Shown here: one piece after another, positions 1-64,000 of the stretch
How positions within the stretch are numbered: position 1 is the stretch's first letter
Layout of the letters: each line of letters opens with the position of its first letter
NCBI GenBank assembly: GCA_963749595.1
Contig: CAVVNJ010000003.1
Location: forward strand, 25,532 to 89,531
Reading direction: 5' to 3'
From: Candidatus Woesebacteria bacterium
GTDB taxonomy: Bacteria > Patescibacteriota > Microgenomatia > UBA1400 > UBA1396
Length of the DNA: 64,000 bases
Translations under genes and position numbers: made by a program
The notes under the pieces: model-generated
What the model was told of the DNA's origin: nothing
The model's database searches: none
The model's input: only the letters and a program-made list of their open reading frames with translations

Positions 1-561
1 GCCTTTTATTGTCGCGAGCTGGCGCGAAATCCGCAAGTGGTCTGGATTTCCGAGTTCTCGCCCCAGGTCTGAGGGCGCTCAAATGGCATTTCCCTTTCCG
101 CAACCGGGTGATTGCCGCCTGGCCTAGGGGTGCTGGTGATTGAGGGCGGCCCGCATAGCGGCACGATAATCACCGCCAACGCCGCGATCGAGTTAGACCG
201 AAAAGTAATGGTGCTTTCCGCCTCTGGCTACAACAAAAATACTGAAGTATTGCAGAAGTTTTCCGAGCGATGATGCGGTCCAGATTGTGGTGACGTGGAA
301 AATATTCTCGATTATTTGGAGATTGCCGCATCGCGGGAAGCGCGCGCGTCGGTTCTTCTCAATCTGGCCGAAAACATAAACCGAGAAACATTTTTTTGCG
401 ACAATTACTGGCCACGGTGGCCGTGTCCTGACTCTTCGCTGTAGATTCCTGATTGCATTGACTACGAAACCTGGGAGAATACCCGTTTTGAGCTCGAGGC
501 CCGCGGCGTTATTACGCAGCGTCTGGGTACCTGTGAGCTCGCCGGTATGGTACAGTCTTAG
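1..561 (+). CDS. dprA: DNA-processing protein DprA/Smf, 3' part running off the left edge; frame broken several times
   Basis: Pieces in three + frames read HFPFRNRVIAAW / GVLVIEGGPHSGTIITANAAIELDRKVMVLSASGY / VENILDYLEI / ELEARGVITQRLGTCELAGMVQS*. These resemble the DprA core (FPxRNRII...VvEa..SGslITA..Al..gR.V.a.pG) and its tail. It lies directly upstream of topA. Confidence 0.5.
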
Positions 562-564
562 TTT

Positions 565-2672
565 ATGAACCTCGTAATTGTTGAATCGCCGACCAAAGCC
601 AAGAAATTGTCCCAGTATCTCGGGGCCGATTTTGTGGTGGAGGCTTCGCGCGGCCATGTGCGCGATTTGCCGAAATCCAAATTGGGCGTGGACATTGAGA
701 AGGATTTTGCGCCGACTTATCAACCGATTCGCGGTTCGGGGCCGATTATTAAAAAGTTAGCCGGACTTGGCGAAAAAAGCCGATCATATTTATCTCGCCA
801 CTGACCCGGACCGGGAAGGGGAGGCGATTTCCTGGCATCTGTTGGAGTCCTGGGAAAACAAGAAAGTTGTCCGAGAAGGCGGAGCGCGCCGTATTCCATG
901 AGATTACCAAAGATGCGGTGCTAGCGGCGATCGCCCACCCGCAGAAGCTGAACGTGGATCTTATTGATGCCCAACAGGCGCGCCGTGTTTTAGATCGCTT
1001 GGTGGGTTACAAGATGTCACCGGTGCTCTGGAAGAAGGTCCGCCGCGGTTTGTCAGCCGGCCGGGTACAGTCGGTGGCGTTGCGATTGATCGTGGAGCGC
1101 GAGTTGGAAATCGAGGCCTTCAAACCGGAAGAGTACTGGGAGGTAGACGTTGAACTTTCTGCCGAGAAGGGCAAGTTCCTGGCCAGGGTAGTCGAGCTTG
1201 GTGGCCAGGCTTACGAACCCCACAGCCAAAAAGACGTCGACGGAGTGACTAACTGGGCTAAAGAAGCGGTCTATTCAGTCCGGGACATTGAGAAAAAGCA
1301 ACGTACTCGCCGGGCTTTGTCGCCGTTTACGACCTCGACTTTGCAGCAGGCGGCGGCGAACCGACTGGGCTATAGCGCCCGGCGCACGATGCAGCTGGCG
1401 CAGCAATTGTATGAAGAGGGATTTATTACTTACCACCGTACCGACTCCACCGCGTTGTCTAGTCAGGCAATCAGTATCGCCCGCGACTATATTTCCCGGG
1501 AGTTTGGCGCCAAGTATCTGCCGGAAAAACCGAACCTTTATCGCCACCAAAAGCAAAAATGCCCAGGAAGCTCATGAAGCGATCCGCGCTACCAGCGATC
1601 AATCCGCGGTTGAAGAAAACGGCAAGTTTACCGCGCCGCACGTCAAGCTTTATGATCTGATTTTCCGCCGCTTTATGGCCAGCCAAATGAATGCGGCCGT
1701 TTACGATCAGACTACCATTACCGCCAAGGGTGAAAAAGGACAAAATTCCCTGGCCGCCCGCGTGACCGGATCGGTGATCACCTTCGACGGTTGGATGAAG
1801 CTTTTTCCCGGCGGCGAAGACGTTATTTTGCCGGAAGTGGCGGTCGGGGACAAGCTTGACCTGCTCGATTTATTGACGGCGCAAAAGTTCACCCAGCCGC
1901 CGCCGCGCTTCAACGATGCCTCATTAGTTAAAGAGCTGGAGAAGCGGGGGATCGGCCGACCGAGCACTTACGCCTCGATTATTTCCGTCATTATCGACCG
2001 TAGCTACGTTGAGCGGGTAAACAAAGCCTTTGCACCGACGCCGATCGGACGGACCGTTGATACCTTTTTAGTGAAGAATTTTCCCCGAGATTTTGGATTA
2101 TGACTTTACCGCCCACATGGAAGACGATCTGGACGAGATCGCGCTCGGCCACAAAAAATGGACCAAGGTGTTGGCGGATTTTTACGGACCGTTCGAGAAA
2201 AAGTTGATCGAGGTGGAAAAGACGGCCGAGCGCGCGCCGATTCCGATCGAACCGTTGGACAAGCCCTGTCCCAAGTGCGGCGTTTCCGCAGAAGAATTTG
2301 CCAAATTGGCGGAGCAGCACCAGACTCTGGTCGACCTCTGACCGCCGGCGGAAAAGAGGCTTACCGAGCCGCGAGAACACGAGCAGGGCGAGTTAATTAT
2401 TCGCACCGGTCGTTTCGGCAAGTTCATTTCCTGTACTCGTTATCCCGATTGCGACTTCACCGATAAGTATCCTCGAGACGATCGACATGCCTTGTCCCAA
2501 ATGCGGCGAAGGCGAGGTGGTGGTCAAGCGGACCAAGACCGGCCGGAATTTTTATGGTTGTTCGCGCTATCCGGAATGTGACTTCGCCAGTTGGAGCAAA
2601 CCCGGCGTCAAAAAAGAGAAAATTGGGCGAGCAAGACAGAGGTTGGGGCCGAATGATGTATTCGGACGTTGA
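565..2672 (+). CDS. topA: DNA topoisomerase I, reading frame interrupted at least five times
   Basis: [29 protein letters not shown] (Toprim), [66 protein letters not shown] and C-terminal CPKCG / C.RYP.CDF zinc ribbons. The pieces are spread over ORFs 565-804, 867-1577, 1288-2103, 2093-2341 and 2487-2672. Confidence 0.9.
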
Positions 2673-3209
2673 TTTGCGGGCGGCGATCGAAATGGGCGAG
2701 CTTAGGGTCAAGCCTTTGTGGAGCAACATATCTCCGGCGCGACCATCGATTTGACTTTGCACGACACTTTTTTAGTTTTTCGCAATACCAGCGTGACCCA
2801 TATTGACGTGCGCGAGCCGTTCGACGTTACGGAAAAAGTGAAGGTCAAGGCCAGCGATCAAATCTTTCGTGATTCATCCGGGCGAGTTCGTCTTGGGCAG
2901 TACGGCCGAAATTGTTACCTTGGCGCCGAGCATCAGCGGCATCATTGAGGGCCGTTCCAGCCTGGGCCGGATCGGCCTCATCGTCCACGCGACCGCCTCG
3001 ATGGTCAAACCGGGATTTGCCGGTTATCTGACGCTTGGAGATGACCAACATCAGCAAATTGCCGATTAAGTTATACGCTGGCATGCGCATCGCTCAACTG
3101 GCGATGATGGCGCTGCGAACACCCTCGTCCCAAGCCGTACACTACCGACAATAAGTATCAGAACCAAGACACGCCCAATCCGTCGAAAATCTGGAAGGAC
3201 TTTGAATGA
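2653..3209 (+). CDS. dcd: dCTP deaminase, frameshifted
   Basis: [95 protein letters not shown] and NKYQNQDTPNPSKIWKDFE* lie in shifting frames (ORFs 2554-2754, 2718-2948, 2869-3069 and onward). Confidence 0.8.
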
Positions 3210-3660
3210 ACATGAAGTTTAAGTTATTCGATCCGTCGTTGCCGCCACCGAAATACCAGACCAAGGGTGCGGTGGCTTTTGATTTGGCGGCCCGGGAAGA
3301 AACGATTATTCCGCCCGGAGAAGTCAAGTTGGTACCGCTTAAATATCGCGATCGAGTTGCCTCCGCGATCATTGGGCGCTGCTGGCGGCGCGGTCCTCGC
3401 TGCATAAAAAGGGCTTGATGCTGGCCAACGGGATCGGAGTGGGAGACGCGGATTATTGCGGCGATAACGACGAGTACCGCGCCGCGCTCTACAACCGGAC
3501 GGCATCAGCCGGTAACGGTGGAAAAAGGGGAGCGGGTAGTGCAGATGCTGATCTTGCCCTATGCTCGAGTCGATCTGGAGAGTGGTTGAACATCTGGGCA
3601 ATGCGATCGCGGCGGGTTTGGCAGCTACCGGCCGTTGAAGGTCAGACCTTCCAGAGGTGA
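3206..3660 (+). CDS. dut: dUTP diphosphatase, frameshifted
   Basis: MNMKFKLFDPSLPPPKYQTKGAVAFDLAAREETIIPPGEVKLVP, then in other frames LMLANGIGVGDADYCGDNDEYRAALYN and a ...VEHLGN tail. ATGA overlap with the dcd stop. Confidence 0.75.
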
Positions 3661-3690
3661 GTGCGTCCAAGGTTAGTCCCTCAAATTCCT
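3638..3690 (+). repeat. Gene-end repeat module, copy a: 13-bp palindrome AAGGTCAGACCTT + CCAGAGGTGA + GGTTAGTCCCTCAAATTCC
   Basis: aaggtcagaccttccagaggtga at 3638-3660 and ggttagtccctcaaattcc at 3671-3689. Related copies lie at 28306-28358 and 59991-60057. It supplies the last codons (GQTFQR*) and stop of the dut ORF. Confidence 0.7.
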
Positions 3691-3832
3691 TGCAAAAACT
3701 TCTGGTAAAAAAACTTTTGTCGGATGTGCTCACGCTCTTCACCATTTGTTGTTTTTTGATGTAGTTGACTCTAATTTCTCCAACATTTAGCGATTCGATT
3801 GTGGCAAAACGCAACATCGGTAGTGTATTGGA

Positions 3833-4156
3833 GTGACCAGAAATTACCAGACGTACCCAATCAATATTCACAGCCTGGATTACCTCCGGTATCTGCAGAA
3901 GTTGTTTTATCAGGATCGCCCGGTTCTGGAAGCGCATAATCCAAAATATTGCTGCCTTCTTGGGTTTTTTAATTCCGGCGAGATCGAAGAACTTAATGGG
4001 CATACGTCTGACGGCATGACTTTGGAAAAGTATCGCGAACAGGAGATTGCGGATATCGCCATCTTTGCCCTTGGCATCTTGCGCAAGATAGGGGATTGCC
4101 TCGACAGACAATTGGCTCAAGGATTTTGTCAGCAGAGAGCACTTGAGTTTTTCTGA
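3833..4156 (+). CDS. Hypothetical protein, weak MazG/dCTPase-like nucleotide pyrophosphohydrolase resemblance
   Basis: 107-aa ORF in an AT-richer stretch. EQEIADIAIFALGILRKIG resembles the MazG-type EE.aDv..y.l helix. No other support. Confidence 0.35.
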   Translation: MTRNYQTYPINIHSLDYLRYLQKLFYQDRPVLEAHNPKYCCLLGFFNSGEIEELNGHTSDGMTLEKYREQEIADIAIFALGILRKIGDCLDRQLAQGFCQQRALEFF

Positions 4157-4312
4157 TGGCGGTTGGAATGATCCGATTAAATTCGATCAAGATCGGGAGA
4201 GCAAATACTTGGCACTCAAAACCGGTTAGAAAGCCAAGCTGGTGCTCTAGCCTCTATCGATTTTAAAGGACAAGTCGACGCCAATTCGCTTTTACCTGAA
4301 TTACGCGAAATC

Positions 4313-4612
4313 ATGAGCCAGCATCTAGATCAAATTATGGGTCTGACCTGGAGCTTATTCTCCCTATTAGAAGTAAATCCACATGAGGCAATCATTGAAA
4401 AAGACGGTCGCAACGTCGTCAAATATGACGCTAAAGAATTTCAACACAGTCAACGGGAGAGTTTGCCAAGTTATTGGTACCACTGGACTTTGAAGAGATT
4501 GTCCGGAGAGAAATATCAACGACTCGAGGGTTATGCTTTTGCGAAGAAGAAAATCAATCGTTGGTTTGGGCAGAGAAAACTTAATCAAGAATTTTACGCT
4601 GACTATCGATAA
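4313..4612 (+). CDS. Hypothetical protein (possibly the continuation of the preceding MazG-like gene)
   Basis: 99-aa ORF. LEVNPHEAIIEKDGRNVVKY resembles the C-terminal helix of MazG-like proteins. Weak. Confidence 0.3.
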   Translation: MSQHLDQIMGLTWSLFSLLEVNPHEAIIEKDGRNVVKYDAKEFQHSQRESLPSYWYHWTLKRLSGEKYQRLEGYAFAKKKINRWFGQRKLNQEFYADYR

Positions 4613-4654
4613 GGTTTTGGCATCGGTACAGTGATATAGTTAGAGAGGGGCAAG

Positions 4655-5302
4655 ATGGATCAACGCGACGAAGGACAAGGCTGGCTAATCTCTTTTGAAG
4701 GTGGCGAGGGGGCCGGCAAGACCGTCCAAATCAAACGTCTCCGCGACCGCTTGTTTTCTTGTGGCAAAGAAGTCGTCGCCCTGCGTGAGCCTGGCGGGAC
4801 CGTCATTTCCGAGCAGATCCGCGAGGTCGTTCTGTCCGCCAAAAATATCGGCATCGCTTACACCGCGGAAGTGCTGTTGTTTCAGGCGGCTCGGGCACAG
4901 TTGTATCGCGAGATTGTGCTGCCAAGCTTGAAGTCCGGCAAAGTGGTCCTGATGGATCGTACGCGCGATTCTTCCGTGGTTTACCAGGGCATGGTGCGTG
5001 GTTTTGGGGTCGACTTAATCGAGCAATTAAACGACATTTCCACGGCTAATACTTATCCGGACGTCACATTCTTGTTGGACGTTGCTCCGGAAATTGGCCT
5101 GAAGCGGCGGATTGACGCCGGTGATGCCAATCGGCTGGAAATGGAGAAACTAGATTTTCACGAGCAGGTCCGCCAAGGTTATTTGCAAATAGCGGAGCAG
5201 GATAATCGTGATCGCTGGCAAATTATTGATGCTTCCCGCTCCATTGAAGATATTGAGGAAGATGTCTGGGAGGAAATCCAAGCGCGGGGAGTGTGCGCGT
5301 GA
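4655..5302 (+). CDS. tmk: Thymidylate kinase
   Basis: GWLISFEGGEGAGKTVQIKRL P-loop, REPGGT, and DRTRDSSVVYQG in the position of the DRY motif. Typical length of 215 aa. Confidence 0.9.
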   Translation: MDQRDEGQGWLISFEGGEGAGKTVQIKRLRDRLFSCGKEVVALREPGGTVISEQIREVVLSAKNIGIAYTAEVLLFQAARAQLYREIVLPSLKSGKVVLMDRTRDSSVVYQGMVRGFGVDLIEQLNDISTANTYPDVTFLLDVAPEIGLKRRIDAGDANRLEMEKLDFHEQVRQGYLQIAEQDNRDRWQIIDASRSIEDIEEDVWEEIQARGVCA

Positions 5303-6141
5303 GGCGCGTTGGCGCGCATCTTTCGATTGCCGGGGCGCTGACCAACGCGGTTGATTCGGCCGTAAAAATTGAGGCCAATTGTCTGCAAATTTTTTCCGGT
5401 TCGCCACGGAGCTGGGCGCGCAAGCCGCTGAATCCGACCGAGCTGACTGGCTTCAAAAAATATGCCTATGACCATGACATTCGGCCAATCTTCGTTCACG
5501 CCTTGTACTTAATCAATCTTGGCAGCAGAAATAAAGAACTTGTTCAAAAATCGGTAAATGCACTGATTTATGACCTAAAGTTTGGGCAATATTTCGCTTG
5601 CGCCGGGGTGGTGGTTCATTTGGGCTCCCTCCTGGTAGGCGATTGGCCGGCTAGCAGGGAAAAGATCGCAGTGCTAATTAGGCAAATAATCGACGAAGCC
5701 GGTTCCAACGTGCCGTTGTTGTTAGAAAACTCGGCCGGACAGAAAGGAAAACTTTGTTCCGATTTGGGCGAGATCCGCTGGTTATTGGACGCCGTTGATC
5801 GGCCAACGCTGGGTTGGTGTTACGACGTTTGTCACGGCTGGGCAGCGGGTTATTCGATTGGCGATGATGGCGGTGAGCGAGATTTATTGGCCGAGCTAGA
5901 TCGACTGGAATTGTGGGACACCCTGAAATGTATTCACGCTAATGATTCGCGCGATACTTTTGGCAGCCACCGCGACCGGCACGACAACGTTGGCCGCGGC
6001 AATGTTCCGGCCGAAAGTTTTCAGAAGTTACTGCACCACCCTCGGGCGAAATCGATTTCCCTGATTACCGAAGCACCCGGACTTGATGGCAAGGGTCCGG
6101 ACGCTTTCAACGTGGCCGCCCTCCGGCGCTTTTCCGTTTGA
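5293..6141 (+). CDS. nfo: Endonuclease IV (AP endonuclease, Nfo family)
   Basis: VGAHLSIAG...NCLQIFSGSPRSW, VVHLGS, LLENSAGQKGKL, CYDVCHGWAAGY and HANDSRDTFGSHRDRHDNVGRG match the Nfo metal-binding blocks. Confidence 0.85.
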   Translation: MRVRRVGAHLSIAGALTNAVDSAVKIEANCLQIFSGSPRSWARKPLNPTELTGFKKYAYDHDIRPIFVHALYLINLGSRNKELVQKSVNALIYDLKFGQYFACAGVVVHLGSLLVGDWPASREKIAVLIRQIIDEAGSNVPLLLENSAGQKGKLCSDLGEIRWLLDAVDRPTLGWCYDVCHGWAAGYSIGDDGGERDLLAELDRLELWDTLKCIHANDSRDTFGSHRDRHDNVGRGNVPAESFQKLLHHPRAKSISLITEAPGLDGKGPDAFNVAALRRFSV

Positions 6142-6167
6142 GGATCGGATGGCCGTATAATCGAGCC

Positions 6168-7082
6168 ATGGCGATTCGCTTTGACGGAAAATTGTTTGCC
6201 CAAAATAAACTCGATCGCGTGGCGGAGCGGGTGACTCAGTGGCGGTTACATCACGATCGTCCGCCCAAACTAGTTTCGATCTTCCCTTATGAGGACCATT
6301 CCAGCGTGACCTACACTAAACTCAAGCAGAGAGATGCTGAGTCAGTCGGAATGGTTTATGAGGCTTTGCCATTATCTTTGCGCGCGCCGCGGGGGGACTG
6401 GCTAAAGGCCGTCCACGCCGCGGCGCGCAACCGCAACGTTGACGGATTGCTGGTTCAAAAACCCTCCGCCGAACGTTTTCTGGCGGTCCATGGCGGCCAA
6501 TATGAACAATTTTCCAACTGGTGGTCCGGCATTGCCGAAAGTATTCCGCCTGGCAAGGACGTCGACTGCCTAGCACCACTGTCGCTATTTCGCTTAGAAC
6601 AATTATCTGAACAAATCCGCTCGGGACGCCAGCTGGTTCACGACAATCTCGACGCTTATATTTTTCCCGCCACCGCCCAGGCCGTGATCGACATCGCGCT
6701 CGACCTTAGCTGGAGTCTGGAAGCCCTGCGCCAAAAAAAGGTGGTGGTGATCGGCCGCTCCGTGATTGTCGGAAAACCGGCCAGTTATGGTTTCCACCTA
6801 TTAGGAGTCGACTGTGACTTAATTTCTTCCCAAAGCGATTTGGAAAAAATCCTTCCCGCCGCCGATATTATTGTCTCGGCTTCTGGTCGAGCGAGTTTGG
6901 TGTCGGCTGATTGGGTTAAACCTGGTTCTATCCTAATCGACGTCGGTGCGCCGTTGCCGGAATTCTCGCCCGCCGCCATTGATAGATCGAGCGCCTGGAC
7001 TCCCGTTCCAGGTGGGGTTGGGCCGGTGACGCGCGCTTGTCTGTTAGAAAATCTCTTCAAATTACAAAAACCGGGTATCTGA
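6168..7082 (+). CDS. folD: Methylenetetrahydrofolate dehydrogenase/cyclohydrolase (FolD-like)
   Basis: MAIRFDGKLFAQ..., VVVIGRSVIVGKPAS, IIVSASGRASLVSADWVKPGSILIDVG and TPVPGGVGPVTRACLLENL. Start moved to the ATG at 6168, which has TATAAT at 6156-6161. Confidence 0.8.
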   Translation: MAIRFDGKLFAQNKLDRVAERVTQWRLHHDRPPKLVSIFPYEDHSSVTYTKLKQRDAESVGMVYEALPLSLRAPRGDWLKAVHAAARNRNVDGLLVQKPSAERFLAVHGGQYEQFSNWWSGIAESIPPGKDVDCLAPLSLFRLEQLSEQIRSGRQLVHDNLDAYIFPATAQAVIDIALDLSWSLEALRQKKVVVIGRSVIVGKPASYGFHLLGVDCDLISSQSDLEKILPAADIIVSASGRASLVSADWVKPGSILIDVGAPLPEFSPAAIDRSSAWTPVPGGVGPVTRACLLENLFKLQKPGI

Positions 7083-7115
7083 CATATAATAAGAAAAATC
7101 CTGGGAAAGGGAATT

Positions 7116-7844
7116 ATGGCGAGCGGTCAAGGGTTGAAGTACCATCGGATCCTCTTAAAAATTTCGGGCGAATCGTTAGCCGGCGACAAAGAGAGCGGCC
7201 TCGATCCGAGTTTTATTCAATATATCGCCAAAGAAATTGTCCAAGTGGTGAAGGCGGGAGTGCAGGTGGCGCTAGTGCCCGGTGGTGGCAACTTGATGCG
7301 GGGGGCGGCCGCCAGCGCCGATGGCAAGATGGACCGGGCTACAGCCGACTATATGGGCATGTTGGCCACGGTATTCAACGGCCTGGCGCTGCAAGACGCG
7401 CTGGAGACTTCCGGCCTGGACACGCGACTAATGAGTGCGATTCACATGATGGAGGTCGCCGAGCCGTTTATTCGCCGCCGCGCCATTCGCCACCTGGAAA
7501 AGGGGAGATTGGTAATTTTAGGTGCCGGTACCGGCTTGCCTTACGTGACCACGGATACCGGCGCGGCGTTGCGTGGTCTGGAGTTGAAATGCGACGCCAT
7601 TCTCAAAGCGACCAAAGTCGACGGTGTTTACACCGAGGATCCGGTCAAGAATCCCAAGGCGACATTGCTGAAAGATGTGTCTTTCCGCGAAGCGCTGACC
7701 AACGACAAAATCAAGATTATGGACGACTCAGCGATTGCCTTGTGCCGGGATAGCAATGTCCACATTGTGGTCTTTAACGTTTACACGCCGGGAAATCTGC
7801 TGAAAGTCGTGCGGGGCGAGAAGATCGGGACGATCGTTTCTTAA
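7116..7844 (+). CDS. pyrH: UMP kinase
   Basis: [48 protein letters not shown] and [25 protein letters not shown]. Confidence 0.95.
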
Positions 7845-8476
7845 CGTAAGATCTCGTTCACAATTTGCGGCCAGGTTTTCGCGTGACGGTTGTGCCGCGT
7901 TCTTTCCGTTTTGATTAGGCGCGCCTTAATCTGGGGAAAGTTATATTTTTGGATTAAATTAAACAACAGTTCCGAATCATCAATCATCAGCATGATGACA
8001 TCGTAGTAATGGGCTAGATCCAATAACACATCGATTTTCCATTCGGCGTCAGCGTTGTAGAGACCAGGACTAGCGATGACGGTGCGGTCTGGGAATCCAG
8101 AGGTGACAATCTCATTATGGGTTAGTTGTTCTAAGTGGCTTGGCCGAGCGGTTAAGTAGAGCAGAACATGTGGGGCTAGCGTCTCCAGCGCCTCCCGCGC
8201 TCCGGAAACTGGCCTCATTTCAGTATTAAACTTTCGGTTGAAAATCATTTCTGTCTGTAAAAAATGAAGATCTTCTTTGCCAAAAATGGGCAGGTAAATT
8301 TTATGACCGTGGCGGGAAAAATTAGCAAAGGACGGCAGAGCCTCGGGCGAGACGCCATAAACCTGAATCGCAATTTTATTGAGCTGTTCATAGGAGCGAC
8401 GACGAGAATCAAAGACCGTCTCATCAACGTCAACGGCCAGCTTGATTCCGGTTTGTTCTTTCTGATTAAATTTCAT
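7841..8476 (-). CDS. HAD-superfamily hydrolase-like protein, paralog 1
   Basis: The DxDxT motif ([12 protein letters not shown]) and LYLTARP (motif II Thr) support the call. It is about half identical by eye to the neighbouring gene. Confidence 0.6.
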
Positions 8477-8495
8477 CGGAGTTCACCTGGGTCGA

Positions 8496-9137
8496 TTACC
8501 GAAGCAAGTCTTCAACAATTTCCGGCCAGGTCATGGCATCAGGATGGTTGGGGGTGTTGGGCCCTTTGAACAAACGGGACTTCACCGCGGGAAGGTCAAA
8601 GCTGTGGATGGCGCGATGTAGGGCGAAAGAATTATCAATTATTACCATGGTGGCTTCATGGTGCCAAGCTAAGTCATTAAGTACGCTGATTTTCCAGACG
8701 GGTGGGGGATTAAATTCATTCGGGCTGGCAATAACTGGTCGATTGGGAAAATTATTGCGTTGCAAATCAGCGTGGGTGACATCCCGCAAATGTCTCGGTC
8801 GAGCGGTCAGATAGAATAAAACGTGTGGAGCCAAAGCAGCCATAGCCTCCTGGGCACCCGGAACTGGCTCCATAGTAGCGTTGAATTTCCGACTTTGGAT
8901 CATCTGATCCTGCAGAAAAAAGAAATTTTCTCCAAGGGTAGGTTTGTAAACCTTGGGACCTTGTTGACAAAAAGCGACATAAGAAGGCAAACGTTTGGCT
9001 TCTGCGCCATAGACTTGGGTAGCAATCTTATTTAGCTGTTCCCAAGTGCGGCGGAGACTATTGACCAGAGTTTCGTCAACGTCGACAACCAGCCAGCGGG
9101 GTCCGGTTCCAGTCTCGATCGGTCTCATCTTTTTCAT
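8496..9137 (-). CDS. HAD-superfamily hydrolase-like protein, paralog 2
   Basis: LVVDVDETLVNS and FYLTARP. It is collinear with the 7841-8476 product ([29 protein letters not shown]). Confidence 0.6.
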   Translation of the reverse strand: MKKMRPIETGTGPRWLVVDVDETLVNSLRRTWEQLNKIATQVYGAEAKRLPSYVAFCQQGPKVYKPTLGENFFFLQDQMIQSRKFNATMEPVPGAQEAMAALAPHVLFYLTARPRHLRDVTHADLQRNNFPNRPVIASPNEFNPPPVWKISVLNDLAWHHEATMVIIDNSFALHRAIHSFDLPAVKSRLFKGPNTPNHPDAMTWPEIVEDLLR

Positions 9138-9278
9138 ACCGCGGAATTATAGGATAGTTTGATTTGAGTGTCAAGTGTGATATACTACCGCTCGGTAAAA
9201 ACTTACACCTCGCGGCGCAACCTTGCCGTTAACGGTAAATCGCGGGGGAGGGCCCAAAAGGCAAGAAAAAGGAGCAGT

Positions 9279-9992
9279 ATGGCGGAGAAAACGTCCAAAA
9301 TACTCAGGTTGATTTAAAAGCGTTATTGGAAGCCGGCGTCCATTTCGGACACCAGGCTCAGCGCTGGAATCCCAAGATGCGCCAGTATATTTACGACGCT
9401 CGCGACGGGGTCCATATTTTCGATTTGGTCAAGACGGCAGAGCAGCTGGAGCAGGCCATGAACTTTGCCCGCGAATTGGGCAAGCAGGGCAAAACCCTGG
9501 TTTTTGTCGGTACCAAGCGCCAAGCCGGCGATATCGTCAAAGAAGCCGCCCAATCGGTTGGCGCCATGTACATCACCACCCGTTGGCTCGGTGGTCTGAT
9601 CACCAACTGGGAACAGGTCAGCAAGTCGATCCGCAAGATGAACGACATTAAAAAGGGTTTGGCCGAGGGCAAATATCGACCAGTACACCAAGTACGAACG
9701 CACCCAGCTGCAAAAAACGGCCGATCGTTTGTCTCGCTTTTTTGAAGGCGTCGCTGAATTAAACCGCATTCCGGACGCGATCTTTGTCGTTGACGTTTCC
9801 GAGGAATCGGTGGCAATTAAGGAAGCCAAGACCGTCGGTGTGCCGATTATTGCCGTGGTGGACAGCAACGGCAATCCGGAAGATATTAACTTTGTCATTC
9901 CGGGTAACGACGACGCCGTGTCCTCGATTAAGATCCTGACTGACCTGGTCGCGCAGGCTTACGGTGAGGGCAAGAAATTGGGGAGCAAGTAA
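9279..9992 (+). CDS. rpsB: 30S ribosomal protein S2, frameshifted (at least two breaks)
   Basis: An SD (aaaaaggag) precedes the ATG at 9279. LLEAGVHFGHQAQRWNPKM, VFVGTKRQA, RWLGGLITNW, then in another frame AIFVVDVSEESVAIKEAKTVGVPIIAVVDSNGNPEDINFVIPGNDDA. Confidence 0.9.
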
Positions 9993-9993
9993 T

Positions 9994-10561
9994 ATGGCGG
10001 TCACGATGGATCAAGTCAAGCAACTGCGCGAAGAAACCGGTGCCGGCATCATGGACGCCAAGCACGCGTTGGAAGAAGCCAACGGTGATCTCGATCGGGC
10101 CCGCCAATTGGTGAAAGAACGTGGCTTCACCAAAGCGGAGAAGAAAGCCGATCGCGAGACCAACGAGGGTTTCGTGGGTGTTTACGTCCACACCAACGGT
10201 AAGTTGGCCGCCATGGTGACGTTGCTCTGTGAAACGGATTTCGTGGCCCGTAATGATGAATTCCGCACCCTCGCCAAGGAACTGGCAATGCAGGTGGCCA
10301 GCATGGAACCGGCTAACGTCGAAGAACTTTACGAGCAGGAATACTATCCGCGACGGTCGCAATATTCGCGACATGGTGAAGGGTCTTTCCGGAAAGGTCG
10401 GGGAGAATATTACTGGTCGGCGAGTTTCGTTTGTTGCGGATCTAGGTTCGGTAATATTCTACCGAGGCGGAAATTTTTTCTTCACCCCAATCAAAAGGCT
10501 TGAGAAATTCATGGCCGCGGCGATCAAAGAAGCAGAGCAGGCGGTCGAAGAAGGGCGGTAA
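9994..10561 (+). CDS. tsf: Elongation factor Ts (short form), frameshifted; 3' end uncertain
   Basis: MAVTMDQVKQLREETGAGIMDAKHALEEANGDLDRARQLVKERG (UBA-like N-terminus) and GKLAAMVTLLCETDFVARNDEF. The frame changes near 10340-10400, and the stop is at 10503 or 10561. Confidence 0.8.
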
Positions 10562-10567
10562 ATATGA

Positions 10568-10976
10568 TTTTCACGTTCCGCTTCACGAGTTTGGGGATCT
10601 ATATCCTCCCGGCAATTTGCGCCCGAAATGATCCGTAAATGTTTCGGAGATGTTCCCTTAATGTTCCTCCATTGGTCCTGGTTTGGCCCTGGTTGGTCGA
10701 ATAAGGATCTTTTAGGTACCTTTAGTGTGCCGACTTTAAATCGGGGACTTTATGCGGACCTTTTACGGACCATCAATTTCAGAGATTTCGATCTGGACTC
10801 AAACAGTCCCCAAAAAGTCCCTAGTTTTAAGTTGGCACCGAAATGGCTCAGAAAGAGTCCCTAAATTACCATTCTGGACGTAAACGGTCCCTGAATGTTC
10901 CTCCCAACGGATCTTCCCTGTGCCATTACCCACCCATTTTGGGCGCAAGTTGGCGGGAAGATATATGTTCCCAGCC
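10568..10976. repeat. Intergenic element (~0.4 kb) bounded by terminal inverted repeats, MITE-like, related to the element at 57141-57779
   Basis: The left end 10589-10630 (gtttggggatctatatcctcccggcaatttgcgcccgaaatg) matches the reverse complement of 10935-10976 (ggctgggaacatatatcttcccgccaacttgcgcccaaaatg) at about 80%. The 43 nt at 10568-10610 match 57141-57182 at about 88%. There are internal direct repeats tccct(t/g)aatgttcctcc at 10655 and 10889. Confidence 0.65.
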
Positions 10977-11028
10977 ATAAACTCGACTACAAAATGGGAG
11001 AGATGTTGTTTAAGAGGGTGGAGCAAGT

Positions 11029-11985
11029 TTACTTTTTCGGGGACTTCCGATTTACCCAGGCGACGATGGCCATGATGATGAGCCAGACCCACCAGAATAC
11101 GGGCAGATTTTGTGCTGGGTAGAGCCGATCGATTAAGAGTTGAGCCGTTTCCGCCGGTAGGAGAGCGACCATTCCCAAGGCATAAGTCTTCCCGAACCGC
11201 AAGCGGGTGCCAGCAAAATAAAAGAACGCCTGCGCGACCCAGGAATAAAAAATCAGTCCGATTAATCTGGCGGCCAGCAACCCAACCCAAGAGAAAAGGA
11301 AATGGGAAATAATTAAGGATTGTCCAATGACGGCCAGTATTTTTCTGATTTGATCGTCAAAGTTAGGTAGATCGTTTTTGGTCAGTCGCCAATTTTGGTC
11401 GCCCAGTATTTCAGTGAGGGGGACGGTTGACTCGGCGATCAGGTTCTCACTAGTAATAAATAGCAGGCTGTCATGGGGATTTTCCGGCGGCTGGCGGGTG
11501 TCAAGGCGGAGGAAGTTGGTCGGAAATCCCGGTCGATTCGTCAGCGGAGCGGGGTAGGGGAGAATGATTACTTGTTCCGGATCAAGCTGGAGTTTTCCCG
11601 ATTGATATTCAGCGTTAAGATTTTCCGGCCAATTTTGTTTGATCTTTTCCCAAGATCGTTGCCAGTCATTTTGCCAGGAGGGGAGGGTCCGCCAACCGAA
11701 ATCGACGGTAGTGGCCAAAGAGAAAAGCGCATAAATGACCCACAAGCAAAAGGCAACCAACCAACGGGACAGCTTGAGGGTTTCCGGATAAGCGGCAACG
11801 TCAGATAAAGCCGCCCAGTACAGGCGAATCGGGAAGAATAATCGGGTAAGCAAACGGACATGGCTTTCCCATTGTAACCCGGACGTGTAAAATAGGGGAA
11901 ACGGAGGACCGAAGATGTATCTGGATGATTTTCGCGAGAAAGCCCAAAAAATTATCGAACATCTGAAAGAGGAGCTTCGCGCCAT
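11029..11985 (-). CDS. Polytopic membrane protein of unknown function (true start probably internal, about 11853)
   Basis: 318-aa ORF with several hydrophobic helices (LVAFCLWVIYALFSLA, IISHFLFSWVGLLAARLIGLIFY, VFWWVWLIIMAIVAWV). The annotated 5' end overlaps the divergent frr start, so it is likely over-extended. Confidence 0.6.
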   Translation of the reverse strand: MARSSSFRCSIIFWAFSRKSSRYIFGPPFPLFYTSGLQWESHVRLLTRLFFPIRLYWAALSDVAAYPETLKLSRWLVAFCLWVIYALFSLATTVDFGWRTLPSWQNDWQRSWEKIKQNWPENLNAEYQSGKLQLDPEQVIILPYPAPLTNRPGFPTNFLRLDTRQPPENPHDSLLFITSENLIAESTVPLTEILGDQNWRLTKNDLPNFDDQIRKILAVIGQSLIISHFLFSWVGLLAARLIGLIFYSWVAQAFFYFAGTRLRFGKTYALGMVALLPAETAQLLIDRLYPAQNLPVFWWVWLIIMAIVAWVNRKSPKK

Positions 11986-12472
11986 TCGGACCGGTCGGGC
12001 CCAACCGTCGCTGATTGAAAACTTAAACGTGCTGGTGACCGCTTATGGCGGTGCCTCAATGCAGTTGCGCGAACTGGCCGCGATCGCCGCTCCGGATGCT
12101 TCCTTACTCACGGTGCAGGCCTATGATCCTGGTGTCATTACGGATATTGAGAAAGCCATCCAGATCTCTAACTTGGGTTTGAATCCGGTGGTCGACCAGC
12201 AGTTGATCAGACTGTCTTTGCCGCCCCTGACCGAGGAACGTCGTCAGCAATTGGCCAAGCTGGTCGATCAGAAGATTGAAGAAGCCCACGTGGCAGTTCG
12301 TAATCAACGGTCTGATTCCAAAAAAGACATCGAGGGACAGAAAGACGAAGCCGGGATCAGCGAGGACGATATTTCCCGCGAGCGCGACGAGCTGCAGAAG
12401 ATTGTCGAGGAGTTTAACGTGGTTATCGAACAGATTGGTGAAGATAAAAAAGCGGAACTAAAACAAGTTTAG
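11915..12472 (+). CDS. frr: Ribosome recycling factor
   Basis: LKEELRAIRTGRAQPSLIENLNV..YG, LNPVVDQQLIRLSLPPLTEERRQQL and AVRNQRSDSKKD. Confidence 0.95.
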   Translation: MYLDDFREKAQKIIEHLKEELRAIRTGRAQPSLIENLNVLVTAYGGASMQLRELAAIAAPDASLLTVQAYDPGVITDIEKAIQISNLGLNPVVDQQLIRLSLPPLTEERRQQLAKLVDQKIEEAHVAVRNQRSDSKKDIEGQKDEAGISEDDISRERDELQKIVEEFNVVIEQIGEDKKAELKQV

Positions 12473-12482
12473 GTAAGCAGGC

Positions 12483-13592
12483 ATGATCATTGGCACGATA
12501 CTGTGGTTTTTGCTGATTTTGTCTTTTCTGGTGGTGATCCACGAGCTGGGTCATTTCTTGGCGGCCAAACGAGTCGGCGTTCATGTGCCGGAGTTCGGTT
12601 TGGGCTATCCGCCGCGGTTGCGGCCGCTATTTAAAAAGTGGGGAACGGTTTTCTCTCTTAACGCGATTCCTATTGGCGGGTTTGTGCAGCTCTATGGAGA
12701 CGACGCCGAACAGATGGCGGGGAAAAGCGAGATCGGTATTCCGGAGGAGCAGATGTTTGCCCGAAAAACCCAGGTCGAGCGCCTGTTTATTATTTTGGCC
12801 GGCGTGGTCGTGAATTTTGTTTTTGGAGTTGTGGCTTTCGCTTTGTTGTTTTCCTTTGTTGGTATCCCGACCCCTCGGGGTTTTACTGAGATCACCGAGG
12901 TGACTGAGTCGTCCCCAGCCCAAAAAAATGGGCTCCAAGCTGGTGACCGGGTGATTAGTTTTACTTTTGGCGAGGAGACTGAAATGATTGCTACCTCGCA
13001 ACAGTTAATCGATTTAATCGGGCTTCATCCCGGCGACACGGTCAATCTCACCGTTCAGCGGGCTGAGCAGGAGTTGGATTTTTCCGTCCAGTTGCGGTCC
13101 GAGAAGCCGGAGAAAGACGGTTTATTGGGAGTCGGCTTGAACGATACCGAATTTAAATTTTATCCCTGGTGGCAGATGCCGCTGCGCGGAGCTTGGCAGG
13201 GACTGCAGGACTCGTTGGTTTTGGGCCGCTTGGTATTACTATCGCTCGGCGACATGGTTGGCCGATTGTTGATTCGGGGAGAAATTCCGAAAGATATTAC
13301 CGGTCCGGTGGGTATTGTTGATCAAGCGATTCAGACGGGAATTTTGAAACAGGGGATTACCGGCGCGTTATATTTTGCCGGCCAGTTATCGGTGAATTTA
13401 GCGATCATGAATCTTTTGCCCATTCCGGCTCTGGACGGAGGACGGGCCATTTTTGTACTGCTGGAGCGTATTTTAGGCCGCTCCCGAAGAGTGCGGTGGG
13501 AACAAAAGGCCAATTTAGTTGGCTTTATTTTCCTATTGTCGCTTATACTGTTAGTGACCGCCAAGGACATTATTAATCTTTTCCGGCCCTAA
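12483..13592 (+). CDS. rseP: Site-2 (M50) zinc metalloprotease RseP-like
   Basis: A HELGHFLAAK zinc motif, an internal PDZ-like region, a C-terminal NLLPIPALDGG motif and multiple TM helices. Confidence 0.9.
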   Translation: MIIGTILWFLLILSFLVVIHELGHFLAAKRVGVHVPEFGLGYPPRLRPLFKKWGTVFSLNAIPIGGFVQLYGDDAEQMAGKSEIGIPEEQMFARKTQVERLFIILAGVVVNFVFGVVAFALLFSFVGIPTPRGFTEITEVTESSPAQKNGLQAGDRVISFTFGEETEMIATSQQLIDLIGLHPGDTVNLTVQRAEQELDFSVQLRSEKPEKDGLLGVGLNDTEFKFYPWWQMPLRGAWQGLQDSLVLGRLVLLSLGDMVGRLLIRGEIPKDITGPVGIVDQAIQTGILKQGITGALYFAGQLSVNLAIMNLLPIPALDGGRAIFVLLERILGRSRRVRWEQKANLVGFIFLLSLILLVTAKDIINLFRP

Positions 13593-13593
13593 T

Positions 13594-14490
13594 ATGATTG
13601 ATGTGACGCTTTTTTTCCAAGCCGACCAATGGCGGTGGAGTGGCGCGCCATTAGCGGCGGCCGAGGAATTGTCTTGGGAGAGCGGCCAGTATCCGAATGA
13701 TGAACAATGGGTCCGGATACACCGACCAAAGCAGCCGATCAATCAATTGACCCTGCTGGCGGGTTTCCAAGATCAGGAGCCGTTGGATCGGCAAGTAATG
13801 CGTTTATTCATTTTGCTGGAGGCCGCGCGCCGGGCGGCAGAGTCTATTCATCTCTTTATTCCTTATTTTCCCTACAGTTTGCAGGAGCGTGATGTGCGCG
13901 GGGGGGATGCCGCCGCGGCGCGCGTTATGCTGCGGGCTATCGAATCCCTGGGCGTCGATAAAGTAACGGTGGTGGACATCCATAGTCCGCAGTTTATGGC
14001 CGAGTGGAAGATTCCTACCGTTCAATTAAGTGCCAACCGCTTGTTGGCGGATAAAATCCAAGCAATTTTGCCAAGCGCGAATTTGGCTGTGGTCGCACCG
14101 GACAAAGGAGCGGTGGCGCGAGCCAATTCCCTGGGCGAGTTTCTCCACGCCCCGGTTTATATTTTGAAAAAAGAACGGCACGGACCGGGAGAGGTTGAGC
14201 TTCATGGCGATTTGGCTACTTGTCCGGCCAAGCACCTGCTGCTGGTGGATGACATGATCAATACCGGTGGGACTCTGGCCGGTGCCGCCCGGATCGTGAA
14301 AGAACAGTGCGGCGCCGAAGTTTCAGTGGCGGCTACCCATCCTCTTTGTGCCGGCAAAGCGATTGAGAAGTTGCGCGCTGCCGGGGTTGGGGAGATTTTT
14401 GTAACGAATTCGTATCTTTCCTGGCCGCTGAGACCGGAAGCTAACATTGCCCAGCTCCAGATTGCCGACGTCGGTTTGCTGTCGGTCTAA
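13594..14490 (+). CDS. prs: Ribose-phosphate pyrophosphokinase (PRPP synthetase)
   Basis: IPYFPYSLQERD, VVAPDKGAVARA and the PRPP loop LLLVDDMINTGGTLAGAARIVKE. It has an atypical N-terminal ~50 aa. Confidence 0.85.
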   Translation: MIDVTLFFQADQWRWSGAPLAAAEELSWESGQYPNDEQWVRIHRPKQPINQLTLLAGFQDQEPLDRQVMRLFILLEAARRAAESIHLFIPYFPYSLQERDVRGGDAAAARVMLRAIESLGVDKVTVVDIHSPQFMAEWKIPTVQLSANRLLADKIQAILPSANLAVVAPDKGAVARANSLGEFLHAPVYILKKERHGPGEVELHGDLATCPAKHLLLVDDMINTGGTLAGAARIVKEQCGAEVSVAATHPLCAGKAIEKLRAAGVGEIFVTNSYLSWPLRPEANIAQLQIADVGLLSV

Positions 14491-14898
14491 TTAAAACGGA
14501 TTTGACACTTGAATTTCGGAATATCGCCTCAGATGACGGATGTTATCGGTGGCGATTTCGGTAATGTGATTGGTTATTGCTGTGGCTACCAAATAGGCGT
14601 CGAAAGTTTCCGCTCCGCTGACGCGGTATTTCCCGATTAACTCCAAAGCCAAATCGAGAGTTTCCCAGGTTGGAGAAATGATTTTAGCCTGATCGGTAAT
14701 TTCCCGAATCGCCTTGATGGCTAGTTTTGTGGAGAACGGTTTGGGAAAATTAGGATGGGTAAGAATTCGCAAACTTTCCAAAATGTTTTGTTGGGCGAAG
14801 ATTAGTTTTTTTTGCGATTGAAGAAAGTCCTGGGCCGCTTGGTTCTTAGGTGAATCGCTGTTAAGGGAATAGATCAGAATATTAGAATCGATCAGCAT
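14491..14898 (-). CDS. vapC: PIN-domain toxin VapC
   Basis: MLIDSNILIY (first acidic residue), DAYLVATA and TDNIRHLRR. It is 135 aa and overlaps the upstream antitoxin gene. Confidence 0.85.
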   Translation of the reverse strand: MLIDSNILIYSLNSDSPKNQAAQDFLQSQKKLIFAQQNILESLRILTHPNFPKPFSTKLAIKAIREITDQAKIISPTWETLDLALELIGKYRVSGAETFDAYLVATAITNHITEIATDNIRHLRRYSEIQVSNPF

Positions 14899-15112
14899 AA
14901 ATTTTTTCCCGATCTAGATTATCCAATGGCCGACCAAGACTGCGGCTCTGAAAAACTATTTTTCGCGCCTTTTGGCGGCTACCATTTCTGAGATAATCTT
15001 CTAGTGCCTTACCAAGTAAGTCTTGGAAAGAAATATCTAGCTCCAAAGCTTTAGCGGTAGCCGTTTTCTTTAAAGCTGGATGAAGTCGAACTGTGGTGCG
15101 TAATAATTGCAT
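14882..15112 (-). CDS. vapB: VapB-type antitoxin (ribbon-helix-helix-like)
   Basis: 76-aa ORF overlapping vapC by 17 nt. It starts with a strand-helix pattern, TTVRLHPALKKTATAKALELDISFQDLLGKALEDYL. Confidence 0.7.
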   Translation of the reverse strand: MQLLRTTVRLHPALKKTATAKALELDISFQDLLGKALEDYLRNGSRQKARKIVFQSRSLGRPLDNLDREKIYADRF

Positions 15113-15135
15113 AACTGCAGGTTAGCATATTTATG

Positions 15136-16149
15136 TCAATATGTCAACTTTATCGATTCGATCAGCCGGTATGAATCCGTGATCCGCGTTTGCAGGGCTT
15201 GATCGTTTTCTGCCCGTTCAAGTATTTGCTGCCAAGCTTTTTGGGCTGAGTTGTTACTTCCGGAAAACATCACCATATCGACACCGGCCATAATTGCCGA
15301 AACCGCAAACTCAACCGGATCATACTGCCGACGCACCGCCCGCATCTGGACGTCGTCGGTCAGTAACACGCCGGAGAATTTTAATTCCCGCCGAATAAAG
15401 TCGATTACCTTGGGAGAGATGGGAGCCGGGTAGTCGGGATCAATATTGTCGATCACGATCGGGGAGACCATCAGAACCGGTGCGTGCGCCAGCGCAAGTC
15501 GGAAAATTTCGATTTCTTCATTGGATAGGTTTTTGTGCGGAATCGATTGCTCAACATCACCTGGTAAATCACCATAGGAGGGAAAATGTTTGACTACGGG
15601 CGTCACGCCGCCGGATTGGTAGCCCGCCACCATTGCGGTTCCCAACTCGCCCCAGCGGTCGGTAAAAGCGCGGTTTTTCATTCCGGCGTGACGCCCGTCA
15701 GCCTGATCAACAACCGGCGACAGCACCATCGTAATGCCCAGTTTGCGTAAATGCTCCGCCCGCAATTTAGCGATCGCAAAAGCCTGTTCGGCTGAGTTTA
15801 GTTGCGGCTGGCCCAGTGTAGCAGTCGGATCGGAGAGGACGCGGGAGACGACGCCGCCTTCCTGATCGATCGCAATCCAGGCTAGATGGTTGGTGCTGGC
15901 GCTTAGACTGGCCGTTAATTGTCGCAATTGCTCATCGCTGTCGATATTGTGAGCAAATAACACGTAGTTGTTCCAGGGAGGCGAATCGGGATTTGCCGAG
16001 GTGGTTTTTTCCGGAATACCAACCATAAATAGGGCCGCTACTTGATCGCTGAGCAGTGGCAGCTCAATTTGGGAGGGATTTTGACTCGCCAAAAATCCCG
16101 CTAAAAGATAAATAATGGGCAGTAGTAAAGGGCGGGTTAGGTCGAACAA
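15136..16149 (-). CDS. nagZ: Glycoside hydrolase family 3 N-terminal domain protein (beta-N-acetylhexosaminidase-like)
   Basis: IAIDQEGGVVSRV, KHFPSYGD and VLLTDDVQM, plus an N-terminal hydrophobic anchor. Confidence 0.8.
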   Translation of the reverse strand: MFDLTRPLLLPIIYLLAGFLASQNPSQIELPLLSDQVAALFMVGIPEKTTSANPDSPPWNNYVLFAHNIDSDEQLRQLTASLSASTNHLAWIAIDQEGGVVSRVLSDPTATLGQPQLNSAEQAFAIAKLRAEHLRKLGITMVLSPVVDQADGRHAGMKNRAFTDRWGELGTAMVAGYQSGGVTPVVKHFPSYGDLPGDVEQSIPHKNLSNEEIEIFRLALAHAPVLMVSPIVIDNIDPDYPAPISPKVIDFIRRELKFSGVLLTDDVQMRAVRRQYDPVEFAVSAIMAGVDMVMFSGSNNSAQKAWQQILERAENDQALQTRITDSYRLIESIKLTY

Positions 16150-16171
16150 ATAACAACATCATAGCGGAAAA

Positions 16172-16927
16172 GTGTTATTCTGGTTCGAAATGGTAAAGAA
16201 AAAAAACTTCAAATTTCCAACTAAACGTTGGCTGCAGATAGCGATGCTGTTTTTTCTTTTGGCAATGATCCCAATCGGTGTCTGGTTGGCTCAAAGAGCT
16301 CAAGAAGTAAGAGGGCAAGCCTACGAAAGTACGTCTGGTCTGCCTTCGTCTATTTCGAGTGGGTGTTGCGACAGTGACGGACAATGTCAGGGCTGGTTTG
16401 GACTAGCATCGACTTGTTCGCAAGGTAACGGCGCTTGTGCTTCGGCTAAACAATGTAAGGGCGGGCAAACTCCTTGTGGAGAAACTTGTAAAGCTACGGA
16501 CTGTGGCCGAAAAATTTGCGGCGGAATTATCTCTTGCGACGGCGGTTGTGTCGCAACCCCAGGAAGGTCGACCGGAACTACTGGAAAAGTGAGAAAGAAC
16601 TGTAATGCTAATGGAGTGTGCGAATCACGAAACGGTGAAACGGCGACTACCTGCGCGGAGGATTGTCGACCTGTTTCGGCGGGTAAATCAACTACCGGCG
16701 GTTCGGCCAAGGAAAACCCACTTGTGGAGTGGTGGAACACCAGGATAGTACCTGAATATCTATCCGTCAGAGCCGGGATTTCAGGGATAATTCAGGAGAG
16801 AGAAAAACAGTCGTGTGCTAACGATCTGCTCACTGAACTTTCTCGCGGCGCAAAATATTGTTTGTACTTTACCTGCAATCCGGGCACCAAGCTGTATGAG
16901 TATGCTGGTACGCGGTTATGCAATTAA
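16172..16927 (+). CDS. Secreted/membrane-anchored cysteine-rich protein, unknown function
   Basis: An N-terminal TM helix (WLQIAMLFFLLAMIPIGVWLA) is followed by a region with more than 25 Cys (CCDSDGQCQGW..CSQGNGACASAKQCKGGQTPCGETCKATDCGRKICGG..). Confidence 0.6.
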   Translation: MLFWFEMVKKKNFKFPTKRWLQIAMLFFLLAMIPIGVWLAQRAQEVRGQAYESTSGLPSSISSGCCDSDGQCQGWFGLASTCSQGNGACASAKQCKGGQTPCGETCKATDCGRKICGGIISCDGGCVATPGRSTGTTGKVRKNCNANGVCESRNGETATTCAEDCRPVSAGKSTTGGSAKENPLVEWWNTRIVPEYLSVRAGISGIIQEREKQSCANDLLTELSRGAKYCLYFTCNPGTKLYEYAGTRLCN

Positions 16928-17096
16928 CAATTATGGTAGAATTAATCACAATACCGCGCAGTGTAAACGCTGCCCCAAAAGCTCCCAACTTTTGGCCCTC
17001 CAGGGAGGTGGATGAGGATCGGAAAGATTTTTCTTAACTCATCCGGCAGTCGGCCGTCATCTTCCGACTAAATGAGCTCGAGAGATCGAGAAACGC

Positions 17097-17160
17097 GAGG
17101 TGGTACCACGGCGTGCGCCGTCCTTGCCAACACCGATTGGTGCGGCACGGGCGGTTTTTT
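17097..17160 (+). promoter_or_regulatory. Candidate T-box antiterminator/terminator in the proS leader
   Basis: gAGGTGGTACCACGG at 17097-17111 matches the conserved T-box sequence GGGUGGUACCGCG at 11 of 12 core positions. An imperfect GC-rich hairpin (17116-17153) plus T6 (17155-17160) follows. Then come the SD aaaggag and the proS ATG at 17179. Confidence 0.45.
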
Positions 17161-17178
17161 AATGCCGAAAGGAGCAAT

Positions 17179-18615
17179 ATGGCCGATAAAGCCAAGAATC
17201 AGATTCATAAAAAATCGGAAAATATGTCGGAATGGTATACCGATGTCATTTTGCAGGCTCAGTTGGCGGATTACTCGCCGGTCAAGGGTTGCATGGTAAT
17301 TCGCCCGTATGGTTACGCACTCTGGGAGAATATTCAGCGGGAGCTCGATCCAAAACTCAAGCAACTGGGTTGTCAAAACGCTTATTTTCCTTTGTTTATT
17401 CCCCAGTCTTTTTTGCAGCGGGAAGCCAAGCACGTGGAGGGATTTGCACCGGAATTGGCGGTGGTTACACACGCTGGCGGCAAGCAGCTGGAAGAGCCGT
17501 TGGTGGTTCGTCCGACTTCGGAAACGATCATGTATGAAATGTATGGGAAGTGGATTCAGTCTTACCGCGATCTGCCGTTGTGCCTAAATCAGTGGAACAA
17601 TGTTGTCCGGTGGGAAAAGCGAACCTACTTTTTTCTGCGTACGACAGAGTTTCTTTGGCAGGAGGCGCATACTGTGCATGCCTCGCACCTAGAAGCTCAA
17701 AAAATGGTTTTGGACGCGCTGAACGCTTACGCCGAATTAGCCGAGGATTTTTTGGCCATACCGGTGGTAAAAGGAGTGAAGAGTGATTCGGAAAAATTCG
17801 CCGGTGCTTTTCAGACTACAACCATTGAGGCGATGATGCCGGACGGCAAGGCCCTGCAAAGCGGTACCAGTCACGATTTGGGCCAAAATTTTGCCCAGCC
17901 GTTCAACATCGTTTTTCAGGATAAGGAGGGTCAAAACCAATACGGTTGGCAGACGAGTTTTGGCTTGTCGACGCGAATTATCGGCGGGCTAATTATGACT
18001 CACGGTGATGACCATGGTTTGGTGTTTCCCCCAAGAGTGGCGCCAATCCAAGTAATAATCATGCCGGTGCGGACCGATGATTATCGGTTGGTCGAGTTCG
18101 CTCACGTGCTGGAGTCGCGTTTGCTTAAGCGCGGCATTCGGGCCAAAGTCGACGAGCGGGAAAAGTTGTCACTTGGTTACCGGATCAACGATGCTGAACT
18201 GAAGGGGATTCCATTGCGTTTGGAAATTGGACCCAGGGAATTGGCGGCGGCCGAGGTTCAAATCGGCGTGCGGCATCTGGGCGAAAAACGGACCTTAGCG
18301 GTTGAGCACTTTGAAGAGGGCGCGCAAAAATTGCTCGATTGGATCCAGCAAGACATGTTGGAGCGGGCGCGAAAACGAACCGCGGAGCAAACCCGAGACG
18401 CTCATTCTTGGGCGGAGTTTGAGGAGATTATGAAGACCACACGTGGCTATATTCGCGCCTACTGGGACGAAACGCCAGAAACCGAGGCCAAGATCAAGGA
18501 GCTGACGAAAGCGACGACCCGTTGCGTGCCGTTGGACGAGCCAGAGAGCGCCGGGGTGGATATTTATTCGGGAAAACCGGCTAAGCGGCGCTGGCTCTTT
18601 GCTCAAGCGTACTAA
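17179..18615 (+). CDS. proS: Prolyl-tRNA synthetase (archaeal/eukaryotic-like class IIa type, no INS editing domain)
   Basis: MSEWYTDVILQAQLADYSPVKGCMVIRPYGYALWENIQ, VVRPTSETIMY, NVVRWEKRTYFFLRTTEFLWQEAHT, GKALQSGTSHDLGQNF and the terminal AQAY. Start set at the ATG at 17179, which has an SD. Confidence 0.9.
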   Translation: MADKAKNQIHKKSENMSEWYTDVILQAQLADYSPVKGCMVIRPYGYALWENIQRELDPKLKQLGCQNAYFPLFIPQSFLQREAKHVEGFAPELAVVTHAGGKQLEEPLVVRPTSETIMYEMYGKWIQSYRDLPLCLNQWNNVVRWEKRTYFFLRTTEFLWQEAHTVHASHLEAQKMVLDALNAYAELAEDFLAIPVVKGVKSDSEKFAGAFQTTTIEAMMPDGKALQSGTSHDLGQNFAQPFNIVFQDKEGQNQYGWQTSFGLSTRIIGGLIMTHGDDHGLVFPPRVAPIQVIIMPVRTDDYRLVEFAHVLESRLLKRGIRAKVDEREKLSLGYRINDAELKGIPLRLEIGPRELAAAEVQIGVRHLGEKRTLAVEHFEEGAQKLLDWIQQDMLERARKRTAEQTRDAHSWAEFEEIMKTTRGYIRAYWDETPETEAKIKELTKATTRCVPLDEPESAGVDIYSGKPAKRRWLFAQAY

Positions 18616-18845
18616 TTAACTTTTTGCAGGATCGGATCCTGCAGCCGAGATAAAAAATAATCATTCTCGGCTAGAAAAATTATAGACGCCAGCATGCGTA
18701 TTTTCTTCGGCTATTAATTGGGTGAATGTTTGATACGATAAGCCCAGTTCTAATTCCCGGTGAGGGGACAAGTATCACCGCTCGCAAGAGTTGGTGATAC
18801 TTTGCTGTTACAATCTCAAAATTGCTTTTCCAGGCTAGGTGAATC

Positions 18846-18858
18846 AAGGTCTGACCTT
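18846..18858. promoter_or_regulatory. 13-bp palindrome AAGGTCTGACCTT in the -35 position of the promoter of the DHH gene
   Basis: The same palindrome (central base complemented) occurs at 3638-3650 and 28306-28318, and a variant AAGGTTAAACCTT at 60007-60019. Here it ends 7 nt before TATCAT (18866-18871). Confidence 0.5.
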
Positions 18859-18879
18859 AATCTGGTATCATACACAGGC

Positions 18880-19734
18880 ATGGATCACCCGAATCGAATT
18901 ATTGTTACTCACCGCAGCCCGGACTTAGACGCCATCGGCGCGGTTTGGTTGTTGAAGCGCTTTCTATCGGCTGATTATGCTGACGCAGACGTACTTTTTG
19001 TTCCAGCAGGACAGGTTTTGGCCGCCGAAACCGCCGCCCAATTCGGCGTGCCGCTAACCAAAGTGATCCATGTTGATACTGGAATGGGGGAATACGACCA
19101 CCACCAGCCGGGCCGAGGTGGCAAACGAATCTGTGCCACCAGCTTGGTTTATGATCTGGTCGTCAAAATTCAAAAAGACAAACTTTACGACCGCGCCTTA
19201 CGTTATTTAGTCGAGTACATTACCTCGATCGACCATTTTGAGGAAGCCAGTTGGCCTGCTGCCGATGACCCGCGCTATCAATTAATGGCCCATGGAATTA
19301 TCGCCGGGGCCAAATACTCCGGCCAATATGACGATGACAGTATGACTCGGTTTGGCGGCGAGGTGCTGGATGCGGCGTATTCGGCTTTACGCGCCGATGT
19401 GAAAGCCGACGAAGTAATTCAGACCAAGGGCACGACGATGAAGATCGGCCGCTGGAAAGTGCTGGCCATTGCCAGTTCTAATGGTGAAGTTGAGAAGCGG
19501 GCCCAAAAAGTCGGTTATGATCTGGCGATTAGAAAAGACGAGGGCTTTGGCAGTGTCCGCATCAAGGCCACGCCGGAGTCGGGGATTGATTTGACTCCGG
19601 TTTATGAAGAGATCCTGAAGAAAGATGCAGTTGGCACTTGGTTTTTGCACAATTCCCAACGTATGTTATTGAACGGTTCCAGCAAAAATGAAACGCAGAT
19701 TGCCCAGCCCATTGTCGTTAACCCAGATCGTTGA
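18880..19734 (+). CDS. DHH-family phosphoesterase
   Basis: IIVTHRSPDLDAIGAVWLLKRF (motif I) and GEYDHHQPG (DHH motif). Start moved to the ATG at 18880. Confidence 0.7.
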   Translation: MDHPNRIIVTHRSPDLDAIGAVWLLKRFLSADYADADVLFVPAGQVLAAETAAQFGVPLTKVIHVDTGMGEYDHHQPGRGGKRICATSLVYDLVVKIQKDKLYDRALRYLVEYITSIDHFEEASWPAADDPRYQLMAHGIIAGAKYSGQYDDDSMTRFGGEVLDAAYSALRADVKADEVIQTKGTTMKIGRWKVLAIASSNGEVEKRAQKVGYDLAIRKDEGFGSVRIKATPESGIDLTPVYEEILKKDAVGTWFLHNSQRMLLNGSSKNETQIAQPIVVNPDR

Positions 19735-19790
19735 GATCGTTAAAGAACAACTCTCCTGAGGATCGTCCCCATGTGGTACAATACGCCTCT

Positions 19791-20015
19791 ATGGCAATTA
19801 TCGTTCGTGGCAAAAAAGGCGAAGACAACAACGCGATGATCCGCAAGTTCAAGAAACTGCTGATGATCGACGATATCGTGACCGTAGTTCGTGACCGCCG
19901 CTATCACAAAAACGACGCGACCAAGCGCAAAGAAGCGGCCAAACTTCTGGAGAGCAAGTTGTACAGTGAGAAAAAGCGTCTGCAACGCGGCCGCCGGCCA
20001 ACCAAGTCCCGCTAA
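19791..20015 (+). CDS. rpsU: 30S ribosomal protein S21
   Basis: MAIIVRGKKGEDNNAMIRKFKKL...RRYHKNDATKRKEAAK. It is a basic 74-aa protein. The extended -10 TGGTACAAT lies at 19774-19782. Confidence 0.85.
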   Translation: MAIIVRGKKGEDNNAMIRKFKKLLMIDDIVTVVRDRRYHKNDATKRKEAAKLLESKLYSEKKRLQRGRRPTKSR

Positions 20016-20029
20016 CAACTTTTCTGCCC

Positions 20030-20422
20030 ATGATCGAAGTAACGATCGACAATCCGCTAAATTTTCCCCTTCGCGAAGCCGAAATTGAAGAAGTCATTGC
20101 CCGTATTTTTTTGGTGCACAGCGTGACCGTGGCCAAGGTTGGGATTCACCTGGTCGACGAAGCGGAGATGACGCGACTCAACGAGAATTACAAACATCAC
20201 GTTGGTTCGACCGACGTTTTGACTTTTCCGATGCATGATCCGGAACAGCCGACGCCGACGTTTTTAGAGACTAGTGAAACGCAAGTCGAATACGGCGATA
20301 TTTTCCTCTGTTATCCGGTAATTGAGCAAGAAGCCCAAGACGAAAGCGTGCCGGTCAATGAAAAAATCGCTTTTCTGACCGAGCATGGCGCACTGCATTT
20401 GCTGGGCGTTCACCACGATTAA
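20030..20422 (+). CDS. ybeY: rRNA maturation endoribonuclease YbeY
   Basis: TDVLTFP and the C-terminal zinc motif HGALHLLGVHHD. Confidence 0.9.
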   Translation: MIEVTIDNPLNFPLREAEIEEVIARIFLVHSVTVAKVGIHLVDEAEMTRLNENYKHHVGSTDVLTFPMHDPEQPTPTFLETSETQVEYGDIFLCYPVIEQEAQDESVPVNEKIAFLTEHGALHLLGVHHD

Positions 20423-20455
20423 TTTTTTTGTATACTACCTCCAATTGGAGGGATC

Positions 20456-21112
20456 ATGCGCATGCGGACAGAGTTGCTCGAACAGACTTCGCAGCTGAAA
20501 ACCCAGGGTGAATTTGAGTACGCGGGAAGTTACGAGAGCTATCTTCTCAGTCGTTTGCCGATTGAGGACTTGATACGGTTATTCCGTCTAACCAGCCAAA
20601 GTAAATATGGCTATCACCAAGATTTCCTTCCCAAAGAGTTCTGGGAAGATCTGTCGAGCATGTTTACCCATTGGGATCCGGGCGAATATTTCGGCAAAAA
20701 GTATACTTTTTTTGGTCGGATTTCCGCTTCAACCGAAACGATGCCGGAGTGGCGCGACTTTGCGGCGCGATATGTCGATGTTGAAGGTCGATCGAGAATG
20801 GCAGCGGCAATAACTACTTTAGCGGAAGAATGTCTCAAGATTTCCGGAGAGCCGTCACCGGAGCAACAAAAGATGTTTGTCTTTGTGTTCCAGTTTTTAC
20901 ACTGGGTATGGTTAACTGATGGTGATTCCAGCCCATCACGTCAATTGCAGCAAGCACTGGACGACGGAAAAATCCGAACGATGGGAGATGTTCAGAACGA
21001 GGTTGGTGAGGTATTTGAAAACCCAGAGGTGAGGAAAAGCCCATTGCTAGATTTATTGCAACGCTGTTCGGCGAACAAGAATTTTCGCCGTTATTGTCAG
21101 GACTTGCGGTAG
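20456..21112 (+). CDS. Hypothetical protein
   Basis: 218-aa ORF with an SD (ggaggg) 4 nt upstream. No recognisable motif. Confidence 0.55.
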   Translation: MRMRTELLEQTSQLKTQGEFEYAGSYESYLLSRLPIEDLIRLFRLTSQSKYGYHQDFLPKEFWEDLSSMFTHWDPGEYFGKKYTFFGRISASTETMPEWRDFAARYVDVEGRSRMAAAITTLAEECLKISGEPSPEQQKMFVFVFQFLHWVWLTDGDSSPSRQLQQALDDGKIRTMGDVQNEVGEVFENPEVRKSPLLDLLQRCSANKNFRRYCQDLR

Positions 21113-21114
21113 AT

Positions 21115-22047
21115 TTAATCTTCGGTTTCGTTTGACGCTGACTCCGCGCCGCTGGCTTCCCAATCCTGCAGGGCTTGCACGACGTCGTCAAGGTCACCGG
21201 CCAAGCGCCGGTCCAAATCGTGCCAGGACTGCGGTATGCGGTGGTCGGTGAGGCGATTCTGGGGAAAATTGTAGGTCCGAATCTTTTCCGCGCGTTGCGC
21301 TCGGCCGATGGCCGAGCGCGCCTGGCCCAACTGCGCTTGCCGTTTTTCCTCTTCGAGTTCCCACAACTGGGAACGCAACAAGCTTAGGGCAAACTCCCGG
21401 TTTTGGGCTTGCTGACGTTCTTGCGAGGCGGTCACCACGATGCCGGATGGCACGTGCGTCAGCCGGACCGCGGTGCTGACCTTATTAACGTTCTGGCCGC
21501 CTTTGCCGCCGGCGCGGTAAAACTGCCAATCCAGATCTTCTTCGCGGATTTCGACGTGTTGTTCCGGCACTTCCGGCAACACGGCGACCGAAGCGGTGGA
21601 GGTGTGAATCCGCCCCTGCCTTTCGGTAGCTGGGACGCGTTGAACCCGATGTACGCCGGATTCAAAACGAAAAAGGGGATAAGCTGCTTTTCCTTTAATC
21701 TTGATTACCGTTTCATCAAGCGACTCAACTTCCAAGCCTTTGAGCAGAGCGTAGCGGGTATACATGCCGAGTAAATCTTGCAACCAAATCTTGGCCTCGT
21801 CGCCGCCGGCGCCCGGACGGAACTCCAGAATGCAGCTATTAAAAACCGGGGCGCCGGCGGCGTGCCCCCGTTCAATTTGCCGCAAGGTGTCTTCGACGGT
21901 CTTAACTTCTTGTTCTAAAACGGCTCGCTCTTCGGCGGCGAGGGGAGCTAGCTGTGGATCAGCCGCCACGACTTGCTCCAGCTCGGTCAGCTGATCGGTT
22001 AAACGCGCCAAATGGTCACGTAAATGTTGAGTGGAATCAAACGCCAT
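21115..22047 (-). CDS. prfA: Peptide chain release factor 1
   Basis: RVQRVPATERQGRIHTSTASVAVLPE (the PxT tripeptide of RF1) and GGKGGQNVNKVSTAVRLTHVPSGIVV (GGQ). Confidence 0.85.
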   Translation of the reverse strand: MAFDSTQHLRDHLARLTDQLTELEQVVAADPQLAPLAAEERAVLEQEVKTVEDTLRQIERGHAAGAPVFNSCILEFRPGAGGDEAKIWLQDLLGMYTRYALLKGLEVESLDETVIKIKGKAAYPLFRFESGVHRVQRVPATERQGRIHTSTASVAVLPEVPEQHVEIREEDLDWQFYRAGGKGGQNVNKVSTAVRLTHVPSGIVVTASQERQQAQNREFALSLLRSQLWELEEEKRQAQLGQARSAIGRAQRAEKIRTYNFPQNRLTDHRIPQSWHDLDRRLAGDLDDVVQALQDWEASGAESASNETED

Positions 22048-22077
22048 ACCGGTATTATAGACCCGGTCGGGGAGAAA

Positions 22078-22377
22078 CTAGGCGGCCTTAATGGAGGCGC
22101 GCTGAGCGGTCAAAATATCGCGGAAAGACTGTACGTCGCCAGTCTTTTGCTTCTTGGCTTTTTTGCTGGTAACACCGCTGGCCGCAGCCATCTTCTGGCG
22201 GAAACGGTCCACGCGACCCTGACGGTCAACAAAACGCATTTCGTTGGTGAAGAAAGGGTGACACTTGGAACAAATATCAACGGTGATGCCGTCGAGAACC
22301 GAACCGGTGACAAAAGTGTTGCCACAAGCGCAGGTTACGGTGGAATTATTCCAGGTAGGGTGGATCTTAGTTTTCAT
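22078..22377 (-). CDS. rpmE: 50S ribosomal protein L31
   Basis: MKTKIHPTWNNSTVTCACGNTF...CSKCHPFFT with a basic C-terminal extension. Confidence 0.9.
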   Translation of the reverse strand: MKTKIHPTWNNSTVTCACGNTFVTGSVLDGITVDICSKCHPFFTNEMRFVDRQGRVDRFRQKMAAASGVTSKKAKKQKTGDVQSFRDILTAQRASIKAA

Positions 22378-22444
22378 ATCGAAGCGATATTATATCACGA
22401 TTGGTTGGATCTGGAAGATATGACCTTACTTAGGCGGAGTAAAT

Positions 22445-22753
22445 TTAACGATACCAGATCAACCCAAGAATCCAACCGATGACTGACAAGATAATACCTA
22501 GACCAATACTTACCTTTGCTTGAAAAATATAATTGTTCAAGAAATCACGAGATAAAAATTTATGGCTAACAAGGCGCGCGCCAACAGCCATGATGCTCGC
22601 GATAATGATTCCGCTGACGGGGATAGTGATCAGCGGCCGCAGGTATAGTTGAACTGGGATAAAGGGCTTCGCTCCCGTAAGTGATAATATCCCAATAATG
22701 AATTGGATTACCGAAAGAACAATCGCAGTGATAATTTTTTTCTGGTTCGACAT
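22445..22753 (-). CDS. Small integral membrane protein
   Basis: 102 aa with three clear hydrophobic helices. Confidence 0.55.
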   Translation of the reverse strand: MSNQKKIITAIVLSVIQFIIGILSLTGAKPFIPVQLYLRPLITIPVSGIIIASIMAVGARLVSHKFLSRDFLNNYIFQAKVSIGLGIILSVIGWILGLIWYR

Positions 22754-22834
22754 CTGTGCGTTATTATATTCGATTGGTTAAAAAGTAAAGGGCCCAAGTG
22801 AAACTTGGGCCCTTGATAAAGTGAAAAAGAGTTG

Positions 22835-24184
22835 CTACTGGAAAAACGACTCAAGGAACTCCTGGCCATCAATCCAGCAGTTGGCCAACGAATCCGCCGA
22901 AATCCAGACGGCGGATGCCGCTGCGTCATGCGTTACCGCATAACTTCCTGCCGCCTTGATATACTCCGGCATTGGAGCGTACCCGCAGCTGACTGCCATC
23001 GCCGCAAAAGCGTACGCCTGTTCTGTTGTAATGGGGACAGATGCAAGCTCCGACTCAAAACAATCAGCCAACTCCAACCCACCAATGTCACTCCAGAGCC
23101 GAGCACTCTCGACAGCCACGCAGCTGGGGGACAGATCAAGTTGGGGAGCTGGATTTGGCACGGCGACCGGAGGTGTCGGAGTACTTCCAACCGACGCCGG
23201 AGTTGGCACAACTGGCGCTGGCGTGTTAATGACCGGCGCCTCTGTGGGAACTGATGTCGGCACCGAAGCTGGAGCGGGAACCGGCGTCGTTGTCGGAGTC
23301 GTACCCGTAGACACACTCGCCAACTCCAAATAGACCCACCCGCTTCCCAGCGAGCCAGAAATCAGTCCCCAGCCATCGCGAGTCTCGTACAGTGGGTAGT
23401 AGTCGTACTGCTGTACTACTCCCAGGATTGTTTGGTCGGTGCCAGGAAAAGCCCGGATATTCACACGGCTGGCGTTCATCTGGACGTAATCGCCGCTAGT
23501 AGGAGGCGCGCCGGATCCAGCGTACAACGCCCGATCGGGAAGTGGGGCCGGAGGAGGCACCTTCGGATTCGAACCGCCTGTAACCGGCACCTGTTCTGTC
23601 CGGTTGCCAATTCCACACCCCCAGGCGTAGGCATTGCCAGGATCGTCGGACTGGGCGACGTATTTAAGCCCGAACTGCCAGTCGCAGACCAGCTCGTAAG
23701 TCACGAACCAGCCACCGGAGCAGTACCAGGTGTTGCCAACCACATACGGGCTGCCCGCCTGACCAATCGCCTGGTTACAAAAACCAGCGATGTCCATTGG
23801 CAGGCGCGTCGCTCCACCAGTATTGGCCGGTGAGGCGGCAGTTTCACCCACAGGAGGGGGCGGAGGAGCCGGGGGTTGGGCCGGCTGCTCGAGCGGAATA
23901 CAGCCCCAGCTGTAGGGGTCTTGAGGGTTGGGCGAGTAGGCCGTATAACCGGGTCCGTACTGGGCCGCACAGACTAGGTCATACATAACCATGCTGCCAT
24001 CGGCGCACTTCCAGATTCCTTGTACCGGTGTCGGCTCCCCAGGAATGCCCAAAGTATTGTTGCAGTACCCACCGATACTGATGGGTCCCGGATCCTGAGC
24101 TAGGGCTCTCTGGCTCACAAAATACAAACCGCCAAAGACCAAAACAACGATCACAAACAGTCCAACTACGATCTTGGTATTCAT
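22835..24184 (-). CDS. Secreted protein with duplicated Cys-containing domain, Pro/Thr-rich linkers and an SH3b-like domain
   Basis: It has an N-terminal anchor (IVVGLFVIVVLVFGGLYFV). Two homologous modules are present (GGYCNNTLG...WKCADGSMVMYDLVCAAQYG...YSWGC and AGFCNQAIG...WYCSGGWFVTYELVCDWQFG...YAWGC). The SH3b-like segment is VNIRAFPGTDQTILGVVQQYDYYPLYETRDGWGLI..GWVYLE. Confidence 0.7.
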   Translation of the reverse strand: MNTKIVVGLFVIVVLVFGGLYFVSQRALAQDPGPISIGGYCNNTLGIPGEPTPVQGIWKCADGSMVMYDLVCAAQYGPGYTAYSPNPQDPYSWGCIPLEQPAQPPAPPPPPVGETAASPANTGGATRLPMDIAGFCNQAIGQAGSPYVVGNTWYCSGGWFVTYELVCDWQFGLKYVAQSDDPGNAYAWGCGIGNRTEQVPVTGGSNPKVPPPAPLPDRALYAGSGAPPTSGDYVQMNASRVNIRAFPGTDQTILGVVQQYDYYPLYETRDGWGLISGSLGSGWVYLELASVSTGTTPTTTPVPAPASVPTSVPTEAPVINTPAPVVPTPASVGSTPTPPVAVPNPAPQLDLSPSCVAVESARLWSDIGGLELADCFESELASVPITTEQAYAFAAMAVSCGYAPMPEYIKAAGSYAVTHDAAASAVWISADSLANCWIDGQEFLESFFQ

Positions 24185-24315
24185 GTAGGCTCTCCTTATA
24201 TAGAGCTAAGAACTACCGGACGAGGGACATCACAAAAATTAAACTGGTGAACCAAATACTAAATTGAGTAAGTAAAAACTCTCTTCACTTTTTCACGAGC
24301 GAAAGCCAAAGCCAC

Positions 24316-24340
24316 AAAAACCCACCGCTAGTGGTGGGTA
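24316..24340 (-). terminator. Intrinsic terminator downstream of the 24426-25061 gene
   Basis: On the minus strand: acccacc-actagc-ggtgggt followed by TTTTTG. Confidence 0.65.
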
Positions 24341-24425
24341 GTAACGTCTGGCAAACACCATTTCCAGGTTAAGAAACCTAGAAGCTGCGATTATAGGTTC
24401 ATTTAGGGAAGAAGTCAAGTCATTC

Positions 24426-25061
24426 TTAATAAAACAGCAGGGGATAAACTTTAATCGCCGCCTTGCGAAACTTATCGCCAAACAATTGAGTTGCTTGTTC
24501 GCCGCGGTCGAGTTGATAAGCCGAACCCCCAACCCCCCGATCGTTAGCTTGTAGCGTGCGTTCCAGCGGTTTTTGGTATTTGGCTAGATAGAAGTGGCCG
24601 ATTTCCTGACCGACTAACTGGTAAATTTGAACGCGGGCTTTGAGTTCCTCGATCGAATCCGGTTCCCGAAAAGCCGTTAACCATTCTCGGACGGAGTCAA
24701 GATTAAAGTTAATTTCTGGAAGAACCGTTATTTTTCCTTCTTTCTGGATGAACTTCAACCACGCATCGCCCTTCTTTTCCGTTTGCGCAATCAGCGGTAA
24801 TAAAGGTTGCTCGCTTAAATCCGGAATTAAAAAATGCGCCAACCAGAGCAAAAAACCAATTTCCCTGGCCAATCTTTCCCTGGAAATGATATCGGTTGGC
24901 TCAAGAGATACGCCTAAATTCCTAGTTAACTCCCTCTGAACTTTGTTGGCTGACTGGTCGATGTCAAGGCGATGGGATCGACGTTTTTTAACGATTTCTT
25001 TTTCTTGATGAGAATTAATTTCAAGTCGTAGATTGGCCGATTCGGTTGGTCTTGATCGCAT
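24426..25061 (-). CDS. Hypothetical protein
   Basis: 211-aa ORF with no recognisable motif. Confidence 0.5.
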   Translation of the reverse strand: MRSRPTESANLRLEINSHQEKEIVKKRRSHRLDIDQSANKVQRELTRNLGVSLEPTDIISRERLAREIGFLLWLAHFLIPDLSEQPLLPLIAQTEKKGDAWLKFIQKEGKITVLPEINFNLDSVREWLTAFREPDSIEELKARVQIYQLVGQEIGHFYLAKYQKPLERTLQANDRGVGGSAYQLDRGEQATQLFGDKFRKAAIKVYPLLFY

Positions 25062-25074
25062 GACTTATTCTAAC

Positions 25075-25722
25075 TTAACGCTCCAGCGGAGCCAAAAGGC
25101 GCAATTTAGTGATGGTCCGCACACCGCCACTAACTTCCTGAGCGACAATTAGCACCGATTGGTCGGTTTGAATATCGGTCGATTTGATAGTGGTGCCGGT
25201 GCTGTCCTGAAAAACGGTCTTGGCTGAGATGTTAAAACTTTCACTGGCGTTCGATCCGCGAGCCAGGATGGTTAATTGTTTTTTATTCCACTGGCTGATG
25301 GTGCCGATAAAGACCCGGCGGGTTTCAGAAAAATCAGTTGAGCTGACCAATATTCTTACACCCTCAACCACTACTTCATCGACTGATCGGCCGATGGCCA
25401 CGAGGCCTGAGCCGATACTAAGGTCGGATAACTTAATGGTTTTTTTACCCGAAAGGAAAGATGTATCGTCAGAAACCTGAACGGTTCGTTCGCGGCCGCG
25501 ACTATCCATGAGGGTAAAGGTTTTAGTGGCCACTCGCACCACGTTGCCCAGTACGCCGATGAATTCTTGCTGACCAGGAGCCTTTTCCTGTAGAACTTGC
25601 TCAATGCGCTCGCGGATGAGACGTCGAGTTTCGGCCGAGGAGGTGCCTTCATCTTGGGCCCGAACTACGCCAGGGGTCAATAAGAGGATCAAACAAACAA
25701 ACAAAATCGAGAGTCGTTTCAT
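25075..25722 (-). CDS. Secreted protein, unknown function
   Basis: Signal-peptide-like N-terminus MKRLSILFVCLILLLTPGVVRA. It overlaps the upstream gene by 4 nt. Confidence 0.6.
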   Translation of the reverse strand: MKRLSILFVCLILLLTPGVVRAQDEGTSSAETRRLIRERIEQVLQEKAPGQQEFIGVLGNVVRVATKTFTLMDSRGRERTVQVSDDTSFLSGKKTIKLSDLSIGSGLVAIGRSVDEVVVEGVRILVSSTDFSETRRVFIGTISQWNKKQLTILARGSNASESFNISAKTVFQDSTGTTIKSTDIQTDQSVLIVAQEVSGGVRTITKLRLLAPLER

Positions 25723-26183
25723 TGCGTTCTCCCGCTGGTGGTCGCCGCTGTCGAACCGGAAAGGTCGGCGGTATTATAGACCGCGGTAGCGACGGCAGTC
25801 TCTTGCATGCCTTCTGGAGTGGTGGCGACGATGGTTAATTTGTTCCCGCCCTCGATTAAATCAACGGTCACCGCAAAATCGCCGTCCGCGTCGGCAGTGG
25901 TGAGATATTCGTCGGAGGCGGCCAGGACCACGATGTAGCTATTGGGTAATGATCGTCCAACTACCTGGACCGAGTCTTGATCGGTAAGAAAATCGACGCC
26001 AGGCTGCTTAATTACCAGGCTGGAGGAGGTAGGGGTCGGGGTCGGTTCCTGTTGGCGGCTTTGCTCAATTTCGCTGGGAGTGGAGCTGCGCAACATCGAT
26101 TGGCGCAAGCTGTAAATCAGGTACGTCACGCCCAATCCAGCCAGGATACCCACCACAATCGCTAAAAGTATTTCTTTACGCAT
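25719..26183 (-). CDS. Membrane-anchored protein, unknown function (beta-rich ectodomain)
   Basis: N-terminal TM helix ILLAIVVGILAGLGVTYLIY. It is translationally coupled to the 25075-25722 gene. Confidence 0.6.
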   Translation of the reverse strand: MRKEILLAIVVGILAGLGVTYLIYSLRQSMLRSSTPSEIEQSRQQEPTPTPTSSSLVIKQPGVDFLTDQDSVQVVGRSLPNSYIVVLAASDEYLTTADADGDFAVTVDLIEGGNKLTIVATTPEGMQETAVATAVYNTADLSGSTAATTSGRTQ

Positions 26184-26224
26184 AGGTTTGTCTAGGTCCG
26201 CATTATACGGTATGATGGCGACCT

Positions 26225-26893
26225 ATGGAGATTCATTATTTTGGTCACTCGTGTTTTCGCCTGAAAGGTAAGGAGGGGACTGTGGTCACCGACCCCTTTG
26301 GTGTTCTCGCTGGGTGGAAATTGCCGCCCTTGAAGGCTGACGTTGTGACCGTATCGCACCAGCACGAAGATCACAACAATTTATTGGCGGTAAAGTCGAT
26401 GGGCGAGGGCGAGAAACCTTTTGTTATTGATCAAGCCGGGGAATATGAGGTCCGTGGTATTACGGTTTTTGGCTATCCAACTTGGCATGACGGGCAGCAG
26501 GGGGCGGAGCGTGGGCCCAATTTTGTTTTTTCGATTTTTCTTGATGGGGTTCACATTTTGCACTTAGGGGATTTGGGTCACCGCTTGCCGGAAAGTGTCC
26601 TTGAGGAAATTGGTGAGGTGAATGTTTTACTTTGCCCGGTAGGCGGTGTCTTTACGCTGGATCCACAAGGGGCGCTAGACGTAATTTCGGCTATCGAACC
26701 GGAAGTGGTCATTCCGATGCACTACCGCACACCCTCGCACGGCTCGGAGTTTGCCGACATCGCCACGTTGGACGAGTTCTTGCAGAAATATGGTAAAACC
26801 GCGACTCCCCAGGAAAAATTGGTCATGTCGGCCAAAATCGGGGAAGAGGAAGCGGAAACTCAACTCGTGGTTCTTGAACAGAAAACCGCTTAG
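26225..26893 (+). CDS. Metallo-beta-lactamase-fold hydrolase (UPF0173-like)
   Basis: MEIHYFGHSCFRLKG...VVTDPF and VVTVSHQHEDH. Confidence 0.75.
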   Translation: MEIHYFGHSCFRLKGKEGTVVTDPFGVLAGWKLPPLKADVVTVSHQHEDHNNLLAVKSMGEGEKPFVIDQAGEYEVRGITVFGYPTWHDGQQGAERGPNFVFSIFLDGVHILHLGDLGHRLPESVLEEIGEVNVLLCPVGGVFTLDPQGALDVISAIEPEVVIPMHYRTPSHGSEFADIATLDEFLQKYGKTATPQEKLVMSAKIGEEEAETQLVVLEQKTA

Positions 26894-26990
26894 TACCTTT
26901 TGAGGTTATTGTTTTCACCAGTGGTTTGGTATAAAAGTATCTCAGGCAGGAGTATCGAGTGATTGGTTTGTCAGGTCCGAGGAATAAATT

Positions 26991-28328
26991 ATGTCCGGTT
27001 TAGCGCCGCGTTTGCCCCCGCAGAACACCGAGGCCGAAGAGAGCGTGCTCGGATCATTACTTTTGGACAAGGACGCCATCATTCAGGTGGCTGATATTCT
27101 CCGGGCGGAACACTTTTACTTGCCCGGACACAAAGCAATTTACCAGGCGGCGACCGAACTTTATGAGGCCCGTGAGCCGATCGACTTGGTCACCATCACT
27201 AACCAGTTGCGCAAAAATAAAGCCCTTTCCCAGTCCGGCGGCGGTTCATATTTAACGCGCCTGACCACGGTGGTTCCCACCGCCGCGCACGCCAAACATT
27301 ACGCTCAGATCGTCAAGGGTATGTACACCAAACGCGAGGTGATCGCGATGTCCTCCGAACTGACCGAGAAATCTTTTGACACCGGGGTGGAACCGACAGA
27401 ACTCTTGGACGCGGCTGAGCAGCGGATCTTTACCTTGTCGCGCAGTCACGTGCGCGGCGGCTTCATTCCGATGAAGGATATTCTGGTGGATAGTTTTGAT
27501 CGGATCGAGGAGCTGCATAAAAATCAATCCGGAGTACGGGGCGTGGCCACCGGTTTTAATGATCTGGATAGCATGCTCAGCGGTTTGCAGAAGTCCAACT
27601 TGATTATTCTGGCCGCCCGTCCAGGCATGGGAAAAACCGCCTTATCCCTCAACATCGCTCAAAATGCGGCCGTGCTATTTAAAAAGAAGGTGGCCTTTTT
27701 CTCACTCGAAATGAGCAAGGAAGAGCTAATTGATCGTCTGGTTGTGGCACAAGCTGATATCGACGCCTGGAAACTAAAGACCGGTCGTTTGGGAGAAGAT
27801 GATTTTGCCCGGCTCTCGCACGCGATGGGCGTCCTCTATGAGGCTCAGATCTTCATTGACGACACGCCTGGATTGTCGCTGAACGAACTTCGCACCAAGG
27901 CCCGCCGCCTAATGATGGAGCATGAAATTGATTTATTTATCGTCGATTATTTGCAGCTGGTTCACGGCTATACCAAGGATAATCGGGTCCAAGAAGTGGG
28001 CGAGATTTCCCAGGGTTTGAAAAATATTGCCCGCGAGCTACAGGTGCCGGTATTGTCCCTGGCTCAGCTTTCCCGTGCCGTGGAAAGTCGGGGGACCAAA
28101 GAGCCGCAGCTTTCAGATTTGCGCGAATCGGGTTCTATCGAGCAGGATGCCGACGTAGTCTTGTTTATGTATCGGCCGGATGACGATATTCGCGAACAAA
28201 TGAAGCTGAAAATTGCCAAGCACCGCAATGGCGGGCTGGGGGACATTGATTTGTTCTTCCGGGGCGACCGCATCCGTTTCTACGGCATGGAAACGGCGCG
28301 CCCCAAAGGTCAGACCTTCCAGGCTTGA
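26991..28328 (+). CDS. dnaB: Replicative DNA helicase DnaB
   Basis: PPQNTEAEESVLGSLL, Walker A ARPGMGKTAL, FSLEMSKEEL, FIVDYLQL and LAQLSRAVESR. The last codons (GQTFQA*) come from gene-end repeat copy b. Confidence 0.95.
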   Translation: MSGLAPRLPPQNTEAEESVLGSLLLDKDAIIQVADILRAEHFYLPGHKAIYQAATELYEAREPIDLVTITNQLRKNKALSQSGGGSYLTRLTTVVPTAAHAKHYAQIVKGMYTKREVIAMSSELTEKSFDTGVEPTELLDAAEQRIFTLSRSHVRGGFIPMKDILVDSFDRIEELHKNQSGVRGVATGFNDLDSMLSGLQKSNLIILAARPGMGKTALSLNIAQNAAVLFKKKVAFFSLEMSKEELIDRLVVAQADIDAWKLKTGRLGEDDFARLSHAMGVLYEAQIFIDDTPGLSLNELRTKARRLMMEHEIDLFIVDYLQLVHGYTKDNRVQEVGEISQGLKNIARELQVPVLSLAQLSRAVESRGTKEPQLSDLRESGSIEQDADVVLFMYRPDDDIREQMKLKIAKHRNGGLGDIDLFFRGDRIRFYGMETARPKGQTFQA

Positions 28329-28358
28329 GGGGTACCCAGGGTCAGACCCTAAGTGATG
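28306..28358 (+). repeat. Gene-end repeat module, copy b
   Basis: aaggtcagaccttccaggcttga (28306-28328) plus cagggtcagaccctaagtga (28337-28356). It spans the stop codons of both convergent genes (dnaB and 28349-28591). Confidence 0.7.
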
Positions 28359-28591
28359 GGAACGAAGCCGAACATCAGGTAGATCAATCCACCGCACAGC
28401 ACTAGGAAGAGCATAAATAACCCCAGGTTGGCGCGGAGTTTTTGGCCAACATCTTGTGAGCCGGCGGTATCGGTACTGGCGATAATTACCACTGCCACGG
28501 CAAACCAGATAAAAGCCCGGGCAGCCACCGAGCCAACACTGTTGACGGAAAAAAAATCGCGTAAAGTCGTACCTAGGACGGACAGATCCAT
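28349..28591 (-). CDS. Small membrane protein (two hydrophobic helices)
   Basis: 80-aa ORF with the helices AFIWFAVAVVIIAS and LGLFMLFLVLCGGLIYLMFGFV. Confidence 0.5.
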   Translation of the reverse strand: MDLSVLGTTLRDFFSVNSVGSVAARAFIWFAVAVVIIASTDTAGSQDVGQKLRANLGLFMLFLVLCGGLIYLMFGFVPIT

Positions 28592-28607
28592 ATGCTCACT
28601 ATAACGC

Positions 28608-28693
28608 AGGAATCATTCCTACTCAACCCAACCTCAGGAGGAATCATTCCGGAATGATTCCTCCAGGCATGGGAGTAGGTAGGAATGATTCCT
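28608..28693. promoter_or_regulatory. Four copies of a 13-bp palindrome AGGAAT(C/G)ATTCCT upstream of the tRNA-Leu promoter
   Basis: Copies lie at 28608-28620, 28639-28651, 28650-28662 and 28681-28693. The two central copies form a perfect 28-bp palindrome (28637-28664). TATAAT at 28700-28705 is 12 nt before the tRNA 5' end. Confidence 0.6.
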
Positions 28694-28717
28694 TAGTGGT
28701 ATAATTGGACTGCTCAG

Positions 28718-28803
28718 GCCACGGTGGCGGAATCGGTAGACGCGCGGGACTCAAAATCCCGTTCTGTGCAAGCAGAGTGTGGGTTCAAGTCCCTCCCGTG
28801 GCA
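28718..28803 (+). tRNA. tRNA-Leu (anticodon CAA)
   Basis: The acceptor stem GCCACGG pairs with CCGTGGC, with discriminator A. The D-arm GCGGAATCGGTAGACGC is typical of tRNA-Leu. The anticodon stem-loop is cggga-CTCAAAA-tcccg, and there is a long variable arm and a T-loop TTCAAGT. One T-stem mismatch, and no encoded CCA. Confidence 0.85.
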
Positions 28804-28825
28804 CATTAATTTTCCGGACAAGTGT

Positions 28826-29272
28826 TTACCGCAAAAGCCAAATTACCAACCAGAGAATAATCTGTGGCGTCAGCCCGACGAGAACATTGGGCGTCGAGTG
28901 ATGGAAAGCCTGATGTAAATCATTCAAAGGTTTTAAAAACCACGGTTCTTTCTTAAGAAAATTACGCGGTGCTTCAATAAAATCAGGAATTAAGGCGATT
29001 CCGCCACCAATCCAGGCCAGCCAATTAATGTCGGATCGTCCCAGTTGAAAAAAAAGGTAAAGCAGGGCGGCGGTGATGACGAGTTCGGCCAGTTCCATGA
29101 TGATCGCGTGCGAACGCTTCCGTTTGCCGTTACTAAGACCGGTGCCTACGTCCCAATGGGGGATCCAGTCTTCTAGATAATGACTGGCGAAAATCGCCGG
29201 CACAAACAAAACCGGTTGGGGCATGACTGAGGCCAGAAAAGCGCCGGTCAAGGAGTGGGAAATCGACAACAT
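28826..29272 (-). CDS. Integral membrane protein, weak resemblance to YdjM/PF04307 membrane-bound metal-dependent hydrolases
   Basis: His-rich motifs lie at helix ends (SISHSLTG, ASHYLEDWIPHWD, ALIPDFIEAP, HQAFHHS). The assignment is tentative. Confidence 0.4.
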   Translation of the reverse strand: MLSISHSLTGAFLASVMPQPVLFVPAIFASHYLEDWIPHWDVGTGLSNGKRKRSHAIIMELAELVITAALLYLFFQLGRSDINWLAWIGGGIALIPDFIEAPRNFLKKEPWFLKPLNDLHQAFHHSTPNVLVGLTPQIILWLVIWLLR

Positions 29273-29285
29273 AAGGGCTGTTCCA

Positions 29286-29305
29286 TGTACTAGTATACTA
29301 GTACA
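29286..29305. promoter_or_regulatory. Perfect 20-bp palindrome TGTACTAGTATACTAGTACA in a 42-bp divergent intergenic region
   Basis: It lies between the starts at 29272 (-) and 29315 (+, lgt). A 19/20 copy with conserved flanks lies at 47739-47758. Confidence 0.6.
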
Positions 29306-29314
29306 AGAAAAAGT

Positions 29315-30106
29315 ATGTTTGCTAATTGGTGGTTGATATTAGTTTCCTGGGGACGAATCAGTTTCGGTTGGTTGTTTTTGGTCGTTGGTATCATCGGAGC
29401 CCTGTACTTTTTTTGGCGTAAGGCCGAAACCGAACATTATGACTTGTGGGCCGCTTTCGACTCGGTATTTGTTGCCTCCCTTGGGGGGATTGTCGGGGCC
29501 CGACTCGGTTATATCTTGCTTCATCCGTTGGAATTCGGTGTCTCACCGCTTAAATTGATTAACGTTTTGGCTTATCCCGGACTTTGGCCGGTTACTGGCT
29601 TCGTCGTAACCTTTTATACGCTTTACCGCTTTGCTACCCAGTCAAAAATCGATTGGTGGGAAGTGTGGGATTTCTTCGTTATCGCTGTGACCTGGTATTT
29701 GGGCTGGCATTGGCTCTCCCGGTTCGCTATCGGCGCGGCGGCGGGAACGTCAACTAAATTGCCTTGGGGAATGATGTTTCCTAATCGGTTAGAACCGGCC
29801 CATCCGGTGCAACTGTATGCCGCCGCCGCATACTTAGCCCTGTTTGCTTTTCTCAGCTGGGTGGAAACTCGGTATCGTTTTTTCTTTTGGTATCGCTCTA
29901 AAAAAAGAACCGCCAAGCCCGGATTTTTATTCTGCAGTTTTCTGATCGCCGTCGGAATTTTTCAGTTTGGCTTAAGCTTTGTCCAGCCGACCTTTTTTAT
30001 TTTGCCCGGCGGATTTGAGCTAAACCAAGCACTCGGGGTCTTGATCTTTGTGGCTGGCTGTGCGTTACTGTATCTGCGCTCGGGACGTTCAATCTTTTCC
30101 CGATAA
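29315..30106 (+). CDS. lgt: Prolipoprotein diacylglyceryl transferase
   Basis: GGIVGARLGYILLH, KLPWGMMFP and AHPVQLYAAAAY, with a polytopic membrane profile. The usual GRxGNF block is divergent. Confidence 0.75.
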   Translation: MFANWWLILVSWGRISFGWLFLVVGIIGALYFFWRKAETEHYDLWAAFDSVFVASLGGIVGARLGYILLHPLEFGVSPLKLINVLAYPGLWPVTGFVVTFYTLYRFATQSKIDWWEVWDFFVIAVTWYLGWHWLSRFAIGAAAGTSTKLPWGMMFPNRLEPAHPVQLYAAAAYLALFAFLSWVETRYRFFFWYRSKKRTAKPGFLFCSFLIAVGIFQFGLSFVQPTFFILPGGFELNQALGVLIFVAGCALLYLRSGRSIFSR

Positions 30107-30117
30107 TCAGGAGTGCT

Positions 30118-30465
30118 ATGAGTCATTTGACCGCGGACCAAATTAATCGATTGCAGTCGATACTTGAGGAAAAGTTGACCGGGCTGCATGGCTTCAAGAC
30201 CAGCATGATCGAGGAAAATCCGATCAATAATCCTGATCGGGTCGAAGAGAACGAGGCTGGTGATGATGCCGTTGAGGAGTTTGGGATTCTAAATGCCGAA
30301 ACTCTGGAACAAGCCTCCGGCGACATGATTGATGAAGTTGAGGCGGCGTTGCTGCGGATTAAAGCCGGCACCTACGGCCATGATGAAATAACCGGCGAGC
30401 CGATTCCTTTCGAAAGACTGCTGGTTGTTCCCGAAGCGCGCACCGCCGCCCGCGACATGGCATGA
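30118..30465 (+). CDS. DksA/TraR-family-like protein lacking the zinc-finger cysteines
   Basis: An acidic coiled-coil region is followed by AALLRIKAGTYGHDEITGEPIPFERLLVVPEARTA, which is collinear with G.YG.Ce.CGe.I...RL...P.a..C but without Cys. Confidence 0.45.
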   Translation: MSHLTADQINRLQSILEEKLTGLHGFKTSMIEENPINNPDRVEENEAGDDAVEEFGILNAETLEQASGDMIDEVEAALLRIKAGTYGHDEITGEPIPFERLLVVPEARTAARDMA

Positions 30466-30902
30466 GGATCGTCCTATCCCGACTTCACGCCTGGAGGGAT
30501 CGTCCCGGGATCGTCCTCCTGGTATTGCTCGATCAGGCCAGCAAGCTATTTTTTCCCTATCAAATCAACCCAGGTGTCGCTTTTTCCTTGGGCAGCGGAT
30601 TGCCACCAGTATTGGTAACCTCGATCCTGATCGTCTTGGTCGGAGTTATATTTTGGCTTACCCGCTCGTGGCTAAACGACGGCCTATCTCGATTGGCTCG
30701 GTCATTTTTATTAGCCGGCGCACTTTCCAATCTTATTGATCGATTGTTTTTGGGAGGCGTTCGCGATGTCTGGAAGTTGCCGTTTCTAGGTGTGCAAAAT
30801 AACTTGGCTGACTGGTTGATCGTCATTGGCGCCGCTATATTCGGTTGGCAACAATACCGCACCTGGCGGGAAGTCGAGTCAGAGGATAAAATACCGGCAT
30901 GA
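30462..30902 (+). CDS. lspA: Lipoprotein signal peptidase (signal peptidase II)
   Basis: DQASKLFF, NPGVAFSLG and AGALSNLIDRLFLGGVRDV. The N-terminal codons are built from the GGATCGTCC repeat. Confidence 0.85.
   Translation: MRIVLSRLHAWRDRPGIVLLVLLDQASKLFFPYQINPGVAFSLGSGLPPVLVTSILIVLVGVIFWLTRSWLNDGLSRLARSFLLAGALSNLIDRLFLGGVRDVWKLPFLGVQNNLADWLIVIGAAIFGWQQYRTWREVESEDKIPA
30464..30517 (+). repeat. GGATCGTCC-repeat element, copy A (three direct 11-mers), at the 5' end of lspA
   Basis: The 11-mers are gaggatcgtcct (30464), gggatcgtccc (30496) and gggatcgtcct (30507). About 85% identical over ~47 nt to 31948-31994. Confidence 0.7.
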
Positions 30903-31708
30903 CAATTCTTTTTGAGGACGCTGATTTGTTGGTAATCAATAAAGATGCTGGGGAGGTAGTGAATCGGGCGGAGTCAATTCGCGTGCCAACTTTGCAGGAT
31001 TGGATAGAAGACTATCTTTCCGATGATCCTGTTTGGCAAGCTGGACGCCAACATGAGGAAGAGTTTCGGGACCGTTCGGGATTGGCGCACCGCATTGATA
31101 AAGACACCAGTGGTGTTTTGGTTTTCGCCAAGCATCCGGCAGCAATGCAGGAACTACTGCGACAATTTCGGGAACGTGAAGTTGACAAGACCTATCTGGC
31201 TTTAGTCCATGGGTTCCTGCCGACGAAGCAAGGGGTGGTTCAGGCGGCGATTGCCCGTCACCCGACGCGCCGGGAGCGTTTCACTGTAGTAACTGATGCC
31301 GGTCGGGAGAGCGCCACGGAGTTCAGGGTTAAAGAGGAGTTCGGGCCGATCGCCTTGGAAAAATTGCGCTCGGTTTTGCCGGAGGAGGGGAGGGGAAACG
31401 TTAAAGTCCTCCAGCAAGCGATTACTATCTACAACGGTTTTTCTCTGATTGAGCTTCAGCCGAGAACCGGCCGCACCCATCAAATTCGGGTCCACATGCA
31501 GTTTCTTGGTCATCCGCTGGTTGGTGATTACCGTTACACCGGGCGCCGCCGCTCGCAGGTTGACGCTTTGTGGTGTCCGCGTCAGTTTTTGCACGCCGCT
31601 ACCTTGACTTTGACCCATCCACGAACCAAAGAACGAATCACTTTTACGGCGCCGTTGGCGGAGGATTTGCGACAGGTGCTCACTTTGTTAACTAAATCAC
31701 TCGATTAG
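30899..31708 (+). CDS. rluD: RluA-family 23S rRNA pseudouridine synthase (RluD-like)
   Basis: HRIDKDTSGVLVFAK (catalytic Asp), KTYLALVHG and GRTHQIRVHM. Confidence 0.9.
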   Translation: MTILFEDADLLVINKDAGEVVNRAESIRVPTLQDWIEDYLSDDPVWQAGRQHEEEFRDRSGLAHRIDKDTSGVLVFAKHPAAMQELLRQFREREVDKTYLALVHGFLPTKQGVVQAAIARHPTRRERFTVVTDAGRESATEFRVKEEFGPIALEKLRSVLPEEGRGNVKVLQQAITIYNGFSLIELQPRTGRTHQIRVHMQFLGHPLVGDYRYTGRRRSQVDALWCPRQFLHAATLTLTHPRTKERITFTAPLAEDLRQVLTLLTKSLD

Positions 31709-32833
31709 CATCGCGTCGCCAAAACTGAAAAAACGATATTTTTCTTGGATCGCTTCGTGGTAGGCTTTTCCGATCGAGCTTGTCTGAAAATCGACGAACT
31801 TTTCCCCGGTCTGCGGCCAACTAGTGAAGGCTGAGACTAGCATCAACAAAGTTGATTCCGGTAGGTGGAAGTTGGTAATGAGCGCATCGGCGGCTCGAAA
31901 ACGGTAGGGGGGGTAAACGAACAAACTGGTTTCGCCGCTACCGGCTCGGGATCGTCCTCTGCCTTCCCCACGCCTGGGGGGATCGTCCCGGGACGATCCC
32001 TCTTGAGGTAGCGAAGGCAGAGGACGATCCTCAAAAGTTGATTCCAGAGTTCGGAGAGCAGTGGTGCCTACGGCGACGATTCGTCTGCCAGCCTCGCGAG
32101 CGGTGTTGATTTTCTTCGCCGCGGCGGGGCTAACCTCATACCACTCACTGTGCATCTGGTGTTGTTCGATTTCATTTTCCTTAACCGGCAGAAACGTGCC
32201 TAGGCCCACGTGCAAAGTAATCTCGACTGTCTCGATGCCCGTGGTTTTCAGTTGAGTCAATAGCTCTGGCGTAAAGTGCAGGCCGGCGGTTGGCGCGGCA
32301 GCCGAACCTGGCTCGTGGCCAAAGACGGTTTGGTAGCGTTCCGGATCGCCGACGAATTTTTTGATGTAGGGCGGGGTAGGCAAGGAGCCCAATTTGTCGA
32401 GAGCGGCCAACAACTCGGTTCCGGCCAGCGAAGTTCGGACTCGGCGGGTATAGCCCTCATCAACCAGACATTCGATGACTAGCTGATGATTCTCATTGAT
32501 AAATTCGACCTTTTGGCCAATCTTCAACCCGGGTTTAGTCAGCGCTTCCCAAACCTCTGAATACATTTCTTGTTCAATGCGCTTGGTCAGTAAAATTTCT
32601 ACCTCGCCACCCGTTGGTTTGCGACCGATCAGCCGAACCGGCAAGACGCGGGTGTTATTCAAAACCAGCAAGTCGCCGGGACGCAGCAGGGCGGGGAGAT
32701 CAAAAAAATGGTGGTGGGCAATTTGGCCAGTAGTCCGATCCAGCCTCAACAGCCGGCTGACGTCCCGGCGCGCCAGCGGCGTCTGGGCAATCAAATCGCT
32801 TGGTAGATCGTAGGAAAATCGTGATAGCTTCAC
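31697..32833 (-). CDS. queA: S-adenosylmethionine:tRNA ribosyltransferase-isomerase with an internal ~28-codon palindromic insertion
   Basis: VKLSRFSYDLPSDLIAQTPLARRD (GTG at 32833), HFTPELL and ALITNFHLPESTLLMLVSAF. The low-complexity insert is DRPLPSLPQEGSSRDDPPRRGEGRGRSRAGS. Confidence 0.9.
   Translation of the reverse strand: MKLSRFSYDLPSDLIAQTPLARRDVSRLLRLDRTTGQIAHHHFFDLPALLRPGDLLVLNNTRVLPVRLIGRKPTGGEVEILLTKRIEQEMYSEVWEALTKPGLKIGQKVEFINENHQLVIECLVDEGYTRRVRTSLAGTELLAALDKLGSLPTPPYIKKFVGDPERYQTVFGHEPGSAAAPTAGLHFTPELLTQLKTTGIETVEITLHVGLGTFLPVKENEIEQHQMHSEWYEVSPAAAKKINTAREAGRRIVAVGTTALRTLESTFEDRPLPSLPQEGSSRDDPPRRGEGRGRSRAGSGETSLFVYPPYRFRAADALITNFHLPESTLLMLVSAFTSWPQTGEKFVDFQTSSIGKAYHEAIQEKYRFFSFGDAMLIE
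31948..32031. repeat. GGATCGTCC-repeat element, copy B: nested palindrome inserted in frame in queA
   Basis: The outer 18-bp inverted repeat is ggatcgtcctctgccttc (31949-31966) with gaaggcagaggacgatcc (32013-32030). The inner perfect 22-bp palindrome is gggatcgtcccgggacgatccc (31979-32000). Confidence 0.8.
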
Positions 32834-32876
32834 GGTGGAAGTATAACACTGGCCGCGACTGACGAGGTATCGTATA

Positions 32877-33734
32877 GTGATTGATATGTTGAGATGGGGA
32901 TTAGGAGGCGAGAAGAGCAGAGAACCAACTCCGGCGGAGCGTCGCCAAAAGCGGGAGAAAATCGCCAAATTGATCGCGCAAGAGAGTCGGGGCGACAAGT
33001 TAAAAGCCTTTACCTTACTGGCTGCTCGGCTCCATTACCCCTTAAGTGAACGTCATCTTTTAGCGATCTTATTTTCCTTAAGCGAGCGTCTGGCGTCGCG
33101 AGTTCAGGATTTTTCGATTATCATCAGTGATGAGGCCAGCGGACGAATTCCTAGCCTGATTTTTCAAGAAGTTTTGAATCGAAAACGAAAGCAACTTGAT
33201 CTGTCGCCACTCATGATTTCTTTTTTGCTGGGCGGAAAGGTGAATAAGTTTCAAGCTGAGGCGGTTCACGATTTCGTGACTCACCCCCCAAAGTCTTTGA
33301 CCGACGATCTTAGTCGACCATTAATCGTGACCGAATATATGCACAGCGGCGACAGCATGAAAAATTTCTTGGAAGCATTCTATAAAAATGGAATTCAGCC
33401 GGTGGTGGCAGCGGTGAGTATCGATCGGAGAATAGCGGAGTATCAATCTCTATTCAGCAAAGATGAAGATCTCCAATCTGGGCACAAATCGTTAGAAGAT
33501 GTTCTCCTGATTGGTGATGACGCCAAAACCAGCAAAGCTTATGGAGCGGCCTTCCATGGCAGTCCTGATGTGACCGGTGTCATCCGGAGCAAGTCTGGCA
33601 AAAGTGCCCACCCGGTATTGTTGCGCCAGGCAGAGCCAACGCTCGATAAGGCGGGGGCTCAGGATAAAATTATCCAGTCTCGCGACGAGGCAGCGCTGGT
33701 GGCGGAAGTGTTTGCTAGACTGTTGAAGATATAG
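32877..33734 (+). CDS. PRT-fold (HGPRT-like) array paralog 1
   Basis: TPAERRQKREKIA; IIISDEASGRIPSL; FLLGG; LIVTEYMHSGDSM; VVAAVS; SAHP; EAALVAEVFARLLKI*. The start is GTG at 32877 or ATG at 32886. Confidence 0.8.
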   Translation: MIDMLRWGLGGEKSREPTPAERRQKREKIAKLIAQESRGDKLKAFTLLAARLHYPLSERHLLAILFSLSERLASRVQDFSIIISDEASGRIPSLIFQEVLNRKRKQLDLSPLMISFLLGGKVNKFQAEAVHDFVTHPPKSLTDDLSRPLIVTEYMHSGDSMKNFLEAFYKNGIQPVVAAVSIDRRIAEYQSLFSKDEDLQSGHKSLEDVLLIGDDAKTSKAYGAAFHGSPDVTGVIRSKSGKSAHPVLLRQAEPTLDKAGAQDKIIQSRDEAALVAEVFARLLKI

Positions 33735-33744
33735 GAAGGAATAA

Positions 33745-34578
33745 TTGGCCACAAGATCTCACGACATCCCAACTCCGGCCGAAAGACGTCAGGAACGGGA
33801 AAAAATTGCCCAAAAAATTGTGACCGAGAGTCGGGGTAATCAGCGCAAAGCCCTTAAATTACTGGCGGAACAACTTAGCCCCCCGCTGGGCCATTCTGAA
33901 CTTTTGGTTTCTTTGTTTGCCATGGCTGAGCGCTTGCTGCCGCGTTCCGGGGAATTTGAAATAATTGTCAGCGATGAAACTAGTGGTCGTATTCCCAGTT
34001 TAATTTTTCAAGATATTCTTAATCGCCAACGGTCCAAAATAAATAAGGACCCCTTGGTTATTTCTTTCTTACTTGGTGGCAGAATTAGTAAGGTTCAAGC
34101 TCGGGCGGTCCAGAATTTTGTGGCCATTCCGCCAAAGTCACTGGCCGAAAAGCTTCGCCAACCGTTAATTGTCACTGAATATGTCGACCGCGGCTTAAGT
34201 CTACAAGCCTTTCTAAACACTTTTTACCGACAAGGAATTAGTCCAGTCGTGGCAGCGGTAAGCGTTAGAGAGGACCCAGCATTCTACCGATTTATCTTTG
34301 AAAAAAATCCGAGTCAGCCTTCCGGAAAAAAAACGCTCAACGATTTATTTATCGTCGGCGATTCACTGGAACATGAAGGGGGCTGGGGTGTATTTTTTCG
34401 CGACAATCCACTCGGTAGTGGTGTGGTAAAAGGTGGTAAGGAAAAAAGTCCGCACCCAGCGTCGGTTCTCCAATCGACTGCGACGCTAAATAAAGAAGAA
34501 ATTCGAGCCAAAATAAAAAAGTCTCGCGACGAGGCAGCGCTGGTGGCGGAAGTATTTGCTAGACTTCTAAAATTGTAA
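33745..34578 (+). CDS. PRT-fold (HGPRT-like) array paralog 2
   Basis: TPAERRQEREKIA; IIVSDETSGRIPSL; FLLGG; LIVTEYVDRGLSL; VVAAVS; SPHP; EAALVAEVFARLLKL*. TTG start. Confidence 0.8.
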   Translation: MATRSHDIPTPAERRQEREKIAQKIVTESRGNQRKALKLLAEQLSPPLGHSELLVSLFAMAERLLPRSGEFEIIVSDETSGRIPSLIFQDILNRQRSKINKDPLVISFLLGGRISKVQARAVQNFVAIPPKSLAEKLRQPLIVTEYVDRGLSLQAFLNTFYRQGISPVVAAVSVREDPAFYRFIFEKNPSQPSGKKTLNDLFIVGDSLEHEGGWGVFFRDNPLGSGVVKGGKEKSPHPASVLQSTATLNKEEIRAKIKKSRDEAALVAEVFARLLKL

Positions 34579-34586
34579 GGAGAATA

Positions 34587-35387
34587 ATGCCTAAAACTCG
34601 ACCTATCGACCAATCGACTACAGCTGAAAAGCGCCGGATTAACGCGGAAAAAATCCTACAAATTGGCTCAGGTAATTGGGAGCGGACGCTGACCGAGCTA
34701 AAGACTAGTTTGAACCGACCGGAGTTGAAGAGTACCGGGATATTAGAAACGATGTTCGATCTTTGTGAAAAACTCCGCCCGATAGCAACTGATCTTGATG
34801 TGATCATTAGCGACGAAGCGAGTGGGCGGGTGCCGAGTCTCATTATTAAATCTACTCTTGATGCCTTTAGAGAACAGCAAGGTTTGCCCCCACTTAAAAT
34901 TTTTTTCCTCGTGGGAGGTTATTCTACTTTTGAACAAAAAGATTCTGTCGCCGAGTTTGTTCGCACGCACGCTGTAGAATTCCGCCGGAGCTTGATCGTG
35001 ACCGAAATAATCGAATCGGGCGAAAGTATACGCGAATTTCTCAAACCTTTTTCCCAGAATGGCCTGAAACCGATCGTGGCCAGCGTATCGGTTGCTCGTG
35101 ATCCTAGTACGTATCGTCAGTTGTTCTCCAATAAGCTGATTTATGGAGAGGTTGCTCGTGGTGGAGCCGGGCAGATATTTTACGGACTGGCTGGCCGCCG
35201 GATGGCAGGGATTGTTAAGGGGAGTCGATCGGTGGCCCATCCGGAGAGCTTAAAAGCCAGACTGAATGAGCCGACAATGAAAGCCGAAGCTCAGCGGGGA
35301 ATTCAACTAGCTCGTTCAGACATTGCCTTGATCGGTCAGGTTTACGCTGGCTTGTTAAGCGGAAAAGAAAGGCCAAAAAATGTTTAA
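34587..35387 (+). CDS. PRT-fold (HGPRT-like) array paralog 3
   Basis: TTAEKRRINAEKI; VIISDEASGRVPSL; FLVGG; LIVTEIIESGESI; IVASVS; VAHP; SDIALIGQVYAGLL. An SD aaggag is present. Confidence 0.8.
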   Translation: MPKTRPIDQSTTAEKRRINAEKILQIGSGNWERTLTELKTSLNRPELKSTGILETMFDLCEKLRPIATDLDVIISDEASGRVPSLIIKSTLDAFREQQGLPPLKIFFLVGGYSTFEQKDSVAEFVRTHAVEFRRSLIVTEIIESGESIREFLKPFSQNGLKPIVASVSVARDPSTYRQLFSNKLIYGEVARGGAGQIFYGLAGRRMAGIVKGSRSVAHPESLKARLNEPTMKAEAQRGIQLARSDIALIGQVYAGLLSGKERPKNV

Positions 35388-36165
35388 AAAAACTCGGCCC
35401 GTCGACGTCCAGTCTCCAGCTGATCGTCGACGAAACTTGGCGAAAATCATCACTCAGGGAAAAACTCCCGACGTTGCATTAAGACTAACCGCCGCGAAAG
35501 TACCGGATTCTCTTTTTAACAACCATGAACTTTTACAGGCAATCTATGGTCTTTGCGAAAAACTAGTGCCTCTGGCTAAAGAGATTGAGATAATTGTTGG
35601 CGACGATGCTAGCGGGCGGCTGCCAAGCTTACTGATAAAACACAGCTTGGATGCTGTGCGCCAAAAAATGGGTCTACCGCCTATACCGATTCGCTTTATC
35701 GCTTCGGGGAGGTCAACCGGTGAACAAACCGAGGCTGTTCGTCACTACTTGGAAGAGCATAAGTCTGAACTAGCGTCAGCGGTGATTGTAACCGAGTTTA
35801 TGAGCAGCGGGGAAAGTATGGCTGAGTTGGTAAGAATGTTCAGGGGGCTGGATTTAGAGCCGATCGTCGCGGCGGTGTCAATTGGTGGTGAGCCAGAGTT
35901 TTATCGGGAGAAGATACAGGCAAAAATCATTTATGGTCAGATCGGGCAAGCGGGCCTCGATTTTTACGGCTCTAAGAGTAGGCCATTTTCTGGTGTGAAT
36001 AAAAAAATGGGCGCGCGTGATAGTGCCCACTCCGAACCGACCAAAAAATATGAGGCAAAAACCAAGGAACAGCAAATTGATGTTCAGAGGACAATAAATG
36101 CGGCCCGCGATGATGTGGCTTTGGTGGGTGAGGTTTTCTCCAGGCTGTTGGCGAGGAGAAAATAG
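35380..36165 (+). CDS. PRT-fold (HGPRT-like) array paralog 4
   Basis: SPADRRRNLAKI; IIVGDDASGRLPSL; FIASG; VIVTEFMSSGESM; IVAAVS; DDVALVGEVFSRLL. Confidence 0.8.
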   Translation: MFKKTRPVDVQSPADRRRNLAKIITQGKTPDVALRLTAAKVPDSLFNNHELLQAIYGLCEKLVPLAKEIEIIVGDDASGRLPSLLIKHSLDAVRQKMGLPPIPIRFIASGRSTGEQTEAVRHYLEEHKSELASAVIVTEFMSSGESMAELVRMFRGLDLEPIVAAVSIGGEPEFYREKIQAKIIYGQIGQAGLDFYGSKSRPFSGVNKKMGARDSAHSEPTKKYEAKTKEQQIDVQRTINAARDDVALVGEVFSRLLARRK

Positions 36166-36184
36166 TTATTTACACTGGAGCCAA

Positions 36185-36943
36185 ATGAAATCAAGAACCA
36201 TCGATCAAAAAACTGTATCTGAGATTGTGATGCCTGGGGATAAAGACAAGATTTTGGAGGCTTTGGCCGGGCGCTTAAGAAGCAATTTCCAATCTATCGA
36301 AGTGCTCCAATCTTGTTATGAGCTTTGCGCTCAGTTGGCCCGAGATCCTGGCCGCTATGACACCATCATCAGCGATGATGCTAGTGGGCGATTAGTCAGC
36401 CTATTAGTCAAATCGGTTTTAGATCGAACACGGGAGAGAAAGGGGCTCAAGCCGCTGAATTTACGCTTTGTAGCCGGAGGAATCAACCGTTCCGATCAGA
36501 AAATAGCTATTCGAGAATATCTAGCAAAACATCATTCAGAATTTGGTCGGATCTTGTTAGTAACCGAAATTGTGGATACTGGAGATAGTATGCGCAATTT
36601 GCTACGACTTTTTGCTGATTTCAAATTAAGTCCTGATGTTGCCAGTGTCTCAATTGCAAAATTACCGGATAAATACCATGTCTTATTTTCGAACAAGCTA
36701 ATTTACGGAAGTCTTGGTTACGCTGGAGGCAATCTTTATGGTTTCGATTCCCGTCGGCAAGCGGGGGTAGATAAAAAGAGCACAGCGTCTTCCGCTCATC
36801 CGGCAAGTCTGAGAGCCACCGAGCTTAGGGGAGGCAACCAAAGAGTGGCACAACAAATACAATCAAGTGTTAATCAGACGAGGAAGGAGATCAATCTTAT
36901 CTCAGCTGTTTTTTTGCGCTTAATGGATTCAGAGAGAGTATGA
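36185..36943 (+). CDS. PRT-fold (HGPRT-like) array paralog 5
   Basis: TIISDDASGRLVSL; FVAGG; LLVTEIVDTGDSM (closest to the canonical PRPP loop); VASVS; SAHP. Start moved to the ATG at 36185, which has an SD. Confidence 0.8.
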   Translation: MKSRTIDQKTVSEIVMPGDKDKILEALAGRLRSNFQSIEVLQSCYELCAQLARDPGRYDTIISDDASGRLVSLLVKSVLDRTRERKGLKPLNLRFVAGGINRSDQKIAIREYLAKHHSEFGRILLVTEIVDTGDSMRNLLRLFADFKLSPDVASVSIAKLPDKYHVLFSNKLIYGSLGYAGGNLYGFDSRRQAGVDKKSTASSAHPASLRATELRGGNQRVAQQIQSSVNQTRKEINLISAVFLRLMDSERV

Positions 36944-37728
36944 GCCGTCGGACATCAGACCAATTACTGTCAGAATTTCACCCCTCAAAGGCGGATCAAA
37001 TTCGTCATAGTGCCGCACAAATTATTCAGGAGGTAGATGGAAGCAAAGAACAGACCCTGCTATTGCTAGCCGACCAACTCCATCATCCCTTAAATAGTGA
37101 GGCACTAATCACGGCGTTGTTTTCCTTAAGTGAGCAATTAGTACTTCAAGAAAAGGATTTTCAAATTCTGGTCGGTGATGAATCAAGCGGTCGTTTGCCA
37201 AGCTTACTAGTCAAAAAACTATTCGATTCCGTGCGAAGGAAGAGAAATTCACCCCCAATTCCGTTTATTCCACTGATCGGTGGCGGATTGAGGGGGGAAC
37301 AAAAAGCGGCTTTGGAAGATTATATTGCCCAGAATCGTGGGAAATTGCAGGGTGCTTTGATCGTGACGGAATACATCCAGTCCGGCGAGAGCATGCATGA
37401 TACTTTAAACATTTTTCGTCGGTATGATCTTCATCCCACTGTAGCGGCAATTTCAGCAGCGGCAGAAAGAGGTGCTTATCTGGGCTTGATTCCGAATAAA
37501 TTGGTACTCGGGAAAGATCAATCGAATGTAGGAGTTTATCTATGGAGCAAGGCTCGAGCGGCAGGTGTAGAGAAGCGGACTTCTGCTGGCCCGCACCCGG
37601 TGGCTCTAAAAAACAGAATCAGCGATCCGGATGAGCGACGGGAAATTCAGGAGAATATTAATCAGTCGCGGCGAGATATCGCTCTGATTGCCGAGGTGTT
37701 TGCCCAGCTGTTGGAACGAAAAAAATAG
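36940..37728 (+). CDS. PRT-fold (HGPRT-like) array paralog 6
   Basis: ILVGDESSGRLPSL; LIGGG; LIVTEYIQSGESM; TVAAIS; GPHP; RDIALIAEVFAQLL. ATGA overlap with paralog 5. Confidence 0.8.
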   Translation: MSRRTSDQLLSEFHPSKADQIRHSAAQIIQEVDGSKEQTLLLLADQLHHPLNSEALITALFSLSEQLVLQEKDFQILVGDESSGRLPSLLVKKLFDSVRRKRNSPPIPFIPLIGGGLRGEQKAALEDYIAQNRGKLQGALIVTEYIQSGESMHDTLNIFRRYDLHPTVAAISAAAERGAYLGLIPNKLVLGKDQSNVGVYLWSKARAAGVEKRTSAGPHPVALKNRISDPDERREIQENINQSRRDIALIAEVFAQLLERKK

Positions 37729-37740
37729 TACACTCGGGTT

Positions 37741-38610
37741 ATGAAAAAAATATCTCCTGACCAAATAGATACTATTTTTCAAGAGACCTCAGCTGATACC
37801 GCTGATGAGCGCAATGGAGCGGTTCTACTGAAATTATCTGAACATTTGAAAAGTAATCTTGACACTCCCGAAGTGTTATCAGCGTGCTATGAATTGTGCA
37901 AAAAATTAGCGGCTGATCCGGCAAAATACGATACCATCATCAGCGATGATGCCAGTGGCCGCTTGCCCAGTTTGTTGCTGAAAGAAATCTTAGATCAACT
38001 CCGAATCCGGCAAAATCTACCCCCCCTAAAGATCTGGTTTTTGTCCGCCGGTAGAAATCGATTAGAACAACGCGAGGCGATTGCCAAGTTCATTAATCAG
38101 CATCTTGACGATCTGCACCATGCCCTGATTGTTACCGAAATCGTTGATTCCGGCGAAAGCATGAAGAATTTCTCGCAAATATTCAAAAATTTTAGTTTGC
38201 TTCCTGATATCGCTAGTGTCTCTGCGGTCGTCGATCCCAGCTATTATCAGGGACTTTTTGTTAATCAATTGATTGTGGGTCAACAGGGCAGGGTTGGCGG
38301 GTATCTTCATGGCGAAGCGGCTCGATTCCAAGCAGGAGTGTCCAAGCAAGGCATGCGCCAACCCAGCGCTCATCCGCAATCTCTTCGCGAGGCGGCGCGT
38401 CCTGGGGATCGAGTGGATGTGCAAAGAGAAGTGAATCGTACGCGCCAAGAGATAGGCCTAATTGCTAAAGTATTTCTTAAGCTGTTAGAAATTGAGGAGA
38501 AGGAGGCAGGTGAAAACAAGGGTAGTGGATCAAACAAACAATCAGGAACGACCGGCAACCCAAGCCGAAGAATTGAGGATACAAGCGGAAACTATCATCG
38601 GAGAAAGTGA
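37741..38610 (+). CDS. PRT-fold (HGPRT-like) array paralog 7, with a ~40-aa C-terminal read-through overlapping paralog 8
   Basis: TIISDDASGRLPSL; FLSAG; LIVTEIVDSGESM; IASVS; SAHP; EIGLIAKVFLKLLE. It then continues for about 40 aa instead of stopping. Confidence 0.75.
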   Translation: MKKISPDQIDTIFQETSADTADERNGAVLLKLSEHLKSNLDTPEVLSACYELCKKLAADPAKYDTIISDDASGRLPSLLLKEILDQLRIRQNLPPLKIWFLSAGRNRLEQREAIAKFINQHLDDLHHALIVTEIVDSGESMKNFSQIFKNFSLLPDIASVSAVVDPSYYQGLFVNQLIVGQQGRVGGYLHGEAARFQAGVSKQGMRQPSAHPQSLREAARPGDRVDVQREVNRTRQEIGLIAKVFLKLLEIEEKEAGENKGSGSNKQSGTTGNPSRRIEDTSGNYHRRK

Positions 38611-39295
38611 GGGGGATGTAAAAAAAGCTCTGAAAGAGCTGGCCCAACAAGTCGACTCACCGTTAAATAAACCGGATTTGCTCGAAGCCATGTATTTATT
38701 GTGCGAGAAGCTGATTTCCCGGGTAGAAGAATTCTCGGTAATTATCAGCGACGAATCAAGCGGAAGGCTAGTTAGCTTGTTGGTAAAAAATCTGTTTGAC
38801 CGAAAGCGCTCATCGCCGGTGCCAATTACTTTTTTATTAGGCGGAAGGCTAGATTCGCCGCAGCGCAAGAACGTGATCGATTATCTGCGTCAACATCGAT
38901 CGAAATTGCAAAATGCTTTAATTGTTTCCGAATATCTTGAGTCGGGTGACAGCATGGCCGAGTTTTTGGCGGATTTTCGTTTGCAGAATCTGAAAGCCAA
39001 GGTAGCAGCGGTGTCCGCCATTGGAGTGGGCAATAGATATAGTCGATTATTTCCGGAAGAACTAATTGCCGGCAAGCTTTCTTCATCGGTTGGTATTTGG
39101 TTGCATGATGAATCTCTAGCCACTGGTGTTGACAAAAACTTTGCCGAGGGTCCATTTCCGAATCGGATTAAAGACGAAGACGAAACTTGGTCTCAACAGA
39201 AAAAAATAAGGATGCAGCACTCGGTTAATCAGGCTCGTCGGGACATTGCCTTGATTGCTGAAGTTTTTGCCCAGATGTTTGGACTACCGAGATGA
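38510..39295 (+). CDS. PRT-fold (HGPRT-like) array paralog 8
   Basis: GGAGG-cag-GTG start. VKTRVVDQTNNQERPATQAEELRIQAE; VIISDESSGRLVSL; FLLGG; LIVSEYLESGDSM; VAAVS; RDIALIAEVFAQMF. Confidence 0.8.
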   Translation: MKTRVVDQTNNQERPATQAEELRIQAETIIGESEGDVKKALKELAQQVDSPLNKPDLLEAMYLLCEKLISRVEEFSVIISDESSGRLVSLLVKNLFDRKRSSPVPITFLLGGRLDSPQRKNVIDYLRQHRSKLQNALIVSEYLESGDSMAEFLADFRLQNLKAKVAAVSAIGVGNRYSRLFPEELIAGKLSSSVGIWLHDESLATGVDKNFAEGPFPNRIKDEDETWSQQKKIRMQHSVNQARRDIALIAEVFAQMFGLPR

Positions 39296-39324
39296 TATAA
39301 ACTTGGCTGAGGAGGGGGAGGACA

Positions 39325-40116
39325 GTGAAAACAAGAGTAGTGGATCAGGTAACCAATCAGGAACGATCGGCAACCCGGGCCGAAGAATTGAAAATACAAG
39401 CGGAATCTATCATCGAAAGCAATAAAGGGTTATATAAATCAACCTTGAAGGAGTTGTCCAGACAGGTAAAGTTTCCACTAAATCAACCGGATTTGTTGGA
39501 CCCAATGTATTTGCTGTGCCGGAAGCTAATTCCCCGATCTGAGGAATTTAAGGTGATTGTTAGTGATGAGGGTAGTGGGCGACTGGTTAGTTTATTAGTC
39601 AAGGATCTGTTCGATCGTCGGCGCCTAGCTCCGATACCAATAACTTTTATACTCGGAGGAAGAATGACTCCTTCACAACGGAAGAAGGTGAGTGAACATT
39701 TTGCTCGGCACCGATCGGAATTAGATCACGCCTTAATTGTTTCCGAATATCTTGAATCTGGTAATAGCATGGCCAAATTTCTGGCCGACTTTCGCCAACA
39801 AAATTTGCAGGCAACGGTCGCTACCATCTCGGCTTTGGAATCGAGCGAAGAATATCGCCAATTATTTTCGGAAGAACTTATTGTCGGCCAATTACGTTCG
39901 AGCAGCGGTTTACAGTTGTATCGTGAGCCTGATGCCACTGGTGTTGAGAAGCGCTCTGCCGAAGGTCCGTTTCCAGATCGGATTAAGGATGAGGCCGAGT
40001 CTCTGACTAAGGCTGAAAAAATTAGCATCCAGCGTCCAATCAACCAAGCCCGCCGGGACATCGCTCTCATTGCAGAGGTGTTCGATAGATTATTAAAGAG
40101 CAACGAGGTTTCATGA
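39325..40116 (+). CDS. PRT-fold (HGPRT-like) array paralog 9
   Basis: GTG start after GGAGG. VKTRVVDQVTNQERSATRAEELKIQAE; VIVSDEGSGRLVSL; FILGG; LIVSEYLESGNSM; VATIS; RDIALIAEVFDRLL. It is the closest relative of paralog 8. Confidence 0.8.
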   Translation: MKTRVVDQVTNQERSATRAEELKIQAESIIESNKGLYKSTLKELSRQVKFPLNQPDLLDPMYLLCRKLIPRSEEFKVIVSDEGSGRLVSLLVKDLFDRRRLAPIPITFILGGRMTPSQRKKVSEHFARHRSELDHALIVSEYLESGNSMAKFLADFRQQNLQATVATISALESSEEYRQLFSEELIVGQLRSSSGLQLYREPDATGVEKRSAEGPFPDRIKDEAESLTKAEKISIQRPINQARRDIALIAEVFDRLLKSNEVS

Positions 40117-40907
40117 TGAAGTCACGACCGTTCGATACTCAATCTGATTCTCGTCAGCGTAAGGCTGAGGAAAGAGAGAAAATAGCCTCTGAAATAATCG
40201 ACCTTAACCAGGGAGACCTGGGACGAACTTGGGTTTCGTTAGCCGAAAAAGTTCATTTTCCTTTTGATAGCGAAAAATTGATCAGGGTAATGTTCCAATT
40301 AAGTGCGAAGCTAATTGCGCGCGAGTCGGAGTTTAAGAGGCTGATTAGCGATGAAGCGAGTGGTCGGTTGCCAAGTTTAATAATTAAGGATTTATTTGAC
40401 CGACGGCGGAAAGAGCGGGGGCAGGAAGAGATGCCATTATTATTCTTGTTGGGTGGAAGAATGCCAGATCAGCAGCATAGAGTGGTGCGGGAATACGTTT
40501 TAAAGCATCGGCATGAACTAGCGCAATCGCTGGTGGTTTCAGAATACATCGCTTCTGGTGAAAGCATGGCTTGGTTTTTAGATATTTTCCGGCAATTTGG
40601 TTTGGAGCCAGTGGTCTCCGCGGTTACTTGTCGCTATGGTCAGAAAGACTACAAAGTCCATTTTCCCAATGAGCTAATCGTTGGTGCCGACGATAGTACG
40701 ACCGGCCAGTATCTATGGAGTAAAGGATTAGCAACCGGAGTGGAAAAACCGCCAGAATCGGTGAAAAATCCTCCGCCTTTTCCGGAAGTTCGCAAAAATT
40801 ATCAGTGGTCGACTAGTTCCCGTGAGGCCCAGCAGGCCATATTGCGAGCGAGGGAAGACGTAGCCTTAATTTCGGAAGTATTTGCTCGATTGTTGAATAT
40901 TCAATAA
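40113..40907 (+). CDS. PRT-fold (HGPRT-like) array paralog 10
   Basis: RLISDEASGRLPSL; FLLGG; LVVSEYIASGESM; VVSAVT; EDVALISEVFARLL. ATGA overlap with paralog 9. Confidence 0.8.
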   Translation: MMKSRPFDTQSDSRQRKAEEREKIASEIIDLNQGDLGRTWVSLAEKVHFPFDSEKLIRVMFQLSAKLIARESEFKRLISDEASGRLPSLIIKDLFDRRRKERGQEEMPLLFLLGGRMPDQQHRVVREYVLKHRHELAQSLVVSEYIASGESMAWFLDIFRQFGLEPVVSAVTCRYGQKDYKVHFPNELIVGADDSTTGQYLWSKGLATGVEKPPESVKNPPPFPEVRKNYQWSTSSREAQQAILRAREDVALISEVFARLLNIQ

Positions 40908-40915
40908 GTTGACTT

Positions 40916-41785
40916 ATGCCAGGAAGAATTAATCGATTATCAAACGACGAAGGTGCCAGTGACTCAGCCGAAAAACGTCGCGAGTTAAAAGTACTAGCCG
41001 CCAAGATTCTTGCTGAGGGCGGACAAGATCGCGACCAGACTCTAAAATTGCTTGCCGAGAGTCTGAAGTCGCCACTGAGAGATTTTGGCTTGCTAAAGGC
41101 GCTATATTCATTAAGTCAACAACTATTACCACGATCGAATGATTTCGCAGTGATTGTCAGTGACGAAGCCAGTGGACGAATACCGAGTTTATTAGTTAAA
41201 GAGCTCTTTGATCGAGTGCGATTGAATCGGGGAGAGACCAAAATTCCAATCACTTTTTTGCTAGGTGGGTACACTCTACCTCAACAAAAGGCAAAGGTGG
41301 CAGATTTTGTTGCTGGACACAAAGGGGAGTTGGAACAGGCGCTAATCGTCTCGGAATTTATGATGTCCGGAGAAAGTATGGCAAATACTTTGGAAGATTT
41401 TCACCGACAGGGTTTGGATCCGACGGTAGCGGCAGTATCCACTTGGTACAAAAAGGGTGAATATAAACGTCTTGCTTCAGATAAATTAGTGATTGGGGTT
41501 GACGATGACAATATCGGCGCCACCAGATTGTGGGGGGAAACTACCTCCTCTGGAGTGGTTAAGCTCGAAACCTCGCCTGGGCCGCATCCGGAGTCGACAA
41601 AACTGGTGAAGAAGGGAAATGACCTGCACGATATGTCAGAGATTGACTTCGCGGAACCAGTTCAGAAAGACATCGCTTTGGCTAGGGGAGAGATTTATCT
41701 TGTGGCGGAGGTATTTTTTGGTATGCTAGCCTCGCCTCCCAAACAGTCTTGGCTTCAGCGTTTAAAAAATGGGGGGAAAGAATAA
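40916..41785 (+). CDS. PRT-fold (HGPRT-like) array paralog 11
   Basis: VIVSDEASGRIPSL; FLLGG; LIVSEFMMSGESM; TVAAVS; GPHP; GEIYLVAEVFFGML plus a short tail. Confidence 0.8.
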   Translation: MPGRINRLSNDEGASDSAEKRRELKVLAAKILAEGGQDRDQTLKLLAESLKSPLRDFGLLKALYSLSQQLLPRSNDFAVIVSDEASGRIPSLLVKELFDRVRLNRGETKIPITFLLGGYTLPQQKAKVADFVAGHKGELEQALIVSEFMMSGESMANTLEDFHRQGLDPTVAAVSTWYKKGEYKRLASDKLVIGVDDDNIGATRLWGETTSSGVVKLETSPGPHPESTKLVKKGNDLHDMSEIDFAEPVQKDIALARGEIYLVAEVFFGMLASPPKQSWLQRLKNGGKE

Positions 41786-42580
41786 ATGCAACCGCGAGTT
41801 AATGTATTAAATTTGCGTCAGGAGAAAGACAGCCAGGCTGAGGTTCGTCGGGAGTTGCGTAAGCTGGCTGAGCAAATATTGAAACGGGGAAATGGTGAAA
41901 AACAGAAGACCTTGAAGTTGCTGGAAAAATATCTTGAATACCCGTTTGAAGTCGATGTTCTTAAAGCAATGTTCTCGCTTAGTCAGCAATTAATTTCCCG
42001 GTCCGACAGTTTTGATACGATTATTGGTGACGAAGGCAGTGGTCATTTAATAGCCTTAATGTTAAAGGAGGTCTTTGATCGCGAGCGGGTGAAGCGTGGG
42101 CAGGAGAAAATTCCAATTACTTTTTTGCTGGGTGGCTTGACTACCGATGGCCAGGAAAAAAAAGTTAATGAGTTTGTCGGACAACACCAGGCTCAGCTGA
42201 GTCGTGCACTGATTGTTACGGAATATATCTTGTCCGGGCGAGGCATGGTTAATTTGCTGAAGAGCTTTTCGCACTATGGCCTGACGCCGGTTTTAGCCGC
42301 AGCAACTACCCAATATGAGAAGAAAGACTATGCTGAACTTTTTGGGGTCGAGTTAGTCATTGGTACTGAAGAGAGTGGCGCGGGATTGAATTTATATTCT
42401 AAACCCGCCTTGACTGGGGTACAAAAAAGGCCGGAGAGCCCCGGTCCTCACGCTGAAGCATATAAAAAACTGGTTTCCCAGTTAGGGTTGAAAAAAGAAA
42501 TCCAGAGAGAAGTTAACTTTGGTCGTGACCAGGTTTTTCTGATTGCCGAGGTTTTTTACGGACTACTACAGTCCAAATGA
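41786..42580 (+). CDS. PRT-fold (HGPRT-like) array paralog 12 (most divergent)
   Basis: TIIGDEGSGHLIAL; FLLGG; LIVTEYILSGRGM; VLAAAT; GPHA; DQVFLIAEVFYGLL. It starts immediately after the paralog 11 stop. Confidence 0.8.
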   Translation: MQPRVNVLNLRQEKDSQAEVRRELRKLAEQILKRGNGEKQKTLKLLEKYLEYPFEVDVLKAMFSLSQQLISRSDSFDTIIGDEGSGHLIALMLKEVFDRERVKRGQEKIPITFLLGGLTTDGQEKKVNEFVGQHQAQLSRALIVTEYILSGRGMVNLLKSFSHYGLTPVLAAATTQYEKKDYAELFGVELVIGTEESGAGLNLYSKPALTGVQKRPESPGPHAEAYKKLVSQLGLKKEIQREVNFGRDQVFLIAEVFYGLLQSK

Positions 42581-42614
42581 CCCCAATCGACCTGGTTCCA
42601 GCTATAATGCATCT

Positions 42615-43787
42615 ATGAGTGGGTTTTCTTTTCAGTTGGCGGCCGAACAAGGTCACGCCCGTGCTGGCGTGATGCAGACCGCCCACGGCGATGCGTTGAC
42701 GCCGATGTTCATGCCGGTGGGTACTCAGGCCACCGTAAAATCTTTGAGTACTGAAGACCTTGTAGAGCTGCAACCCCAGGTTGTGCTGGCCAATACTTAT
42801 CATCTTTATTTGCGGCCGGGATACGAGCGAATTGCCCGTTTAGGCGGCTTACACGAGTTTATGCACTATGACCGGCCGATGCTGACCGATAGCGGCGGCT
42901 TTCAGGTTTTCAGCCTGGGGGAACAACTGGCCCAAAAAGGCGAAACCCGTTTGACCAAGGCAAAAATTTCGGAAGAGGGCGTAGAGTTCACCTCGCATTT
43001 GGATGGTTCGCGCCACCAGTTGACACCGGAACTTTCGATCGAGATTCAGCGACATTTAGGGGCCGACATCATCATGGCGTTTGACGAATGTTTGCCGGAT
43101 GAGGCCGGTCGGGAATATACCGAGGACTCGGTTGAGCGGACCTACCGTTGGGCGCAGCGGTGCGCGGCTGTTTGGGATGGTGCGGCGCGGCGGAGTGTGC
43201 CGGGCCACGAGCAGGCCCTGTTTGGCATTATCCAGGGAGCGATGCACGAAGATTTGCGCCGCCGCGCCGCGCAACAAATTTCTTCATTGCCTTTCGACGG
43301 CCTGGCTTTGGGCGGGGAGACGATTGGCTACAATATGTCTGGTACTATCCAGGTTTTAGACTGGCTCAGAGCTGATCTACCGGTCGAAAAACCGCGTTAT
43401 GCCATGGGTTTGGGTCGAGAGCCGGAGAACGTGGTGGAAGCGGTTTTAGCTGGGTATGACCTGTTCGACTGCGTGGCTCCGACGCGTCTGGCCCGCAATG
43501 GCGCGCTGTACCACGGTCGATTATCATTGGCCAATAACCGGCCGGCTTGGCAATCCGAGTTTCCCAAATCCCGTTTGCCGATCGGTAGCGCCAGATTTGC
43601 CGAAGATCAAAGCATCATTCTTGAGGGTTGTGACTGTGAGACCTGCTCACGGGGTTACACTCGTGCGTACCTCCATCATCTTTACCGGACGCAGGAGCTG
43701 GCCTATTATCGCTTGGCTTCATTACATAACGTTAGGGTAATGATCCGCCTAACGGAAGACCTCCGCCATTGGATTTTAGGAAAATAG
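42615..43787 (+). CDS. tgt: tRNA-guanine transglycosylase (queuine/preQ1 tRNA-ribosyltransferase)
   Basis: FMPVGTQATVKSL, LANTYHL, MLTDSGGFQVFSL, MAFDEC and the zinc site CDCETCSRGYTRAYLHHL. Start set at the ATG at 42615, and TATAAT lies at 42603-42608. Confidence 0.92.
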   Translation: MSGFSFQLAAEQGHARAGVMQTAHGDALTPMFMPVGTQATVKSLSTEDLVELQPQVVLANTYHLYLRPGYERIARLGGLHEFMHYDRPMLTDSGGFQVFSLGEQLAQKGETRLTKAKISEEGVEFTSHLDGSRHQLTPELSIEIQRHLGADIIMAFDECLPDEAGREYTEDSVERTYRWAQRCAAVWDGAARRSVPGHEQALFGIIQGAMHEDLRRRAAQQISSLPFDGLALGGETIGYNMSGTIQVLDWLRADLPVEKPRYAMGLGREPENVVEAVLAGYDLFDCVAPTRLARNGALYHGRLSLANNRPAWQSEFPKSRLPIGSARFAEDQSIILEGCDCETCSRGYTRAYLHHLYRTQELAYYRLASLHNVRVMIRLTEDLRHWILGK

Positions 43788-43789
43788 AC

Positions 43790-44746
43790 ATGATTCTGCC
43801 CACTGCCCAAATCCGTCGACGTCAGAAATCAAGTAAATCCTGGCAAGGGGAGCCGGGGATTTTTAAGTATTTCGCCTTGATCTTTATTATTTCTCTTGGA
43901 TTGGCTGGATTCACGTTGTTCATGCAGCGTCATTGGCGTGATCCGGGTCAGAGGGGAGTCTTGATCATTCATGACGGTTTAGATTCGGTTCGCAAGCCGC
44001 TGACTTTGGTCGTTATTGATCCGGAATCCCCGCGGCTGGTAATTTTACCTTTACCCCCTGAGCAATCACTCACCCTGCTGCTTAATTATGGTTCCTATCA
44101 ATCTCAGGCCTTAGTGCGCTTGACCCAGCTGGAAAAATTGCGCTGGGATTTTCTGCTCAGCACCTTGGCGCTACAGTATGGGGTGGCGCTGGATGGAATG
44201 ATCTGGACGAAACTGGACAAAATCGAGTCGCCGGGCGATTTGCGCAGTCTGGCTCTGGGATCGATTTTCCGCCAGAATCCAACGACCCTTGCCTGGTGGG
44301 ATCGCGGCCGACTGCTGGCCGATTTGCAACGTATTCCGGAGCACAAAGTAGATCGATCTTTTCCGACGGATGCGGATGAGGCTGGGCTGGAGCAGTGGGC
44401 GAGCCGCCTGATTCAGGATACCCAGATACGTCACAGCGGCGTGACGGTAGCGATTCAAAACGGTTCTGGTGTTCAGGGCCTGGCGGCTCGCCTCAGCCGG
44501 ATGCTCCGGATCATGGGTTATGACGTGCGGGCTCTGGAGACAGTCGCGGAGGTTAGTACCTCGAAATTAGTTTTTCGTCCGAATTTTGAGGAAAACGTGG
44601 GTGGGCACTGGGCCAGGTTGCGGCTGCAGGCCGTGGCGAGTTTTTTGTCTCCAGAAACCGACGCGCAGCTGCCAGAAAAACTCCGCGCCGATCTAGTAGT
44701 GATCGTAGGGACGGATTTGAAAACTAAATTTAGTCTTCATCAATAG
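43790..44746 (+). CDS. Membrane-anchored LytR/CpsA/Psr-like protein with LytR_C-type C-terminal domain
   Basis: N-terminal TM helix (YFALIFIISLGLAGFTLF). The C-terminal segment GVTVAIQNGSGVQGLAARLSRMLRIMGYDV is typical of LytR_C. Confidence 0.55.
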   Translation: MILPTAQIRRRQKSSKSWQGEPGIFKYFALIFIISLGLAGFTLFMQRHWRDPGQRGVLIIHDGLDSVRKPLTLVVIDPESPRLVILPLPPEQSLTLLLNYGSYQSQALVRLTQLEKLRWDFLLSTLALQYGVALDGMIWTKLDKIESPGDLRSLALGSIFRQNPTTLAWWDRGRLLADLQRIPEHKVDRSFPTDADEAGLEQWASRLIQDTQIRHSGVTVAIQNGSGVQGLAARLSRMLRIMGYDVRALETVAEVSTSKLVFRPNFEENVGGHWARLRLQAVASFLSPETDAQLPEKLRADLVVIVGTDLKTKFSLHQ

Positions 44747-45506
44747 AAGATTCGCCAAAATCACCGTATCGTTCTTCGTTATCGAGGGCCTCATCGATGC
44801 CGGCTGATTCAATCGTACCGGCTTCTTCCGCATCCGATCCGCTATACACCGGAGAATCCTCATCGCGAGACAACTCATGGTCCAGAGTTAAAACGTTCAG
44901 GTTCTCGGTTGGGAAAGAAGTAATGTGCGCTACGGCCTGATCCCGGCTTTGTTCGCGAATAAAGATCGTCACCGTGCTATTTTTTAGGGATTGGATTTTT
45001 GTGGAATATCGATTGCCAGCCTCCAGTAATGGGCGCAAGCGGACCGCCAGATCATCCGGCAGACTGCCAATGTACTTTTGTTCGCAGTGAACGCCAACCC
45101 GACTTTTGGTGGCTTGCAACGCGCAATCGGCGCCGATGCTTAGTACCGCCAATACTTCTTGACCAGCCAGGCGTACCAACTGGACGGACTTGGTTTTTCC
45201 CGGCTCATCAATGAAATCTGAGTGTTTCAGGGCTTTGGGAAGCACGATCGGTTGTTTTTTCGCCAGGACATCCAAATATTTTCGGGCGACCTGATTAGTG
45301 CGGTCACTTTCCAGCACTCGCTCGTAAGTTTTCTTGGCCTCGGCTAATTTTCCGGACTGGAGGTAGGAAAAGCCTAGACGATTGAGGGCGCCGATATTGT
45401 GGGAGTCTTGATCCAGTATCTCAAGGTTGATTTGGCGGGCGTCATTCCAGCGCTCCTCTTGGGCAGCTTTGACGGCGCGGTTTTGCAGGACAAGAAGTGT
45501 GTTCAT
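44730..45506 (-). CDS. TPR-repeat protein with acidic C-terminus
   Basis: TPR-like helices (WNDARQINLEILDQDSHNIGALNRLGFSYLQSGKLAEAKKTYERVLESD). The tail is rich in D/E. Confidence 0.65.
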   Translation of the reverse strand: MNTLLVLQNRAVKAAQEERWNDARQINLEILDQDSHNIGALNRLGFSYLQSGKLAEAKKTYERVLESDRTNQVARKYLDVLAKKQPIVLPKALKHSDFIDEPGKTKSVQLVRLAGQEVLAVLSIGADCALQATKSRVGVHCEQKYIGSLPDDLAVRLRPLLEAGNRYSTKIQSLKNSTVTIFIREQSRDQAVAHITSFPTENLNVLTLDHELSRDEDSPVYSGSDAEEAGTIESAGIDEALDNEERYGDFGESSIDED

Positions 45507-45558
45507 AAGCGTATTCTCAAGATGGTATCATAAACAGGATCGCTAGGAATGCAAGAGT

Positions 45559-46116
45559 ATGTCTGGTCATAGTAAGTGGTCCAACATTAAGAACCGTAAA
45601 GGGGCCCAAGACGCCAAGCGGGCTAAGGACTTTTTTCAGATTGCCAAGCAGATTCGTGTGGCAGTGAAGACGTCGCATAACGGCGACCAGGATACTAATG
45701 CCGCACTTCGTTTGGCGGTCGAGAAATCGCATGAAGTCGGAATGCCCAAGGAAACGGTTCAACGAGCCATCAACCGCGCGCTGGGCCAGGGCGAACATGG
45801 CGAAGCGGTGCAGGAGCTGATTTACGAGGGCTACGGGCCGCAGGGAGCCGGTTTTTTGGTCGTGGCGGTAACCGACAACGTCCAGCGCACGGCCGCAACT
45901 TTAAGATTTTTATTTTCCCGACATGGCGGTTCGCTGGGCGGCCCCGGCTCAGCGATGTTTCTTTTCCGGCGGGAAGGGGACGAGTTTATAACCACCGCCC
46001 CAATAACCTTGTCAGGTGAGCTGGCGGCAGAAGTGTCCGAACTCTATGACGCTTTGCAAGCGGAGGAAGACGTTGAGGAGGTATACACGAACGCTGATTG
46101 GGAAGGAAAAGAGTAA
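45559..46116 (+). CDS. yebC: YebC/PmpR-family transcriptional regulator (short form)
   Basis: MSGHSKWSNIKNRKGAQDAKRAK and YEGYGPQGAGFLVVAVTDN. Confidence 0.85.
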   Translation: MSGHSKWSNIKNRKGAQDAKRAKDFFQIAKQIRVAVKTSHNGDQDTNAALRLAVEKSHEVGMPKETVQRAINRALGQGEHGEAVQELIYEGYGPQGAGFLVVAVTDNVQRTAATLRFLFSRHGGSLGGPGSAMFLFRREGDEFITTAPITLSGELAAEVSELYDALQAEEDVEEVYTNADWEGKE

Positions 46117-46883
46117 TGCGCCGCCGTCAAAAATTCGTTCTGGCTTCCCTGATGTTGTCGGTCAGCTTTGTGGCCGTGCAGTACATTCCCTTGGACTGGC
46201 GCCCACTGGGGTTGCTGGTTTTCGCCTTGCTGGCCTATCTGCTGGCAGCTTGGTCCATGTTTGACAATCTAGATGGGATCGAGTGGCTAACGGTGGTGCC
46301 TTTGCCCGCACTCTACGCTTTATCAGTTTCCGGTTTTTATTTTTTACTGCCGGCGAGCTGGCTGGCGCGGGCGGTGATTATGGGGTTGTTTGGTTTGGGA
46401 ATGTACGCTCTATTTTTGGCCGGAAATATTTTCACGGTCGCTAAGTTTCGTACTATTCAGCTGCTACGAGCTGCTCAGGCCGTGCTGTTTTTCTTTTCCC
46501 TGATCGCGGCGTTATTGGTTTATAACACCGTATTCTCGTTGGGACTCTGGTTCCTCTGGAATGGTTTACTAGTGGGTTTGGCCACCACTTTGTTGTGCTT
46601 TTCCTTCTTTTGGTCGGTCCGACTTGAGGCGCGGTTGAGTAGAGAAGTCTGGTCCTTAACTTTCCGTACGGGGATAATCATTGGTTTTATGGCGATGGTG
46701 CTTTCTTTTTTCCCCTCATCGCTCTGGCCGACTTCGCTATTAATGATGACGGCAATGTATGTTTTGCTCGGGCTGGGGCAGTCGGCCTTGGAACAGCGTT
46801 TATTTACCAATACTGTTCGCGAATATCTGGCGGTACTGATTGGTGTCTCGGTGATGTACTTGTTCCTGTTGCCCTGGAAATAG
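46116..46883 (+). CDS. Polytopic membrane protein, unknown function
   Basis: At least seven hydrophobic helices. TAATG overlap with the yebC stop. Confidence 0.65.
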   Translation: MRRRQKFVLASLMLSVSFVAVQYIPLDWRPLGLLVFALLAYLLAAWSMFDNLDGIEWLTVVPLPALYALSVSGFYFLLPASWLARAVIMGLFGLGMYALFLAGNIFTVAKFRTIQLLRAAQAVLFFFSLIAALLVYNTVFSLGLWFLWNGLLVGLATTLLCFSFFWSVRLEARLSREVWSLTFRTGIIIGFMAMVLSFFPSSLWPTSLLMMTAMYVLLGLGQSALEQRLFTNTVREYLAVLIGVSVMYLFLLPWK

Positions 46884-47026
46884 CCTGGCCACCAGGCAGA
46901 GCCGGGCAGGGGAGTTAGGGGTTGGTAAGCGGAAAGTCGCTCAAGTAATGTAGTTTAGATCCTATAACAATAGAATACGTTTTATTTTCACGCGTGAAAA
47001 AGAGGAGTAACGAAACTTCAAACCAA

Positions 47027-47035
47027 TGTGGATAA
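47027..47035 (-). promoter_or_regulatory. Perfect DnaA-box 9-mer (TTATCCACA on the minus strand)
   Basis: tgtggataa at 47027-47035. Confidence 0.3.
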
Positions 47036-47335
47036 CTTTGCTGATGACCTTTGATATAGTTAGACAGTGGTTGCTAGTCTCTGCCAGGTGAAGCCAGATG
47101 CAAGAATAAATCACGGCCAGTTGGGTGGTAAGGCGGAGAAAACCCGAATACGCACCCTGGAGCCATTGGCAGAGGATCACTGAAGTGCTGAGGAAAGGGT
47201 CAAATTAATGTGCCCAATATCTGAGGGAAGCGATGATGTTAGGGGAAATAACGACCGTCTAGGATCGTAATTTCGGTCGGCTCTGCCCTTTGATGATGTC
47301 ATGTTAGTTCGTTGGTGGGTACAAAATGTGATCCT

Positions 47336-47363
47336 AAGTCGCAAAATGTATATTGTGCGACAT
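47336..47363. other. dif-like recombinase site: 11-bp arm, 6-bp spacer, 11-bp inverted arm
   Basis: AAGTCGCAAAA-TGTATA-TTGTGCGACAT. The arms match each other at 9 of 11 positions. It has the same 11-6-11 layout and the same central TGTATA as E. coli dif (GGTGCGCATAA TGTATA TTATGTTAAAT, quoted from memory). It lies ~820 bp upstream of a Xer-type recombinase gene. Confidence 0.5.
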
Positions 47364-47738
47364 AATAACGATCGGTCGGGTGAGGGGTAAGACGATCGGT
47401 TTTGGCTTCTCCCAAATTGCGTTGAAGTGTTCACCCACCGCTATTGATCGGTAATCTAACCCTCCACTTCCCGACCCCGGAAAAATTTCTTCAATTTTGT
47501 TCAACTGGAGAAAAACCCGAATAATTGATCCGAATTGAGGCGGATTGATAATTTAGAAAGCAGAAAGATAAGGCTATAGTTGTCGCCTTTTGCTGAGAAA
47601 AGCCGTTTTTGGGCTTCACAGCGGGTCAATATCTGGTAGCGACTGTTCTTTTCCCAGGTAAGCACGCGTTGGTCGTAAAAATGATATTCGTACGTTCTGG
47701 AATTTGATCCAGAAAGAAAAACATCCCTCCCATTTTCA

Positions 47739-47758
47739 TGTACTAGTGTACTAGTACA
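47739..47758. promoter_or_regulatory. Second copy (19/20) of the 20-bp palindrome TGTACTAGT(G)TACTAGTACA with conserved flanks
   Basis: 47734-47770 (tttcatgtactagtgtactagtacatagaaaaagatg) is near-identical to 29281-29317 (ttccatgtactagtatactagtacaagaaaaagtatg), including the ATG. Confidence 0.6.
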
Positions 47759-48006
47759 TAGAAAAAGATGAAGCTCCTGAAGATCGTTAGTCGACTTTAT
47801 GGGCGGGTAATATATTCCCGCTGACGCTTTGTACACCGTCAGAATATTGGTGACTGTGTACATAGTGCTGGGGAGATACTGGTAACTCTCAGTAGTCGAG
47901 TTTCTTTGTGAGAATACCTATTACTAGCCTTGGACCCAAAGAGTCCCCAAGATTGAGCTCTTATTGCCGAGCTGACCAAGACGTTATTTTTTTCGTCTAA
48001 TCCCCT

Positions 48007-48060
48007 ATGTCGCACAAGAAAAACTAAGCACTTGACAGCTCTACCCTAAATGTCGCACAA
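48007..48060 (+). repeat. Two direct copies of the dif-like arm ATGTCGCACAA (third degenerate copy at 48169-48179)
   Basis: atgtcgcacaa lies at 48007-48017 and 48050-48060. Both are the exact reverse complement of the right arm of the 47336-47363 site, giving 12-bp inverted repeats ~640-690 bp apart. Confidence 0.6.
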
Positions 48061-48069
48061 TGACGACAG

Positions 48070-48078
48070 TTATCCACA
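48070..48078 (+). promoter_or_regulatory. Perfect DnaA-box 9-mer TTATCCACA
   Basis: ttatccaca at 48070-48078. Confidence 0.3.
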
Positions 48079-48185
48079 CTCCCCTCGCCCCATTTGTTTA
48101 GGCTGGGGGAGTGAGATGACGCTAGTGGTAGTGCCCCTACCCCATTTCTGGCACTAGATTTTGTGGTTGACTCGCACAAAAAGTA

Positions 48186-49190
48186 TTGATAGATCCGCAA
48201 AATCGCCTAAATTCCCCCGCTAGCACTCCAAAGCCTATGCCTGCTAATCTGACTGGTCAAAACCTACGTTCTCAAATTAAAGAATATCTTGAACACATCG
48301 AGGTCGAACGCAACCTCTCGCCCCTGACGGTACGTGACTATTCACTCTATCTCGATCGTTTTGCGACATGGGCCTCGGTCTACGGCATCATGAGCATTAC
48401 CCAATTGGATCTCTATGGGGTTAAAAAATATCGTCTGCATTTAGCCAGGATAAAAAACCATAAGGATCAACCTATTTCGGCTCGTACTCAGGGCTATTAC
48501 ATTATTGCTCTCCGTTCATTTTTGAAGTGGCTGATCAAAATGGACGTGACCGTTTTGCCGCCGGAAAAGATTGACTTGCCAAAGATAGATCCAGGGGCAA
48601 TGCATTTTTTGTCGCCGGAGCAGATGAATCGCTTATTATCTCAACCCGATATTCATTCCATCCAGGGATTACGCGATCGGGCACTGTTGGAAGTTTTATT
48701 TTCCACTGGACTAAGGGTCTCGGAATTAGTTTCGCTGGATCGCGACCAGGTGAATTTGGAACGACGAGAATTTGGCGTGCTGGGCAAAGGTCGCAAGGTA
48801 CGGGTGGTTTTTTTAAGCACTGACGCGGCGGATTGGCTGGAGCGATATATAGAACGCCGTACCGACCCTTGGACGCCGGTTTTTATTCGTCACGCCAAGG
48901 GAATTGATCCCAGTGAAGACGGCGAGAAAATGCGTCTTTCTACCCGCTCCGTGCAGAGAATCGTGGAGACCTATCGAAAAAAAGCTACTATACCAGTTAA
49001 AATTACGCCACATGGCATTCGCCATACTTTTGCCACCGACTTGTTGCGCAATGGTGCCGGCCTGCGTGACGTTCAAGAACTTTTGGGCCACAAAAACTTA
49101 GCGACGACGCAAATTTATACCCATGTGACTAAGCCGGAGTTGCGCCGCGTCCACGAGAAATACCATTCGCACTCTGATAAAGATCAATGA
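48186..49190 (+). CDS. xerC: Tyrosine site-specific recombinase, XerC/XerD family
   Basis: N-terminal SAM-like domain (EYLEHIEVERNLSPLTVRDYSLYLDRF). The catalytic residues lie in RALLEVLFSTGLRVSEL and HGIRHTFATDLLRNGAGLRDVQELLGHKNLATTQIYTHV. The start is TTG at 48186 or ATG at 48237. Confidence 0.9.
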   Translation: MIDPQNRLNSPASTPKPMPANLTGQNLRSQIKEYLEHIEVERNLSPLTVRDYSLYLDRFATWASVYGIMSITQLDLYGVKKYRLHLARIKNHKDQPISARTQGYYIIALRSFLKWLIKMDVTVLPPEKIDLPKIDPGAMHFLSPEQMNRLLSQPDIHSIQGLRDRALLEVLFSTGLRVSELVSLDRDQVNLERREFGVLGKGRKVRVVFLSTDAADWLERYIERRTDPWTPVFIRHAKGIDPSEDGEKMRLSTRSVQRIVETYRKKATIPVKITPHGIRHTFATDLLRNGAGLRDVQELLGHKNLATTQIYTHVTKPELRRVHEKYHSHSDKDQ

Positions 49191-49208
49191 GGTCGCCGCG
49201 ATACCTGA

Positions 49209-49646
49209 CTAGCGGTGGTCCTGGCCATTACCGGAAAATTTAGGACGCTGGCGGGCTGAGCGGGCCACAATTTGCCCTTTTTCCCAATAGAGCAGCTGAC
49301 CGGCATCGGCGGCTTTAACATCCGCATGTTTGGTATTGGGATTGATCGTAACCAGAGCATTATTAATCGGTCGAACGAAACCAATGATCTGCCCTTCAAT
49401 CAGGTGGTCATGCTCGTCAACCGAAACAATGTAATTTGAAGGTAGGATTTCTCCCCGGAAGATTACTTTTTCACCGTCGAGTCGATCAATATCCGCTCGG
49501 TCTAATGGCGCGATCGCCGCCAAGATCTGGCTTTCCGGTCGGAGTACGGAAGCACTGATCTCGGCCTCAGGTTGACGAGGGGGGCGAACGAAATGTTTTT
49601 TTTGCGCCGCGTGGTGATGTCGTTCTTTGCTCGGTTTTTTTCCCAT
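49209..49646 (-). CDS. Hypothetical protein with basic N-terminus
   Basis: 145-aa ORF starting MGKKPSKERHHHAAQKKHFVRPPRQ. No recognisable domain. Confidence 0.5.
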   Translation of the reverse strand: MGKKPSKERHHHAAQKKHFVRPPRQPEAEISASVLRPESQILAAIAPLDRADIDRLDGEKVIFRGEILPSNYIVSVDEHDHLIEGQIIGFVRPINNALVTINPNTKHADVKAADAGQLLYWEKGQIVARSARQRPKFSGNGQDHR

Positions 49647-49668
49647 TCGGGTAATTATAACGGAAATT

Positions 49669-50127
49669 TCAGCGGTGGGTCGGGGAACTTCGCTTGGTTT
49701 GGGCTAGTATGTCAAGGTAGGTCACCCGATCATGGATTTTTTTAACTGATAATTTACTGTCGTAAATCATTTGATGTAAGTCATTCATGCCATGCAAGTT
49801 GTCACCGAACCGACGGGTTGAATGCACGGAGGCATAAAACCCGGTTATTCCCACATAATGTTTGCTAATCGCGCGGCAAAGGTGGGCATAAGGCTCGATG
49901 GTTTCAATCGATGAGGCCGAGTTAAGTATTCGGGAAGCTCGGTGCCACCAGGATAAAATCGCGTCAATTTTGGCTTGTTTATCCTTGAGTTGAGCGAGTT
50001 TTCCGCTCGGGCCCCAGAGATCGTTTAGCTCAATAATCAGTGAAGCAACTTCTTTTTCCAAAGCCGTAGGTTCCTTGGAAAAGAGCTTGTCGCTCTGTTC
50101 AGTGAGAAAAGACCGCAGCCGCTGCAT
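49669..50127 (-). CDS. Hypothetical helical protein, paralog of the 50178-50585 product
   Basis: The shared blocks are LIIELNDLWG..ILSWWHRASRIL versus LIKELNEM..LVDWWSRASKVL. Confidence 0.55.
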   Translation of the reverse strand: MQRLRSFLTEQSDKLFSKEPTALEKEVASLIIELNDLWGPSGKLAQLKDKQAKIDAILSWWHRASRILNSASSIETIEPYAHLCRAISKHYVGITGFYASVHSTRRFGDNLHGMNDLHQMIYDSKLSVKKIHDRVTYLDILAQTKRSSPTHR

Positions 50128-50177
50128 AGGGCCTCCTTAGATGGATCCTAGCATATCGGCAACGATATTATCAGAAA

Positions 50178-50577
50178 TTAGGACTCTTCGGGCTCGGGTT
50201 TGACGAATTTGTGTAATAAACCCTGAATTGATTCCCGACCTCGGCCTTTGGAAAGCATAATTTCCAGTTTTTGGGCCAATTCTCGCTCAGCGTCAGTCCC
50301 CTTGTCTTTATGATGCATGATGTAATAGCTAGAATATTTTGAGATGCGGTCAAAGTTGGCAGCGATGGCGTCGCGTAATTTGCTTTTATGAAATGGATTA
50401 TCCAAGTCTTCTTTAGCCAACACCTTGGAGGCTCGGGACCACCAATCTACCAAGTACTCGGCAGCCATGGGCATCTCGTTCAGCTCTTTGATCAATCGAG
50501 TGGTAGGACTCGAAAAAACCTCTTTCGCTCGATCAATTAAGCCATTTTTTTCGCCCATAGTTGACTCCTTTAGGGAA

Positions 50578-50585
<8 letters not shown>
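50178..50585 (-). CDS. Hypothetical helical protein, paralog of the 49669-50127 product
   Basis: See 49669-50127. Its start overlaps the gyrA stop region. Confidence 0.55.
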
Positions 50586-53374
<2,789 letters not shown>

Positions 53375-53394
53375 AGGCTATAGCCAGAGCAAAG

Positions 53395-53884
53395 TTACTC
53401 CTGACCCTCCTCGAGAACCTTTAGGGCCTCATCATAGCCGAGGAAGTTATTGATTTTGACCCACTTGCCGGGTTCCAGTTCTTTGTAGTGCTCAAAGAAG
53501 TGTTTCATCCGCTGGAGCAAGTGCTTGGGGTACGTCCTCTAAGGTCTGCCAGGCGCCGCAAACAAAGTCGACTTTCTGCAGCGGGACGGCCAAAAGTTTG
53601 TGGTCAATCCCCTCCTCGTCTTCCATCTCCAGCATGCCGATCAGGCGGCACTTAATGTAGGTGTTGGGCGCGAGCGGAACGGAAGTGAAGACTAGGGCAT
53701 CGAGCGCATCGCCGTCTTTGCCTTTGGTGCGTTCGATTAGGCCATAGTTGGCGGGATAGCTCATCATGGTGGGCATCATGCGGTCAACGACGAGGTTCCC
53801 GGATTCTTCATCGATTTCGTACTTGATGTTGGCGCCTTCCGGGATTTCGATGTGGACGAGTAGTTTTTGGGGGTCGATAGACAT
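53395..53884 (-). CDS. ppa: Inorganic pyrophosphatase (family I), one frameshift near 53515
   Basis: MSIDPQKLLVHIEIPEGANIKYEIDEESG, YPANYGLIERTKGKDGDALDALV, and then in another frame KHFFEHYKELEPGKWVKINNFLGYDEALKVLEEGQE*. Confidence 0.85.
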
Positions 53885-53900
53885 GTTTTTTCCTTTCTTT

Positions 53901-55070
53901 TTAGCCGACGGCCTGGCCATCTGAAGACTTGTTATTTTCGACATTAAGGTTTGTTTTGTCAGCACGGTTGGTGACGACACTCTCCAGAGGTTCGACATAT
54001 GGTGGCAAAGGCCGCAGAGGCAAGCTTTTATTTTGGGGATTTGAAACAGAGGTTGGGATGGCGAGCGGCTTAGCGGATTTTGTTGCAGCGGTTTGAGATT
54101 CGGAAAAATGGAATGGGAGGGGCTGGGTTAGGCCGAGGCGGAGCGCGAGGGCCAAGAGAACTAGAGTGCTATCAATAAGAACGTTTTGTTCCAAACTAGA
54201 ACCCTGAACGGTCGAGGGTGGTTTAAGACCCATTCTTCTGGCCAACGAGGTGAGTTGCGCCGCATTTCGGTTCTCTTGTAAAGCTTTAAACCAGCGAGAA
54301 GCTTCTCCTTGTGAAGAAAACATTTCGGTATAGAAAAGATAAGGATCTACAAAATCGTCTGAATCATCGGTTTGGTTGGCTTTGGCCTGATAGCAGAGCT
54401 CGAGTAGTCCAAGGTCAACGCCTCTTTGCTGGATGATCATGAAATAAGATTGGCGCGAATCGACTTTAGCGTAACCGGTAGTTTTAGCTATATCTTCTAA
54501 TTCTTCCGCTGACGCTTTATCACCAATGGCGGTTTTTCTTTTCAATCTGCCAATATGCTGAATTTCTTCAACAAGTTCCTCAAGCCGTGCTTTTGCTTTT
54601 TCATCACCTTTTTGAGCGGTCGGAAGTAGCTGAACATACTCCTGTCTTTGCCGGTCTTCAACATGGCCAGCGCCGACAGGTAGGCTAAGATTGCGGATTT
54701 CGTTGATTGTAGTATTGATCGCGTTGGCAACGGTTCGGTTGTTTGGGCTATTAAATTCAACAATGATTGTTTGAATATCCGTATTGATTAATCCCGCTAG
54801 AGTGTCTGGGTCTTCAGAGCGGTTGGTGAGATGATCAATAAAAGGAATTCCTTTTTCTTCCATGACTTGGTCGAGAGTCATTCGATCAGCTTCCATTGCC
54901 TGGTCCCAGGAGCGGGTAGCTGGATCAAGTTCGACAATCTCTTTTTGCTCCAAGTCAGTCGGAACTTTTTCTTGGACATCTTGAGGTGCAGAAACGATTT
55001 CTTCCACTTCACTTTTAGGAACACGTTCGAATATTTTTTTTATTGCCTCGGTTGGTCGGAATCTTGCCAT
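53901..55070 (-). CDS. Hypothetical protein (389 aa) inserted between gyrB and ppa-gyrA
   Basis: Long intact ORF in a lower-GC stretch with no recognisable motif. Confidence 0.55.
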   Translation of the reverse strand: MARFRPTEAIKKIFERVPKSEVEEIVSAPQDVQEKVPTDLEQKEIVELDPATRSWDQAMEADRMTLDQVMEEKGIPFIDHLTNRSEDPDTLAGLINTDIQTIIVEFNSPNNRTVANAINTTINEIRNLSLPVGAGHVEDRQRQEYVQLLPTAQKGDEKAKARLEELVEEIQHIGRLKRKTAIGDKASAEELEDIAKTTGYAKVDSRQSYFMIIQQRGVDLGLLELCYQAKANQTDDSDDFVDPYLFYTEMFSSQGEASRWFKALQENRNAAQLTSLARRMGLKPPSTVQGSSLEQNVLIDSTLVLLALALRLGLTQPLPFHFSESQTAATKSAKPLAIPTSVSNPQNKSLPLRPLPPYVEPLESVVTNRADKTNLNVENNKSSDGQAVG

Positions 55071-55078
55071 AATTTTCC

Positions 55079-57127
<2,049 letters not shown>

Positions 57128-57140
57128 CTACGTTGTCGGT

Positions 57141-57779
57141 TTTTCACGAATGGCTTCACGAGTTTGGGATCTATACCCTCCCAGTGTTTTGCCTCCTAAA
57201 TTACCCCCGAAAGTGACCCCAGATAGGTTAGTTTTAGGAGCAGTTTGTGGTTACTCTAGGGACTTTTGGGCAGATGGGGTCTACCAGCGGTCCATCTGTG
57301 GCCATGGCGGGCAAATAAGGGTCAAGAATGGGCGAGTGGATCCGCCGATAAACTGCTATCGGTTAGTATTGGGTAAGAATCGAAGTGTATAAACAGACTC
57401 ATGGCTGATACTCGAGTTCGATTAACCTTAGGACCAACTACTTACCGATTATTGAAAGATCGAGCCAAGTTATTAGAATTAACCGTACCTAATTTTATTC
57501 GTTATTTGATTTATCAGGAGCTTGGCCAAGCTGGAGCGCTACCTAAATCGACACCGGCTAGAAAAGAGCATGCCGATAGTATCTTTGGTTTTTAACTAGT
57601 CGATCGGTCCCCAAATTACCCTCTGTTTGCCCGGATGGACTGAAACTAACCCAGTAATGGACCCCTATTGCCCGCAAGGTCTGAATTAGGGCATGTTTAG
57701 GGTCACCCTTGGGAGCAATTTGAGGTCTCCCTAGGGGACAGTTTGGGAGGCAAAAGTGCGGGGAGATATAGATCCCAAC
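57141..57779. repeat. ~0.64-kb element bounded by ~35-bp terminal inverted repeats and carrying an RHH gene; related to the 10568-10976 element
   Basis: The left repeat 57162-57196 is gtttgggatctataccctcccagtgttttgcctcc. The reverse complement of the right repeat 57746-57779 is gttgggatctatatctccccgcacttttgcctcc. The 43-nt left flank is shared with 10568-10610, and there are internal TCCCYAAATTACC and GGTC-NN-CCC words. Confidence 0.65.
57401..57595 (+). CDS. Ribbon-helix-helix (CopG/Arc/MetJ-like) DNA-binding protein
   Basis: TRVRLTLGPTTYRLLKDRAKLLELTVPNFIRYLIYQEL follows the strand-helix-helix pattern. It is 64 aa, with no SD and TATAAA 7 nt upstream of the ATG. Confidence 0.6.
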   Translation: MADTRVRLTLGPTTYRLLKDRAKLLELTVPNFIRYLIYQELGQAGALPKSTPARKEHADSIFGF

Positions 57780-57834
57780 GCTTTCTTTCAGAGCGCGGAA
57801 GCGAGACCAACTACTCTGTAATATACTGAAGCCA

Positions 57835-59979
57835 ATGGCTGCGATACCGACTGTTACTCTGGAACTGCGGACCCCCCGCTCGGCTGAACAGACGGCGGAG
57901 GCAATGATCCAATTCTTTACCGCTCTCCCCTCCCCGCCCCGCGGCGTGATGGGTTTTTGGCGCCAGGCTCCGGCGATTACTTTGGAGTTTTTGAACCAGG
58001 GGCAAATGACCTACTGTTTGGCTTCCGTCCCGGTCAACTTATCCGACTATTTGCAAAGTCAGTTGGCAGCCGCCTATCCCGAGATTTTAATAAAACCCTT
58101 AGCCCACAACCCGCTGGAAGAATTTCGCGAATCAAAACCCAAAGACGGTGGTGAGTTAAAATTTTCGGCCGCGAGTTATTTCCCCTTGCGCACTTTTCGC
58201 GATTATAAGGAATCCGACCCGTTGGCTTCGGTGCTGTCGGCACTGTCAAAACTAAGCGAGGGCGAGACGGCAATGATTCAGTTGACGATCCGCAAAACGA
58301 GGGAGCGTTGGAAGCAAACCGCCCATTCTGCCCGCCAAAATTCCCCAGCCGGCTCCTCTGCTCTGGGTTTGCCGCACCAGGAGATAATCAACCGCAAGCT
58401 CGGTCAGACTTCCCTGGCCTTTCGCCTGCGGTTGCTCGTCCAAGCCGCCGACCAAGCGCGGGCGAAACAAATTACCGAGTCGTTGGCCACCGCCTATGGC
58501 GCCTTTCAATCAGAAACGAACAGCTTGATTTTCCGTCGCCCGCGCTTGCGCCGGGAAAAATTTCTCAGTGAGATTGTAGAACGACGCATTGGTCGGGCCA
58601 CCAATCACTTGTCTCTGGACGAAGCGGCCTCGCTTTTCCACTTGCCCAATAAGACCCTCTCCCCGATTAAAAATATTGCTTGGGGTAAAAATCTCCTCGG
58701 TGAGCCGCCGGAAAATTTGCCCACCTTCACCCAGACTAGCGAGTCGGAACGCCAACACCTGAATCTATTTTCCAAAGTCGAGTTTAAGAATCAGGAACAA
58801 ATCTTTGGCTTGAAGCGCACCGACCGGGCGCGTCACACCTACATTGTTGGTAAAAGCGGTACCGGTAAGTCGACTCTCTTGGCGAATATGATCATTAACG
58901 ATTTGAAACACAACGAGGGCTTGGCCGTAGTTGACCCACATGGCGACTTGATCGAAACGATACTCGACTATATTCCGAAACACCGTATTAATGACGTGAT
59001 TGTTTTTGATCCGGCCGATCCGCACGCCGTGGTTAAGCTGAATTTGTTTGAAGGCGGTTCGGAAGTTTATCGCGAGCTGGTAGCGTCCGGAATTGTGGCA
59101 ATTTTTCAAAAGATGTATGCCAAATCCTGGGGACCGCGCTTGGAGTATATTTTGCGCAACACGTTGCTGACGTTGTTAGACCGGCAAGCCAAGTTGGAGG
59201 ACGTGTTGCGCTTGCTCACCGATGAGCGATACCGGGAAAAGGTGGTGAGCGAGATGGACGATCAAGTTTTGAAAAACTTTTGGTTGGCTGAGTTTAACCA
59301 GATGCAGCCAAAACTGCGGACCGAATCGATTTCGCCGATTCTCAACAAGGTAGGTCAATTCGTCACCTCGCCGCTGATTCGCAACGTGGTGAATACGACC
59401 ACTAGCTCGTTTGACATCGAGGAAATCATGAATCAGGGCAAGATCTTGTTGGTTAACGTTTCTCAAGGCAAGCTGGGTGAGGATAACGCGGCGCTGCTGG
59501 GAGCAATGATTATTACCAAGATCCAGCTGGCGGCGATGAATCGCGTTTATCTGCCGGAAGAGCAGCGCCGCGACTTCTACCTTTACATTGACGAGTTTCA
59601 GAATTTTGCTACCACCTCGTTTATCAAAATCTTGTCGGAAGCGCGTAAGTACCGGCTGAATCTGATTTTGGCCAACCAGTACATTGCCCAGATACCGGAG
59701 GAAGTGCGGGCGGCCATTTTCGGCAACGCTGGCAACCTAATCAGTTTCATCGTTGGGGCGGATGACGCGACGCATTTGCAAAAAGAGTTTAACGGCAAAT
59801 ATACCCAAGAGGATCTGGTGTCTCTGGGACGCTACCAAATTATTTGTAAGTTGTTGATTGATGGTCAGGTTTCCCAGCCTTTTCCGGCCACGACGCTGCC
59901 CTTGGCCGGCTCAACTAACCAGAATCGGGAGAAAGTACTCCAAGTTTCCCGCGAGCGTTATGCCCGCAAGCGCACCTGA
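57835..59979 (+). CDS. TraD/TraG/VirD4-like (type IV coupling protein-like, FtsK/HerA superfamily) ATPase without TM segments
   Basis: Walker A is VGKSGTGKSTLL, followed by VVDPHGD. Walker B is FYLYIDEFQNF. The TraG-D_C-like region is YRLNLILANQYIAQIPEEVRAAIFGNAGNLISFIVGADDATHL. The N-terminal ~320 aa are of unknown fold. Confidence 0.7.
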   Translation: MAAIPTVTLELRTPRSAEQTAEAMIQFFTALPSPPRGVMGFWRQAPAITLEFLNQGQMTYCLASVPVNLSDYLQSQLAAAYPEILIKPLAHNPLEEFRESKPKDGGELKFSAASYFPLRTFRDYKESDPLASVLSALSKLSEGETAMIQLTIRKTRERWKQTAHSARQNSPAGSSALGLPHQEIINRKLGQTSLAFRLRLLVQAADQARAKQITESLATAYGAFQSETNSLIFRRPRLRREKFLSEIVERRIGRATNHLSLDEAASLFHLPNKTLSPIKNIAWGKNLLGEPPENLPTFTQTSESERQHLNLFSKVEFKNQEQIFGLKRTDRARHTYIVGKSGTGKSTLLANMIINDLKHNEGLAVVDPHGDLIETILDYIPKHRINDVIVFDPADPHAVVKLNLFEGGSEVYRELVASGIVAIFQKMYAKSWGPRLEYILRNTLLTLLDRQAKLEDVLRLLTDERYREKVVSEMDDQVLKNFWLAEFNQMQPKLRTESISPILNKVGQFVTSPLIRNVVNTTTSSFDIEEIMNQGKILLVNVSQGKLGEDNAALLGAMIITKIQLAAMNRVYLPEEQRRDFYLYIDEFQNFATTSFIKILSEARKYRLNLILANQYIAQIPEEVRAAIFGNAGNLISFIVGADDATHLQKEFNGKYTQEDLVSLGRYQIICKLLIDGQVSQPFPATTLPLAGSTNQNREKVLQVSRERYARKRT

Positions 59980-59990
59980 ACGGCGCCCGC

Positions 59991-60057
59991 CCAAGGTTCC
60001 CTGGCTAAGGTTAAACCTTCCAGAGGTGAAAAATACCTCGGTTAATCCCTAAGAACG
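59991..60057 (+). repeat. Gene-end repeat module, copy c
   Basis: ccaaggttccctgg + ctaaggttaaaccttccagaggtga (60005-60029) + ctcggttaatccctaagaacg (60037-60057), directly after the ATPase stop. Confidence 0.7.
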
Positions 60058-60061
60058 TTTT

Positions 60062-60085
60062 CGGCCGGGGCTTGCGCCCCGGCCG
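60062..60085. terminator. GC-rich hairpin between convergent genes (non-canonical: no 3' U-tract on either strand)
   Basis: cggccggggc-ttgc-gccccggccg forms a 10-bp perfect stem. Confidence 0.45.
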
Positions 60086-60100
60086 GTTGAAAAGTTGGAA

Positions 60101-60391
60101 CTACTTCGGCTTGTTCGGGATTGAACCCGACAAGCCATTCTGGCCGCTCCGGCCTCCCTCGACTGCGGTTTCCCGCGTTTCAGGGGTAGCGCTGATTTCC
60201 GGCAGGTCTTTCGACTCGCCAGTCACCTGCGCAGGCGGCTCAGGGACGCGTTCGATGGCCGGCTGATCCAGCGTGGGCTGGTCGGCCACCGGGGCGTCAC
60301 TGACGAACGAATCGATCACGGCGCGGGCCACGACCACCAGGGTGATCAGGACAACGACGATGCAAACGATGCGTACGATCTTGCGGTTCAT
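60101..60391 (-). CDS. Small membrane-anchored protein with Pro/Glu-rich tail
   Basis: MNRKIVRIVCIVVVLITLVVVARAV forms a TM anchor. SD aggag precedes the ATG at 60391. Confidence 0.55.
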   Translation of the reverse strand: MNRKIVRIVCIVVVLITLVVVARAVIDSFVSDAPVADQPTLDQPAIERVPEPPAQVTGESKDLPEISATPETRETAVEGGRSGQNGLSGSIPNKPK

Positions 60392-60624
60392 GGAATTTCT
60401 CCTGATAGTTATCATTACGATAGTTTCAAAACCTCTCACGAGGCTTTCAGTAGGTTGTCGCCCACTGAGAGCCCCGCGAATGTTTCGGACAGGAGCTGTA
60501 TTGTTCCAACTTGTTCAAGTTCGAGACCAGCTAACAAGGACGGGGCCGCAGTGGCCGAGCATTATTGGCAAGCCTCCTCTGTCTGCCAGTGGCAGTCAAA
60601 GTAAGCGTAATTATAGGATCATTA

Positions 60625-61302
60625 TTATGGGTTGTCAAGGACCAGCCTGGTCAGGCAGAGAGCCGGGGTTACATTAGCCTGCAGTCCTTCGAGTGCTACC
60701 AGGGCATTCTGCCTCAGTCGAATCCCCCACTTCGTGCCCGGAATGGGTTCCCGCAGGGCCTCAGCGAGGAGTGGCTTAAGGTTTTCCCGGTCTTTGGGCA
60801 AACTCTCGATAGAGCGAAGACGGGCCGTCAAATCTTCCGCCTTGGCCAGTTCCAAAAACCAGCTGTGTTGGGTAGTCTTTAATTCACCGGGCAAACTCTG
60901 CACCAGGCAGCGGGAGCGAATGGTTTCTGGTAAGCTGCCGGCCGAGCGGGCCAACAAAACCAGTTTGACCTTTTCCGGCGGTTCTTCCAAAAGTTTTAGC
61001 AACGATTGTTGGGCCGGCAGCGACAGGCTATCGGCTGGGGCAATTAGTATCAACCGCTCTCGGCCGGTTAGTGATCTCGTCGATAGGAGGGAAAACAGAT
61101 TGCGAATTTGCTCAATGGCAATCGCGGTCTTCTCATCTTCCGGCTGAATCACTAAGACGTCCGGATCGGTTTCCACCGAACGGCCAAAAAAGTTGGCTGC
61201 CTCCCCTGTTCTAGTCAGTGGTTGATCGGCGACCAATATCCACGACTGAAATTCGCCCAGCGAGCTAGTTCCGGAATCATCTTTTTGGACATAACCAGTC
61301 AT
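60625..61302 (-). CDS. holB: DNA polymerase III delta-prime-like subunit (no P-loop)
   Basis: PAQQSLLKLLEEPPEKVKLVLL and LPETIRSRC. Confidence 0.7.
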   Translation of the reverse strand: MTGYVQKDDSGTSSLGEFQSWILVADQPLTRTGEAANFFGRSVETDPDVLVIQPEDEKTAIAIEQIRNLFSLLSTRSLTGRERLILIAPADSLSLPAQQSLLKLLEEPPEKVKLVLLARSAGSLPETIRSRCLVQSLPGELKTTQHSWFLELAKAEDLTARLRSIESLPKDRENLKPLLAEALREPIPGTKWGIRLRQNALVALEGLQANVTPALCLTRLVLDNP

Positions 61303-62390
61303 TACTTTCCCGCTTTTTGCAGTTCGTCCTTGAAAAAGTCGACCGTCGGAATCGGGGTAGGGTCAATGCTTTCCAACATTGCCAGGTAGAAATTGACGTA
61401 CGCCCCGAAAGTAATCACCTCAAATACCTGTTCCAGACGACTCTCCCCCTCCAAGCGGATGGGCATCACCTCAGCTCCGGCATCCTCGATTACCGTTTGG
61501 GTAATCGGAATCCGTTTTTGAGTGCGCGGGTGGTAAAGGTTGGAGTTAAAGACCAGGAAGTAAAGCCAGGTATCCAGTTCTTCCGGAAACCTGAGGCCTT
61601 CCATCAGATGGTGATTGAGCTCTGGTACGACCCGATATTCGGCGTAGCTCTTGGCGTTTTCGTTGAGCTGGTTCTGGAAAACATGCAGCGCTCCCTCAAG
61701 ATGTTCGGCGCCAATCAGCACCGGAATGCGGCGAATAATCTGGAAAGCCGCCTGTTTAGCTTGGTTTTTTTCTTGTTCTACGTCAACGTCGATTTCCTTG
61801 GCCGTGCGCCGGATGGCCGCCACGATACCGTTAATTTCTGCGTCGGTTAACTTTAATAAGCCAGCCTTGGTCAGGAGCGCAATGATGCCGAAAACCGAGT
61901 AACCAATAGCCATGCGTGGCTGGTTAGAAGGGTTGTACTGCGCCACAATCTGGTAATAACTCGCCCCTTCTTTTTTCAGGAAGTCGAGCAGCGCCCCACC
62001 GGTAGTGATGCCCAGAATTTGAGCGCCGCGTTTTTTGGCTTCTTCACTGGCCGCCAGGGTTTCCTCGGTGGAACCGGAATAGCTGGACAGGATTACCAGC
62101 GAATTTTCATTCACGTAGCCGGGTAAGGTGTAGTCATTGACGACCTCGATCGGTACCGGCAACTCAGCTTTCAAGGCGCGCTTAATCACGTCCGGACCCA
62201 GGGCGGACCCGCCCATGCCGGAACAGACGATGTTCCGCACGCGACCGGCGTCAATCTTGACGTCGATTTTCTGCACCTGGTCCCAGGCGTCCTCAACCTG
62301 GTTGGCCAGGGCTTGAACGGAACCTAAAACGTTGCTACGATCGAGTTTTTTAATTTCGTCTAGGTTGTCAAGAAAAGATTGGTTAGACAT
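61302..62390 (-). CDS. pgi: SIS-domain bifunctional phosphoglucose/phosphomannose isomerase-like protein
   Basis: CSGMGGSALGPDVIK, VILSSYSGSTEETL and two SIS-like halves. The start ATG at 62390 abuts the upstream stop. Confidence 0.7.
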   Translation of the reverse strand: MSNQSFLDNLDEIKKLDRSNVLGSVQALANQVEDAWDQVQKIDVKIDAGRVRNIVCSGMGGSALGPDVIKRALKAELPVPIEVVNDYTLPGYVNENSLVILSSYSGSTEETLAASEEAKKRGAQILGITTGGALLDFLKKEGASYYQIVAQYNPSNQPRMAIGYSVFGIIALLTKAGLLKLTDAEINGIVAAIRRTAKEIDVDVEQEKNQAKQAAFQIIRRIPVLIGAEHLEGALHVFQNQLNENAKSYAEYRVVPELNHHLMEGLRFPEELDTWLYFLVFNSNLYHPRTQKRIPITQTVIEDAGAEVMPIRLEGESRLEQVFEVITFGAYVNFYLAMLESIDPTPIPTVDFFKDELQKAGK

Positions 62391-62391
62391 A

Positions 62392-63771
62392 TTATTCAAA
62401 GCTCCTCTTGCCGCCGCGACTTTCAATGAACGCGACTAGTTCCTGTAGATGTTGATCCAGGATCGTTTGGCTGTTAGCCTCCACGTTCAGACGAAGAACC
62501 GGTTGGGTGTTCGATGGGCGAACATTGCACCACCAGTCGGAAAACCAAACCGTCACCCCATCTAGCCAGTCAACAGATTGAGCCTTAGCTTGGTATTGCT
62601 GCTCGATAGCCTTCATAATTCCGTCTTTATCTTCAACCGCGAAGTTAATTTCCGGGCTAGAGGGATAAAGGTCAAACTCCGCGACCACCTCCGACATTTT
62701 TTTGCCTGTTTGCGAGACATACTCCAGGGCAAAAAGGAAAGCGACCAATCCGCTGTCAGTCCCAAAGAAATCGCGGAAAAAGTAATGGCCAGAATGTTCT
62801 CCGGCAAAAACGGCGTTCAGTTCGCGCATTTTGCGCTTGATCGGCGAATGTCCAACGCGAACACGAACGGCTTTGCCGCCGCCATTTTCAATTACTTCCG
62901 GCACTACCCGTCCACAGATGGCGTTATACAAAAGGGTTGCGCCGGGATTTTTCTTGAGAATTTGTTTGGCAACCATGGCAGTGGTAATGGTGCCGGAAAT
63001 GAAATTACCCATCTCGTCCATCAAAAACATGCGATCACCGTCGCCGTCGAAGAGACCTCCGAGATCATATTTGCCCGGACTTTGTTTTAGTCTTTCACGC
63101 GCCATTTTTTGTCCGTCCTCGATGAGAGGATTAGCCAAGTGATTGGGAAAGTTGCCATCCAACTCAAAGAACATCGGATCGACTTTGATCGGCAAATGTT
63201 TTTGGACCAGCTGAATAATCAGCCCTCCCATACCGTTGCCAGCATCGACCAAGACGCTCAGTGGTTTTATCGTCGCTATGTCGATCAGTGAAACGGCATA
63301 AGCGACAAATTTTTCCATGACATCAGGAATTTTAGTGAGGGTACCAGGTTGCGCGGCGGGGGCAAAGATTTGCTCCGATAAGACGACATCGCGCAGGGGG
63401 TAAATGCCGCTCTCCCCGTCCATGGCCTCCCCACCGCGCAAAGTAACTTTTAATCCGTTATAGCGCGGTGGATTATGGCTGGCGGTAATCTGGATAACGT
63501 AATCGACGTCGTAAGTGCCGGACGCGAAATAGGAGGCGTCAGTGGAAATTAGGCCTAGATCAACCACGTTTGCGCCCATCTTCAGTAGCTCTTCGATGAT
63601 CGCCTGACTAAGTAGTTCACCGCTGACCCGCATGTCATGACCAACGCCGACGGTCTTAGGCTGAAACTTGTAAGCGAAGGCTTGAGCAATACGCCGCACC
63701 CCCTCCTCGTCCAGTTCCTCCCCGATTTCGGCCCGGATGTCATACTCCTTGAAGATTTTGGGATTAATCAT
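62392..63771 (-). CDS. Phosphomannomutase/phosphoglucomutase
   Basis: IFKEYDIRA, the active-site loop ITASHNPPRYNGLKV, FDGDGDRMF and GEHSGHYFF. SD ggagggg precedes the ATG at 63771. Confidence 0.9.
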   Translation of the reverse strand: MINPKIFKEYDIRAEIGEELDEEGVRRIAQAFAYKFQPKTVGVGHDMRVSGELLSQAIIEELLKMGANVVDLGLISTDASYFASGTYDVDYVIQITASHNPPRYNGLKVTLRGGEAMDGESGIYPLRDVVLSEQIFAPAAQPGTLTKIPDVMEKFVAYAVSLIDIATIKPLSVLVDAGNGMGGLIIQLVQKHLPIKVDPMFFELDGNFPNHLANPLIEDGQKMARERLKQSPGKYDLGGLFDGDGDRMFLMDEMGNFISGTITTAMVAKQILKKNPGATLLYNAICGRVVPEVIENGGGKAVRVRVGHSPIKRKMRELNAVFAGEHSGHYFFRDFFGTDSGLVAFLFALEYVSQTGKKMSEVVAEFDLYPSSPEINFAVEDKDGIMKAIEQQYQAKAQSVDWLDGVTVWFSDWWCNVRPSNTQPVLRLNVEANSQTILDQHLQELVAFIESRGGKRSFE

Positions 63772-63793
63772 GTGTTCCCCTCCGTGAGTGGAG

Positions 63794-64000
63794 CTAATCG
63801 TAAAGACTGGCCAGCAGAATGTCAAATTGCTGAGACCAGGTCAGGCGCGTCTTGCCTGATTTTATCTCCAACTCCAGTTCAAATAAACCACGGATAAATC
63901 GCTGCATTTCCGCGAGCGTCCAAGCCGCCGATTGCTTTTTCCACTTGGGAATTTGGAACGGAGCTCCGCCTGGAGTGATACCGGCTTTAGTTTGTAATAA
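63794..64000 (-). CDS. 3' end of a gene running off the right edge (possibly DNA polymerase III delta, holA)
   Basis: The open frame reads ...AWTLAEMQRFIRGLFELELEIKSGKTRLTWSQQFDILLASLYD*. The function guess is weak. Confidence 0.3.
   Translation of the reverse strand, partial: LLQTKAGITPGGAPFQIPKWKKQSAAWTLAEMQRFIRGLFELELEIKSGKTRLTWSQQFDILLASLYD

Follow-up and report, generated by a model that had tools for sequence, protein, structure and literature searches.

Between gyrB (55079-57058, minus strand) and a gene for a VirD4/TrwB-like ATPase (57835-59979, plus strand; Pfam TrwB_AAD_bind, 1e-12), in the 64-kb window that constitutes the whole stretch of DNA analysed here, lies a segment of 0.64 kb in which inverted repeats enclose a single small gene. 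This raises the question of what kind of genetic unit the segment, designated E1, represents. An earlier note on this DNA had placed it between these two genes, both of which are confirmed, and had proposed either a small mobile or mobilisable module or a partition or regulatory cassette. The reading favored here, to which we give about an even chance, is that E1 belongs to a family of discrete foldback elements of Patescibacteria, bounded by terminal inverted repeats (TIRs) and integrated as non-autonomous mobile elements in the sense of MICs and MITEs. The family is very rare and previously undescribed; Pfam, NCBIfam, PHROG and Rfam contain no matching entry, and none of the papers found describes it.

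Anatomy of the Element

E1 (57141-57779, plus strand) consists of a left extension, a left arm, the gene and a right arm. The inverted repeat is found at 57164-57224 and 57718-57778, where 61 nt are 72% complementary. The best inverted local alignment scores 40, compared to 18.8 ± 2.3 in 300 dinucleotide shuffles, none of which reaches it (z 9.1). The repeats said earlier to bracket the ORF are thus significant against shuffled sequence, and their extent had been understated: in a gapped alignment of ~183 nt, 123 columns are identical, and the symmetry spans each non-coding arm in its entirety.

Each arm is ~180 nt long and is made up of a conserved terminal core of ~32 nt and a run of iterons. 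On the left side, the core (57164-57196, plus strand, TTGGGATCTATACCCTCCCAGTGTTTTGCCTCC; homologous across all six ends of the family) is preceded by an extension specific to the left end (57141-57163, plus strand, TTTTCACG-N4-GCTTCACGAGT, with TTCACG present twice at a 12-nt period) and followed by tandem degenerate 11-bp iterons (57197-57340, plus strand, CTAAATTACCC, CCGAAAGTGAC and so on), with GGGCAGAT/GGGCAAAT boxes at 57268 and 57309. On the right side, inverted 11-bp iterons (57596-57745, minus strand, CCAAACTGTCC, CCTAGGGAGAC and so on), which include TTTGCCC/ATTGCCC boxes near 57625 and 57667, lead to the right core (57746-57779, minus strand, reverse complement TTGGGATCTATATCTCCCCGCACTTTTGCCTCC). 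Between the arms, the ORF (57401-57595, plus strand) is preceded by a palindrome read from the sequence, CCGATA-N6-TATCGG (57345-57362, plus strand), which is its candidate operator; a comparable palindrome, TTTTCCGA-N14-TCGGAAAA, occupies the same place in L119, the third element described below. A TATAAA box (57388-57393, plus strand) situated 7 nt ahead of the ATG is the putative -10 element of a leaderless or short-leader mRNA, and L119 has a counterpart, TATAAC, also 7 nt ahead of its ATG. The GC content of E1 and of the second element, E2, is 47%, compared to 51% for the whole window.

The iterons are apparent as a periodicity. In the arms, identity at lag 11 is 0.412 versus 0.247 (z 9.4), and the signal returns at multiples of this distance (lag 22, z 4.6; lag 33, z 3.9). 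It is specific to the elements, as the six arms occupy ranks 1-8 for 11-bp periodicity among 1162 window tiles. The pooled consensus, CSAAATGGYCC, is degenerate, and the spacing corresponds to about one iteron per helical turn. There are about 2 × 8-16 iterons, with inverted orientation between the arms. The reiterated words that the earlier note had listed are singly marginal (TCCCYAAATTACC, 2 copies, reached in 11/300 shuffles; GGTCWCCC, 3 copies, 13/300; GGTTAGT, 7 copies with one mismatch, 1/300), but they are the visible part of this strong periodicity.

A Family with Homologous Ends

The left end of E1 and its flank had been seen to recur at 10568, which had led to the suggestion that the ends belong to a repeat family. 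The recurrence marks the left end of a second element, E2, which is complete and had been missed; it is a gene-less foldback of 0.4 kb (10568-10973, plus strand) at a distance of 47 kb. Positions 57141-57201 of E1 and 10568-10629 of E2 are 79% identical over 62 nt (E 4e-8), and E2 has a TIR of its own (39 nt, 82%). Its left core (10592-10624, plus strand, TGGGGATCTATATCCTCCCGGCAATTTGCGCCC) is followed by left iterons (10625-10700, plus strand) in which AATGTTCC-type words at 10627, 10638, 10649 and 10660 keep an exact 11-nt phase, the strongest 11-bp periodicity of the entire window. The right core is located at 10942-10973 (minus strand, reverse complement TGGGAACATATATCTTCCCGCCAACTTGCGCC). 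The TIRs of E1 therefore do have a further copy within the window, and the family extends beyond it, as L119 comes from another metagenome. L119 has 49% GC within flanks of 61% GC. For E2 and L119, the inverted-repeat scores reach z values of 12.1 and 19.7, again with none of 300 shuffles equalling the observed score. Altogether three elements are known, two of them within the window, with a size of 0.4-0.66 kb.

The six ends of these elements are homologous. They share the core consensus ..GGGAWC-TATAYC-N11-TTGCSYC, and the cores read as weakly palindromic (GGG-N4-TATA-N4-CCC). The terminal motif TTGGGATCTATANCNNCCC is present three times in the 64-kb window versus 0.03 expected. A profile of the two L119 ends finds the E2 ends as its top two matches in the window (E 1e-7 and 5e-5), a profile of the E2 ends matches those of L119 (1e-9 and 1e-7) and E1 (0.03 and 0.04), and a profile of the E1 ends matches the left end of E2 (1e-5) and both ends of L119 (3e-4 and 5e-3); the nhmmer profile of all six ends comprises 62 columns. 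The ends of E2 are nearer to those of the gene-bearing L119 than to those of E1, as is usual for a miniature and its full element. Similarity between the two arms of one element amounts to only 65-85%, and the copies may therefore be ancient and no longer active. The left extension of E1 has its sole other occurrence at the left end of E2, and this left-flank motif shows no above-chance similarity to the flanks of L119 or to those on the right side. The extension either belongs to an asymmetric end or represents a common target.

Additional members were sought. Longer end patterns scanned in metagenome and viral collections gave no further element, and the metagenome, viral, plasmid and phage collections yielded neither a fourth element nor a longer one with the same ends. 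None of 72,556 plasmids and 50,697 phages shows similarity to the elements, and Rfam 15 gives nothing at the gathering score and a lone 12.7-bit noise match at E ≤ 1. A scan of genome contigs (596 Gb) with the 17-mer GGGATCTATAYCYYCCC gave at least 118 single chance matches in unrelated taxa; the word is too short and the scan uninformative. A decayed third copy near 47717-47950 was considered as well, and as the matches are at noise level (E 0.04-3), it is not claimed.

The Encoded Protein

Judged by its conservation, the 64-aa ORF is a real gene. In a tblastx comparison of E1 and L119 it is the sole conserved frame (E 2e-14), and an exhaustive search (1.84e9 representatives, ~15 billion proteins) returns one true homologue (P0004; 48% identity, E 1e-6). 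This homologue is encoded on another metagenome contig, inside the L119 element with its homologous ends, at the same ORF position and in the same orientation. The full-form elements encode proteins of 64-66 aa. Two large matches from the same search (P0005 and P0006) were rejected as translated-repeat artefacts, so the protein is, as far as its sequence tells, not a detached transposase domain. Moreover, none of the 1.84e9 representative proteins has this domain fused to a transposase domain. One locus from a protein-pattern scan of metagenomes (L120) was discarded, since the match there falls in an alternative reading frame of a 441-aa gene encoded by the opposite strand, and a scan of viral proteins gave nothing.

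The earlier note had described the ORF as encoding a ribbon-helix-helix (RHH) protein. The ORF is found as described; the fold has no curated family at threshold behind it and is probable by several weak concordant matches. RHH proteins (CopG/Arc/MetJ) are recognized by an N-terminal strand followed by two helices, in about 45 residues. In the AF2 monomer (pLDDT 71), helices span residues 12-24 and 29-43 as expected for RHH, while residues 2-10 form a helix and not a strand. The predicted core comprises residues 1-43; the tail that follows is disordered and carries a conserved D-x-x-F close to the C-terminus. A profile search gives AvtR (4hv0, E 0.008), the top of the Foldseek list consists mostly of AvtR, Arc, CopG, AtaR, TacA and NikA, every one at E > 1, and the best plasmid match, a weak one, is a CopG-family gene. 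P0004 comes near to RHH_5 (0.062) and a NikA-like family (0.055) in Pfam, both short of the cut-offs. The window protein has no Pfam, NCBIfam or PHROG match at E ≤ 1, nor a match to a ParR or ParG family in Pfam or NCBIfam even at E 10.

Genomic Context

The three elements are located in three unrelated intergenic contexts. E1 lies between divergent genes, E2 and L119 between convergent 3′ ends. E2 starts 7 nt past the tsf stop codon (10561), with its terminal core 31 nt past it, and borders on the other side on a gene for a DUF1189 membrane protein (11029-11985, minus strand), whose 3′ end faces it. L119 is flanked by HGSNAT and an 89-aa ORF. Together with the GC contrast of L119, these contexts indicate insertion.

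The position of E1 is not conserved in relatives. Where the VirD4-like proteins are 79% and 86% identical, these relatives carry small membrane-protein genes and no element in the gyrB-virD4 spacer, with the gyrB leader and a TATACT box conserved on either side; at this protein identity they are too diverged for a nucleotide-precise empty site. Relatives at ~70% identity have a different synteny and are of no help on the spacer. The VirD4-like ATPase is encoded by a chromosomal gene that is conserved (4047 homologues) and present without the element in relatives, and no such gene adjoins E2 or L119, so the position of E1 beside it looks coincidental. Cumulative GC skew flattens near 58 kb, and E1 adjoins gyrB. 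A reading of the segment as oriC with DnaA boxes was rejected, as the iterons do not correspond to DnaA boxes and the same architecture recurs in a second element at a distance of 47 kb.

Target-site duplications were sought in the sequence of the junctions, and no direct repeat is seen at any of the three pairs (E1, E2 and L119). The 40 window ORFs that were scanned include no transposase, no partition NTPase (ParM, ParA) and no element-adjacent recombinase, and no autonomous element with the same ends is present in the window or in the compared loci. The sole recombinase gene of the window, for an Xer-like tyrosine recombinase (48186-49190), is ~8 kb away from E1 and probably has a housekeeping role, since it is syntenic in a relative that does not contain the element.

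The Favored Reading and Its Alternatives

Terminal inverted repeats surround a short element in which the conserved ORF encodes an RHH-like protein only and no transposase. From the conserved discrete termini, the three contexts, the gene-less derivative and the GC contrast of L119 we infer that the elements have moved by transposition. Of the two proposals of the earlier note, that of a small mobile module is hence the favored one; its mobility is deduced, and neither a target-site duplication nor a precise empty site nor a cognate enzyme was found. The full form, represented by E1 and L119, would carry one gene with its own promoter, encoding the RHH protein, and the short form, represented by E2, the arms alone. 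Insertion into intergenic DNA would be carried out by a recombinase or transposase encoded elsewhere that acts on the terminal cores. In the working model that seems most likely, RHH dimers would occupy the iterons in a cooperative manner, with about one dimer for each 11 bp, like ParR does on R1 parC, and this binding would repress the element's own promoter. The two curved arms would then fold back together, bringing the terminal cores close to each other for the trans-acting enzyme. The palindrome at 57345-57362 could, however, be the true and sole operator.

An unlikely alternative, though the one that survives best, is that E1 is a static cassette comparable to ParR/parC or omega systems: a unit derived from a plasmid or phage, fixed in the chromosome and autoregulated, that organizes or silences DNA, with E2 as a decayed copy that has lost the gene. 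The iteron arrays on both sides of a promoter and an RHH gene, as in R1 parC/ParR, fit such a cassette, as they fit the earlier proposal of an RHH protein on iterated operators. The best weak matches to regulators of the CopG/AvtR type agree with it as well, and the disordered tail with its D-x-x-F motif could recruit a partner. However, no ParM, ParA or TubZ gene adjoins any copy. This, together with the lack of a Pfam ParR/ParG match and of any similarity among the plasmids and phages searched, speaks against the part of that proposal in which a plasmid partition locus was captured. The arms are inverted, whereas parC repeats are direct, and a regulator needs no outermost 32-nt core that is distinct from the iterons and conserved in six ends. 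The gene-less E2 still keeps both cores intact. The signs of insertion argue against a static unit too.

Secondly, there is a slim chance that E1 is a self-contained minimal mobile element with the RHH protein as its only factor. The protein would coat the iterons, fold the arms and thereby mark and pair the ends, and its C-terminal peptide would recruit a host enzyme to the cores for breakage and joining, for instance the Xer-type recombinase encoded at 48186-49190 or a replication or repair nuclease. Two lineages at 48% identity keep the ORF, the promoter position and the arm architecture, which suggests that the gene is integral rather than a passenger. Besides, no representative protein joins this domain to a transposase, the conserved tail motif could serve as the recruitment peptide, and an Xer-like recombinase is at hand in the host. 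On the other hand, such an element has no known precedent and the interaction of the RHH protein with a host enzyme is purely supposed. The terminal cores do not read like a dif-type site, a gene-less E2 with intact ends is what trans-mobilization by anything would give, and the extreme rarity of the family would be unusual for a self-sufficient element. If this reading were true, E1 would be the smallest protein-coding mobile element and would represent a new way of DNA movement in CPR bacteria.

Thirdly, and slimmer still in our estimate, the segments could be invertons, in which the inverted ends serve as sites for a site-specific recombinase that flips 0.4-0.6 kb and thereby switches neighboring genes. 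In E1 the repeats do bound a promoter-containing segment between the divergent gyrB and virD4-like genes, several loci share one inverted-repeat consensus as in the regulon of a master invertase, and a tyrosine recombinase gene is 8 kb off. But E2 and L119 are flanked by the 3′ ends of convergent genes, so that inverting a promoter there would switch no gene, and inversion leaves the long iteron arms and the whole-arm symmetry unexplained, while the recombinase is syntenic in a relative without the element. A Logan contig from another run that begins inside the right arm, at about 57726, was initially of interest as a sign of a repeat or an inversion; it was dropped, because the contig also ends at the unremarkable position 63817, which renders its breaks uninformative.

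Lastly, it is very improbable that these are REP/ERIC-like structural repeats, with hairpins or cruciforms that terminate or stabilize mRNA and an incidental ORF: E2 does begin just beyond the tsf stop and its DNA does fold better than shuffles (MFE -65 versus -44 kcal/mol, z -5.6), but pairing is limited to its termini and center with the iteron stretches unpaired, in the six ends it is the sequence and not the pairing that is conserved, phasing by 11 nt is a property of the DNA helix and not of RNA, Rfam offers no match and the ORF is conserved as a protein across genomes.

The reading as small mobile elements matters because the mobile DNA of Patescibacteria/CPR, with their tiny and largely uncultured genomes, is poorly catalogued. 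The E1 family joins transposon-like termini to an iteron-plus-RHH core like that of ParR/parC. If it is the RHH protein that organizes the ends, the family would offer a compact model from nature of end-binding architecture set apart from catalysis, and the small cis/trans pair might become a genetic handle for a phylum without genetic tools. Should E1 be no more than a MITE in decay whose regulator is a passenger, it would be of minor interest for annotation.

Comparison with Known Systems

Modules in which an oriT is combined with an RHH relaxosome accessory protein are those of the NikA, TraY and SmpO type. E1 resembles them in that a small, probable RHH gene stands beside inverted and direct repeats, and it happens to adjoin a gene for a VirD4-like coupling protein. 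Unlike these modules, it has no relaxase or recognizable nic site, the VirD4-like gene is chromosomal, and E2 and L119 are not beside one.

The KP repressor elements of the Drosophila P element, InsA of IS1 and OrfA of IS911 supply an end-binding domain only, which binds the termini and regulates transposition. E1 likewise encodes a probable DNA-binding protein alone. KP, InsA and OrfA are recognizable truncations or N-terminal parts of transposases, whereas no larger protein containing the E1 RHH is present among the 1.84e9 representatives.

Foldback/Galileo transposons of eukaryotes have long inverted arms composed of short repeats in internal tandem arrays. The majority of copies consist of arms alone; a small number possess a central coding region, which in Galileo is a P-type transposase gene. 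The E1 family has the same repeat-built inverted arms, in arms-only and gene-bearing forms. It differs in that its central gene encodes a probable RHH protein only, and the eukaryotic elements belong to another domain of life and are much larger.

In the parC/ParR system of plasmid R1, an RHH adaptor binds two arrays of 11-bp iterons that flank the promoter (PMC2241845). The DNA of the iterons has an intrinsic curvature, each iteron is bound by one dimer, and the resulting complex folds it back into a U (PMC2241845). Like this type II partition system, E1 has a probable RHH gene with 11-bp iteron arrays on either side of its promoter. Unlike R1, which has 2 × 5 direct repeats, E1 has its more numerous iterons in inverted arrays, and it contains no ParM or other NTPase partner. 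R1 ParR is 117 aa long; the E1 protein, with 64 aa, is half that size and has no detectable sequence relationship to it. Moreover, E1 is chromosomal, possesses separate terminal cores and has a gene-less relative.

MITEs and MICs are non-autonomous IS derivatives (PMC3129680). The E1 family is like them in being small, TIR-bounded, intergenic and devoid of a transposase, in having a short gene-less form beside a longer form with a non-transposase gene, and in the conservation of its ends across copies and genomes. It is unlike them in that no parent IS or transposase is known for it and no target-site duplication is seen, in its very low copy number (2 in 64 kb, 3 known), and in its arms of ~180 nt with phased 11-bp iterons instead of a simple TIR of 15-40 nt. 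Finally, the "passenger" of E1 is a DNA-binding protein that is conserved together with the element, and for this reason the RHH gene is probably no passenger.

The Inverted-Repeat Element beside gyrB

Between gyrB (55079-57058, minus strand) and the gene of a VirD4/TrwB-like ATPase (57835-59979, plus strand) lies a spacer of 776 bp, which indeed contains the inverted repeat described in the earlier note, with arms of 61 nt (57164-57224 and 57718-57778) that are 72% complementary. The top inverted local alignment of this spacer has a score of 40, which beats all 300 dinucleotide-preserving shuffles (mean 18.8 +/- 2.3, maximum 29), and a 19-nt terminal motif is present in three copies in the window, compared to 0.03 expected. 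With gaps allowed, the symmetry spans the entire non-coding arms of approximately 180 nt each, with 123 identical columns, and not just some 35 nt. An ORF of 64 aa (57401-57595) occupies the centre of this element, E1 (57141-57779). A Logan contig of 6092 bp from an independent assembly (run ERR12037366), with an identical VirD4-like gene, starts at approximately 57726, i.e., 53 nt inside the right arm, and the ORF's putative ribbon-helix-helix (RHH) protein is on record in two contigs, its neighbours in one. A second copy or variation between strains might account for the contig break and the extra protein record.

A Family of Three Elements

The left end of E1 had been seen to recur at 10568-10610. 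This match, with 79% over 62 nt and E = 4e-8, belongs to a whole further element, E2 (10568-10973), of which it forms the left end; the TIRs of E2 lie at 10592-10630 and 10935-10973 (39 nt, 82%). E2 is a pure foldback without a conserved ORF, its two halves being identical at 129 of 191 columns, and is situated between the tsf stop codon (10561) and the 3′ end of a gene encoding a DUF1189 membrane protein.

Among 5.8e9 proteins, a word-indexed search retrieves no match to the 64-aa protein other than itself. Run exhaustively against 1.84e9 cluster representatives, phmmer gives one true homologue, P0004 (66 aa, 48% identity, E = 1e-6); two larger phmmer hits are repeat artefacts. The P0004 gene lies on L119, a 2.5-kb JGI metagenome contig, within an inverted repeat (1149-1201 and 1756-1808; 53 nt, 85%) that encloses more inverted pieces. 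The ends of this third element align with those of E1 and E2 and are homologous to them, as cross-validated by profiles. A profile of the two L119 ends alone has the two E2 ends as its top two matches in the 64-kb window (E = 1e-7 and 5e-5), one of the E2 ends matches those of L119 (1e-9, 1e-7) and E1 (0.03, 0.04), and one of the E1 ends matches the left end of E2 (1e-5) and the L119 ends (3e-4, 5e-3). The suspected repeat family thus comprises a complete second element in the window and homologous ends in another metagenome.

In a six-frame comparison of E1 and the L119 element, the RHH ORF is the only conserved frame (E = 2e-14). Its orientation relative to the longer left arm is the same in both, and TATAAA (E1) or TATAAC (L119) precedes its ATG by exactly 7 nt. 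Judged by sequence conservation, the 64-aa ORF is a real gene, with an architecture that is conserved elsewhere. A TATAAA, TATAAC or TATACT box, 7-9 nt before the ATG and without a Shine–Dalgarno sequence, is found at 57388-57403 and 57815-57837 in the window, at 1426-1441 in L119, and in two relatives' loci with VirD4-like gene homologues (L121, 403-423; L122, 9989-10003), which suggests that mRNAs of this lineage are leaderless or have very short leaders.

Organization of the Arms

The words that the earlier note had found reiterated around the ORF are each marginal when taken alone, but they are parts of 11-nt units in the arms. Such units become visible in the six arms when each is written out starting after its terminal core, the conserved outermost part of the arm, for example CGAAATGATCC / GTAAATGTTTC / GGAGATGTTCC / CTTAATGTTCC in E2; the pooled consensus is CSAAATGGYCC. 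Over the six arms together, identity at lag 11 reaches 0.412, while shuffles give 0.247 (z 9.4), and harmonics of this signal appear at lag 22 (z 4.6) and at lag 33 (z 3.9). The signal is element-specific: tiles of E2 and E1 are at the top of 1162 window tiles, and the six arms rank 1 to 8. Each arm is thus made of two parts, in which a conserved 32-nt terminal core (GGGAWC-TATAYC-N11-TTGCSYC) is followed by a run of AT/GC-alternating iterons phased by one helical turn. This layout would be the signature of curved DNA that is bound repeatedly on one face.

In tblastn with the GyrA of L122, gyrA (50578-53374) changes frame at least five times within the N-terminal half, and tsf (9964-10561) has two overlapping frames near 10229-10503; these splits are either assembly indel errors or pseudogenes. 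Because both genes are split across frames, the assembly seems to carry indel errors, so that little weight should be put on where exactly the gaps fall in the arm alignments.

A 22-nt motif, TTTTCACG-N4-GCTTCACGAGT, precedes the left core in E1 and E2 and is present nowhere else in the window; in a comparison of flanks, it is missing at both right ends and in the L119 copy. This left-end specificity suggests either that the ends of E1 and E2 are asymmetric or that they have a common target. Just upstream of the window's Xer-like gene, 47717-47950 (e.g., GGCGGGTAATATATTCCCGC at about 47803) has a weak likeness to the E2 and L119 ends and to inner words, with all matches at noise level (E = 0.04-3); it may be a decayed solo end.

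Genomic Contexts

The host is a Patescibacteria bacterium. Its VirD4-like protein, with DUF8128 and TrwB domains, has 4047 homologues at E < 1e-50, of which the named ones are from Woesebacteria, Cerribacteria and the 'Patescibacteria group'. In L122/L123, where this protein is 79% identical, gyrB adjoins the virD4-like gene as in the window, and the 1012-bp spacer contains small membrane-protein ORFs and no inverted-repeat element. L121 (86% identical protein) stems from the JGI sample that also yielded L119; the 420 nt available upstream of its virD4-like gene contain an ORF for an 83-aa membrane protein and no element. E1 is thus not conserved in place in these relatives. What is kept with them on its two sides are 63 nt upstream of gyrB and a TATACT box before the virD4-like gene; the sequence between differs, and in relatives at approximately 70% identity the synteny differs as well. 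These 63 nt, which precede the gyrB start codon (57059-57101 in the window), are almost identical in L122/L123 despite approximately 79% protein identity, and look like a conserved gyrB leader or promoter element.

Each of the three elements has an intergenic site of its own, unrelated to the others: convergent genes face E2 and the L119 element with their 3′ ends, and divergent genes face E1 with their 5′ ends. The L119 element has a GC content of 49% within flanks of 61%; E1 and E2, at 47%, are close to it, though the host GC differs. L119 (58% GC) and L121 (59% GC) both come from JGI sample 3300037424, so that a single metagenome holds both the one other element with an RHH gene and the homologue most similar to the window's VirD4-like gene. 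They may be from one organism, in which case the RHH element would occupy another locus in a sister species than in the window genome.

The window has a second, unrelated palindromic repeat family (28608-28693, 30463-30519 and 31949-32033). Four copies of GGAATCATTCC form an 85-nt palindrome just upstream of tRNA-Leu(CAA) (28718-28804), and GGGATCGTCCC words form one of 82 nt (31949-32030), which has a partner at 30463-30519 and lies inside a queuosine-synthesis ORF (31697-32998). Seven matches to the pattern GGRATCRTYCC, compared to 0.34 expected, are found in the window, and words like those of this family are present in L122 (12153-12215, 14500-14565). Nine tandem paralogous genes at 33745-42580 (262-289 aa, 29-49% pairwise identity), in a stretch of low GC (45-47%), look like an expanded lineage-specific family; all five that were scanned are without a Pfam domain.

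The 64-aa Protein

The 64-aa protein has no Pfam, NCBIfam or PHROGs match at E ≤ 1, but weak matches concur, among them that of a two-sequence profile to the strand-helix-helix region of the viral RHH regulator AvtR (PDB 4hv0, E = 0.008). P0004 gives sub-threshold Pfam matches to NikA-like (0.055) and RHH_5 (0.062), and tblastn against plasmids gives a CopG-family regulator as its best match (47% over aa 5-42, E = 0.2). In the AlphaFold2 monomer (pLDDT 71), residues 12-24 and 29-43 are helical, and the monomer's non-significant Foldseek list consists mostly of AvtR, Arc, CopG, ORF56, AtaR, TacA and NikA. On this weak but concordant evidence, the protein is probably RHH. The N-terminal RVRLTLGP, identical in the window protein and P0004, would then be the DNA-reading strand. 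Residues 44-64 are predicted to be disordered, with a D-x-x-F motif near the end that is kept in both proteins.

Interpretation and Comparison with Known Systems

Integrated mobile DNA of the non-autonomous TIR type appears to fit best, given the discrete conserved termini, the unrelated contexts, the orthologous spacer without the element, the compositional contrast, and the gene-bearing and gene-less forms. A static ParR/parC-like regulatory cassette, which would account for the iterons, is improbable, as it fails on the separate conserved cores, the gene-less copy and the contexts.

While these features favour the mobile or mobilisable module proposed earlier, target-site duplications are absent from all junctions of the three elements, and the 40 window ORFs include no transposase, partition NTPase or element-linked recombinase. 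The sole recombinase among them, the Xer-like gene (48186-49190), has a syntenic counterpart in L122, which makes a housekeeping role probable. That the family is self-contained and recruits a host enzyme is somewhat less probable than the cassette. Neither in the window nor in the fetched loci did a larger relative with such ends turn up, and scans of metagenome, viral, plasmid and phage collections yielded only the three elements. The copies may be old, given that the similarity between arms is only 65-85%. An inverton is more doubtful again, because two of the three copies lie between convergent 3′ ends. That the elements are RNA or cruciform palindromes is very unlikely, since the 11-nt phase is a DNA feature, the iteron stretches pair poorly, Rfam matches are absent and the protein is conserved.

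The family would best be described as non-autonomous TIR elements whose interior resembles parC/ParR; hardly any descriptions of such elements exist for the phylum Patescibacteria. Non-autonomous TIR elements are MICs and MITEs in ISfinder terms (PMC3129680). Compared to these, the interior is distinctive, with the transposase absent and one tiny RHH gene, which is kept with the arms across lineages at 48% protein identity. The RHH protein would coat the iterons, autoregulate its own expression and fold the two arms together, so that the paired terminal cores could be acted on by an enzyme supplied in trans. As for the iterated operators of the earlier note, the anatomy of 11-bp iteron arrays supports them, and binding by the RHH protein is what we infer from it. 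This proposal follows from the nearest mechanistic analogue, parC/ParR of plasmid R1. In the R1 centromere parC, two sets of five 11-bp iterons surround a promoter in intrinsically curved DNA, and each iteron is bound by a single dimer of ParR, an RHH protein; the promoter is repressed and the DNA is folded back by approximately 150 degrees (PMC2241845).
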